From Macrostomum lignano (lineage: Eukaryota), in contig NIVC01003237.1 of assembly GCA_002269645.1 (NCBI GenBank), positions 13,621 through 77,620 on the forward strand: DNA of 64,000 nucleotides. Reading direction: 5' to 3'. Below are positions 1-64,000 of this stretch, in pieces (position 1 is the stretch's first letter; every line of letters starts with the position of its first letter). The translations under genes were made by a program, and so were the position numbers. The notes beneath the pieces were generated by a model, which saw only the letters and a program-made list of their open reading frames with translations, was not told where the DNA came from and did not search any database.

Positions 1-365
1 TTCTGTAAATCTCAACCAGGTTACAGTCAAATTGAGTAGATTCTGTAAATCTCAACCAGGTTACAGTCAAATTGAGTAGATTCTGTAAATCTCAACCAGG
101 TTACAGTCAAATTGAGTAGATTCTGTAAATCTCAACCAGGTTACAGTCAAATTGAGTAGATTCTGTAAATCTCAACCAGATTACAGTCAAATTGAGTAGA
201 TTCTGTAAATCTCTCAACTAAATGACAGTCAAATTGAGTAGATTCTGTAAATCTCTCAACTAAATGACAGTCAAATTGAGTAGATTCTGTAAATCTCTTA
301 ACTAAATAACAGTCAAATTGAGAAAATCTGTAAATCTCTCAACCTGACTACACTCAAATTTATTA
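1..365. repeat. 40/42-bp tandem repeat (TTCTGTAAATCTCAACCAGGTTACAGTCAAATTGAGTAGA), decaying rightward; probably inside an upstream intron of the RING-CH gene
   Basis: Unit restarts at 1, 41, 81, 121 and 161, then continues as 42-bp variants. Confidence 0.95.
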
Positions 366-442
366 GATTCTTGCTGTAAAATTTTACCAGCTTATTATCA
401 ATAACTTCAGTAAAAATTGCTCAAACAAATGAAAACCCACAG

Positions 443-3400
443 GCCTGGATTCACCTCGAAGGTGAGGTTGAGCCAAAAAAGCTGGCCTGCGAAATCTGCG
501 GCAGCAAGTACAGGATGAAATCCAGGCGTTTTTTCCGGGTATGGACCGCCTTTGCTTGCTTGTGTCTGGGGACAGCAGTCATCACCCAGTTCAGTCACAC
601 TGCTCAGTCACCAGCCAGTTCAATCACACCCCAGTCACCAGCCAGTTCAGTCACACCCCAGTCACCACCCAGATCAGTCACTGCCCAGTCACCAGCCAGT
701 TCAGTCACACTGCCCAGTCACCAGCCAGTTCAGTCACACTGCCCAGTCACCAGCCAGTTCAGTCACACTGCCCAGTCACCAGCCAGTTCAGTCACACTGC
801 CCAGTCACCAGCCAGTTCAGTCACACTGCCCAGTCACCAGCCAGTTCAGTCACACTGCCCAGTCACCAGCCAGTTCAGTCACACTGCCCAGTCACCACCC
901 AGATCAGTCACTGCCCAGTCACCAGCCAGTTCAGTCACACTGCCCAGTCACCAGCCAGTTCAGTCACTGCCCAGTCACCAGCCAGTTCAGTCACACTGCC
1001 CAGTCACCAGCCAGTTCAGTCACACTGCCCAGTCACCAGCCAGTTCAGTCACACTGCCCAGTCACCAGCCAGTTCAGTCACACTGCCCAGTCACCAGCCA
1101 GTTCAGTCACACTACCCAGTCACCACCCAGATCAGTCACTGCCCAGTCACCACCCAGATCAGTCACTGCCCAGTCACCAGCCAGTTCAGTCACTGCCCAG
1201 TCACCAGCCAGTTCAGTCACACTGCCCAGTCACCAGCCAGTTCAGTCACACTGCCCAGTCACCAGCCAGTTCAGTCACACTACCCAGTCACCACCCAGAT
1301 CAGTCACTGCCCAGTCACCACCCAGATCAGTCACTGCCCAGTCACCAGCCAGTTCAGTCACACTGCCCAGTCACCACCCAGATCAGTCACTGCCCAGTCA
1401 CCAGCCAGATCAGTCACTGCCCAGTCACCAGCCAGTTCAGTCACACTGCCCAGTCACCACCCAGATCAGTCACTGCCCAGTCACCAGCCAGTTCAGTCAC
1501 TGCCCAGTCACCACCCAGATCAGTCACTGCCCAGTCACCAGCCAGTTCAGTCACACTGCCCAGTCACCAGCCAGTTCAGTCACACTGCCCAGTCACCACC
1601 CAGATCAGTCACTGCCCAGTCACCAGCCAGTTCAGTCACTGCCCAGTCACCAGCCAGTTCAGTCACACTGCCCAGTCACCAGCCAGTTCAGTCACACTGC
1701 CCAGTCACCACCCAGATCAGTCACTGCCCAGTCACCAGCCAGTTCAGTCACACTGCCCAGTCACCAGCCAGTTCAGTCACACTGCCCAGTCACCACCCAG
1801 ATCAGTCACTGCCCAGTCACCAGCCAGTTCAGTCACTGCCCAGTCACCAGCCAGTTCAGTCACACTGCCCAGTCACCAGCCAGTTCAGTCACACTGCCCA
1901 GTCACCACCCAGATCAGTCACTGCCCAGTCACCAGCCAGTTCAGTCACACTGCTCAGTCACCACCCAGATCAGTCACTGCCCAGTCACCAGCCAGTTCAG
2001 TCACTGCCCAGTCACCAGCCAGTTCAGTCACACTGCCCAGTCACCAGCCAGTTCAGTCACACTGCCCAGTCACCAGCCAGTTCAGTCACACTGCCCAGTC
2101 ACCAGCCAGTTCAGTCACACTACCCAGTCACCACCCAGATCAGTCACTGCCCAGTCACCACCCAGATCAGTCACTGCCCAGTCACCAGCCAGTTCAGTCA
2201 CACTGCCCAGTCACCACCCAGATCAGTCACTGCCCAGTCACCAGCCAGTTCAGTCACTGCCCAGTCACCAGCCAGTTCAGTCACACTGCCCAGTCACCAC
2301 CCAGATCAGTCACTGCCCAGTCACCAGCCAGTTCAGTCACACTGCCCAGTCACCAGCCAGTTCAGTCACACTGCCCAGTCACCACCCAGATCAGTCACTG
2401 CCCAGTCACCAGCCAGTTCAGTCACTGCCCAGTCACCAGCCAGTTCAGTCACACTGCCCAGTCACCAGCCAGTTCAGTCACACTGCCCAGTCACCAGCCA
2501 GTTCAGTCACACTGCCCAGTCACCAGCCAGTTCAGTCACACTACCCAGTCACCACCCAGATCAGTCACTGCCCAGTCACCACCCAGATCAGTCACTGCCC
2601 AGTCACCAGCCAGTTCAGTCACTGCCCAGTCACCAGCCAGTTCAGTCACACTGCCCAGTCACCAGCCAGTTCAGTCACACTGCCCAGTCACCAGCCAGTT
2701 CAGTCACACTACCCAGTCACCACCCAGATCAGTCACTGCCCAGTCACCACCCAGATCAGTCACTGCCCAGTCACCAGCCAGTTCAGTCACACTTCCCAGT
2801 CACCACCCAGATCAGTCACTGCCCAGTCACCAGCCAGTTCAGTCACTGCCCAGTCACCAGCCAGTTCAGTCACACTGCCCAGTCACCACCCAGATCAGTC
2901 ACTGCCCAGTCACCAGCCAGTTCAGTCACTGCCCAGTCACCACCCAGATCAGTCACTGCCCAGTCACCAGCCAGTTCAGTCACACTGCCCAGTCACCAGC
3001 CAGTTCAGTCACACTGCCCAGTCACCACCCAGATCAGTCACTGCCCAGTCACCAGCCAGTTCAGTCACTGCCCAGTCACCAGCCAGTTCAGTCACACTGC
3101 CCAGTCACCAGCCAGTTCAGTCACACTGCCCAGTCACCACCCAGATCAGTCACTGCCCAGTCACCAGCCAGTTCAGTCACTGCCCAGTCACCACCCAGAT
3201 CAGTCACTGCCCAGTCACCAGCCAGTTCAGTCACACTGCCCAGTCACCAGCCAGTTCAGTCACTGCCCAGTCACCACCCAGATCAGTCACTGCCCAGTCA
3301 CCAGCCAGTTCAGTCACACTGCCCAGTCACCAGCCAGTTCAGTCACACTGCCCAGTCACCAGCCAGTTCAGTCACACTACCCAGTCACCACCCAGATCAG

Positions 3401-3833
3401 TCACTGCCCAGTCACCAGCCAGTTCAGTCACTGCCCAGTCACCAGCCAGTTCAGTCACACTCTCACTCGCCCCTCAACCCCGCAGCCCCGCCTCGTGGTG
3501 AATCGAAAATCGCCCATCCTGGCTTTGATTTCGATCGCCCTGATCATGTTCGCCTGCGGCGCTGTGGCCTCAATGCTGAAATACTCGCATCTGCTAGACA
3601 AAACGCCGATGTCTGAGCTGCACATCTTCAATCCGGGTCTAATACTGAAGCTGCTGGGCCTGCTGCTGCTGTCCGTGTTCTGCTGCGCAGCCGTGCTGTG
3701 CCTGCTGTGCGCGGCTTTCTGCGCCGAGGACTCCCTGCTGAGCTGCGAGCTGACGCGTCGGGAGCTCCGACTAGTTGACCATCGGTGTCCTGCCGATCGT
3801 AGCGACGACACCGCTGACGTCATGGCCGTATGA
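443..3833 (+). CDS. 3' part of a MARCH-family (RING-CH + 2 TM) membrane E3 ubiquitin ligase; exons 443-538 and 3486-3833; earlier exons lie outside the window
   Basis: Exon 443-538 (cag| ... |gtatgg) encodes AWIHLEGEVEPKKLACEICGSKYRMKSRRFFR, the W..CEIC..Y end of a RING-CH finger. It joins in phase 0 to the acceptor at 3485 (ccccgcag|), giving PRLVVNRKSP and two hydrophobic helices (ILALISIALIMFACGAVASML; LILKLLGLLLLSVFCCAAVLCLLCAAF), with the stop at 3833. RING-CH followed by two TM helices is the MARCH architecture. Confidence 0.75.
576..3460. repeat. 2.9-kb intronic minisatellite of 27/29-bp variants (CAGTCACCAGCCAGTTCAGTCACACTGCC / CAGTCACCACCCAGATCAGTCACTGCC)
   Basis: Directly visible; fills almost all of intron 539-3485. 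Confidence 0.97.
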
Positions 3834-3960
3834 ATACGATTGCTTAGTGTGCTCACAGTGCTCACAGGATCATGCTTTACTAGGGCCTTGATCAAATTGA
3901 GAGATCGTTAATCTCCTTCGGTTTTGTTTCACCCATTTCTGAAGACATTCAATTCTGCAG

Positions 3961-4170
3961 GAGTGGGTTCTAGCCTAGAGCTTCGGACTCACAACTGAAA
4001 GGTCGGGGGTTCGTTTCTCGACTAAATCGGGACAATGTGTCCTTGAGCCTCTGCATTGGTTCAGTTCACCCAGCTGTTATGGATGCCAGCATTAGCTGGG
4101 GTAATTGTGGGTGTGTGGCGACCCCCCAGTCTTTCAGCTGGCGGTTGCCGCCCCAATAGGGCAGGTGTAA
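3961..4170 (+). mobile_element. Degenerate tRNA-derived SINE
   Basis: tRNA-like head (CGGACTCACAACTGAAAGGTCGGGGGTTCG, B-box-like) followed by TGTGTCCTTGAG and CAGTTCACCCAGCTG, motifs typical of invertebrate SINE bodies; no complete cloverleaf. Confidence 0.5.
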
Positions 4171-5382
4171 TCAGTAATCTTTAATCCTGCGTCTTGTAGC
4201 TCAGTTTTGTCTTCTTAAACAGTCAGTGAGTTGTCAATCAAGTTGATAGCTAAGCCGATCAATAACCATAATTTACTGGAGCAGCTACTGCCATAGAGGG
4301 TCGATCAATCATTGGCTAGCAATTTGACGATCATTATTCACATTTTTAATGCAGAACAATCCATTACTACAAGCAATGCATTGTCTGTAGGATCGTCAAA
4401 CAGAAAAACAATGCAAAGAATCAGCGGTCGCAGCACGTGACAACGATTTGTCTATGGCTCGCGCCTACCGGCGCTCGCCAGACAATCGTTGTCACGCACT
4501 GGGACCGCTGATTATTTATCCATTGGCAATCAATAGGGGATAGCATAGATAATAAAATTTTTAGTATCTGTGGGGGATAGTTTCATAAAAAATAAATATT
4601 TATGGCCAAATTAATGGCTCAAGGCCAAATCAAGTCGTGAGCAAACGCACTCTTTGGCACAGTATATTCTGTGCTCTTTGGTTCTGAAAATATTAAAAGA
4701 ACAATCATTGAATTAAAAAGGCGCTCATATTTTTACATTTTCGTTATTTGAGATCATGTGCTACAAGAAACAGCGTTTTAACAATTTTTTACTAAAATGT
4801 TTAGTAGACTACTGCTGCAAGACAATAAGTAGTGCAGTAAGTAAGTACTGTATGATATAGTTTTTTTTCAAATTTTTAAAAATCCTGGTTTTTCAGTGTC
4901 AGTTTCGTTTCATGCTTTCAGTTAATAAAAAACATATCAATCCTTTGTCTATGTACATACATATGACCATATTTTGGCATTCACTAGCTTGCTACCCCAA
5001 CGGTGCCAAAGTTATGGGTGCCAATGATTCTCTATACTTTTTATGCACAACTATTTTTATAGCATTTAAATATGATTAAAATACCCGTGAGAATGCTGCT
5101 GCGTGTACTAAAAGTAGGACCCAGCAGATTCAAGCAATGATTACTGTTGTTTTCATTTTTTAAATTCAGATTTTTACTTACGATTCTTTTGGAGTGAAAA
5201 TATTTGCTTTAAACTGGCCACTAGGGCATTAGTGCCGATGCGAGCGCCATACTGAAGCACGGGCCGCCAGCAAGGGGCGCTAGCTTGGGAAGAGTACATA
5301 CGGGAAGAGTACGGCTATCAAAAGTCCCAAACATGGGTTCGATTTTTAAAAAACTTTCTGCACAAGAAGGACCCATTATTTC

Positions 5383-5925
5383 GCTATCTAGGGGGCGCCA
5401 GAGATAAACACGGAGCGCTATTTAGGGGGCGCCAGAGAGGAGCACGGAGCGCTATTTAGGGGGCGCCACAGGAGCATGCACGGAGCGCTATCTCGGGGCG
5501 CCACAGGAGCATGCGCGAAGCGCTATCCAGAGGGCGCCACGGGAGCTGAGGAGCATGCACGGAGCGCTATCTAAGGGGCGCCACAGGAGCTGAGGAGCAT
5601 GCACGGAGCGCTATCTAAGGGGCGCCACAGGAGCTGAGGAGCATGCACGGAGCGCTATCTAAGGGGCGCCACAGGAGCTGAGGAGCATGCACGGAGCGCT
5701 ATCTAAGGGGCGCCACAGGAGCTGAGAGCATGCACGGAGCGCTATCTAAGGGGCGCCACAGGAGCTGAGGAGCATGCACGGAGCGCTATCTAAGGGGCGC
5801 CACAGGAGCTGAGGAGCATGCACGGAGCGCTATCTAAGGGGCGCCACAGGAGCATGCACGAAGCGCTATCTAGGGGGCGCCAGAAAGGAGCACGGAGCGC
5901 TATCTAGAGGGGCGTCAGGGACCAC
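5383..5925. repeat. GC-rich 44-bp minisatellite (GAGCATGCACGGAGCGCTATCTAAGGGGCGCCACAGGAGCTGAG)
   Basis: Period 44 (e.g. 5551 and 5595); degenerate at both ends. Confidence 0.93.
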
Positions 5926-7974
5926 AAAGCAGCTAGATACAACCCCTAGATATAAGTCTACGGGTTAGAGACCATTAGAGGTTCAAGGCGCCAGACCAGT
6001 GCACACAGCTGCTGTTCTTCATCAATCTGCATCAAATATAGCGCAGCTTCAGAGCTTATCAATCGACTCTTTCACGGTTCGCAGGCCCAAGTAAAACTTT
6101 CCCCAATTTTAACTGAGTGATTGATTTTTTTGTATTTTTCAAGGAAGAAAAGCTAAAAAAAGAGCTGTCATCATATCATCATCACCTATCGAAATTAGCA
6201 TAATTCATTGAAAAACTCCGACATGAATAATTCATCAGCAACTCAATCGAAGTGCTCAGAAAGTCTAATTCAAACTTCCGGCTTGGAGTTGGAGTAGGTG
6301 ATGATGGAGCTGTGAGCCTGGCGGCTGACGCAAATGTGCTAATACATGTAAAACTATACCCCTGCCCAATACTTCCAAAGAATTTTCTTTTTATTCAAAG
6401 CCAAAAAGCAATGGGATGCCAGGGATAAATTGCCGGGGTGACGTCACGCATGGGGCAAGAATGAGCAGACAAAATTCGAGGTGCAAATGTCAGATCTCCG
6501 AGCTGGCAACCCCCCCCCCGAAATCGCTCTCTGCTCCAACAACCGCACCCGACAGCTCAGGATTTGAGCATCGAACACGTCGATCTTGATTTCCAGCTGA
6601 CTCCCCTCTATCATCATCCAGTCTCGCTGTGAAATGAAATTTGAGTCGCCGCACTTATCCGAGTTGAATGCCAGGGGGATTGGGGCGGGGGGTCGGGAGC
6701 GATCAGCTGACTCTGGCGCAACCTTTGGCTGTGGGATATAGATAGGCGGCCCTGTGTGAGGCCTCCGGCGCCTCCCCACAGTCTCTCAAGTCCTGCAGCC
6801 CTGCCGGGTGACTCAGCGCCCCTGTTCTCAAATGAGGAGTGGAAGGTTGGGGATCTGGGATATTATATAGGAGCGGCCTAGACGCCCCCTTCCATCATCA
6901 CACATCCATTTAGCAATCCAGCCTCCCGCGCCCCCGCCTCATCGAAAGCGTTTTTGTCTCCGGGCGTCGAGCGCCCCCTGCCTCCGTCAAAGCCCCTTGC
7001 TTCCATTCCTTGCGCATTCAGCCTGAATGGAGAATAATGGGGGATTTCTATTAAGCTCTCCCCATCTCTCTGCAGCCGGGGGTTGCGTGCTCAGCAGACC
7101 CATATTATGGATTTGGAAATCGAGGCAAAAACTGGGAAGGCAAAACTATTCAAGCCCGAAGCTGGTCCATTCTTTTTTCTAAATTCCTTGGCTTTTTTAT
7201 TCAATCCTGCCCCGGTACACTTGGCCAGCTGGGACCATTGTTGAGCGGCAGGCGAATGGTTTTCAATGGCTGCAAGGGCCTCTATATATGAAGTTGTCAG
7301 TCCTTATGGAACAATGAAGTCCTTAAACAGCACGCAGTCTTCATCTCACGGGGACTCTAGGATGAATCATTGTTAGATTTATCTTATATAGTTTTGCAGC
7401 AAAAGGAATCGTTATAATAGAGAAAAGTGGCCTTTGTCACATGTCACTGGTCGGTTTGGACCATAGACATTGATGGATTGGAGGTCCCGAGTGTGCCGAC
7501 TGTGTATTTTAGCTGCATGGCGCAGGAAGTTTCTGTTAGGCAAGGCATTGGTCTGCCTTCATTTGGATGTTTTTCTCACGGAAACTTGTGCCAGAGAAGG
7601 GAACTGCCTGTTGGGGGGCTATACAGGTATCATGCTGCTTGGGACACTTCCTCCTCGGCCCCCCACTTGTTCAAACACAAGTGTGTCTCCCTACTTTGGA
7701 ACACGATAGCGCTAGCTACAGCAGGCAGAGAAAACGTATCAGATAGTTGTAATCGGAGTACTTACTGGTAGGCTACGTTGCAGGAACTGTTATTAGCAAT
7801 AATTAGTTGTTTAAAAATAGCGTTGCTATGCCCAAGCTTCACATCCGCATCTAATCAGCGCTATTCATTTGATCCGAAATTATTCAGGACTGAGATTGCT
7901 TTCAGTTTGAAACTGGACTGGCTGGTTACAGCAGGCCAACAACACACAGCTTTGCATTGTTGCATGGACTCCTG

Positions 7975-8885
7975 AGAAGGAGAGTAGGGTAGGGAGGAAA
8001 GAGAGGAGTAGGGGAGAGAGAAAGAAGGAACAGGGAGACACGGAGAGAGAGAGAGAGAGAGAGGATAGAGCAAGGACAACTAGACTTGACTAGATATAAC
8101 GAAGTGTTCCTAATGGTCCTTGGGATAGAGATAGAGAAAGAAAAGAGAGGAGAGAGGGAGAGAGGGAAGGGATGAAGATGGAGAGAGTGAAGAGATGGAG
8201 AGGGAGAGAGGAAAGGGATGGAGATGGAGAGAGTGAAGAGATGGAGAGGGAGAGAGGAAAGAGATGGAGATAGAGAGAATGAAGAGATGGAGAGGGAGAG
8301 AGGAAAGAGATGGAGATGGAGAGAATGAAGAGATGGAGAGGGAGAGAGGAAAGGGATGGAGATGGAGAGAATGAAGAGATGGAGAGGGAGAGAGGAAAGA
8401 GATGGAGATGGAGAGAGTGAAGAGATGGAGAGGGAGAGAGGAAAGGGATGGAGATGGAGAGAATGAAGAGATGGGAGGGAGAGAGGAAAGGGATGGAGAT
8501 GGAGAGAATGAAGAGATGGAGAGGGAGAGAGGAAAGGGATGGAGATGGAGAGAGTGAAGACAGGGAAGAGGGAGAGAGGGAAGGGATGGCGATGGAGAGA
8601 ATGAAGAGATGGAGAGGGAGAGAGGGAAGAAGGAGAGATTGAGAGAAAAGAAATGGGGGGAGAATAAGAGGGGAGAGAGTGAGATGATAGATGAGATGCG
8701 AGAAAAAGAGCGGGAAGAGTGGGAAAAGGAGAGAGAGAGTGAGAGAGAGAGGGAGAGAGAGAGAGGGAGAGAGAGAGGGAGAGAGAGAGAGAGAGGAGAG
8801 AGAGGGAGAGAGAGAGAGTGAGAGTGAGAGAGAGAGAGGGAGAGAGAGAGAGGGAGAGAGAGGGAGAGAGAGAGAGAGAGAGAGA
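7975..8885. repeat. Polypurine tract: ~46-bp GA-rich minisatellite grading into (GA)n
   Basis: Almost entirely G/A; recurring unit GAGAGAGGAAAGGGATGGAGATGGAGAGAATGAAGAGATGGAGAGG. Confidence 0.93.
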
Positions 8886-11061
8886 CTGAGCAGGAGGCGG
8901 GAGTGCGTCAGCAGCCTGAAGCACCGAGCACCAACGCAATGGAACAGCGAGTGCCAACGCTGGGGTAGCGCGAGAGTCGCATATTAAAAGCCCCCAGCTT
9001 TTGAAATTTAACAATTGCGCCTCAGGCGGAGGCAGGCATAGTCGGAGGCCCGGATCCAGAGTCAGCTCAAGCGCCTAGGAGTGAAGGCAGGGGGGGGAAG
9101 GGCGCCCCATGGCGCCTTGTCACAACTGCAACCTCCTCACAAATTCCAATAGCTTAGCCGATGCCCCAATTCAAAGGCTTCCTTCTCCCATTATCCCGTA
9201 ATTAGGGAAGGGGCTTTGGTTGAGTTGGCGAGCGAGGGCTTCAGGATGCGGGGGAGCGGCTTGAGCACTCCCAGTGAGAGAAGAACTGGGTCAGAAAATT
9301 GCTGATGAGACGGACGACGCAACCAAAGGCTGCGCAACTCCGAGAGCACACAGTCATGCAATTTGTTTGGGGATCCACGCCGGACACCTGGGGGGGGGGG
9401 GGGTAGGGAGGGGAGGGCTGAGCCGGCAGAGGGGGTTCGGGGAATTCCAGTCAGAAAAAATCCCAGCCCCCACGCAGCCCGGGTCCCTCCTGACGCTGCA
9501 GATCGTGAGTCAACCAGCTGTTGTGACAGGACTCCAAAGTCTTCAGCTCCAGATGGAGGATCGGAGCTTTGGAAAGCGGCCCCGCCTGAGGGTCGAGCCA
9601 CCTGGGGGAGGATTTCTCAAGCACACACGCACGCATAGCATTGAGTCGGCTGGGGGGGGGGGTGAGGGCAGGGTTCTCTGTTCCCCTTGTCAGGCAAAGC
9701 TGCCTCCGGAGCCGCTCCGCTCCGCTAAGCTAAGCCTCCATATGTCCGCTGGGGGGAAACCGGGGGAGGGCGCCCCACCACCACTGCTCTCCCTGCCTGT
9801 CCCTGCCAGGGCCATGGGGCTGTCAACTCAGGAATGGGGCCTTTACTAAATCGGATACTCCAGTGAGTCAGTCAGCTGGACGCCTCGGGTTAGAAATCTG
9901 GACTGGACGGTCATTTTCTAGACATCTTTTAGTTTAGAATCAGGGACGTCTCGGGTTATAAATCTGGAAGGTCATATTCTTTCATTCATTTTCTCTCTTT
10001 GAGGTCCTCGGGTCGGGTCCTCTAAAACTTCACTATTAGCAATCCGACCGTTCAAGGTTTGCGTCTCTTCTCAGGTCTCTTCTGTCTTCTCTCCCATCTT
10101 CTCTCACTTATCTCTCATCTCTTCTCTCATCACATCCTTCCTGTTATCTCCTCTCTCACCTTTTGCTCTCTTCTCTTCTCGCTTCTCCTAATCTCTCATC
10201 TCTATTCCAACTTCTTTCCTCTCTCAACTGGCCCCGCGCTAGTGAGGCATGAGCTAGATTATTTATCTGACCCTTGAAGTAAAAAAAACTTTTTTGGGGA
10301 AAAACTTCCCCTGACCAGGTGCACGAGGTTGCAGTGTGTGTGTGTGTATGTGTGTTCTCCTTTTCCGCTTCCTGCCTGCGCACGGCTTCGGGGATTTTTC
10401 TCATTGTTTTGTTGAAGTTTTGAAGGCTCGAAGGCTGGCTGTGTGTTGATAAAACTGGCCCAATTTGTTTGCAGGCCCATCATCATGTCGGCTCACAGCC
10501 AGTGCAGACCAGGTGAGGCAACAGCAAACACGTCATGCCTATATACACATAGCTATACTCGTAAGTGTCGAATCGGGCTTGGTAACGGCATAGCAACCCG
10601 AAATCCACAATGGCATGAGCTCCCATATCATTGATACCTTAGCTTCATCCAATCCCTCTGTTGAAACAGGAATCTTATATTATATCCACATAATATCCCA
10701 ATTTATTGTCCCAGCTCAAACTGAAACCCCGACCCCCTCTGTGCAGCCAGCAAGCAAGGACCCCCAGCAACTCGTCCCAGGTGCTTTTGTGCGTGCGTGC
10801 TTCAGCTTTATCCCCTGATATCAGCTGGGGTTCCCATGCAAGTATCTATAGATAGATAGCTATAGGCAAACAAATGTGTTGCAAGCAGTGTATTCTGCCG
10901 GCTTGAACATGATAGAATATAGATAATGTATACAGTACATGCTTATTCTAATTAGCTGGCTGTGTGAGTTATCCAGAGCTCCATAGAGTCTCTAATGATT
11001 TCGAATGAATAGCATATAGTCATATTCACACTGATGCCGATGTAATATGGCACCTCGCAGA

Positions 11062-11977
11062 TCCAATAGCGCACCGCCTCAGATCCAAAATGACAACCCG
11101 TATATCCAAAATGGCTCCTACTCAGACCCAAAATGGTTCCACTCAGACCCAAAATGGCTCTACTCAGATCCAAAATGGCTCCTACTCAGACTCAAAATGG
11201 CTCTACTCAGATCCAAAATGGCTCCTACTCAGACTCAAAATGGCTCTACTCAGATCCAAAATGGCTCCTACTCAGACCCAAAATGGCTCCTACTCAGACC
11301 CAAAATGGCTCCTAATCAGACCCAAAATGGCTCCTACTCAGATCCAAAATGGCTCTACTCAGATCCAAAATGGCTCTACTCAGACCCAAAATGGCTCCTA
11401 CTCAGACCCAAAATGGCTCTACTCAGATCCAAAATGGCTCTACTCAGATCCAAAATGGCTCCTACTCAGACCCAAAATGGCTCCTACTCAGACCCAAAAT
11501 GGCTCCTACTCAGACCCAAAATGGCTCCTACTCAGATCCAAAATGGCTCTACTCAGATCCAAAATGGCTCTACTCAGACCCAAAATGGCTCTACTCAGAT
11601 CCAAAATGGCTCCTACTCAGACCCAAAATAGCTCCTACTCAGATCCAAAATGGCTCTACTCAGATCCAAAATGGCTCCTACTCAGATCCAAAATGGCTCC
11701 TACTCAGACTCAAAATGGCTCTACTCAGATCCAAAATGGCTCCTACTCAGACCCAAAATGGCTCCTACTCAGACCCAAAATAGCTCCTACTCAGATCCAA
11801 AATGGCTCCTACTCAGACTCAAAATGGCTCTACTCAGATCCAAAATGGCTCTACTCAGATCCAAAATGGCTCCTACTCAGACCCAAAATGGCTCCTACTC
11901 AGATCCAAAATGGCTCTACTCAGATCCAAAATGGCTCCTACTCAGATCCAAAATGGCTCTACTCAGACCCAAAATAG
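11062..11977. repeat. 21/22-bp minisatellite (CTCAGACCCAAAATGGCTCCTA / CTCAGATCCAAAATGGCTCTA)
   Basis: Directly visible; explains the repetitive ORFs at 11047-12071. Confidence 0.96.
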
Positions 11978-13185
11978 CGTTTTTAAGAAGATGCGGCTGC
12001 CAGATCTCACGCAAAAACCTCTCATGGTGCTTCCCATGAATTTTGCACCCATTCTTATCTATCAATTTTGAGTTCCTATTCTTAGTGCAGAAGAAATTTC
12101 CGTTTCAGAAATCGCTTTGGAAAGCAAATGTTGAGTAATGAATCCAGAGCTCAGTGACTCACGCCAGCGCTAAGAAGAGAAGATCCCCACCAGAAATTTG
12201 CTTTGGCTTTGTGAAGCAGCTTTTCATAAGACCAGTATACTACGAGCGCATATTATAGTTATAATTCTACTAGTAATATAGTTCTAGTTCTTAGTTATAG
12301 TAGTTCTAAATTATATTTATACTATAGTATAATTTATTATAGTATATTTAGTTGTACGAGTAGAGAAGCGAAACCTTTGGCCCTCTTCCCCTGCCTCGTT
12401 CACCACTTCAGTCCTGCAGGCGTGGGGGTGGGTATGTTGGAGACAGATGAGGATCTGACCAAAAATGAAGGAAAGGCCTGCAGGATCTTTTCCGCAGCAA
12501 GGGTCTGAGAAGCATTTGAGAAGCATTGGGATAGGGGAGAGGTGAGAGAGATAAAGGAAGGAAGGGGCCAGGGGTTCCCAGGCCCAGTTCCCAGCGAGCC
12601 GAGCAGTTCTTCACCCACGCCCGATGACTCAGACGGACTTGACCGGGACGGTGGGGGTTGGGGGGCTTCACAATCCTGCTTTGGCATTTACCATGCTGTG
12701 TGTTGTTTAGCATGCAGAAATACTGCACTCAGTCAAAAGGCATACTAGTCAGTCAACTCAGTCAACTGACATGATGATGAGTGCATGATGATGATAAGTT
12801 GAGAGCGGACAGATGGCGTAGAAGTATGCATACCGGGTGAAACTCAGCTGCATCACGGAGCTGGTGGCATTAAATGATCTAGGAAATTTGGTCTAAGATG
12901 CCTATCACCTATTTCTCTATATCCACATACAGAATAGCACTCAAGGATGAGATGATTGCAAACATAAGCTCGGGCTGAGTGAGCGCATCTGAGAGTTTGT
13001 TCAAAACAAACGATGATGTCCGATAAAATAAAATTTACGATTTCTATACATAAGAGGTCACAATCTCAATGACAGATTTTGCAGTCTGTGTATATTCTTG
13101 TTGACTTTTACGAGTATATTTCAAAGTGATGGTCTGCATCTGCACTTGAGCGATGCTTTCTATTGCTTGTAGACTCATTTTAGCG

Positions 13186-13315
13186 CCGCAAGCCCTCATT
13201 TTAGCGCCGCAAGCCCTCATTTTAGCGCCGCAAGCCCTCATTTTAGCGCCGCAAGCCCTCATTTTAGCGCCACAAGCCCTCATTTTAGCGCTGCGGACAC
13301 TCATTTTAGCGCCAC
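13186..13315. repeat. 21-bp tandem repeat (CTCATTTTAGCGCCGCAAGCC), about 6 copies
   Basis: Directly visible. Confidence 0.9.
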
Positions 13316-13339
13316 ACTCATTGTTCTAGCGACATAAAG

Positions 13340-13728
13340 CTTATGTCAGCGCTTATGTCAAATCAGCGCTTATGTCAGTGCTTATGTCAGCTCAGTGCTT
13401 ATGTCAGCTCAGTGCTTATGTCAGTGCTTATGTCAGCTCAGTGCTTATGTCAGTGCTTATGTCAGCTCAGTGCTTATGTCAGTGCTTATGTCAGCTCAGT
13501 GCTTATGTCAGTGCTTATGTCAGCTCAGTGCTTATGTCAGTGCTTATGTCAGCTCAGTGCTTATGTCAGTGCTTATGTCAGCTCAGTGCTTATGTCAGTG
13601 CTTATGTCAGCTCAGTGCTTATGTCAGTGCTTATGTCAGCTCAGTGCTTATGTCAGTGCTTATGTCAGCTCAGTGCTTATGTCAGTGCTTATGTCAGCTC
13701 AGTGCTTATGTCAGTGCTTATGTCAGCT
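13340..13728. repeat. 29-bp composite repeat (GTCAGTGCTTAT + GTCAGCTCAGTGCTTAT)
   Basis: Alternating 12-bp and 17-bp subunits. Confidence 0.95.
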
Positions 13729-14810
13729 ATATCGGTTCAAATTCGATAAGTGTAATAACTATAGTATCGAGATAATTCGGCATGCCGCTGTGACGCCGAA
13801 TGGAGACAGGCTTCAGCCTTCATGGATGGCTAAACGCGTCTGCGCATAGGGAAGTCCGGGTGACAAGGGGGTTGGTTCAGGATGGAGGGCCGATTTCTTG
13901 TTACCAAGGCGCTAAAAGGTATTAGTATTCTGAGCATTCTACTCGATGCTATGTATAATATTAAGCAGCTATCACAGAGCATTCTGCACGCACTGGGGCA
14001 AACCAATCGAACCACGCCCCCTTTACCCCTCATTTTCCCTTCGTCTGTCCTCACGTTTTGACGACCTGATGGCAGAGTCGCTAGCCGCGGCAGTATCCAA
14101 ATAGATAAATTCATATGCATTTATTCCCAAATTTCTTAAAACGCTAGATCCCCCAGTTTTCCATTTCTTCATTGCTCAATTCTTCTTTCCTTTCGAGTTT
14201 GCGCAATTTGCACAGAAATTGGCCAATTTTCGCTTTTATTACGGCGGCTTAATAATAGTGCAATAATAACTCACACCTTGAGCAAACCCCCAAATAATAT
14301 TTGTTGAATGAATACAACTGCTACCAACTCTGGCTGCTGCACAAGCAGTCGTTGCGTGAATGCATGGCCATATACATTTATAATAGCATAAAATTTTAAG
14401 TCATGCAGGTTCCATGAGAACGATCCTATTGTTATACAGTCATGCTGCCTTGCATATGGGCGACAGTTTGTGTAGCATAATAGCCTGGGGAACTTTTAGT
14501 ATCCGGGCGACCCCCACCCCCCTCAGTCAGCTGGATCAAATCAGATTTTCACAAATCCAAATATAATTAGCTTATAATAAATGCATATGATAAATGGTCG
14601 ACTCAATGTTATTATCACATCATTTTGCGGAGAACTTTTTCGGCTTATACTAAATTATGGAATATAGTATAACCCAAAATATTCCGTCTTGTTAACGGAC
14701 AACTGGTAATTAATCACTTTAATAAATGACGATCTTTGTCCCTGTGGCGTCTCGAAGGGGAGTCATGGGATCATTGGGGTCATGACCCCCCCATAGACGG
14801 CCGACTAATC

Positions 14811-14892
14811 TCCCCTTCGGCGCTAAACTCTTCCCTTCGGCGCTAAACTTTCCCCTTCGGCGCTAAACTCTCCCCTTCGGCGCTAAACTCTC
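14811..14892. repeat. 20-bp tandem repeat (TCCCCTTCGGCGCTAAACTC), 4 copies
   Basis: Period 20; preceded by a G/C-run motif (GGGGTCATGACCCCCCC) that resembles a MITE end. Confidence 0.85.
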
Positions 14893-15862
14893 ACTTCTGG
14901 TGCTGAACTAGCGCCAAAATCTTCCGCTGGCGCTAAGTTTATCAATAAAAAATTGTCCAACTGTCAATTGAAAATGATATCAAGGAAAGAAGCCACCAAC
15001 CCACTGAGTTAATTATTGGATTCTTTAGGCAATCCTAGCAGCACCGAATACAATTTCCAGCTAAACTATTGTATATTATATGATTATCGTTTCAATTATA
15101 TCAATTGGATAATAAATTTGTCTAAATACAATGTAATTAATTATTCAACAATTCATTCATTTGACCTGGACACACTAGTTTCAAGCTAAGGCCATAAGTG
15201 AGTGTCAAAAGTTGAGGTGAGAATGGTAAGACGGAACCCCTACTAAAGGGAAGAAGGCAGGCAAGCCTTCATTTCATGTACATTCATTCCTCCAGCGTTC
15301 TGTTGGGCCCTAACTACAGGGGGGGTAACTCTACTTACTTGTGCTTGCAAGCATGGACCCCAATTCCTGGGAGGGACCAGAGCAGGGGGCTGTGGACGAT
15401 ACTCCAGCCAACCAACCCCTTACACTCAATTTTATTACCCCCCCCCCGAAATTCCTTTGACGCCACCAACCCTTGAAAAGGCGAAAACCCTTTCTCAACC
15501 AATCCAGTCGCGGAGGGGGGTGGGTGCGAAGGGTCCAACGCCCCTACCCCACGTGGGCAGCCCGGCACAGGCAGTCCCAGCCCCTGCGGGCAGCCCAGCC
15601 CCCCTGCGTCAGTGAGCAGAAAGAGGGGGGTTGGTGTGGGTGGGGATGGGTGCGTGCTGGTGGAGGGTTGTAAAAGCTTGGTTTTAACTTCCAAACTGGA
15701 GGCTTCCCGTCCTCAAACAGCGCTTTGGCAGCCATATTTTGTGAGATATTGTGAGAGATATTTATCATTCCGCGTGTTAGTTACAACACAGTCCGCCTTC
15801 CGTCAGAGCAAATTTCAAAGCAAATTTTCTTAAATAAGTGGCTGCCAGTGACAGGCAGTATA

Positions 15863-17363
15863 ATGCACTCTAACACAAGCATATTTCAGCAACAGCAACA
15901 ACAGCAGCAGCAACAGCAGCAGCATCAACAGCACCAGCAACAGCTGTTATTGCAGGCAGCCGCTTTTGCGGCAGCAGCTGGCAGCGGCGGAGGCGGCGGC
16001 AGCAACAATGCTTCTATTGGCAAATATTCCGTTTTCACAGGTAAGAAGCGACCTGAATACCGTTGTTTGGGGAATTTTTCTTCTCTTGATTCTAATCTTG
16101 GTTTCGTATTCATGTCTGCGCTCTCTTCTACTAAAAAGCCAGTTGTGAATCATTCCATTACGGTAATAGTTTTTGAAAGCATCCGGTTTCATGCATATGG
16201 TATAGGGAGGGGTGTGCGATCCGATGTTGATACAGAAGTGTAAGTTTAGCTTGTCATAGTCTTTCTGGTTACAGTGGTGAATGATGGAAGGTAAGTCTTT
16301 GTTTCTTTTGGAAAACGGCTGGCTATGGTATAGTAGAATAATAGAATGCACTTTTGACAGAAGCTTCCCACAGCACTAATACTCGTACACAACTAACTAC
16401 TAAATATATAACGGAAACAACCGAGTCAACAGAACATTTTTAAATAGAAAAACTACACAAATTTCCATACAATTTGAGTTGCTAAAAAGTCCTGCTCTAC
16501 TCTTTCTACTTATTATGAGTAGTCTCAACCCCCCTGTTTTTCGGCAGAATAAAAAAAATTAACATTTGAGGATGTTCCCAAAAATTGGTTGGTAAAATTT
16601 AGATGCGTAGATTCAAGTCACGAAAATCCATGCTCCAGACCGTGTACACGAGAGGGGCGCCATAATATACACGAGAGGGGCGCCATAATATACACGAGAG
16701 GGGCGCCATAATATACACGAGAGGGGCGCCATATTAAGCAAACGGTGAGGAGCTTTTTACCCCCCCCCCTTAAATCAGCCCCTGTAGACTCTAGATGTTC
16801 GGCAGCAAGGTTCGGATTGTCCAAAAATGCTTTAAATTAGAACTCTATTAGAATATAAACATTCTATAGTCTATTAGAATCATAGGTGTCTCAGTCTCAC
16901 CCTTGACGTGTCTCACCTACAGAGATCACGCAGCAGCAGCAGCTACAGCGCCAGAATCAACAACACCGGCGTCACACAATGGGCTGTCCACCGGCTCGCA
17001 ATCCGCACCAGAGTGTGCAGGATGCGGAGAACACCCCCCCTGGCGGAGTTCAGGACCGGCCAGTCAAGCGGGGCCGCTACGATCAGCCGGGAGCAACAGC
17101 CCAGCAGCAGCAGCAGCAACCTTCACTGCAGACGCTACACCAACAGCAGCAGCAACAGTTGCCGATGCCTCCGCCAGGCTGGGCTACAGCGGCGGCACAA
17201 GCTCTGCGCTTGCAGATGCCGCCGCCGCCGCAGCCGCAATTGTCGCACGCAATGGGTTCGGCAGGGCCTGTGCCTGGATCGTATGGCATTGTGCAGCCGC
17301 TCTATCCGATGCTGCAGCTGTTTAGGCCCATGCAGCAGCTTCAACAACAGCAGCAGCAGCAGC

Positions 17364-17403
<40 letters not shown>

Positions 17404-20130
17404 GCACCAACACCAACAGTCGCAGCAGCAGCCTCAGCCTCCAGTCCAGGCGGCTGTCCCCAGTAGCGCAGCGGATTCGCCGCTAGACCTGACAATTCCC
17501 AAAGCTGCCGTCGCGTCGCTAGCCAAGGCGAACGGACCGGCGACTTTGTCGGCGTCCGTCTGCGGCCCGGTGCCACTGGATTTGTCCTACAATTCTGGCA
17601 GGTCGACTGGCGCATCGAGGATCGATCGGTCGCGTAAGCAGCGTCGCTCTTTGCCGCCCTCGATGCTGACGGCTCCACAGCAGCAGCGACAGCAGGGGGT
17701 GCCGATACTCAGCCCGCTGCTCTTCCCCAGCCCGACTCTGCCAACAACGACGTCAACGTCTGCAGCAGCTCCGGCCTCGTCCAGCTCAGTCGGCGTCCAT
17801 CATCAGCTGGCCGATCATCTGCCCCGTGTGGACGCCTCGCCGGAGCCTCCAGGCGTCCCGGGCTGCTCAGATTCGCAGCATTCGGCGCCAGGAGCCGTCG
17901 ACGATCCTAGCGGCGGCCGCGGCGGCCGCCAGCCGGTGACCACCTGCCACCAGTGCGGCCGCGGCTTCGTCTGCCAGGGCGACATGAACGCCCACTTCGA
18001 GCTGGAGCACCTGGCCGCGCTAATGGGCGAATTCGACCATGGCAAGTCTTGGAAATCCTCCGCCGTGGAGAACAAGGAGCTCAACGTTGAGGCGACCATG
18101 GTGCGGCTGGAGAACGGCGACACGATCGGGTTCAAGTGCCCCGAGTGCGACTACTTTGCCAAGTGGCCCACCGAGCTGCAGAAGCACATCATGGTGCACT
18201 CCAGCGCCAGGCCGCACGTGTGCGTCGTCTGCGGCTGCACCTACAAGTGGAAGTGGGACCTCGGCAGACACTTCGACCGATCGCACGAGTCGGCCGCAAT
18301 GCCCAATCCGTATAAGAAGAACTCAGCCAGGCCGTCCAGCGGCGGCGGCGGCGGCTACCCGAGCAGCGCATCAGCGGCTGCGACCTCCTCGACAGGCCGG
18401 TCAACTCCAAGGGCGCCGCGTCAAAGTGGCGGCAGCGGCAGTAGCCGTCTGGCTTCTCCATCGGCTGGCGGCTCAACGACGGCCGAGCTGCTGGCGTACT
18501 ATTCCACTCCAGCCCGGTCCGCTGCCATGGCTGCCGCTGCTGCGTCTGCCGCTGCCGCCGCCGCCGCAGCTGCCGTCGGTGAGGCCGCTGTGTCCGCCGC
18601 GGCGTCGCCGTCTGAGCCCCGAGAATTGTCGCCTCCGCCTCCGCGGCTGGTGCTGAAGTCCGAGGATGAAGACGGCGTCAATGATGACTCACAGCTGCAG
18701 CAGCAGCTCGCCTGTCCTATCTGTGGCGCACAGGTGAGTACCACTCATTTGGGGGGGGCGGGGTGAAATCCTAAACTTCACAATCCCCAAACTTCACAAT
18801 CCCCCAAACTTCACAATCCCCCAAACTTTACAATCCCCAAACTTCACAATCCCCCAAACTTTACAATCCCCAAACTTTACAATCCCCAAACTTCACAATC
18901 CCCAAACTTCACAATCCCCCAAACTTTACAATCCCCAAACTTCACAATCCCCAAACTTTACAATCCCCAAACTTCACAATCCCCAAACTTCACAATCCCC
19001 AAACTTCACAATCCCCCAAACTTTACAATCCCCAAACTTCACAATCCCCCAAACTTTACAATCCCCCAAACTTTACAATCCCCAAACTTCACAATCCCCC
19101 AAACTTCACAATCCTCCAAACTTCACAATCTCCAGAACTTCACAATTTCCCAAACTTCACCATTAGCTCGAATATACAATTTATTACGTTATCAAATTTG
19201 CAGACTCGCTGGCCGGACGAGCTGAAGACTCACGTTGTCGGGCACAGCGAGTTCCGGCCCTACCGCTGCAGCGGCTGCCCCTTCGCCAGTCGCGAGCGCT
19301 CCGAAGTTGTCGCTCACATCGAAGCCTCCTGCTGCGAACCCGCTGGCGCCGGGCACCACCCAGCCGACTCGACGGTGCTGTGCGAGCCGCCGCCGCTCCT
19401 CGTCGGGGTGTTCGCCGACGGCGCCGAGGTGGCCGACTACGCAGAGAGGGCCGCTAGGCGTCAGCGGTTGCAGCAGTTCGATGGCGATGACGAAGAGGAC
19501 GAAGCAGCAACGGCCGGAGAGGCAGAAGAGGCGAATGACGACTCGAGAGATGAAGATGCCAAGGTGAGACTTGGTGAGCCTGTGCACTGTTGCTTCCCTT
19601 TATAGCCTTATATCTTCATAAGTGGTTTGATTTCTGCTCATGAAGCTCTTCTAGTTTAGGTTCATTTCTGCTCATAGAGCTGTTCTAGTTTAGATCCATT
19701 TCTGCTCATAGAGCTGTTCTAGTTTAGGTTCATTTCTGCTCATAGAGCTGTTCTAGTTTAGGTTCATTTCTGCTCATAGAGCTGTTCTAGTTTAGGTTCA
19801 TTTCTGCTCATAGAGCTGTTCTAGTTTAGGTTCATTTCTGCTCATAGAGCTGTTCTGTTCATTTCTGCTCATTTAAATATTCTACAGTTCCATAGCTAAA
19901 AATCGAAGGCTAACATCAAGTTCCGTCACCTTTACCAGGCCACTTCGCTGCTCAAATCAGAGCCCGGCTCGCCAGCAGAAGCTCCATCTTCCTCGGTCAG
20001 GGAGCCGCCTGAGATGCCCCGAGTTGGCAGTCCAACCGTTGCCAAGCGGCTTGACGCGCCGCGGTCTTGTGACAGCAGCAGCAGCAACAGCGGCAGCGGC
20101 GGCTCTAAAGAGCTTGCAAATCAATTTTAA
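15863..20130 (+). CDS. C2H2 zinc-finger transcription factor, 846 aa, with poly-Q tracts and two PxDL(S/T) CtBP-binding motifs; exons 15863-16040, 16923-18733, 19204-19563, 19939-20130
   Basis: All introns are GT-AG with consistent phases (1,0,0); exons total 2541 nt = 847 codons. Fingers: CHQC..H..EH, CPECDYFAKWPTELQKHIMVH, CVVCGCTYKWKWDLGRHFDRSH, and CPICGAQ|TRWPDELKTHVVGH (a C-x2-C-x12-H-x3-H finger rebuilt only by splicing), plus CSGC..H..SC. Linkers are SARPHVC and SEFRPYRC. Confidence 0.88.
16644..16785. repeat. 23-bp repeat x4 (TACACGAGAGGGGCGCCATAATA) followed by a hAT-like terminus; probable MITE remnant in intron 1 of the zinc-finger gene
   Basis: Period 23; ends CCCCCCCCCCTTAAATCAGCCCCTG (reverse complement starts CAGGGGC). 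The partner end was not found. Confidence 0.55.
18768..19162. repeat. 15/16-bp intronic minisatellite (CCCCAAACTTCACAAT)
   Basis: Fills intron 2 of the zinc-finger gene. Confidence 0.95.
19630..19872. repeat. 34-bp intronic minisatellite (ATTTCTGCTCATAGAGCTGTTCTAGTTTAGGTTC)
   Basis: Period 34 (19681 and 19715); lies in intron 3 of the zinc-finger gene. Confidence 0.93.
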
Positions 20131-21949
20131 CTAGCAAGGCTGCTTGAACAGACAAAAAGACACTGTATGTCCGATTCTTTGTTATCTTTTCCCACGGCTT
20201 AATATTATTATTTTTGCCCTCAGAAACATTGAAAACTTGTTCTTGCGAATCCTGTCGTTCTTCCCGTCTTGGTTTGCGCTCTTTGTGCGGCACATACAAC
20301 CTGTACATACAGGCATGTAATTTTTGTTTCCGAGCAGACTAATTAATTGCTGTATGCTGTAAAAGATGAAAACTGTAAAACAAATTTTACCGGCGAAATC
20401 TGACACGACGTATGCTCACTGTTAACGTCTTGGCTTCCTTTCCTCCCCTCCGATCCTGTTGCTGGCTGCAGCCGCATTCTAGGACGCCCCCCCCGATACA
20501 CCAGAGAACTGTTCCCATTCCCCATCTTTGTTTACATGTGCCTTTTTGCATGTTTACATCTATCAATAGACGCGTGCGCAGCCTCTGTTTAGCATTGAAA
20601 CAATTCCGCGAACGTCCGCAACTAGGAAGTTTTTGGTGCTTGCGAAAATATTAAATCATTTCTATTCTCTCTTTTTTGTCCTTCATGCACGTACATGTTA
20701 TGCAGCCACCCGCTACTGTAGCAATGTGTTTTGCACCTGTGTGTATCCAAAAATACAGTGAAATTGCTTTGCGTTCAACAGTTTACATGGAAACCATAGA
20801 TACATATGCAGGCTTAAACATATATTGATAGTGTTTTTCTCAATTAAATTCATAATAGGTAATCAAAGCACTGATTATGATTGCTGCAACACTCATACAA
20901 GGTCCAGAGGGGGAAAATAGGAATTGAAAAGGGAGGCCCATTGAAAACGTTACCGTGACAAGAATTGCTAGAGTCATTGCAAACAACAATCTATACTAGC
21001 GACTCTTGTGACTCAAACGATTGTGTAATGCGACTGTTGGTCGACACGAGCGCATCACGCGAGTTGGAGAATCGTAAGAGTGGCGAAAAGGTCATCAAAA
21101 ATCGTTGTATTAGCGCTTAACTTTCTACTAACTCGAGTAGACTAAATAGAGCTGTTATAAATTCAAAATGCGATTCTAATTTATGATCTGACGCAGATGC
21201 GCTTAGCGTATTTGCGACGCCACGCAACTCAGCGATTCCACAGCGACTCTGGCCCCAGGGTCGTGGGGGCGTCGCCCCGGAGTCATTCTGCATCAAGTTT
21301 GCTGCATCAATTCAATTGGTTTAAATTGCAGATTAAACGACTTGAAGGCAACAAGTTTCTTAGAATCAATCACGCACTTTCTCCCAAAGCCGGAACTGCC
21401 GGACTCTGCGCGGCGGTGCTGCCGAGGCTAGCGGGGATCCCTTCAACATCAGTTTTTATTGTTTGTTGAAAAAAGAGAACCAAACACAAACGAACAAGTA
21501 AACGGTAGGACAAATATGACAGAACACAATAAAAAACATTTAGTAAGCAGAAGCACACAGAACAGTTGAGAAAAGTCTTACAGACAAGCAATTGCTGCTT
21601 TTAAAAAGAGAGAATAGAGAACGCACACACTAGTCAAAGCAAAGTGTTAAATAATTAAAGTTTTTTTGTCAAAATTACATGGAGGTTTTGCACGGGGAGA
21701 CAAACTGAACAAAACAAACTAGAAGCAGAAATCGGAAAAATAAAAACAAATATTTATTTTGAAAAAACTGAAACAAAACGCGGTTCTGTACATGCAGGGG
21801 GATTAATAGATAAGAGCCGGCCCGCGAAGTCTCTCTATGCGGCCCTCAGGTTCTTTGAAACTGCCCAATAGCAATCCGGGTTTTTTCTTCTCATCTCTCC
21901 TCTCTCCTCTCTCCCCTCTTCTCTCTTTTATCTGCCCTTATTGGGGATA

Positions 21950-22290
21950 GCAGCCAGGGTAAAAACCTTAGAGGGTAGCGACCAGGGTAGAACACCTTAG
22001 ACAGAGGATAGCGGCCTGGGTAGAACACCTTAGACAGAGAATAGCGGCCTGGGTAGAACACCTTAGACAGAGAATAGAGGCATGGGTAGAACACCTTAGA
22101 CAGAGGCTAGCGGCCTGGGTAGAACACCTTAGACAGAGGCTAGCGGCCTGGGTAGAACACCTTAGACAGAGGCTAGCGGCCTGGGTAGAACACCTTAGAC
22201 AGAGGCTAGCGGCCTGGGTAGAACACCTTAGACAGAGGCTAGCGGCCTGGGTAGAACACCTTAGACAGAGGCTAGGGTGGAAAACCAGAC
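21950..22290. repeat. 33-bp minisatellite (GGTAGAACACCTTAGACAGAGGCTAGCGGCCTG)
   Basis: About 10 copies; source of the LCLRCSTQAAS repeat ORF. Confidence 0.95.
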
Positions 22291-22719
22291 AGGGTAGCGA
22301 CTTTAATAGACTCATAATTACATTTTTAAATACATTGAGCGAGAAGCGAACGGCGATAAAAAAGTATTATATAATTGCAAACTTGATACTTTATTAATTA
22401 AAGTAGATTATGTAATTGTAAAAACAGAGCAGCCATATACCGGAAACCAACAATGACCATGGGCGCGTGCACACAAAGCGAGAATTTAAAGCATAGTAAA
22501 AAATTAAATTTCATACATCAATGTTGGCGAATGATTGGGTATTAATGGGGAGTTTATCATTTTTGCTAATCAACTAATACTTAGATAAATTTTGGGAATA
22601 AACACACTGCACACACATATACAAATATATATATTTCACAAATCCACGTACAGATAAGATTACACAACAGAAATCCATAGCTTAGAAAATCTGAATAAGA
22701 AAATATAGATTTATTAGTT

Positions 22720-22721
<2 letters not shown>

Positions 22722-22782
<61 letters not shown>
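22722..22782. repeat. (CA)n microsatellite
   Basis: Directly visible. Confidence 0.98.
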
Positions 22783-22784
<2 letters not shown>

Positions 22785-23552
22785 TCAGACATACACGGTG
22801 TCAACGGTGGGAAAAAGCGATAGCGTAAAAAATATTGTAATACGAAAAAGAAGAAACAGGCGCAAAACTGCTAGCAGTAGTAGTAGTAGCAGCGCGTCAA
22901 CTAAAATTGGGTAGAAAAACAGAAAAAAAAACAAAAAATGGTTTTTTTGATCAGAAGCAAAAGATTTTTAATTTTCAGTTTTACACAGAGACGCGCGATT
23001 ATGTGTAGATCATATTTATAAGGGTAATGCAGCATTGGCCCAAATCAATTGGGGCGCATGCGGACCCGCTGGGCTGAGAGTGTCCAACTTATCTAATTTC
23101 CGCTACGTTATGTTACTAACAGTAGTCTGTTGAGAAGTAACATAAATTTGTATAGATTGAAGGCGTTCTGCATGCGGCAATCTTTATTCTGCTCCCACCA
23201 GGCCCAATATGCATATGAAAACAAATTAATGAGTGAAAAAAATAATAAGACAAACTATACGAACAACTTCTGATGAAAAAATCAAAATATAACACAAAAG
23301 TACAGTTATATGAAGAGAAGAGTTCAACAATCAACAAATAGTTAATATAACTGGCATTACAAAATCACACACGCACACACCTAGAGCTCAAAATAGGGAC
23401 TGCACACTGCCAAATATTTGGTTTTAAACATTTTAGCAAAGAAGAAACCAATGTAAAGATTAACTTCCATAGTATCCTTACTGATAGTAAGCAGTGCATT
23501 CAAATTAAAGATGATATTTAACAAAACTAGTACTAGTTCAAATTCAACATAA

Positions 23553-25139
23553 TTAAGAGGGCGAGTTGCCTTCCAGTTCGCGTTTCTCATAGTGACTAAA
23601 GTCGTCAAAGATGCTGGTACTGTGCCTATAGGACCTGATGATGCCGAGCACCTGGCGGCCCTGCTCAATAGGCACGTTTGTGCAGTCGCGAGAATTAGTC
23701 ACCGGCTTGTTCTCGTTAGTTGCCACCCGGACGTGGCGCAATTGACTATTTGGCACGTCCTTAACGTAAATCCATTTGATTTTGAACTCGCCAAGCCATT
23801 TATCCTGGCACCAGACGCCAGCATTTTTATTAACGTCAACCTGCGTTATCATCTGGGCTACGCCGCAGAAATGGCCGGACCCGTTCACTGAGAACAGCAG
23901 ATAGACTCGGCCGCCACGATTCGCTGTCCGACTGAAAGCGCCGTTGAGCACTTCGTTGCCGCGCTTTGTACTGCACCAAATCGAATATTTAATAGCTCGA
24001 TGAATATCGTCTTCGCTGTAGCTTTTAATAACGTAGAACTCTGAGTTGTCTGGCACGTCGTGCTTAGCCGGATTAATGTCCTGCTCAAGCTGGCGCAGCT
24101 GCTCCTCCGATGCAGCCGGCACGGGCTCCAGCGATTGCAACTGGCCACGATTGCCAGATGCTGGCTGCTGCTGCTGGTATTGCGGCACGTAGCCCTGACC
24201 TGGAGCCATGGAAGCCGCATTGCCGCGAGCCGGCTGCTGCTGCTGTTTCCCAGCGGCGTGACCTACAGCCAGGCCGCCAGTGCCTTTGCCTAGCGCCTTC
24301 GGATTGCCAGCCTTGTTGCCAATAGCAACCGGCACGGCCACTGGCTCGCCGGGCGCCGAGCCGCCAGACGCCGGTTTTTGAGCACCGCCGCTGGGTCCGA
24401 CAGGCGCCTGAGAGGCGGCAATTTTGGCCCAAGTTTTTGGAGCGGCGGCGCCGGCTGTCGACGTGCTCAAGGCTGGGAAGTCGACAGCTGAACTGTCGGA
24501 TTGCTGCTGCTGCTGCTGCTGCTGTTGAACGCTAAGACCGGCGATGCCCTGCTCAAGGATCGCCATCGAGTCTGCCGTGCCGTTGTTAGCGGACTGCGCG
24601 CCGGCTACAGCGGAGGCGGCTGTAGCAGCGGGCTGGTGCGGCATCGGCGCGTAGCCAGCAGGAGCCGGCGGCGGCGGCGGCGGCGGATGCGCGTAGCCGG
24701 GCCACACAGTCAAGTCGCCACTCTCGAAGCTGTTAGCAGCCGCGGCGGCTGCGGCAGCTGCAACGGGATTCCACATGCCGCCACCGTATCCGGTCTGATG
24801 CGGCGAGGCCTGCATATAGCCTGGGTAGCCGTACGAGTTGCCCTGATAGTAGCCCTCGGGGCTGTACTGCTGCTGCTGGGCGTAGTCGGCCGCCGGAGCG
24901 CCGGTTGACCAAACGGATCCAACGTCGACGCCGATTTGGCCGCCAGAGTAAGCAAAATTCTGCATCAGATAGGGCGCCTGGTGTTGACTGTAGTCTCCCA
25001 TGGCCTGGTTGTTTAGCATCCGTTCTGTTAGGTTCAAGTCTGCATGAATTTCATAAAAAGAGTTGCTTAGATGAGACAAACCTTTGAAGCTTGACGGGAT
25101 GGATGGAAGTCGGCTATGGTCTCCATTCGAACACCGCAT
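23553..25139 (-). CDS. ythdf: YTHDF-family m6A reader: low-complexity Q/P/A/G/Y N-terminus and a C-terminal YTH domain in one uninterrupted coding exon. Start is either ATG 25139 or ATG 25019, just after an AG acceptor at 25026-25025
   Basis: YTH hallmark sequences [72 protein letters not shown] and [14 protein letters not shown]. The three aromatic-cage Trp residues are intact. Confidence 0.95.
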
Positions 25140-27886
25140 AATCAAGGACTACTAAATTCTACAGCAGCAAAATCTTATTGCTTATCTCACTCAGACAAAC
25201 TTTGCTGGGAAAGTTTGCTATCAAAAAACAGCAATTATACATAGTCACTATCCTATTCTATAAAATTAGATTATTTATAATTGATGCTGTCTCTTGCTAA
25301 TAATGTTTTTTATATAACTAATTGCAAAGATGAATTTTTGTGAATAGTAGTATATAAGTAGGTGTATAATATACATAGATATGACCAATATACAAATTAG
25401 TATAAATAATTTATTGTCCATTGAAAACTATACAGTGTATATAGTAAATGCTATATGTAGGTCTATACATGTGCAATAGCCAGCTGGCTGGTGAGAGGCC
25501 AAGCCAAGGTAAATCACAAAAAATGCCTACCCAAAAATATAGATGTAACACTAGTTAGATGACAAGGCATCTAGCCTTAAGTCAAAGTTACTCCTATTGT
25601 TTACCCAAAATTATACTAATTTTTGCTTAGGTTCTTTTATAGGTAAGTCACATTTTTGGTCAAAGAGTAAGTTGCACTGCCAGTATAAATCAGGGGGGGT
25701 TGCACATGTATGTTGGTCTAGACCCAAAACTCTTACCCTATGCCTATGTGAACAATAAACCTAAAAATGTTGCTCTTTTAGAGTTAAGACCTAGGTCTTT
25801 TTAGTCAGTGATACTTGGGGCACGGAATGGCATATTTAAAAAACTAATTTAAATATTTAACAAAAAAGCCAAGCACATGAATAAGATATAATCATTTATC
25901 ACTTCTATTACTAGACATTAAAGGTAGTGAGAAACTAAAAATTGCCAATAATTTTTGGAATGTTTGGAAATCAAATCTTAATAATTGAATATAGTATAGT
26001 TGAATTAATTTGATATGTTTATTCTTTCTGTAATAAGGGGCATAGGCCTCAATTTTTACTTCTTAGAGAGTTGCATTTTAAAAGATTACTATTGTTATAT
26101 TACACAAATATTAAAAACATTTCTTATATTCAATATATTTTATATACTATATATCATTGTTTGTTTTAAAAAGTAATAGAAAAACTTTACTATAAAAGGA
26201 AGCCAGTTGAAAGCCAAGAAAAATAAACTTGTTTTCTTTTCCTTTTCTTGTTTAGTTTTTCAAAGCTTTTTTACTTTGTATACTCTACTAGGTATTCTAT
26301 TTGGAGACAAAAGTCAAATCAGCTTCAGGGCTTATAATTGCTCTCATGTTACTTATTTTGAGTAGTAGATAGCGACTTAAGAATAGCCCCAAGATTGGGA
26401 GAATTAAATCCATTCTCAAAGAATGAGATACCTAGATTTAGAATCTAAGAAATTGCTTTTAAAAGGCAGAAATCCTACCATAGGATAGAATAGTCTAGTA
26501 TCAAGTCTAAGAAACCTACCTCAAGGCAGAAAACCTAGTAAGTAAACTGTGAACCTCTGATCCTAGGAATGCCTAGGACTAAGAGAATAAAAATCCTTAG
26601 AGGAGTATAGGGATAGAGTAGACAGTGCCATAAGACTACTTAGGCTAGAAGTATAGTACATATACATATGCTACCACATACATACCCAATACCCATTTGA
26701 CCCATCCAAACTAGACAGGTGAAATGGCCACTGGCCAAGTAAGTTGCAAAATCAAAAATGCAAAAAAATGAAAAATTAGGGGAAGAAAGAAAGGAGATGA
26801 AGAGAAAGGAGAATAAAGGAAAGAGACAAGAGAGAGGGAAAAGAGGAGAGAGAAAGAGAAAGAGAGAAGAAAAGAGAAAAAGGCAAGAAAAGTCATATAC
26901 AAAATGAAAATTAAGTCACAATCGGGGGAACTAAATTACAATTGAGAGGAACTAAGTCATAAATCTGGATAAAACTAAGTCGCACTGGATGGATAAAATT
27001 TTGAGGTTAGGCATGTATGTGCTACCAATAGATAAATTCATGCGCTACCAATAAAAGTATATAACTAACAGCAGTAAGATCATTTCAAAGGATAGAAATT
27101 AGCCCTATTACAACTTTTGGTATCTGATCAGCAACAGAATAATTTAGATAGAAAGCAATTATTAGTACAAAACTTGGTGACAGATTAGTTGTTTGGGTGA
27201 CAAGATGTTTTGGTAACAGTTGTTTCTGTGACAAGCAAAAATCAGCAATAGCCATTTTGTTTTTAAATAGTAAAATTACTTGCAAATATTAAGGGATATC
27301 AAAACTTAAACTTTTTGTAATTTTCTGCAATCGTTGAATATTGTTTTGTTTATTTACAATTCGTAGTTGTGATCTTTTGAATTTATATTTTTTCTAATCC
27401 TATTCCAATTGTGTCTAGTGAATATCTCTACTTTTCTCATAGTTAGCATTTTATGAAGATTCTCTATAGATTTATGGTTTCTATGTCTGAATGACTAAAT
27501 ATTCTAGGACAATTCAAAATTATCTGCACAGAAAGAAAACCATTAGTTTGGTTTCTTTTCCTACATATAATAATCTTTCAATGGAAATTTTCAAATATGA
27601 ATGAAATATAAATCTTAACAAAATAACTTCAAGCTGATATTATGAAGCATCTCCTGTCACTAAAATGACTAGTTAATGAAGACAAAGTCTTTTCGCCCCA
27701 GTGAGCTTTGGGGTTGGAATTTTATAATGCCTAGTGTTGTATAGATTATTTAAAGACTTTCAAGGCATTATTAACGCTGATGCTCCTAATATTTTGTGTC
27801 GTGTCATATATAAAGTTAGCCTAATAGATAAAGTAGGGCGAGAGTTGTAAAATGTCTCTAATGTCAAATGATTTATAGGAAGGGAA

Positions 27887-28664
27887 TAGGGATGTCGATT
27901 CCCCAGGGAATTATCTTATTGGGGACCCCGGTGAAAAGAAAAAAATAAGTAAAAACAACAGATAACTTAGATTGTAAGTGGAATTTTTTAAACTTTGATT
28001 TAAGCTTTGTACTACATGTTTAAGGCACAAGGGTAAAAACTTTAAACAATGTTTTTTAAAACTGTATTTGACAATGTGGCATCACGAAATTGTGTGCGCA
28101 CCTTTGTTGGAAAGGTGCATTTGTTAGAATGCATGCTAAACAGCTACGCTCGTGAGAGGATAATTAATGAATGAGACTGTTTTTATAATCAGAATTTTTA
28201 TTTCTTGCAGATATATGTAAATCACCATTTTGTCCTTGTCTAATAGGGAGTATATGTATGACACCCCCCTATGCATCAGTGCCTGACGCAGGACGCAGCA
28301 CTACGCCTGTGTCAAATGCGTCAAGCCGTCAATGCAGACCAACACAGTAGTCAGTAAGGCTTCTTTTTCCTGATGGGTTTCTTTTCTACATGCAATTTGC
28401 TTTATTGAATGATTAATAGTGAAAAAACAATCAAATGTGTGTTATGTTTGAAATACATGTAATATAAATAAGCAATTATGTGGTAAAAGAGCATAGACAG
28501 AGTTTCAATCAGCTTTCTGTGAATCAATTTCTTATTTTAATGGCAAAAATTAAGTTTCAAATGCATTTTTTAATATTTTTTCTCCCCAGGGTCCCCGGTT
28601 CAATTCCCCGGGGAGTATTCCCCGACAAGCTCCCCAGGGAGCACTCCCGGGGTCAACATCCCTA
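27887..28664. mobile_element. Non-autonomous hAT-type DNA transposon, 778 bp
   Basis: TIRs TAGGGATGTCGA / TCAACATCCCTA (11 of 12 match), flanked by the exact 8-bp TSD GAAGGGAA at 27879-27886 and 28665-28672; CCCCGGGG-like subterminal motifs. Confidence 0.9.
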
Positions 28665-29363
28665 GAAGGGAAACTACGAGCATAAGTTCTGCAACACAAA
28701 TACAAGTAGCTAAGCATTAATAGATGCACTGCACCGATAAAATGTAATGGAATTGCTTGAATCACCGACACCAAGACCCATAAAACTGGAGAAACTGGCA
28801 GGATATAGCAGATACATCATACATGTAGGTCAGAATCAGAAGTGATAGGTAGGTGGGTCAAGTGATCATGGGTTCAACCTCAATTGTATTATTCCTTCTT
28901 AATCTTATGCAATTAATTGTACATTTGGTATGAAGTAACAGTAATTATCCTTGACCATGCTAGAGTAAAGACAAGTCAAAGTCAAGTTAATAAAAATAGA
29001 CACACACAGTGTAACAATAACAATGGTTTAAAGCCATTTTTCTTGTCAATGTTTGTCTTTGTATATACATGTACATTGGGAAGACTTATCTGGACCCAAT
29101 CCCTTCTTATTCTACATGTACACTATTTTGGGTATGGGGGTTAGAGTTGGGCCGTCTGACACCCCCCCTACCATAGTGGACTGGAGAGAAGCACATGCTA
29201 TCGCTATTGGCTAGCCTGTCATTCTCTTTCTCTTTACCTTTTGTCTTGTGTAGGGTACACTATGCAATGCACAAGGCCCAACTTTCCACTAAAGGAAGGT
29301 TCATATAGTCCGCCTATGGGCCTCTCGCTTTCGCGTACACTCAAGGCCACTCACTCTCAACAC

Positions 29364-29659
29364 CATACATGCGCAACCTCCAAAATTCGGTCAGCCGTGC
29401 GACTTGGTTTTAACAAAAAATGCGACGTAGTTTTTGGCCAAAAATGCGACTTACCTGTGAAAGAAACCTTAAGCAAAATTAACGCAATTTTGGGTAAACG
29501 GCAGGAGTAACTATGACTGTCTTATAAGGGCTAAATGCCTCGTCATCTAATTAGTACTACATATGATTCTTTTGGGTGGGCATTTTTGCGACTTACCTTG
29601 GTTGGCCGCCAAATCGGTCGGCCGGATCGGCCGACTCGGCCGACTGTTGCGCATGTATG
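29364..29659. mobile_element. 296-bp MITE (8-bp TSD class, hAT or P superfamily) containing a 28S rRNA fragment
   Basis: Perfect 14-bp TIRs CATACATGCGCAAC (29364-29377) and GTTGCGCATGTATG (29646-29659); exact TSD CTCAACAC at 29356-29363 and 29660-29667. Confidence 0.92.
29492..29555 (+). other. 64-bp fragment of the conserved 28S rRNA R2/I-PpoI/Pokey target region (not a functional rRNA gene)
   Basis: GGGTAAACGGCAGGAGTAACTATGACTGTCTTATAAGGGCTAAATGCCTCGTCATCTAATTAGT against the recalled eukaryotic 28S consensus GGGTAAACGGCGGGAGTAACTATGACTCTCTTAAGGTAGCCAAATGCCTCGTCATCTAATTAGT: 56/64 identical ungapped. Confidence 0.92.
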
Positions 29660-30765
29660 CTCAACACCAACCACTAGAGGCTTGTTTTAAATAATCAATT
29701 GATAATATTAAATGTACACTTGAAAGCTTGCTTTGGATCCTAACAGAAGGGGGAGAAAGTGGCCAAGGCCACCACACCCCACAAGGCAAGCAGGCCAGCC
29801 AGAGTGCGATAACGAATGACAAAAAATAGAAAAGTACAATTTACACTTCAACTTTCAATACAATAAATACAATAATAGGTACAGTATTAATGACAGTGTA
29901 TTTTCACACAAAGTAGCTACGTTCAAACCACCACCATGTAAACAGCTAAAATTTTACTGTTTTTGAAATTTTATAAAATTTAACACATCATTTTAGATAT
30001 TGAAAACTTTTAAAGGAGGGTATTACTGTTGCATGTGACTATAAAATTGTGGTAGGTATAGCTGATGATGAAACTGGTGATTGGTATCTAGCTTTTTTGA
30101 TAACTTAGCCGGTTAGACCCCGAAATAGCTATTGTAATTTGTAACACTGGAGCCAAATATAAATACAATGGAGCAATTAGTTTCTCTCAAATCTGTCTCT
30201 GCCAGTGCCAGTTTAGTCCATAGTAAGTAACCAAAGTAAAATACCCATTAGTGAGTCCTGTTTCTAATGTTTATAAATATTAAGCTTCAATTTACTTTTG
30301 GCACAGTATGCAATTTTGAAAATTCACCTTAACAACGGTTTGCACCAGTAGGAAAGCAACTATTTTGTTGTTGGAAATCGGATTAAGCAGTCAAAAGAGT
30401 GTATTTCTATGAAAAAATGTACTTTTTTTCCATTTTTTCAATTATTTAAATAGGTTTCGCTTTTTCAATAAAAAATCATCACAGTACCTTAAAATACAGT
30501 TAGTTTGGAATTAAATGACGGTGTTGAATTGTTTCTTCCATATTCCAAAAATTATAAAGAGCACTTTTCCTCAAATCAGTTTGAGATCATGATTTTTAGT
30601 CTTTTATCGATAACTTTCTGATTTCAAATGTTTAAGAATTAAAAACTTCCACACTTGTGCATCTTTGAATTGCGTATCGATTGGTGCATAGTATGTATGC
30701 TTAACTATTAGCAGTATAGAAAAAAATGCAAAAAACTGTAAAAGTACATTATCAATTTTTGCATT

Positions 30766-31056
30766 GGCTAGAGTTCTGGCACCGGAACCCATTTTCTAAC
30801 AGCTATGGATCCGGCAGTGGTATTCCAGTAGTGCAATTTATGGGTATGTATAATATAGCAGAAACATTTTACTTTTTTTAACGGGTTGTTGATATTGGGA
30901 TTTTGCTCAAGATAAGATCAAAACAAAACGATGAGATTCAAAACAAGATACTTCTAAGTTCTGATGTTCAAAGACTTCATTAGTAGATAACTGCCTGCAA
31001 AAGACTGCCAGATCCATAGCCATTAGAAAACAGGTTCTGGTGCCAGAACTCTAGCC
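30766..31056. mobile_element. MITE-like element, 291 bp, with ~53-bp imperfect TIRs
   Basis: GGCTAGAGTTCTGGCACCGGAACCCATTTTCTAACAGCTATGGATCCGGCAGT (30766-30818) is the near reverse complement of 31004-31056. No unambiguous TSD. Confidence 0.7.
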
Positions 31057-32314
31057 ATAACCTTTATAAAGACATAATCTTAAGACAAACATTTTAACTG
31101 AAGCCTGTTCCTTTTTTCTACAATGAATCCATACAAAACTATACTTGTTAAATAGGGCCTAGATCAGATTCTTTTCTTTAAAATGACACCTCACTTGTGA
31201 AATTTGCTCTTGTAGTTTTGAAGTTAAAACAGTTTTTGTAAGATTTTTCTTGTCAATTTTTTGATGCACACATCTCATATTATTATATTTGTCATAAGCC
31301 AGACCACCCAATGCGCTTCGCGCATTGGCTGGCTGTTTGTTTCTCATGCTTGGCACTTTGTGCCTCGCGCATTTGCTCCACTCACCCCACAAGGGTTTGT
31401 GGGTTTTGCGGAGCTCACTGGGAACTAGGGCCTATACTTTCATTTATTTTTTTATCAAAACTATACACTTTTTGCAATTGTTCACTAAATTAGGATAAGC
31501 AAAATTGTTATTAGCAAATTACAAATTTATAAGTTTGGCAAGCAAATATTATAGACCTAATTCAAATCTTTATGGCAAACTATAACAAGTGTTTATAACC
31601 CTATCTAATATCCTAGGTATTTATTATCATACTCTATATAGTCTATACAAGGTTTTACAAGGTATTTGTAAATATAGTGCTAAAAGAAAAGATTATATTA
31701 GAGTATCTATAATTAAATACTTAAATAATTAAATATTCGTTTAATTCCAACACCCACCCCCCACCACCCTTGAATAGAGGGCGAAATAATTCCGGAAATA
31801 ATTAAACGAACGAAACTTGAAGATTGCCAATCATTTTTGTCTGTAAAAATCCAATTTAAAATCAACCCTGATGCTTAGCTCAATGCTGTCAGCTATTAGG
31901 AGCTATTGAAAAACAAAGTGCTACCATGGCTAAATCAGCACTACTTAAGTGACCAATATATAATATTCTAGCAACAGCAAGATGGTGCACTTTCATATAC
32001 TGCAATAACCATATAGACCTTCCTGTGAGAAAATTTTGCTAATTACTAGCCAAAGTACTTCTGGTCATCTTAATCTACTGGAATATTATTTCTAAGTACA
32101 AGTAGAGCACAATGTGTTCATTCTTTAGAATGAGCAGCAATTATACAAAAGAAAAAGAAAATTCCGAAATGATTGTAATTTTGTGTAAATAAGTACTTTT
32201 TAAATTTTATTCAGAATCAGAAAATTAACAAATGCCACGAATGCAATTTAACAAATAGGAAAAATCAAAATGGTTTCTAGTCTATGGGCATGAAGTTTTT
32301 TCACCTTTTTTCAG

Positions 32315-32477
32315 TGCTTTATTTTAAGCTTTTTTTGCTTTATTTTATTAAATATGAATCATGAAATTTGTTATTCTGCATAGATTCTCTTCATGTGAAG
32401 AAGAATGTTAAATTTGTCCAGGACACTTCCTAATTTATATTTAATAAAATAAAGCAAAAAAAGCTTAAAATAAAGCA
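32315..32477. repeat. Perfect 41-bp AT-rich inverted repeat with an 81-bp spacer (foldback or MITE-like)
   Basis: 32315-32355 is the exact reverse complement of 32437-32477. Confidence 0.85.
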
Positions 32478-32672
32478 GTTTACTGGTAGATTGTTAGGAA
32501 TAAACAAATTTAATGCTTGTTCCTACGATTCGTACGACAGAAACTAAAGTGTCTGTAGAAGTGTCTGAATAAGTGTCGGCGAATGTTTCATACGTAACAA
32601 CGACTCTATAAGAATCTGTCAAAAGTTAATTATTAATTAATAATTTTACTTAATACTATAAAGGTAATAGTA

Positions 32673-32853
32673 CAGTGGTCCTTGCGTCTAGTTTCATACA
32701 CCAGTCAACCATTTTAGCATTTTAAATCATTAGTTTTGACCTGTTTGATTCAATAAAACGATTCAGGCTATGCTCGGCGCTCGCCTGTGCAAAATTTCGA
32801 CGTTCTCCGACGTACATGTAAATTATCCGACGTACCCGAAGCAGGGACGACTG
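32673..32853. mobile_element. Tc1/mariner-pogo (Tigger-like) MITE, 181 bp
   Basis: TA|CAGTGGTCCTTGCGTC ... GAAGCAGGGACGACTG|TA: imperfect TIRs (3 mismatches) with a TA TSD. Confidence 0.6.
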
Positions 32854-35800
32854 TACAGTTATATACAGTGGCCCTTGACCCAAAGTTGATGGACGTCGCT
32901 GGTAAATAGGTATTTTATATTGCGCCAGCGCCGATGACGACGTTTCCCATTTTCCAGTGACATTACGTACTATGTAAGCCGACGTCGGATAGCTGTACAT
33001 ACATGATATCGTCGTCTATTACATGTATGTCCATGCATATAGTTGCACAAGCCTCACAATCATGCAATTCTGCAAGGACTACTTAAATTAACCAGTGAAG
33101 TAGACTAAACGTGGGCCATTCTATAACTATACTTTAGCATGCAGTCCTCAATTGTGCTAAGCAGAAATTAAAGGCATTAAATATTGATATATGTCTTATA
33201 TGTACATGTACATATAGTATATATGGGGCCGAGAAATATAGAGCCTATCTACATGTACATGTAGGCATCATATGTATATGGGCCCAAATAGCAAAATGAT
33301 AGACAAGTTTAATGCTATAAAAGGTTATAGGGAGCTGGCCACATCATCTCATCTGACGATTGAGGACTTCGCAAAATAAAGTTATTGCACGTAACTGTTG
33401 TACTACATGTAAATTTATATTTTTAGTTGCTGGCTGCGACAGGATCTCAGAAGTACACAATGTCTTTTCTCAATACTTGGACATGTACGTATAAACTCGT
33501 ACATGTTCATACTTAATTACAAGAGCAGCCATAATTGAAATAAAAATGTACATTTTTCATTTACATGTATGCTTATCGTTTATTCTCCTATAATTTCCTG
33601 CTATTTTGAGTCTAGCCTAGTTATACATTATATACGCTACGCTACTTGAAAACTGCATACAGACTTACATATGTACATAATGTAACATGTACATTAAACA
33701 ATAAAGCAGGATTAAGAGCATACATTGGTTAGCAAACTTTGGCAAGCAAGCTTTTCCCACAAACAATTGTCGTACTCCGTGTGCGGGCTAAAAGTCTCGC
33801 CTGCGACGCCAAAAGGAGTGGGGTGTCCATGTGCATGTACATGCGTAGTCCTAGATAATGGGATCAGTACGCTATATATATGCTCTTATATTAGTTTCAA
33901 GAAATTAGTTAGTTAGTTAATTAGTTTCAAGAATTAGTTTCAAGAAATACTTTTACATTTATTTTAATGGCCTCTTCCTACTACGAGTATAAAAGCCATG
34001 GCTCTTGTGGGTTCACCAAAAATTTTCCTCAATATCTTACATGTACATACTCGTACATACGTAACAGTATTTTTATTTGCCGCAACTTAATTGCTCGTAA
34101 ATCAACCTGATAATTGGCTGTGCAACTGTGTTTTTTATTGATTGCTGCTGTCGTCAGCTGTGACATGTGTCGATAAACAAGTATAAATCATGCAAATGCG
34201 AGTTGTCACCCTTGCTCAAGGTGATAAATATCAGATAATGCATGTGTTACTCAGAATATGCTGGCTACTTATAGTCGCACACAGCGAGTGAGATTTAGAC
34301 CCCCCTTCTGTCCCATTACTTGCCTAAGCTGCCTGACCAGGCAAGGCGGTTTTCAACATTTTCAACCGGTTATGCTAAAGCAATTAATCAATATACGCTT
34401 GTGTGCACTGAAATTCTGCGCGACAGCAAACCGCGTGTCCGAGGGCGAACAGATCGAGGGGGGTTCCAGCGGTTCCGCAGTCGAACGCCGATGCGTCAGA
34501 AAAAATCCCAGTCGAGTTGAAGCTACAGAATCCCCTAGGCGTGCCCATGGTATATATAAGCTCTCAAAACAGACCGCGCGCAGTCGGAAAAAATCCAGAA
34601 GATTTTGAGGAAGTGCCCACCATTGAACGCTGGCTCCCAGTTGGTTGACTGTCTGGTCTATAAAATCCGTTGTTGTTCCCTCCCCGCGGTGGCTGGCTGG
34701 GCGGCCAACCCCTGCGGCCATAGACATAGGGCAAGTCGCCCGCGGCCTATATAAGTCTTCAACTGTTTATACTCCGCCCCGCCGGACCATTGCAGCCCCA
34801 ATATATTTGCATTCGGCCTTGCAGTTGCACTCGGACTTGAAAGCCGAGGGACCAAGAGAAAGAGGGGGAGGGGGCGTTATGATGTAGAACAACAACAGAA
34901 TTCATCAGCTGCTGCGGCGCAACACACACTCTCCTTCCCGTGACTTTTGCTTGGAATTTCTTTATATACTTTTTTTCTGCTTTAAGGCGCTGTGTTCAAA
35001 ACGCGCTTACAGCAAAAATGCAGATAGATAAAGAAGAGAGAGAGGCATCAACCCCCACGCAGAGCCAACTGGCGCTCTGCAATATAATTTTGACAGGGAT
35101 TTAGTCCCTTCGGATTCGGGAGATTCTCTGTTTTTCAAAAGCCACGGAACTGCACTTTAATAGCGCGGCGATCTGTTGGTGGCAGCATCAATTTTTTTAC
35201 CGATTGTGCAGCTGCGCATTCTTGTTATGCCCGCAGTTGTTTTGTTTCCCTGCGCAAGTTGATTGACTAAAAAAGGCAAACCTGTGCTAAAGCGATTCAG
35301 TTTTGATAGGCATCGGGCTTCGACAAAGTCCGAGAAGATTGTGCAGCAATTCGACTTGTCAGGCTTAGCCAGATCTGACAGCCGATCTTGGATGACTGGC
35401 GTCTACTTTGCCTGTTGAAGGGCATTTCTAGAATTTTGATGGTCAAAACCTTTTTGAGACATTTTGATCAAATAAGTTTTGAGGTGCATCCAAGGACTAC
35501 TCCATTGGGAAACTACGTTTCTTAGAAACTGTTTACGACACTGGTTTTCGCCGAGAAATACACTAAGGAGATAGGAAGTTTTTTTTCAGCACAAAAATTG
35601 TTATTGCATTCGATAGGAGGCAAACCCAATGTTCATGTTTAGATAAGTTGTGCCTTTTTTATAGCTCAATAATTGCATACAATTGCATATGTTCTGTGCC
35701 TAAAATCCTTTAAATGGCACGGCTCAGCTCATTGGTTTTATGAATATATTTTTTCATTCTCAGCTGACTGTAACAATATGTGCATCAGAGATGATAAAAT

Positions 35801-35964
35801 GGATTCATAAACCAAAGATTCGACCAAAAGTGCCATGCATTTTTATGATTTTTAGGTACAGGAATTGTACGTGTAGAATAAAAAATTGACATTGATAATT
35901 GATGGAGGACCTTGGCGCAGCAGCACCTTCAGCGACATCGTCCCACAACCAGTGCTGAGGCAAT

Positions 35965-36240
35965 TCTGCCCATTCCGCTGACTCCTGAGCACACACAAGA
36001 GTGTCAATACTGTACTCAGGCACAGCACTCATGCAAACGCTCACACAGGGTGTACAGCGGCCCTGGCTTCCTAATCGTCACACATGTACACTCTCCGTGC
36101 CTTGGTGATGGACCCTCTCATTTTTCGCGCACAAGCCTCAACTGAATGCGGCCGGACACGGAATCAAACCAGGGGGGGGGGGTTGCGACGCGAGAGTCAA
36201 AACGAGGCAAGGCGTTGACAGCCGAGCTGCTCTCTGCCCC
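35965..36240 (-). mobile_element. tRNA-derived SINE, family B, copy 1
   Basis: On the minus strand: degenerate A box, B box GGTTTGATTCC, and the body GGGCCGCTGTACACCCTGTGTGAGCGTTTGCATGAGTGC...CTCAGGAGTC shared with 43290-43505. Confidence 0.7.
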
Positions 36241-36267
36241 TTTGTGGCCTGGATGAGGGTTTGGCAG

Positions 36268-37022
36268 ATTGAGATCCAGGGGCGGCGGATGTACTGTTGA
36301 CCAGCTGATGATCAGCGAATTAACTCCGATAACGGTAAGGCCCCCCTAGAGCTAAGCAGACTTTAGCTTGACAAGATTCTATAGAACCTATAGCTGGACT
36401 AAGAGATTACCAAAATCCGACTGTTTTCTTAGAGCCGCGGCAACAAAAATTGATTTGCGATTGGCGTTTCGAACACAATGTAGTCTGCCAATAATCCCTC
36501 TCGTAAACCGGTTGTAGGGGGGTCTAGAATTTATTCTTAGCAAAACAGCGCAGTGCAAACTGTGCAACAGGTTCTGCTGACGAAAATACTATAAATTTTA
36601 GTGCAAAAGCGATAGAAGAAACATTGCTAAAGCACCTAAGAGTACTACACTTGTCAATGCCTTCCGATTGCTGGCTTTTGGCTTTCAAAATTCGCACTAA
36701 GCTTCTACTTGGCATGAAAAAAAATGTTTATTGGCTTCGGCCTTGCGTGCACTCGTCCCTCTCCTTACAGAAGTTCGATGATGAAGGTTTGCGAAATGCC
36801 AACCAACCCGGGACAGCTTCTGATGAAGGAGACTTAACTCACTATAGTAGGGCAGTGAGTAAAAAAATCCACACATCTCTTCACTGTCTTATTTCTCAGC
36901 TTCAAGAAAAGCTCCGTCAGTTCAATCAAGGAGGCCCTGAACCAGAGCAACTGTTCAGCTTACGCAACAAAGATAAGCGAGCGTCTGGGTCATTTTTTAA
37001 TAAACGATTTTTTTCGGGCTAG
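36268..37022 (+). CDS. Possible exons of an unrecognised gene (36268-36334, 36771-36854, 36900-37022)
   Basis: Phase-compatible GT-AG junctions (ACG|gtaagg, ccttacag|AAG, GCA|gtgagt, 45-nt intron, ttctcag|CTT) give LRSRGGGCTVDQLMISELTPIT-KFDDEG...HYSRA-LQEKLRQF...FFSG*. No domain recognised. Confidence 0.3.
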
Positions 37023-38344
37023 ACATGCATTAACTTGTAAATTATCATTCTTTGACCAATTATTTCTACAGTGGCGGATGCAGACAAATTCGTTCGAGAA
37101 ACATTCCGATTTCTTTAGAGCAGGAGTCCCGCAAACTTTTTTACCTCAAGGGCAAGATTCACAGAATCGGAGAGGGAGATAGGAGGAGAGGAGAGGGAGA
37201 GAAGAGAAGACAGAGGAGAGATGGGAGAGAAGGTGAGGCTCGGGAGAGGAGAGAGAAAAGAAAGAGAGCTGAGAAGAGATACGGCGGGCCGGATTGCTAT
37301 TGTGAAGCGGGTAGGTTTCACAAACGCAAAACTGCACAACTGCACAAACACGAAACTTCACAGTCGTTAAGTTTTTTGCACTTACTTTCATATACGGCAG
37401 TCTTTTTAGCGGTTGTGGAGTTTCGCGGTTGTGAAAGCAACCCTTGTGAAGCTTCAAAGGACCCGAGGGCCGGATAGAGAGATTTGGCGGGCCGCGAGTG
37501 GCCGGAGTTTGCCGACCCTGGCTTTAGAGCTATATAGTCGCCTGCTTCGAAAGACACGGAAACATATGCATTCTAAAAATCTAAACGACTAGCTCATAGC
37601 TTCCAAAAGAGAACAAGTACATGAAAATCTGCTCAACCGAACGCCGACGCAGAAACTGTCTCATCTAAGAAGAGCATCTTTTGTGTGTCAAGTAAAAAGA
37701 TGCCAGTCAGCCTAAAGCTGTCTGAAAGTGGTAAGGTTTGGAGAAGAGTGGCTACTCCAGATTCTGGTTCTGGGCCTCCTTGATCCAACGTAAAAGAGGA
37801 TTTTCAACTCTTGAAAGCCAATGCAGGTCGAAGAGTTCTCTCTCCTCTCTCTCTCTCCTCCTATGGCCCTAGCTGAGGCTCCCTCTATGATTAAATTCTG
37901 GCCTAAGGTCTTGGCCAATAGGGACAGCCGGGATCCTCTGGCCTAAGTCCGCCTCGATCGCTTTACTTCCTTTCCATCGAAACTCCTCTCTCGCGTCAAG
38001 CGGCGCCCGACTCTTCATAACCACGGCTCACATACCTCTATCTCCTTCCTAGCGGGAGAATGCCGCCTGCAGTACTGAGCTTACTAAAATCGGGAAGTTG
38101 AGCCTCATAATTTGATCCCCTTACACACGCGCACAGACACAGCAACTAAGCTGCACTGTCAAAGGTCCTGCTTTGTCAACACTTCAGGTAAGACTGGCGC
38201 CCACTGATTCAATGCAAGTATAGAGAGACCAATAAAGCTGTTTCAAATAGAAAAATGAACCTTTATCAAGACGGAAGATGCGGTGACTATGGAAGGTGCT
38301 AAGAGAGGACAGCGGTGGCTATGGAAGGGGCTAAGAGAGGACAC

Positions 38345-41300
38345 CGAAGGATTAGAGAGAGAGAGAGGACAGCGGTGCTCACCGAAGGATTAGAGAGAGG
38401 ACAGCGGTGCTCACCGAAGGATTAGAGAGAGGACAGCGGTGCTCACCGAAGGATTAGAGAGAGAGGACAGCGGGGCTCACCGAAGGATTAGAGAGAGAGA
38501 GGACAGCGGTGCTCACCGAAGGATTAGAGAGAGAGGACAGCGGTGCTCACTGAAGGATTAGAGAGAGAGAGAGGACAGCGGTGCTCACCGAAGGATTAGA
38601 GAGAGAGGACAGCGGTGCTCACCGAAGGATTAGAGAGAGAGGACAGCGGTGCTCACTGAAGGATTAGAGAGAGAGGACAGCGGTGCTCACCGAAGGATTA
38701 GAGAGAGGACAGCGGTGCTCACCGAAGGATTAGAGAGAGAGGACAGCGGTGCTCACCGAAGGATTAGAGAGAGAGAGAGGACAGCGGTGCTCACCGAAGG
38801 ATTAGAGAGAGAGAGAGGACAGCGGTGCTCACCGAAGGATTAGAGAGAGAGGACAGCGGTGCTCACCGAAGGATTAGAGAGAGGACAGCGGTGCTCACTG
38901 AAGGATTAGAGAGAGGACAGCGGTGCTCACTGAAGGATTAGAGAGAGGGGACAGCGGTGCTCACTGAAGGATTAGAGAGAGGACAGCGGTGCTCACTGAA
39001 GGATTAGAGAGAGGACAGCGGTGCTCACTGAAGGATTAGAGAGAGGACAGCGGTGCTCACCGAAGGATTAGAGAGAGGACAGCGGTGCTCACTGAAGGAT
39101 TAGAGAGAGGACAGCGGTGCTCACTGAAGGATTAGAGAGAGAGGACAGCGGTGCTCACCCAAGGATTAGAGAGAGGACAGCGGTGCTCACTGAAGGATTA
39201 GAGAGAGAGGACAGCGGTGCTCACCCAAGGATTAGAGAGAGGACAGCGGTGCTCACCCAAGGATTAGAGAGAGGACAGCGGTGCTCACCGAAGGATTAGA
39301 GAGAGAGGACAGCGGTGCTCACCGAAGGATTAGAGAGAGAGAGAGGACAGCGGTGCTCACTGAAGGATTAGAGAGAGAGAGAGGACAGCGGTGCTCACCG
39401 AAGGATTAGAGAGAGAGGACAGCGGTGCTCACCGAAGGATTAGAGAGAGGACAGCGGTGCTCACTGAAGGATTAGAGAGAGAGAGGACAGCGGTGCTCAC
39501 TGAAGGATTAGAGAGAGGACAGCGGTGCTCACTGAAGGATTAGAGAGAGGACAGCGGTGCTCACCGAAGGATTAGAGAGAGGACAGCGGTGCTCACTGAA
39601 GGATTAGAGAGAGGACAGCGGTGCTCACTGAAGGATTAGAGAGAGGACAGCGGTGCTCACTGAAGGATTAGAGAGAGGACAGCGGTGCTCACCGAAGGAT
39701 TAGAGAGAGGACAGCGGTGCTCACTGAAGGATTAGAGAGAGAGAGGACAGCGGTGCTCACCGAAGGATTAGAGAGAGGACAGCGGTGCTCACCGAAGGAT
39801 TAGAGAGAGGACAGCGGTGCTCACTGAAGGATTAGAGAGAGAGAGGACAGCGGTGCTCACTGAAGGATTAGAGAGAGGACAGCGGTGCTCACCGAAGGAT
39901 TAGAGAGAGGACAGCGGTGCTCACTGAAGGATTAGAGAGAGAGAGGACAGCGGTGCTCACTGAAGGATTAGAGAGAGAGAGGACAGCGGTGCTCACTGAA
40001 GGATTAGAGAGAGGACAGCGGTGCTCACTGAAGGATTAGAGAGAGGACAGCGGTGCTCACCGAAGGATTAGAGAGAGGGGACAGCGGTGCTCACTGAAGG
40101 ATTAGAGAGAGGACAGCGGTGCTCACCGAAGGATTAGAGAGAGGACAGCGGTGCTCACTGAAGGATTAGAGAGAGAGAGAGGACAGCGGTGCTCACTGAA
40201 GGATTAGAGAGAGGACAGCGGTGCTCACCGAAGGATTAGAGAGAGAGGACAGCGGTGCTCACTGAAGGATTAGAGAGAGGACAGCGGTGCTCACCGAAGG
40301 ATTAGAGAGAGGACAGCGGTGCTCACTGAAGGATTAGAGAGAGAGGACAGCGGTGCTCACTGAAGGATTAGAGAGAGAGAGAGGACAGCGGTGCTCACTG
40401 AAGGATTAGAGAGAGAGAGAGGACAGCGGTGCTCACCGAAGGATTAGAGAGAGGACAGCGGTGCTCACTGAAGGATTAGAGAGAGAGAGGACAGCGGTGC
40501 TCACTGAAGGATTAGAGAGAGAGAGAGGACAGCGGTGCTCACCGAAGGATTAGAGAGAGAGGACAGCGGTGCTCACCGAAGGATTAGAGAGAGGACAGCG
40601 GTGCTCACCGAAGGATTAGAGAGAGGACAGCGGTGCTCACCGAAGGATTAGAGAGAGAGGACAGCGGTGCTCACCGAAGGATTAGAGAGAGGACAGCGGT
40701 GCTCACCGAAGGATTAGAGAGAGAGGACAGCGGTGCTCACCGAAGGATTAGAGAGAGAGGACAGCGGTGCTCACCGAAGGATTAGAGAGAGGACAGCGGT
40801 GCTCACTGAAGGATTAGAGAGAGAGAGGACAGCGGTGCTCACTGAAGGATTAGAGAGAGGACAGCGGTGCTCACTGAAGGATTAGAGAGAGGACAGCGGT
40901 GCTCACCGAAGGATTAGAGAGAGGACAGCGGTGCTCACTGAAGGATTAGAGAGAGGACAGCGGTGCTCACTGAAGGATTAGAGAGAGGACAGCGGTGCTC
41001 ACTGAAGGATTAGAGAGAGGACAGCGGTGCTCACCGAAGGATTAGAGAGAGGACAGCGGTGCTCACTGAAGGATTAGAGAGAGAGAGGACAGCGGTGCTC
41101 ACCGAAGGATTAGAGAGAGGACAGCGGTGCTCACCGAAGGATTAGAGAGAGGACAGCGGTGCTCACTGAAGGATTAGAGAGAGAGAGGACAGCGGTGCTC
41201 ACTGAAGGATTAGAGAGAGGACAGCGGTGCTCACCGAAGGATTAGAGAGAGGACAGCGGTGCTCACTGAAGGATTAGAGAGAGAGAGGACAGCGGTGCTC

Positions 41301-42668
41301 ACTGAAGGATTAGAGAGAGAGAGGACAGCGGTGCTCACTGAAGGATTAGAGAGAGGACAGCGGTGCTCACTGAAGGATTAGAGAGAGGACAGCGGTGCTC
41401 ACCGAAGGATTAGAGAGAGGGGACAGCGGTGCTCACTGAAGGATTAGAGAGAGGACAGCGGTGCTCACCGAAGGATTAGAGAGAGGACAGCGGTGCTCAC
41501 TGAAGGATTAGAGAGAGAGAGAGGACAGCGGTGCTCACTGAAGGATTAGAGAGAGGACAGCGGTGCTCACCGAAGGATTAGAGAGAGAGGACAGCGGTGC
41601 TCACTGAAGGATTAGAGAGAGGACAGCGGTGCTCACCGAAGGATTAGAGAGAGGACAGCGGTGCTCACTGAAGGATTAGAGAGAGAGGACAGCGGTGCTC
41701 ACTGAAGGATTAGAGAGAGAGAGAGGACAGCGGTGCTCACTGAAGGATTAGAGAGAGAGAGAGGACAGCGGTGCTCACCGAAGGATTAGAGAGAGGACAG
41801 CGGTGCTCACTGAAGGATTAGAGAGAGAGAGGACAGCGGTGCTCACTGAAGGATTAGAGAGAGAGAGAGGACAGCGGTGCTCACCGAAGGATTAGAGAGA
41901 GAGGACAGCGGTGCTCACCGAAGGATTAGAGAGAGGACAGCGGTGCTCACCGAAGGATTAGAGAGAGGACAGCGGTGCTCACCGAAGGATTAGAGAGAGA
42001 GGACAGCGGTGCTCACCGAAGGATTAGAGAGAGGACAGCGGTGCTCACCGAAGGATTAGAGAGAGAGGACAGCGGTGCTCACCGAAGGATTAGAGAGAGG
42101 ACAGCGGTGCTCACCGAAGGATTAGAGAGAGAGGACAGCGGTGCTCACCCAAGGATTAGAGAGAGAGGACAGCGGTGCTCACCCAAGGATTAGAGAGAGG
42201 ACAGCGGTGCTCACCGAAGGATTAGAGAGAGAGGACAGCGGTGCTCACCCAAGGATTAGAGAGAGGACAGCGGTGCTCACTGAAGGATTAGAGAGAGAGG
42301 ACAGCGGTGCTCACCCAAGGATTAGAGAGAGGACAGCGGTGCTCACCCAAGGATTAGAGAGAGGACAGCGGTGCTCACTGAAGGATTAGAGAGAGGACAG
42401 CGGTGCTCACCGAAGGATTAGAGAGAGGACAGCGGTGCTCACTGAAGGATTAGAGAGAGAGGACAGCGGTGCTCACCCAAGGATTAGAGAGAGGACAGCG
42501 TTGCTCACTGAAGGATTAGAGAGAGAGGACAGCGGTGCTCACCCAAGGATTAGAGAGAGGACAGCGGTGCTCACCCAAGGATTAGAGAGAGGACAGCGGT
42601 GCTCACTGAAGGATTAGAGAGAGGACAGCGGTGCTCACCGAAGGATTAGAGAGAGGACAGCGGTGCTC
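38345..42668. repeat. 4.3-kb minisatellite: constant GGACAGCGGTGCTCAC(C/T)GAAGGATTA plus variable (GA)n
   Basis: 26-bp constant part followed by a GA tract of variable length. Confidence 0.97.
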
Positions 42669-43289
42669 TTAGCTAAAGTATGAGAGTTTGTAAAAAAGAC
42701 GAGCTGAGCAAACAGATGCGGTACGAGTACCTGGGGCGGGGGCTGCTGTACAGGGCTGCTTCAGCCAGCCTCAACTCATATCGGCCGTTTTAGCTCGACT
42801 TGAGTCCTTATCGAACTGTAATCTCGGCTAGCTTAGGTTGCGTTTGTACAGGAATTTTTTGGAGGAGAAGAAAATTTACCTGGCACCGAATTCAGGATTT
42901 CTTAGAAATTGACTGCCTTTTTCTTTACTTTTCTGCCACTCGGGGCAACTGCAAACCACGTGCGGGTGTTCTCCGGTGATCGAGGAGCCATCCTCAAGCT
43001 TAGCTCCTTGCGGTCTGGATGTCCCGGCTTCCCAGACGTATTGATGAAGCGACACTGGGAGGCTGCAGAGGAAGACAGAATGATCAATGGCCTGAGCAAT
43101 ATCCTGCTTTCTTTCTTCGCTATGCATCATCATATTCTTCCCATATGGGAAATGAACTCATGGACTAGAGGCTTTATCAAGGCTCCTGATGGTCTTTGCT
43201 TTATGGGCGAATGATGCTCGCTCCCTGCGCTTTCCTTACCGGATTTCCCGTGTTTTCCCTCTGCTCTTTGCTGCTCAAATTCGTTGATT

Positions 43290-43505
43290 ATTCTCAGTCT
43301 TCACTCGCTCTGATTCTCGCGCGACGACCCTTGGTTCGATTTAGAGTTGAGGCTTGGGCGCGAATATTGGCCGGGGGGGGGTTGTCGTACACGCCTGACG
43401 ACTCGAAAGTCAGGGCTGCTGTACACCCTGTGTGAGCGTGTGCATGAGTGCGTGCCTGAGTACAGTATTGGCGCGCTTGTGTGTGCTCAGGAGTCTGCGG
43501 AATGG
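43290..43505 (+). mobile_element. tRNA-derived SINE, family B, copy 2
   Basis: B-box-like GGTTCGATTT; 43412-43505 is the near reverse complement of ~35970-36065. Confidence 0.7.
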
Positions 43506-44435
43506 CTGTGAGGCGACGTCAGCCACATCCATCTCTTGATAATTATGATTATTCCCACCCAGTCTTCAATCCAGTCTCTACCCGCCAACAATTTCGGCAG
43601 GGTTCCATAAATTTCGGCATCTAACCGTGATAAACCCGTGGCGTCACTCTGATCACATCTGATAAGCAGGTCTTCGCCTCTGCTCATTTGCATATCTGAG
43701 CAGGTCGACTAGAAAAAGTGACTCAGCCTTCATCTCCAGAATCTTCAGAAGTCGTTGAAGCGTTAAGCTGTGATGGGGATTATTGGGGGGCGTGGATTTG
43801 AAGGCATTCGTCATATTGGGGCTTTGAAGGGATTTTAGGCAGAGAGCAGACCGCCCCTGTAACCATGCCAATGAAGCCCGCTTCTGCCTTCATCTCGCAG
43901 TAGGCTCCCACAGGACCCCAGCTGCCTCGCCTCATCTCCCCTGTCGAGGCATTCGCTTCCTTTTTTATTTTTCTCCCAACAACCCGCTCCCTCCTCTCTC
44001 TCTCTCCTCCAGCCAGACATTTTACTCTGGTTTCTCTGTCGGCCCGCCCCCTTCCGCCCACTCGACTCTCTTTAACCGGACTGAACCGTCAACGAGGTAA
44101 ATTGAATTTTTGAGTCCTCCCCTCGCTGAGCAGACGAGTGACTCACCCGAAGCGTGTTGTATTTGATGAGTGCGGGCCTCACTGAGTCAAACTGGCTTCA
44201 TGTTCTGCGGCTGCACTGCCTTATTCTGCAGTGAGCTTTTCTGAGGTCGCTTGACCGCGGGCTTGACGGGGTTTGCGTGAGGCGCTCGACAAACTCGACA
44301 GCTTTATTGCCTCGGGTGAGCGGGGCGGGAGACTTCAGCTGTCCCAGGCGTCAATCCTGATTGCGTAAGAATTCCCATAGTTTAGCGTCACTTTCAACTA
44401 GGCTGTGTCTGGTGCTGGGAATAAAGGAAACCCGA

Positions 44436-45082
<647 letters not shown>

Positions 45083-45107
45083 AAGACAAACCCTGACGCC
45101 CCCGACA

Positions 45108-48100
45108 ATGATCAGCCAGGCCGAAGCGATGCGGCGCCAGCTGCCGGGCTTCCCCCTTCGATTTCTCGTCCTCGTCGTCTCGCTGACCGCCGAGGCGGCG
45201 CAGCCTCAATTCGAGCTCCATCCGGTGGACACAGCCGCCCAGTCGGGCGCTCCGCTGCGCCTCACCTGCAGAGTCGGCCGAGACGAGAGCGGACGATGGC
45301 CGGTGATCGTCTGGCACAACGCTAGCAGCGAACTGCCGGTTCCTGGCGGCATTGGGCCGACTCTCGAGTTCTCCGAGTTCGACGCCAGCAAAGTCGGCCA
45401 GTACTATTGCAATGCCAGCTCGGTTGGCGATGAAGGATCAGCGGCCAGTGGAGGAGGCTGGACGGCCAGCCGGACAGCCTGGGCCCGCCTGGCCAGCCTT
45501 GGCCGGAAATTCGCAGCCGACCCGACCAGCCAGACGGTGGCCAGCGGGCAGGTGGCCGAGCTCTCCTGCCGGCCGCCCGCAGACGCCTTTCCGCCGCCGC
45601 GGATCGTCTGGCATCGGAACGGCCGGCCGCTGAGCATTGGCGTCGGACTGTCCGACTACGGCAACCAACGGGAAGCCGGCCGGTTCCGCGTCCTCCCAGA
45701 AATCGTCGGCGGCGGCGTCCGGCTTCGCATTGTTGACGCGCGCCCGTCAGACTCCGGCGAGTTCGCCTGTGTGGCGACCAACGAGGCCGGGGCGCTGCAC
45801 TCGGCCTCGGCACTGCTCACCGTCGTCCGCAGTACGCAGCGATCCGACGTCCGACAGCCGGTGGTGATCAGTTCAGCCCCGGACGATCTGTTCGTCCCAC
45901 TCGGCGATCCGGCCAGCTTCAACTGCCTGGCCGACGGCAAGCCGGTGCCTGTGATTTCTTGGCGACGCGACGACAGAGTTGCTATGGACGCGAAACGGAT
46001 TATTGACCATGGCAACGGCACGTTGAGCTTTGTTGGAGTGGCCTTCGAGGACGCCGGCAGGTGAGGATGCGGTTCATGTCGAAAATCGAATAAGACATAG
46101 TTACTGAGTAAAATTTGTTTAACTGATGGAAATCGAATTCAGCATTCGAGCGCAACAAGCATTTGGGTCTTTGGGGTTTCTAACGTCGCCCCTAATGACA
46201 CTAATAGCCCACTGATAGAGTCTCCAATGCTGCCTTAATAGCATTCCATTAGCGCACCTTAGGAGACACGCCTTGGTCCATTAGGTGACACAGCATTAGG
46301 CCCTGCTCTTCATCGTGGTTTGTGGACTCTTACTTGCTTCGCAGATGCTTGAGAGCTCGACGTGTCAGACTGGCGATAAGGCCTTCAAGACAGAAGTGCT
46401 AATAGTACCCCTAAGTGCTCCTAATAGTGTTCCTAATGGTGCTAATGATCACGTGCCCCTAAGTGCTCTAATAGTGCCCCTAATAATGCCCCTAATAATG
46501 CCCCTAAGTGCTCCTGATAGTGCCCCTAATAGAGCCCCTAATAGTGCCCCTAATAGTGCCCCTAATAGTGCCCCTAATTGTGCCCCTAATAGTTTCCGTA
46601 ATAGTGTCCCTAAGTGCCCCTAATAGTTCCCGTAATAGTGTCCTTAAGTGCCCCTAATAGTTCCCGTAATAGTGTCCCTAAGTGCTTCTAATAGTTCCCG
46701 TAATAGTGTCCCTAAGTGCTTCTAATAGTTCCCGTAATAGTGTCCCTAAGTTCTCCTAATAGTTCCCGTAATAGTGTCCCTAAGTTCTCCTAATAGTTCC
46801 CGTAATAGTGTCCCTAAGTGCCCCTAATAGTGCCCCTAATAGTGCCGCTAATAGTGCCCCTAATAGCGCTCCAAATAGAGCCCCTAAGTGCCTCTAATAG
46901 TGCTCCTAATAGTTCCCGCAATAGTGCCCCTAATAGTGCCACTAAGGGAACTTTTGTCCTCATATCAAGAAATGGAAATATTTTCTAAAGTTCAAATTTA
47001 CCTGAAACTCACACAGGTACATCTGCGAAGCGCTGAGCCCGGCCGGCCGGGACTCCGCCTCGGCCACTCTGTCTGTGCAAACTCGACCGGAGATCCTGAC
47101 CGCTCCCGTTGATCTGGCCGTCCCGCTGGGCGGACGAGCCGTATTCAACTGTCGAACTGGCGGCAGGCCGCGGCCGGCCGTGTACTGGTCCAAGGACTAC
47201 GGGCACTTCTTGTTCTCCGACGCTGCTGCCGGCGGCGATGCCGACATGACCGTCGGGACTGACGGCAGTCTGACAGTGGAGTCCGTGAAGCTGCGACACC
47301 AGGGTCGCTACCAGTGCCACGCCACCAGCCAGCTCGGCACCGTGGTCGCCTCCGCCCGGCTCAGCGTGCTGCCCGAGCTGGCGACTCTGGTCCAGGGACC
47401 GCAGAGCCAGACTAAAATGCGCGGCCAATCTCTGCAACTGCCCTGTCGTCTGTCCGGCAAATTTCCGGCCAACCGGCTTCGAGTCGTCTGGCTGAAGGAC
47501 GGCCAGCCGCTTGTGTCGCTCAGCGGTCGGCAGCACATCGGACTGGACGGCTCGCTGCGCGTGTTCGAGCTCCGAGCCGCGGACAGCGGCAACTACACCT
47601 GCCTGGCCGAGCTGTACGGCCGCCGAGTTGCCCGCTGGCCTCTGCCGGCCCGGGTTCGGGTCGTCAATGTTGGCGCCGAGTTGCCAATTCTCTCGCAGTC
47701 GCCGCCGCCGGTGTCAATCAACGTAATCGACCGTGGCGCCGGCTGGGTGCTGTTGAATATTGTCGGCGGAGGTGGCAGCGGCTGCAGGCATCTGGCCGAG
47801 TGGGACTGCGGCAGCGGCTGGACAACAAATTTTGTCTGGGATCGACTGGCGGAGTCGTCGCTGGTTCGAGTCGACACCGGAGCAGGCGGGATCGGCCTGA
47901 CAGCTCCGGCTGGGTGTCGCTTTCTGGCCCGCAGCGTCTGCCCGGCGTCCGAAGGAGGCTTCGTCGGCACGGTTTCGCCTCCGTCGCCAGTGTCGCCGAC
48001 TGTTCGGCTGGAGCCACCGACGTTGTCACCTTCCGCTGCGGCGGACCACGCAGCCGCGAGAATCCGGGATCTGAGAGCTGAGGTGAGCTTTTCTGGCTAT

Positions 48101-51100
48101 TAAAGCTCTCTTTACTGCAGATATAATCTCCAGTGACATTTTTTAATAAAACAATCGTTAGAGCACTCGTTAGAGCACTCGTTAGAGCACTCGTTAGAGC
48201 ACTCGTTAGAGCACTCGTTAGAGCACTCGTTAGAGCACTCGTTAGAGCACTCGTTAGAGCACTCGTTAGAGCACTCGTTAGAGCACTCGTTAGAGCACTC
48301 GTTAGAGCACTCGTTAGAGCACTCGTTAGAGCACTCGTTAAGCACTCGTTAGAGCACTCGTTAGAGCACTCGTTAGAGCACTCGTTAGAGCACTCGTTAG
48401 AGCACTCGTTAGAGCACTCGTTAGAGCACTCGTTAGAGCACTCGTTAGAGCACTCGTTAGAGCACTCGTTAGAGCACTCGTTAGAGCACTCGTTAGAGCA
48501 CTCGTTAGAGCACTCGTTAGAGCACTCGTTAGAGCACTCGTTAGAGCACTCGTTAGAGCACTCGTTAGAGCACTCGTTAGAGCACTCGTTAGAGCACTCG
48601 TTAGAGCACTCGTTAGAGCACTCGTTAGAGCACTCGTTAGAGCACTCGTTAGAGCACTCGTTAGAGCACTCGTTAGAGCACTCGTTAGAGCACTCGTTAG
48701 AGCACTCGTTAGAGCACTCGTTAGAGCACTCGTTAGAGCACTCGTTAGAGCACTCGTTAGAGCACTCGTTAGAGCACTCGTTAGAGCACTCGCGCGTCAC
48801 CAATGAGCTACCATAACCTGAACCCTAACCGCCGCACCCAGGCCCTGGACCACGAGACCATCCGCGTTCGTTGGCGCCTGTTCCAGCCGGCGCCCTCCCG
48901 CCTTCGCTATCGCGCGGCGGGTAGGCAAGTCCGCCTGGCCGACTGCCTGACTTCGTCCTCCGCCAGGATGATCGAAAGAACAGCAGCGCCCATGCAGTTC
49001 CGGTCGGCAGCCTCAAAAGCGGAGTTGTGCTCACTAGCCGAGCCCGAAGCTCTTGCTGAACTTCTGCGGGACTATTCAGCACCGGAGACGCTGGGCCTCC
49101 GTGTCGACGGCGATGCACAAACTGCCTTCGCCGACGTTGGCGCCGGTGAGACCGAAGCCTCGCTGCTGCTCAGCGGCCTCTCCGCTTTCTCCTGCTACCG
49201 CGTCTCTCTGGCGCCGATGATCGGGTTCGACAACGACGACCTGGGTAAGGGCTTCGGCAGCCGGCTGGTGCTCACCGGAGACGCCACGCCCAGCCAGGCA
49301 CCCGCCGCAGTCTCAGCCCGTTGGCATGGTAACGGCAGCCTGCTGGTCTCCTGGCTGCCCCCACCGCTGTCAGGCCGCCGCGGCGCGATCATCGGTTTCC
49401 AGCTGAGCCTTCGGGATCTTCGCCGGCGCAAGCCAAGCGGCGTCCTCCGCTCGATCAGCGTTGACGGAGCCAGCGCCCGCTCCGTGCTGCTCGCCAATCC
49501 GCTGCCAATGTCCGCCTCCTCCGCCTCGCTCGGCGTTCGCGTGGCGGCCCGAAATTGCCACGGCGTCGGGCCGGAGTCCCCTGAGCTGCCAGCGCCGTCA
49601 GCGGGAGACGCTGCCGACGACGATAAGGCGGCTCTGTCGCTGCTGCCGAGGGCCTCCTGGCTGATTGTCGCCCTCGCCGCTGGTGGCGTCGTCTGGCTCG
49701 GCCTCGCTGTCATTGTCGCGTGCGCACTGCGCCGAGCATGGCGCATCAGGAAGAGGCGGCGCCAACCGCCGCCGCCGCCGCATCCAGACGGCAAGCAGTT
49801 GCCGCCGCTGCCTCTTCAACCGCCGCCGCCGCCGCCGCCGCCGCCGCCTCCTCCTTGTTCAACGGCCGGAGCTGTCTGTCGAGCTCCACCTGACCTTCTC
49901 GTTGTCGGGACGTCTTCCGCAATCGTTCCAGCCGCCACGGCATCTGGCGCTTCGTTGTCGGCCTCTCCGTACGCATCGGCCAGCGTTGTGCACAGCTTCA
50001 TCCGGGAGTCTGCACTGGAAGGGGAGTGCTCTTCCGCTGCACCTCATTTGCTTTCTCATCGCACCTATCGACCTGAGCATCTTCACTTTCAGCAGGCCAG
50101 GTGAGTATAAGATTTTGTTTGCTTTCAGGGTGAACAGTGGCCCAGACTTTCTCATCGTCAGGCATGTGGGTATACAGTGGCCCAGACTTTCTCATTGTCA
50201 GGCATGTGGGTATACAGTGGCCCAGACTTTCTCATCGTCAGGCATGTGGGTATACAGTGGCCCAGACTTTCTCATTGTCAGGCATGTGGGTATACAGTGG
50301 CCCAGACTTTCTCATCGTCAGGCATGTGGGTATACAGTGGCCCAGACTTTCTCATTGTCAGGCATGTACTCAGGCAGGGTGTACAGTGGCCCAGACTTTC
50401 TCATTGTCAGGCATGTACTCAGGCAGGGTGTACAGTGGCCCAGACTTTCTCATTGTCAGGCATGTACTCAGGCAGGGTGTACAGCGGCCCAGACTTTCTC
50501 ATTGTCAGGCATGTACTCAGGCAGGGTGTACAGTGGCCCAGACTTTCTCATCGTCAAGCATGTGGGTATACAGTGGCCCAGACTTTCTCATCGTCAAGCA
50601 TGTGGGTATACAGTGGCCCAGACTTTCTCATCGTCAAGCATGTGGGTATACAGTGGCCCAGACTTTCTCATCGTCAGGCATGTGGGTATACAGTGGCCCA
50701 GACTTTCTCATCGTCAAGCATGTGGGTATACAGTGGCCCAGACTTTCTCATCGTCAAGCATGTGGGTATACAGTGGCCCAGACTTTCTCATCGTCAAGCA
50801 TGTGGGTATACAGTGGCCCAGACTTTCTCATCGTCAAGCATGTGGGTATACAGTGGCCCAGACTTTCTCATCGTCAGGCATGTGGGTATACAGTGGCCCA
50901 GACTTTCTCATCGTCAAGCATGTGGGTATACAGTGGCCCAGACTTTCTCATCGTCAAGCATGTGGGTATACAGTGGCCCAGACTTTCTCATCGTCAAGCA
51001 TGTGGGTATACAGTGGCCCAGACTTTCTCATCGTCAAGCATGTACACTCTGTACACACAGAGTGCACGATGATTGCACGGAATCGAACCCAGGGTAGTTA

Positions 51101-54050
51101 TGGCCTGGGACTGAGCTACCCCACTGGTATATCGTATTCCCATTGAAAAACTCGAGCGGTTAAATTTAAAATCCGCCCAGTGGGTGGCTGGGGAGCCGAT
51201 CATAAACTTAAGCGATCCCCAGCCCCCCCCCCCCAAAAAAAAAGCCACAAAGCGGGGGAGGACAAACTTGCGAGGAAATTCACGCACGCTGACTGATGGA
51301 GTGCCGCAGCAATGCCGGCTGTCTCTATTTTTTGTAGCTCGGCCCACGTTGGCCAAGCTGTCTAAGAAAGCTCTGTAGTAGTAAGCTCGAACTACTGGGA
51401 TTAGCGGTGGGCTGGAAATGTCTGAAGCCCCCAACCGAAAACTGCCCTGCTTTGAAAGCGAAAGCGGCGGCTACCATGCGGCAGCTGCCGTGACAGCGTT
51501 CTTCGCCTGTCACGCCGGTGCCATCAAGGAACAAGGGGAGCTGAGAGTGCGGTAGGAGAGAAGCTATTAGACTAGTAGCGGTGTCAATGGGGAATCTGCG
51601 CGACTTTCCCTTTCCCCACCACCTTGGCTCGCAGTAACTACTGACTAACAACAGGCACTGGGAGGCAGCCATCGAACTGATGCGAGAATTGTAGCAATTC
51701 TTCTTCTAGTTTTCAGCGCACAAATCGGCTTTTTCCCCGTGTTGATGTCGGGCCGTGTTCCTTTTCCCTCTCGCCAAACTATCCAGGTGAAAGCGGAGCC
51801 GCGGCTTCAAGGCCTCTAATTACGGTCCTAGGAATTTTTCGGCGTCAAGAGGCGAGGGGAACAACAGGAGCCATCGGGGAAGGGGGATGACTAACTGTAA
51901 TTGAGCGGTCAAATACGCTCGTATTAGCGCTTGGCTGAACTTGCCCCGGTGATGGATTGGCAGACACCTGGATATTTGAGAAATGCGTCTTTTGGTGGAG
52001 AAAAAAAACTTTTTTTTCACCTGTCAAGGATTTCAAGCATGAAGACAGAAGATTTATTCTCAGTTTTAAACGTCATCATTTTTTGGCGATATTTTTTCGC
52101 TTTACAGGCTATGATAGTTTTTTTCAAAACCATTTGGTTGCTTTTTCTGCTCTCTATTTTACTTGTGCTCCCCGAGCACTCCCAAAGCACTCCCAGAGCA
52201 CTCCCATAGCACTCCCCGAGCACTCTCAGAGCACTCCGAAAGCACTCCCGAAACACTCCATTAGCCCTCCCCAAACACTCCATTAGCACTCCTCGAACAC
52301 TCTCAGAGCACTCCCCGAGCACTCCTAGAACACTCTGAGCACTCCGAAAGCACTACCCAAACACTCTCATAGCACTCCTCGAGCACTCTCCGAGCACCCT
52401 CCGAGCACTCAAAAAGCACTCCCCAAACACTCCCATAGCACTCCTCGAGCACTCTCCGAGCACTCCGAAAGCACTCCCCAAGCACTCTCATAGCACTCCT
52501 CGAGCATTCTCCGAGCACCCTCCGAGCACTCCAAAAGCACTCCCCAAACACCCCCATAGCACTCCTCGAGCACTCTCCGAGCACTCCGAAAGCACTCCCC
52601 AAACATTCCCAAAGCACTCCTCGAGCACTCTCCGAGCACTCCGAAAGCACTCCCCAAGCACTCTCATAGCACTCCTCGAGCATTCTCCGAGCACCCTCCG
52701 AGCACTCCAAAAGCACTCCCCAAACACCCCCATAGCACTCCTCGAGCACCCTCCGAGCACTCCGAAAGCACTCCCCAAACACTCTCATCGCACTCCTCGA
52801 GCACCCTCCGAGCACTCCGAAAGCACTCCCCAAGCACTCTCATAGCACTCCTCGAGCATTCTCCGAGCACCCTCCGAGCACTCCGAAAGCACTCCCCAAA
52901 CACTCTCATCGCACTCCTCGAGCACCCTCCGAGCACTCCGAAAGCACTCCCCAAGCACTCTCATAGCACTCCTCGAGCATTCTCCGAGCACCCTCCGAGC
53001 ACTCCGAAAGCACTCCCCAAACACTCTCATAGCACTCCTCGAGCACCCTCCGAGCACTCCAAAAGCACTCCCCAAACACTCCCATAGCACTCCTCGAGCA
53101 CTCTCCGAGCACTCCGAAAGCACTCCCCAAGCACTCTCATAGCACTCCTCGAGCATTCTCCGAGCACCCTCCGAGCACTCCGAAAGCACTCCCCAAACAC
53201 TCTCATAGCACTCCTCGAGCACTCCCCGAGCACTCCGAAAGAACTCCCCAAGCACTCTCATAGCACTCCTCGAGCATTCTCCGAGCACCCTCCGAGTACT
53301 CCGAAAGCACTCCCCAAACACTCTCATAGCACTCCTCGAGCACCCTCCGAGCACTCCGAAAGCACTCCCCAAGCACTCTCATAGCACTCCTTGAACACTT
53401 TCAGAGCACCTCCCGAGCTCTTCCGAAGCACTCACCCAGAAACTCCAAAAAACGTTCTACAATAACCAGTGCCAAGCACTCCATAAACATTCTCGAGCAG
53501 TCCATCCCTAAACAATAGCTGAGCAGTCCCTTAGCAGTCCGTGAGCTCAGGCACTCCATTAATTCAATCCCATCCCATCCCACACCGCCACCGCTGCAGC
53601 TGTCACTCCCGAGGGGACGCCGGCATTCAGTCCGACGGTAGCGCCGTCTCCGACGTCTCCGACAAGTTAAAAGCGAATCCCGACAAATTCGACAATGACG
53701 ATGCAGCTGACGATGCCGATGTTGACGACGTAGCCTCCACCGCAGCTGACGACGTTGCCAAGCGTCGCCGCCATCAACAGCAGCAGCCGCCGCGCCAGCA
53801 GCAACAGCAGCAGCACCGGCGACCGCTTCTGGGATCGGCCGGAGCCTCCGTTGACAGTCCCAGCTTGACTGACAACGGCTGTCAGCAGCAGGACGTCAGG
53901 CGCGATGAACGTCGGCGCCGACGAAGCAAAGCTCGACGGCAGACCGACCGACCGCTGCCAGCGCTGCCCCCGCCGCAGCCAACGTCAACGACAGTCTCAA
54001 TAGCGCCGGCAGTCAAATTGTCTCAGCCGTTGTTGAGCAAAAAGATCTAA
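45108..54050 (+). CDS. robo: Roundabout (Robo)-family receptor, ~1242 aa: signal peptide, 5 Ig, 3 FN3, TM, Pro-rich tail; exons 45108-46060, 47017-48082, 48842-50100, 53600-54050
   Basis: GT-AG introns with phases 2,0,2; exons total 3729 nt = 1243 codons. Splicing rebuilds the Ig motif DAGR|YIC and the FN3 strand LRAE|ALDHETIRVRW. Robo-type Ig2 (LSCRPP..FPPPRIVW), FN3-3 PSQAP...LVSWLPPP, TM WLIVALAAGGVVWLGLAVIVACAL, CC1-like SPYASAS, and poly-Pro motifs. Confidence 0.88.
46400..46945. repeat. Degenerate CCCTAATAGTG-based array, including a 34-bp unit, in Robo intron 1
   Basis: Recurring CCCCTAATAGTG and CTAATAGTTCCCGTAATAGTGTCCCTAAG. Confidence 0.88.
48157..48792. repeat. Nearly perfect 12-bp array (GTTAGAGCACTC)n in Robo intron 2
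   Basis: About 53 copies with a single 2-bp deletion near 48339. Confidence 0.98.
50131..51125 (-). mobile_element. SINE family B, copy 3, with an internal 40/49-bp segment amplified into a ~0.9-kb minisatellite (Robo intron 3)
   Basis: Minus-strand head GTAGCTCAGTC...GGTTCGATTCCGTG at ~51075-51125. The unit GGGTATACAGTGGCCCAGACTTTCTCATCGTCAAGCATGT matches GGGTGTACAGCGGCCCTGGCTTCCTAATCGTCACACATGT in the copy near 36050-36090. Confidence 0.75.
52170..53420. repeat. 55-bp minisatellite built from five ~11-bp AGCACTC-containing subunits (Robo intron 3)
   Basis: Unit AGCACTCCTCGAGCACTCTCCGAGCACTCCGAAAGCACTCCCCAAGCACTCTCAT. Confidence 0.93.
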
Positions 54051-55061
54051 CAATACGCTTTATTTTCTACTCGTCACTGTCAATAAGTAGTCTGTATGAA
54101 TTGTTCTACCATAAGCGAGTTTCATTTCATTTCATTTTATAAGTAATGGGCAAACGAAGGCCCTGCGCTTCAGCCCTGGAAGGGGCTCTTACGCAACTGG
54201 TGTATTTTTGTTCCGATTAGTGAGTTCTACCATGAGCGAGTTGAAAAAAAACGATTCCATTTGAACTCGCAATGTCCAGCTTCTAAATGCAACATTATTT
54301 TCGTAGAAATCCTTCAAATTTCTTAACATGGAATTCTTGTTTACTGCATGCTCGAACAATCAGAGTTCAAGCCAGACAAACTGCTTCAGGTGACCCGTCA
54401 TCTTCCAACGTTTAACCTCTTTAATAAGCAATAGAGCTGTGCAAAAAGAGACGTCCTTCTAGGTATAACATTGTTGCACAACGTGAATGCTTTTATGGAT
54501 CAAATAAACAGGCTTTCTTTCGATAAAACAAATTACGACTTTCGATGGACTGCCTACTTACAGTACTTGTAGACAGTTGCTTCTAATGGACATTTCAAGG
54601 TCAGCGGACACACGATTTTCGATCCTCGAGATCTCTGGGAAAGAAGCTCATGCGACGGCTGCCATGGAAATCTGGGAATCCAGGGGTAGGGGAAGAAAGT
54701 GTGCTCAATTTTTCTAAGAAACGACTTTTTCAAGTTTCGATTACAAGGTCACAAAGGACGGCTAGGGTTTGCATGGTTTGAATGGTTTGCAATGAGAGTG
54801 CGGTGACCCGAGCGATCGAAAACAGGATGTGAGCAATTTTGGTTGAACTCGTTCTCGTGAAGTGATGATGGGTTTTAAAAATAGCAGACCCTGGTAATTA
54901 TAGCCAAAATTTAGAGAAATTATAGCTTAGAAATATCAGTGTGCTGATAAATAGGACCATATTGTATAATACATGTTTATTTTTCTCAGTTAATGCTGAC
55001 TGTACGAACAATGTGAGATGATTCGGGAAAACATCAGGATAATGTCTGTCTGTCTGTGTGC

Positions 55062-56188
<1,127 letters not shown>

Positions 56189-56207
56189 CAATAACACTCT
56201 CCCAGAT

Positions 56208-57684
56208 TCAGCGGGCCTCTCTCCCGCCGTTAGCCCTGACCGGCTCGCGGCTGGACGGCCTTCGAGCTGTCAGCCGCCGCAGATGCTCCGGCAGGCCGGT
56301 GCGGAAGGCGGCCCCGAAGGCGTACACCGCGAATCCCAGGCAGTGATTCAGCAGCTTAGCGTACCGGGCCGACGTACACGCGATGGTCAGGATTCGAACT
56401 CCGAACGACGAGTTGACGAGTTCGGGGCCGGCCAGGGCCGTCGCCAGGCTGTACAGCAGGCCCCCGGTGACCAGGTAGTACGGCAGGTTCAGGCAGAGAA
56501 ACAGCAGCAGGATGCGGACGACAGTGCGGCAGAGACGGCGGTTCTGGGCGGCAATCTGCCCGGCCGAGCCGCCGGCGCCGCCGCCAAGCTGGGCCAGCCG
56601 GTTTCTGGCCAGCCTGGCCAGCAGGCAGCAGCTAGTTGCCATGGCAACCAGCGGCGCGGCCGAGAACAGCAGCCAGCCCCACGAGAACCACAGTCGGAGC
56701 AGCTCACCGTCGGCTGGGTCGGAGGAGCGGCACAGCCGGACAGTCGAGCAGCCGCTGCCGTTGCCGACCCGGATGACGGCGAGTTGGCCGGTGGCCAGCG
56801 GCACAGAGTTGGCCAGGCAGGCGAGAGCGACCACCAGCAGGCAGCGAAGGCCGGCGGCCAGGCGGCGTCGACTATGGAGGCTGCCGGCGGCTGGCGCCGT
56901 CGGCGGCGCGCGAAGTCGGCAGTACCACTCCAGGCTGAGCGCGGCCAGCAGGCCGGAGGAAGCGCTGAACGCGCCTAGCGGGATGAAGAACCGGAGTCTG
57001 GGGCGAAGCAACATATAGTTGAGGATATAGATTGGATTGGCATAAGCCTGGTCTTTTGCGGGATAAGCGTGATACATCTAATCCAGTAGCTTCATCGTAT
57101 CTCATACGCTCGTATCCCTATCTAATCTCACATCCAAATCCAATCTCACATCCTGATATAATCTCACACCCTAATACAATCTCACATGCCTTATCTAATC
57201 TCACATCCCAATCTAATCTAATGTCTATTATCTAATCTCACATGCCTTGTCTAATCTCACATCCAAATCTAACATCGCATCCTGTATCTAATATCGGATC
57301 CCTATCTTATCTGTCATCATCGTCTGATCCCTCTCACTTGCACTCCAGCTGCGTGGCGGGGTACAGGACCCCCAGAGTGAGGAGAATCTCCCAGCACAGG
57401 CTGCCAATGGACGCCAGATCCGCCAGGGACAGCGCGAAGAAGAAGGTGAACACCGGCGATCGCCGAAGCGGCTTCGCCCGCAGCATCACCCCGATGCCGA
57501 AGCTGTTGCCTAGCGCGCCAACGACGGCAAGGCAGGACATCGCCGCCACGGCCAGAGGTGCCGACAGCAACTCCGCTTGGGGACAGTCAGGCGGAGGAGT
57601 CGATTCGAGGTCGGCCAGGTCGAACTTCGATGCTAGCGGCGCCGCCGAGGCTGAGGTGCTGGACCTCGAAGTGGGGTTAGACAT
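56208..57684 (-). CDS. Class A (rhodopsin-like) GPCR, 378 aa, probably of the FMRFamide/peptide-receptor-like type; exons 57684-57338 and 56997-56208
   Basis: Phase-2 GT-AG intron rebuilds ECK|LRFF at the start of TM3; exons total 1137 nt = 379 codons. Seven hydrophobic segments with TM1 GALGN, TM2 LSLADL, TM3 LSLEWY, TM6 LCLNLPY and TM7 LNHCLGFAVY. Confidence 0.88.
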
Positions 57685-57689
57685 GGGTT

Positions 57690-58320
57690 TGAGATTCGAT
57701 TTTTAGATGGGACTAGACAAGGGTGTGAGATTAGATTTGTAGATGGGACTAGACAAGGTTGTGAGATTAGATTTGTAGATGGGACTAGACAAGGGTGTGA
57801 GATTAGATTTGTAGATGGAACTAAACAAGGGTTTGAGATTAAATTTGCAAATTGAACTAGACATGGGGTGTGAGATTAGATTTGTAGATGAGATTTTTAG
57901 TGTATTAGATTATACAAGGGTGTGAGATTAGATTTGTAAATGCGACTAGATATGGGTGTGAGATTAGATTTGTAGATGGGACTAAACAAGGGTGTGAGAT
58001 TAAATTTGCAAATGGGACTAGACATGGGTGTGAGATTAGATTGTAGATGAGAGTTTTAGTGTATTAGATTAGACAAGGGTGTGAGATTAGATTTGTAGAT
58101 GGGATTAGACATGGGTGTGAGATTAGATTTATAAATGCGACTAGACATGGGTGTGAGACTAGATTTGTAGATGGGACTAGACAAGGGTGTGAGATTAGAT
58201 TTGTAAATGCGACTAGACATGGGTGTAAGATTAGATTTGTAGATGAGATTTTTAGTATATTAGATTAGACATGGGTGTGAGATTAGATTTGTAGTTGGGA
58301 CTAGTTAAGGATGTGAGATT
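57690..58320. repeat. 36-bp degenerate minisatellite (GGGACTAGACAAGGGTGTGAGATTAGATTTGTAGAT) upstream of the GPCR
   Basis: Directly visible; begins right at the GPCR start codon. Confidence 0.92.
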
Positions 58321-58797
58321 TGATGCATTGAAATAGCTAAGTTTTATGTTGACATCATGTCTCTGAATTAAATAATTTAATGTGACTGCATAGTGTAAAA
58401 GGTTATGATTAGATTACTAGACTAGATTACGAAGCAGAATGAGATCAGATTTTGATCAAATTAAAGAGTAGAGAAAAATGCTGGACAGAACAAATTTTAT
58501 TTATTTTGTAAAAAAACTTACCAAATAAAGTTTAATAAACTGGGCATTTCAAAGCCAATGAGTGATGGAATCATTGAGTTATGATGCACATTACATCTAG
58601 ACACCAAAAGCAAAACATCAAGAATTTATAGAACTGGAATTCAAAATTAATTCAATTTTTTATTTATCCATTTGCTCTGACAGTCATGTCCAATAAGAAA
58701 TAGTAAGTTGACTTTGCTCATACATGTCCTATTTGTCCTACTGTCCATGTCAGTAGGTAGACAGGAGTATAGCTGAGTCAATACAGAAATAATTTCA

Positions 58798-59358
58798 AAA
58801 TCATTGCAGAATCATTGCAGAACCATTGCAGAATCATTGCAGAATCATAGCAGAATCATTGCAGAATCATTGCAGAATAATTTCAGAATCATTGCAGAAT
58901 CATTGCAGAATCATTGCAGAATCATTGCAGAATCATTGCAGAATCATTGCAGAATCATTGCAGAATCATTGCAGAATCATTGCAGAATCATTGCAGAATC
59001 ATTGCAGAATCATTGCAGAATCATTGCAGAATCATTGCAGAATCATTGCAGAATCATTGCAGAATCATTGCAGAATCATTGCAGAATCATTGCAGAATCA
59101 TAGCAGAATCATTGCAGAATCATTGCAGAATAATTTCAGAATCATAGCAGAATCATTGCAGAATCATTGCAGAATCATTGCAGAATCATTGTAGAATCAT
59201 TGCTGAATAATTTCAGAATCATTGCAGAATCATTGCAGAATCATTGCAGAATCATAGCAGAATCATAGCTGAATCATAGCTGAATCATAGCTGAATCATA
59301 GCTGAATCATAGCTGAATCATAGCTGAATCATAGCTGAATCATAGCTGAGTCATAGCT
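58798..59358. repeat. 11-bp array (AGAATCATTGC)n changing to (TGAATCATAGC)n
   Basis: Directly visible; abuts the stop codon of the 111-aa ORF. Confidence 0.96.
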
Positions 59359-59369
59359 GAACTCCGAAT

Positions 59370-59705
59370 TCAGTGCTTAGGTTTTGTGCTTTGCGTCTCG
59401 GCTGAAGCCTTGATAGCATTGGCCAGAATCCTGTACCCAGCCTGCTTGGCGAAGATCTCCTGCACCAATTCGAATTCTTCCCAAGGGAAAAATTCCTCCA
59501 AATCGAACACGACGTCATCTCTGAAGACGATGGCGAATCCAATCTGCGGCTGCGACTGGCACCAGTCTACCGATATGTTGAGCGGCAACTCGTATTTCTC
59601 CATCATGCACTGGAATAGTCGGACCAACTGAGCCGCTTCCGGTATCGTTGGGGAGAAGTACACGTACAGTTTAATTGGCACCAGCAGCTCCGGTTCCTTC
59701 TCCAT
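59370..59705 (-). CDS. Small 111-aa protein, possibly with an Rdx (SelW/MIEN1-like) thioredoxin fold but lacking CxxC
   Basis: Non-repetitive, GC-elevated ORF between repeats; strong acceptor (ctttctttttatcgtcag|) 22 nt before the ATG. The fold assignment is an alignment by eye. Confidence 0.6.
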   Translation of the reverse strand: MEKEPELLVPIKLYVYFSPTIPEAAQLVRLFQCMMEKYELPLNISVDWCQSQPQIGFAIVFRDDVVFDLEEFFPWEEFELVQEIFAKQAGYRILANAIKASAETQSTKPKH

Positions 59706-60096
59706 GCCGAGCCTAGCAGCGCTTGATCTGACGATAAAAAGAAAGCCCAGTTCACTGCAGCGGAAACTCGGCCTTTCACCCGGCCATAGACTATTTATAG
59801 ACTAGAAAAAGTCTTATCTAATACTGTTCTAAAAATAGCTTTCCATAGACAGTCAAATCGTCAAATGTCAGAGCAAAACTCAAGCAAAATTACAGACGTT
59901 GTCAACTTTTCAAAGCGTTTCGCTTCTCTCGAACACTATCTGTGGTAGGCTAAACAAAATTTGACGCAATGCATTCCATGAATCAATTTTGAGAACATAG
60001 CTCGTACAGTACCTTCAGATATATTTTTGTTCGTTAAAGGCTTTTTAAAACTTTTCTAGTCAATGTTACATGTAAATCAATCTATTATCAATACAT

Positions 60097-61730
<1,634 letters not shown>

Positions 61731-62195
61731 CCAGCACTCTCCAGCTCTCAATCTCTAAGCTGCATTCACCCGCTCCAGCGGTAACTGAGATCCGCTGAGC
61801 CGCACGCATGGCTGGTCAAATACAAGAAACTACTCACTGCCAGCTCTGCAGCACACGATGCGGTCGGCTGCTGCAAAAAATTGCGGCTAGCCGTCTCTTC
61901 GCTGAGCATCACTAGTTGCCAAGCAAATTACGATTGGCTGTTATGCCACTGTAAGCTCTATTTGTGTCAGTAGGGAGTCAGCAGCTTTCAGATTGCCATG
62001 GTAGAGAAAAAATACAAAAAGATAATGTAATGGCCTTTATTTTCTTCTGAAATGTCTGTCACAGTCACAAACTGGGAGCGCAACTGGTTACGCTTTAATC
62101 CTTAATCCTATCCGACGAATAACCCTTTGTTTAGCGAATAAACTATTCAAGTCTACAGAGCTTTAATAAAAAGAGCTCCAACCCAAAATACTCTG

Positions 62196-62327
62196 CACTC
62201 CAATCCCACACACTCCAATCCCACACAATCCAATCCTACACACTCCAATCCCACACACTCCAATCCCACACACTCCAATCCCACACACTCCAATCCTACA
62301 CATTCCAATCCCACACACTCCAATCCC
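62196..62327. repeat. 15-bp repeat (CCAATCCCACACACT) adjoining the LINE tail
   Basis: About 9 copies. Confidence 0.9.
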
Positions 62328-64000
62328 TTACTTACTTACTTAGCTGCAGGGCTGTCCCGGAGGGGACACAGCGGGAAGGCGCGGGCGCCCATTCCGCTAG
62401 TCCCTGAACGGCCGACGCGTCGCTATGGACGGAGGGTTGGCGCCGCCCAGGGAGGTCCCCCAGTGTCGCCAGCAGCTATGGTGCTCTCTGGAAAGGAGAG
62501 TTCAGCCCTGCGGGTGGCCCGAAGGTAGCGCATGAGCTGATTAAAGTTTTCGGGTTTGCACGCTTCAGTAATAGATGTGTGTGGCCCGAGGTAAGTGAGT
62601 CTGGCCCGTTGAGAAGTTGACATGTTGAGAAGTTTGATACAGTCGAGGACTGTAGCAGAGTTGGTGCTGCAGCCACTGATGGCGTGCAAGGCAGCTTGGC
62701 TGTCCGAATGGAAAATGATGTTCTTACCAGTAACGCCAGTGGCGAGAAGCTCTGCAGTGCAGGAGCTGATGGCCAGAACTTCATTTTGGAAAACACTGGA
62801 GTTGACCCCAGTGTATTGAGCGTGGTAGCGATGACCCTCCCGTTCAGAAAGATTCCAACACCAAAGCCGGTGTTGGCTGACTGCTTAGAACCGTCGGTGT
62901 AGCAATGAAGCTCACCAAGGTTCCATTGGTCATTGATGTTATCGCGCGAGTCGATAGCTACGGAGTAGCGCTGTCTCAGGTTGAGCGTTGAGGCAATGCG
63001 ATCGGTGAAGACGCGATTGCCTGACACTCGTTGAGAAAGTTGAGGCACAGGTCGCTATGCGGACAAGGTTCCGCTTAGCAGGTGCTCTCATGTAAATGAA
63101 TTTGACGCCGGCATCAATTAGACGCCGCGTCGTTCTAGCCGCCTCACCCCTGACGAAGAGGTCAAGAGGCGGTAGATTAAGGAAGGCCCCCATGCCAGCA
63201 AAGGGCGTGGACCTGGTGGCGTTGCCTACACGCTCTGCCTTGGATCGTGTTGAGCAGGTCTGCATGGCTTTTGACCTGGGTAGCGCTAACCCAGACAACA
63301 AAACGTACGTAATGGCAGGTCTAACTACGGAAGTATAGATCCACCAAAGCCGCTTTGGGATAGACCCCAAGAAGTGCCAAGTGCTCGTCGGAGCTGGGCC
63401 AGGATGGCTGAGGCACGCTTGACTTTTGCTTTCACGTGGAAGGACCAGTTGAGCCGGTGGTCAAGTGTGACCCCGAGACATCTGGTCTGGTGCGCGAAGG
63501 CAATATCTCTGCCGTAGAGCTGCAAAGGACGTATGTTCCAGCGTAGTCTGCTGGTAAACATAATGGCAACGGTTTTGGGCTCAGAGAGTTCCAGACCATT
63601 GTCATTGGCCAGGATTCTGCTTTGCGGATAAAGCTCTGCATCAGATCCCTGAGCGTGCTGGGAGACGGTCCTGCCACAATGGCCGTGACTCATCAGCATA
63701 CCCGACTTTGAAGACGGGGTCGGTCGGGAGGTCACTCAAAAGAGCGTCCATGACCAGGTTCCAGAGCGTCGGGGTGAGGACTCTGCCTTGGGTCCACCCT
63801 TACAGACTCTGGTGGAGGCAGTTTGCCAAAGTTGGGCAGTGACGTACGGTTGGAGATCATGTACATTTTGAAGGCCCTCTGAAACGCTTCAAAGATAACG
63901 TTGTCGAAGGCGCCAACAATGTCAAGAAAGAGAGCCAGGGCGTAACCGTCACCAGTACGCCCGTTCAATCTTCTCGACAAATCGCATGCAGGCGCTGTCA
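62328..64000 (-). mobile_element. Decayed non-LTR retrotransposon (RT + RNase H, LOA/R1-like), frameshifted and internally deleted, with an (AAGT)n tail; continues past the window end
   Basis: RT pieces ALFLDIVGAFDN, PTLWNLVMDALL, CLGVTLDHRLNW..HV, WGL..KRLWWIYTSVVRPAITY and LNLPPLDL. RNase H CYTDGSK and the FHSDSQAAL-type motif lie in different reading frames. Confidence 0.93.

What the first reader, a model, noticed from the sequence alone, without database searches (positions are those of the whole stretch)
29356..29667. MITE carrying the 28S rRNA site targeted by R2, Pokey and I-PpoI
Seen: a complete 296-bp element with perfect 14-bp TIRs and an exact 8-bp TSD. Its centre (29492-29555) is a 64-bp copy of one conserved 28S segment, framed by direct TGCGAC(TTACC) motifs. 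Established: this segment is the target of R2 retrotransposons (AAGG/TAGC), the I-PpoI homing site (CTCTCTTAAGGTAGC) and the TTAA site of Daphnia Pokey. Inference: capturing exactly this window out of kilobases of rDNA is unlikely to be random. The MITE could act as a mobile landing pad that disperses rDNA-specific elements outside the rDNA, as a decoy for their endonucleases, or as a source of rRNA-complementary small RNA.
Basis: partly seen in the sequence, partly recalled or inferred. Interest (0 to 1): 0.85.

Follow-up and report, generated by a model that had tools for sequence, protein, structure and literature searches.

The report
Flatworm MITE with a 28S-derived core
This is a real, multi-copy miniature DNA transposon of the flatworm Macrostomum lignano that once picked up about 120 bases of the 28S rRNA gene, but the famous R2/I-PpoI/Pokey target inside it is mutated in every copy, so it looks like a passenger, not a landing pad.

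Summary
Window 29364-29659 is a 296-bp element with 14/14 TIRs and an exact 8-bp TSD. Its centre matches eukaryotic LSU rRNA (Rfam RF02543, model positions 2199-2320, E 2.8e-7).

The host is Macrostomum lignano. The element belongs to a family: five independent core-bearing copies lie in 113 kb of host DNA. Four are full length, three with exact and different 8-bp TSDs and one with 7/8. A sister element (26677-27019) shares both arms but carries a TC-rich centre instead.

The 28S piece is therefore a roughly 120-nt cargo between conserved transposon arms. It was captured once, as in "Pack-TIR" elements.

The functional reading fails. No copy has CTCTCTTAAGGTAGC, AAGG/TAGC or the TTAA at that position. 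All share derived changes (...TT[T/A]TAAGG(G)CTAAAT...). This 18-nt window is the most variable part of the core (12/18 against 14/46 variable columns, p=0.011). No copy is interrupted there.

Still untested are genome-wide copy number, the autonomous partner (hAT-like or P-like), the host's own 28S and R2, and small RNAs.

Verdict: a real and mildly interesting new MITE family with an rDNA-derived passenger.

The parts
29356..29363 (.). Left copy of the 8-bp target-site duplication, CTCAACAC
   Evidence: Exact repeat of 29660-29667
29364..29377 (+). Left terminal inverted repeat, CATACATGCGCAAC
   Evidence: 14/14 complementary to 29646-29659. The same TIR, with 0-3 mismatches, ends every family copy
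29378..29456 (+). Left arm with three direct GCGAC(T/G)TA motifs (GTGCGACTTGG, ATGCGACGTAG, AAAAATGCGACTTACCT). These are presumed transposase-binding subterminal repeats
   Evidence: The first 70 nt align to the core-less sister element c3 (0/500 shuffles). The inner motif is 0.92 conserved among copies
29457..29579 (+). Cargo: a roughly 120-nt fragment derived from the 28S rRNA gene (domain IV), in sense orientation
   Evidence: Rfam RF02543 at 29445-29568, model positions 2199-2320, E 2.8e-7. Copy L2b hits the same model positions. The cargo is bounded by the arm homology with c3
29492..29555 (+). Best-preserved 64 nt of the cargo, 56/64 identical to the 28S consensus without gaps
29519..29536 (+). 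Degenerate remnant of the R2 / I-PpoI / Pokey target: CTGTCTTATAAGGGCTAA where 28S has CTCTCTTAAGGTAGCCAA
   Evidence: It is the most variable segment of the core among copies (0.59-0.62 pairwise identity; 12/18 variable columns)
29580..29645 (+). Right arm: GCATTTTTGCGACTTACCTTGG followed by TCGGCCGA-type palindromic repeats
   Evidence: Homologous to the right arm of c3 (1/500 shuffles)
29646..29659 (-). Right terminal inverted repeat
29660..29667 (.). Right copy of the 8-bp TSD, CTCAACAC
25464..25712 (-). Copy 2 of the family. It is older and CpG-decayed, and carries the 28S-like core with a 7-nt deletion at the target-site remnant. Its TSD is TAGACCAA/TAGACCTA (7/8) if 2 bp were lost from one terminus
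   Evidence: 78% identity to copy 1 over positions 58-244. nhmmer E 9e-74. Retained at 98% in the paralogous locus, L001 9371-9618
26677..27019 (-). Sister element c3 (343 bp). It has the same TIR type and both arms but a TC/GA-rich centre in place of the 28S cargo. Its exact 8-bp TSD, TGCTACCA, lies at 26669-26676 and 27020-27027
   Evidence: Also present in L001

Best explanation
This is one copy of a non-autonomous cut-and-paste DNA transposon (MITE) family of Macrostomum lignano. An as yet unidentified transposase would recognise the 14-bp TIRs and the repeated GCGACTTA / GGCCGA subterminal motifs. Insertion makes an 8-bp target duplication.

Between the two conserved arms sits a roughly 120-nt cargo derived from domain IV of the 28S rRNA gene. 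The cargo was acquired once, in the ancestor of this family. The most likely route is filler DNA copied in by template switching or gap filling when an internally deleted element was repaired. This is the 'Pack-TIR' route. Transposition then amplified it passively.

The cargo is a passenger. The R2 / I-PpoI / Pokey target inside it was already altered in the common ancestor of the sampled copies and has decayed further since. The element therefore does not act as a landing pad for rDNA-specific elements.

Shown: element anatomy, family membership, independent insertions, rRNA origin of the core, shared loss of the target motifs.

Inferred: the capture mechanism, the motifs as transposase-binding sites, and the absence of function.
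For: - Host and family. The window's YTH ORF is 98% identical to BOX15_Mlig004902g1. Core-bearing copies are at window 29364-29659 and 25464-25712, and at L002 17707-18004, 20567-20834 and 12428-12594. A paralogous duplicate of copy 2 lies in L001.
- Independent insertions. The TSDs are exact, 8 bp and all different: CTCAACAC, AATCTGTG, GCCTAGAT. The sister element has TGCTACCA.
- rRNA origin. RF02543 hits the same model positions, 2199-2320, in two copies.
- Arms plus cargo. Sister element c3 shares the left arm (0/500 shuffles) and the right arm (1/500) but has a TC-rich centre.
- Single capture and loss of the target. All copies share A for G in GGCAGGAG and ...AAGG(G)CTAAAT... for AAGGTAGCCAAAT.
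- The target window is the least conserved part of the core: 0.59-0.62 against 0.79-0.91; 12/18 against 14/46 variable columns, Fisher p=0.011.
- No copy is interrupted at that position.
- Precedent. Pack-TIRs in animals are mostly hAT and arise by gap filling or template switching (PMC8277862). rDNA modules inside TEs are generally ascribed to modular reshuffling (PMC10946416).
Against: - Only five independent copies were sampled, and one locus was chosen because it holds a copy.
- No empty site and no autonomous partner were found, so mobility and superfamily rest on TIR and TSD anatomy alone.
- The host's own 28S and R2 could not be fetched, so the donor was compared only with the Rfam consensus.
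- Conservation within the cargo is uneven. The two blocks best kept among copies (GGGTAAAC...TGAC and ATGCC...TTAGT) are those most like 28S. They overlap the upstream and downstream half-sites that R2 N-terminal domains bind (PMC11204384). A pure-passenger model does not predict this, although five copies make the pattern weak.
- The 5' half of the cargo is much more diverged from 28S than the 3' half, and this is unexplained.
Confidence: 0.75

Rival explanations
1. Non-random capture without present function. The donor was an rDNA unit or fragment made available by endonuclease damage at this hot spot (R2 nicking, or breaks at the site). That would explain why this segment in particular became filler DNA. 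The clustered changes at the site would be repair scars.
For: Differences from 28S cluster at the site. A +2/-2 change confined to a 10-nt window keeps the 25-nt stretch at its original length in four copies. R2 lineages occur in Platyhelminthes (PMC5035012, PMC13188248).
Against: The fragment spans the site and does not end at it. The canonical R2 scar is loss of the GG between the two nicks (TTAA^GG^TAGC, PMC13486585), but the copies keep GG and lack TA. No R2 of M. lignano was examined. The clustering was noticed after the fact, in a T/A-rich stretch prone to slippage.
Confidence: 0.1
2. Decoy or sponge. The dispersed copies keep the flanking sequences that R2 protein binds but have lost the nick site. 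They would titrate R2 protein, or another rDNA-site-specific nuclease, without being cut.
For: The two blocks best conserved among copies (0.89-0.91 and 0.79-0.86) overlap the tested upstream (-50 to -9) and downstream (-8 to +34) half-sites bound by R2 ZF1-Myb domains (PMC11204384). The nick-site window is degenerate.
Against: The same blocks are simply the most recognisable 28S parts. There are only five copies. All copies carry a substitution inside the upstream half-site (GGCGGGAG to GGCAGGAG). Nothing shows that the host benefits or that a flatworm R2 protein binds. Old copies decay freely, with 11/13 CpGs lost in copy 2.
Confidence: 0.04
3. Mobile landing pad. The copies attract R2, Pokey-like or homing-endonuclease elements to sites outside the rDNA.
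For: The core derives from the right 28S region.
Against: AAGGTAGC, CTCTCTTAAGGTAGC and the TTAA at that position are absent from all five copies. The site window is the most variable part. No copy is interrupted there.
Confidence: 0.03
4. The cargo did not come from the 28S gene directly. It came from a 28S-like sequence carried by another element, for example an R2 3' UTR and junction. This would explain the uneven similarity to 28S.
For: Some R2 lineages carry diverged 28S-like sequence in their 3' UTR, directly followed by genuine 28S (PMC5035012). In the MITE the 5' part is far more diverged than the 3' part.
Against: The change from low to high similarity lies about 36 nt upstream of the R2 site, not at it. 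No R2-specific sequence flanks the cargo. No M. lignano R2 was available for comparison.
Confidence: 0.05
5. Source of rRNA-related small RNAs. Copies transcribed in antisense would yield small RNAs complementary to 28S.
For: One copy (L2a) lies antisense inside the terminal exon and presumed 3' UTR of an annotated gene model, so family sequence reaches mRNAs. The RNA fold is more stable than shuffles, z = -4.9.
Against: Only the 14-bp TIRs and short local palindromes pair. It is not a long-hairpin MITE. No small-RNA data could be examined.
Confidence: 0.03

Closest known systems
Pack-TIR elements of animals (TIR DNA transposons, mostly hAT and Tc/mariner, that captured host sequence; Tan et al. 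2021, PMC8277862)
   Same: TIRs and a TSD frame a non-transposon, host-derived insert between transposon arms. Several copies have different TSDs, so the chimera itself transposed. One copy contributes to a chimeric transcript or gene model.
   Different: The cargo is an rRNA-gene fragment, not genic or UTR sequence. Multicopy Pack-TIRs were rare in that survey (4 of 370), whereas this family is frequent in the 113 kb sampled here. The parental locus and breakpoint microhomology could not be checked.
Pokey / mPok of Daphnia (a piggyBac transposon and its MITEs)
   Same: A DNA transposon or MITE whose internal region contains rDNA-derived sequence. It is linked to the same 28S hot spot (PMC10946416, Tables 1 and 2).
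   Different: Pokey makes TTAA duplications, inserts into the 28S site and carries IGS repeats. This family makes 8-bp TSDs, lies in ordinary intergenic and intronic DNA, and carries 28S coding sequence.
SINE28 and the 5S-derived SINE3, Cassandra and Ajax elements
   Same: Mobile elements that carry an rRNA-gene-derived module (PMC4994717, PMC10946416).
   Different: Those are retroelements. The 5S module supplies a Pol III promoter, which is a clear benefit. Here the carrier is a class II MITE and no benefit of the module is evident.
hAT-type MITEs (Ds-like internally deleted elements)
   Same: 8-bp TSD, short TIRs, several short subterminal repeat motifs, small size, no coding capacity.
   Different: The TIR starts CATAC, not the usual CAG/TAG (YARNG). 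Only one of five TSDs fits nTnnnnAn. No hAT transposase partner was identified. A P-superfamily partner (8-bp TSD, CA-initial TIR) is equally open.
R2 lineages with 28S-like sequence in the 3' UTR (Kojima et al. 2016, PMC5035012)
   Same: A mobile element carries a diverged copy of 28S sequence from around the R2 site.
   Different: Those are R2 retrotransposons still residing in rDNA, and the 28S-like piece affects their own targeting. Here a DNA-transposon MITE sits outside the rDNA.

Membership tests
MITE (non-autonomous TIR DNA transposon) | Terminal inverted repeats | tested here: met
   14/14 in copy 1. The same TIR, with 0-3 mismatches, is found at both ends of four full copies and at the retained end of a truncated one
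MITE (non-autonomous TIR DNA transposon) | Target-site duplication of constant length that differs between copies | tested here: met
   8/8 in copy 1, L2a, L2b and c3, and 7/8 in copy 2. All sequences differ
MITE (non-autonomous TIR DNA transposon) | Small, non-coding and multicopy | tested here: met
   249-298 bp. The longest ORF wholly inside copy 1 is 35 aa. Five independent copies lie in 113 kb. Genome-wide number not measured
MITE (non-autonomous TIR DNA transposon) | Empty site or insertion polymorphism showing mobility | tested here: inconclusive
   The joined flanks of copy 1, L2a and L2b find no paralogous empty site in the DNA at hand. The paralogous locus L001 lacks the whole 3.8-kb stretch around copy 1
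hAT superfamily | 8-bp TSD | tested here: met
hAT superfamily | TIR beginning YARNG and target consensus nTnnnnAn (recalled from the Repbase classification, not checked in a paper here) | tested here: not met
   The TIR begins CATAC. Only CTCAACAC fits nTnnnnAn. AATCTGTG and TGCTACCA do not fit, and GCCTAGAT and TAGACCAA fit half
hAT superfamily | Autonomous partner encoding a hAT (DDE plus hAT dimerisation domain) transposase with the same ends | not testable with these tools
   There are no unpaired TIRs or longer elements in the 113 kb. The host genome cannot be searched by DNA here
P superfamily | 7-8-bp TSD, TIR beginning CA (CANRG, recalled from memory), THAP-type transposase partner | tested here: inconclusive
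   The TSD length fits. CATAC matches 4 of 5 positions. The partner was not found
Pack-TIR (Tan et al. 2021) | Non-TE host sequence between the arms of a TIR element, with TIRs and TSD retained | tested here: met
   The arms are shared with the core-less element c3. The centre matches RF02543
Pack-TIR (Tan et al. 2021) | Identified parental locus and breakpoint microhomology | not testable with these tools
   M. lignano rDNA could not be fetched. Only the Rfam consensus was available
Functional R2 / I-PpoI / Pokey target site | Intact CTCTCTTAAGGTAGC, including TTAA^GG^TAGC | tested here: not met
   The five copies read, over the corresponding stretch: CTGTCTTATAAGGGCTA, CTGTTTTATTAAGCTAA, CTCTCTTTTAAGGGCTA, C-------TTAAGGCTA (7-nt deletion) and CTTGATTTTTAAGGCTA. 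Nick positions are from PMC13486585
Pokey / mPok (piggyBac) | TTAA target duplication and residence in the 28S gene | tested here: not met
   TSDs are 8 bp and not TTAA. The flanks are ordinary intergenic or intronic DNA
rRNA-derived SINE (SINE28-like) | Retroposon anatomy: no TIRs, a 3' A-rich or LINE-derived tail, TSDs of variable length | tested here: not met
   TIRs and a fixed 8-bp TSD are present. There is no A-tail at either end of the element or of the cargo

The most novel reading that the evidence does not exclude
The dispersed copies act as decoys for R2 protein. The family keeps the upstream and downstream 28S half-sites that R2 ZF1-Myb domains bind and has lost the nick site. Thousands of copies could then soak up R2 protein, or misdirect it to harmless sites, and so damp R2 activity on the rDNA. 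This would be a transposon-borne defence, or a case of competition between two mobile elements.
Probability: 0.04. Interest if true: 0.75.

Novelty: new member of a known kind. Interest (0 to 1): 0.3.

Why it matters
If the ordinary reading is right, this adds a clear, multicopy animal example of a TIR transposon that captured host sequence. Such multicopy cases were rare in the one broad survey (PMC8277862).

As far as a 2024 review table shows (PMC10946416), it would also be the first DNA-transposon MITE with a 28S coding fragment.

It has practical consequences for M. lignano genomics. Dispersed 28S-like pieces can create false rDNA signals in read mapping, rRNA filtering and probe design. 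At least one annotated gene model ends in a copy of this family.

It would matter much more only if the conserved flanks of the dead target turn out to bind R2 protein. Nothing here shows that.

Tried and rejected
Searches that found nothing:
- Rfam at gathering thresholds over the whole window.
- Rfam in E-value mode over L001 plus L002 together, because the search space was too large. Copy 2 alone also gave no hit.
- A protein search with a LINE fragment from 62.9-63.4 kb, meant to reach many host loci. This spent one of the three searches.
- An exact look-up of the 35-aa ORF inside the element.
- Two metagenome scans, one with a MITE-specific 23-mer of the core and one with a 19-mer of the right arm. 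The collections within reach seem to hold no other Macrostomum DNA.
- A search for paralogous empty sites using joined flanks.
- A search for further TIRs or an autonomous copy in the 113 kb.

Ideas considered and dropped:
- The 12-bp direct repeat TGCGACTTACCT as the TSD of a nested retroposed 28S piece. Rejected because the core-less sister element c3 has the same right-arm motif, the motif recurs three times in the left arm, and there is no A-tail.
- The changes at the site as a canonical R2 scar. Rejected because R2's two nicks flank GG, which the copies keep (PMC13486585).
- A long-hairpin MITE. Rejected because only the TIRs and local GC palindromes pair.
- Chance resemblance to rRNA. 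Rejected by E 2.8e-7 and E 5.8e-5 at identical model positions in two copies.

Full report
**1. The observation**

Window 29364-29659 is a 296-bp element.
- Its ends, CATACATGCGCAAC and GTTGCGCATGTATG, are 14/14 complementary.
- It is flanked by an exact 8-bp direct repeat, CTCAACAC, at 29356-29363 and 29660-29667.
- The TIR 14-mer with up to 2 mismatches occurs 4 times in the window, against 0.39 expected.
- A 12/12 direct repeat, TGCGACTTACCT, sits at 29445-29456 and 29587-29598.

At Rfam gathering thresholds the window has no hit. A focused scan finds LSU_rRNA_eukarya (RF02543) at 29445-29568 on the + strand, model positions 2199-2320, 36.5 bits, E 2.8e-7.

The element reads CTGTCTTATAAGGGCTAAAT where 28S reads CTCTCTTAAGGTAGCCAAAT.

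**2. Host and related sequence**

The window is animal DNA full of minisatellites. Its YTH-domain ORF (23553-25145, minus strand) is 98% identical to BOX15_Mlig004902g1 of Macrostomum lignano.

That protein's contig (L001, NIVC01001886.1) is a paralogous locus, 94-99% identical in blocks.

A six-frame translation of the element found a single protein in the large collection. It is BOX15_Mlig018981g1 of M. lignano, and its locus is L002 (NIVC01003072.1).

**3. It is a family**

BLASTN and an nhmmer profile find core-bearing copies at the following places.

| Copy | Location | Note |
|---|---|---|
| copy 1 | window 29364-29659 | the element in question |
| copy 2 | window 25464-25712 (minus strand) | 78% to copy 1 over the centre; its duplicate is L001 9371-9618, 98% identical |
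| L2a | L002 17707-18004 | full length, 90% to copy 1 |
| L2b | L002 20567-20834 | full length |
| L2c | L002 12428-12594 | 5'-truncated |

The full-length copies have 8-bp TSDs of different sequence:
- CTCAACAC (copy 1), AATCTGTG (L2a) and GCCTAGAT (L2b), all 8/8.
- TAGACCAA/TAGACCTA in copy 2, 7/8 if 2 bp were lost from one end.

These are independent insertions by a cut-and-paste mechanism with an 8-bp staggered cut.

Leaving aside copy 1 and L2a, which brought their loci in, three further copies lie in about 92 kb. That suggests thousands of copies genome-wide. This is only an order-of-magnitude extrapolation.

**4. Anatomy: arms plus cargo**

A third element lies at window 26677-27019, with an exact TSD of TGCTACCA at 26669-26676 and 27020-27027.
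- It has the same TIR type.
- It shares the left arm of copy 1, including GTGCGACTTAG-type motifs (0/500 shuffles reach the score).
- It shares the right arm, GCATTTTTG...GCAACTTACTTGGCC (1/500).
- Its centre is a TC-rich tract, with no rRNA similarity.

So the 28S-like stretch, about 29457-29579, is a cargo between transposon arms. Sister elements exist without it.

Within the core-bearing family there are two subfamilies: copy 1 with L2a, and copy 2 with L2b. They differ in their subterminal regions (0.47-0.52 mean identity). They share the TIRs (0.87-0.89), the inner arm motifs (0.92 and 0.82) and the cargo.

**5. State of the famous site**

L2b independently hits RF02543 at the same model positions (27.9 bits, E 5.8e-5).

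All copies share derived differences from 28S:
- A for G in GGCAGGAG.
- ...AAGG(G)CTAAAT... in place of AAGGTAGCCAAAT.

The capture therefore happened once, and the common ancestor of the sampled copies had already lost the R2 nick context. That context is TTAA^GG^TAGC, with nick positions as given in PMC13486585.

None of the five copies has AAGGTAGC, CTCTCTTAAGGTAGC or the TTAA at that position.

The 18-nt site window is the least conserved part of the core. Its mean pairwise identity is 0.59-0.62, against 0.89-0.91 and 0.79-0.86 for the blocks on either side. It has 12/18 variable columns against 14/46, Fisher p=0.011. The segmentation was chosen after looking at the data, and there are only five copies.

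Copy 2 has a 7-nt deletion there. No copy is interrupted by foreign sequence at the site.

**6. Mechanism**

The arms-plus-cargo layout, the single origin and the later spread with distinct TSDs match the 'Pack-TIR' picture. In that picture an internally deleted TIR element acquires filler DNA by gap filling or template switching and is then mobilised in trans (PMC8277862).

rDNA is a plausible donor simply because it is abundant. A 2024 review ascribes rDNA modules in TEs mostly to modular reshuffling, and it lists no DNA-transposon MITE with a 28S coding piece (PMC10946416, section 'Ribosomal DNA in TEs' and Table 2).

The superfamily is open.
- The 8-bp TSD, short TIRs and multiple short subterminal motifs look hAT-like.
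- The TIR starts CATAC, not YARNG.
- Only one of five TSDs fits nTnnnnAn.
- A P-type partner would fit as well.
- No autonomous copy or unpaired TIR lies in the 113 kb.

**7. What the passenger model does not explain**

The two cargo blocks best conserved among copies are also those closest to 28S. They overlap the upstream (-50 to -9) and downstream (-8 to +34) half-sites tested for binding by R2 N-terminal domains (PMC11204384).

R2 lineages exist in flatworms, including non-specific ones (PMC5035012, PMC13188248).

A 'binding kept, nick site lost' decoy is therefore not excluded. With five copies and no binding data it stays a low-probability reading.

The changes at the site are not the canonical R2 scar. 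That scar would remove GG, whereas the copies keep GG and lack TA.

The 5' half of the cargo is far more diverged from the 28S consensus than the 3' half. Without the host's own 28S or R2 sequences this cannot be interpreted.

**8. Verdict**

The element is real and the family is real. The 28S origin of the core is real and ancestral to the family.

The proposed roles as landing pad, decoy or small-RNA source are, respectively, contradicted, untested and unlikely, and untested.

It is a new MITE / Pack-TIR-type family with an unusual rDNA cargo. It is of modest interest.

Noticed in passing
L002 17705-17797 (inside MITE copy L2a, 17707-18004): The last 31 residues and the stop codon of the annotated M. 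lignano protein BOX15_Mlig018981g1 (a CARD/Roc GTPase) are encoded by the antisense strand of a family copy. The MITE therefore supplies a terminal exon of a gene model. A truncated copy (L2c) lies in an intron, about 15 bp upstream of the next exon match.
   Followed up: partly
window 25464-25712 compared with 29364-29659; L002 copies: The older copies have lost nearly all CpGs to TpG/CpA: copy 2 lost 11/13 and 8/8, L2c lost 5/7. At non-CpG sites only about 14% are transitions. This looks like methylation-driven CpG decay of transposons, which would be notable in a flatworm.
   Followed up: partly
window 25464-25712: Copy 2 sits about 320 bp upstream of the start of the YTH-domain ORF (23553-25145, minus strand). 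The paralogous locus L001 retains it at 98% identity. It may lie in the gene's promoter or 5' UTR.
   Followed up: no
window 30765-31057 and 32315-32477: Two further MITE-like structures lie in the same AT-rich stretch. One has 54-nt arms, 89% complementary, 185 nt apart. The other has 51-nt arms, 94% complementary, 61 nt apart. Neither is related to the family studied.
   Followed up: no
window 27020-31457 compared with L001 8070-5331: The paralogous loci differ structurally exactly at the end of sister element c3. About 3.8 kb, including copy 1, is present only in the window. L001 has about 2 kb of other sequence with an inverted duplicate of c3's left flank. This may be a rearrangement associated with a transposon end.
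   Followed up: partly
window 576-3461, 38360-42668, 55062-56188, 60097-61728 and others: Tandem repeats are unusually dense: a 29-bp unit x103, a 32-bp unit x129, (CTAT)282, (GACA)408 and many minisatellites. They create long spurious ORFs.
   Followed up: no
window 62476-63735 (minus strand): Frameshifted fragments of a LINE-type retrotransposon (RT C-terminal region and RNase H) run off the window end. A search with one fragment found no relative in the protein collection.
   Followed up: partly
L002 16476-23157: The C-terminal Roc/Ras exons of BOX15_Mlig018981g1 are tandemly duplicated three to four times downstream of the gene. MITE copies L2a and L2b are inserted at different relative positions in two of the units.
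   Followed up: no
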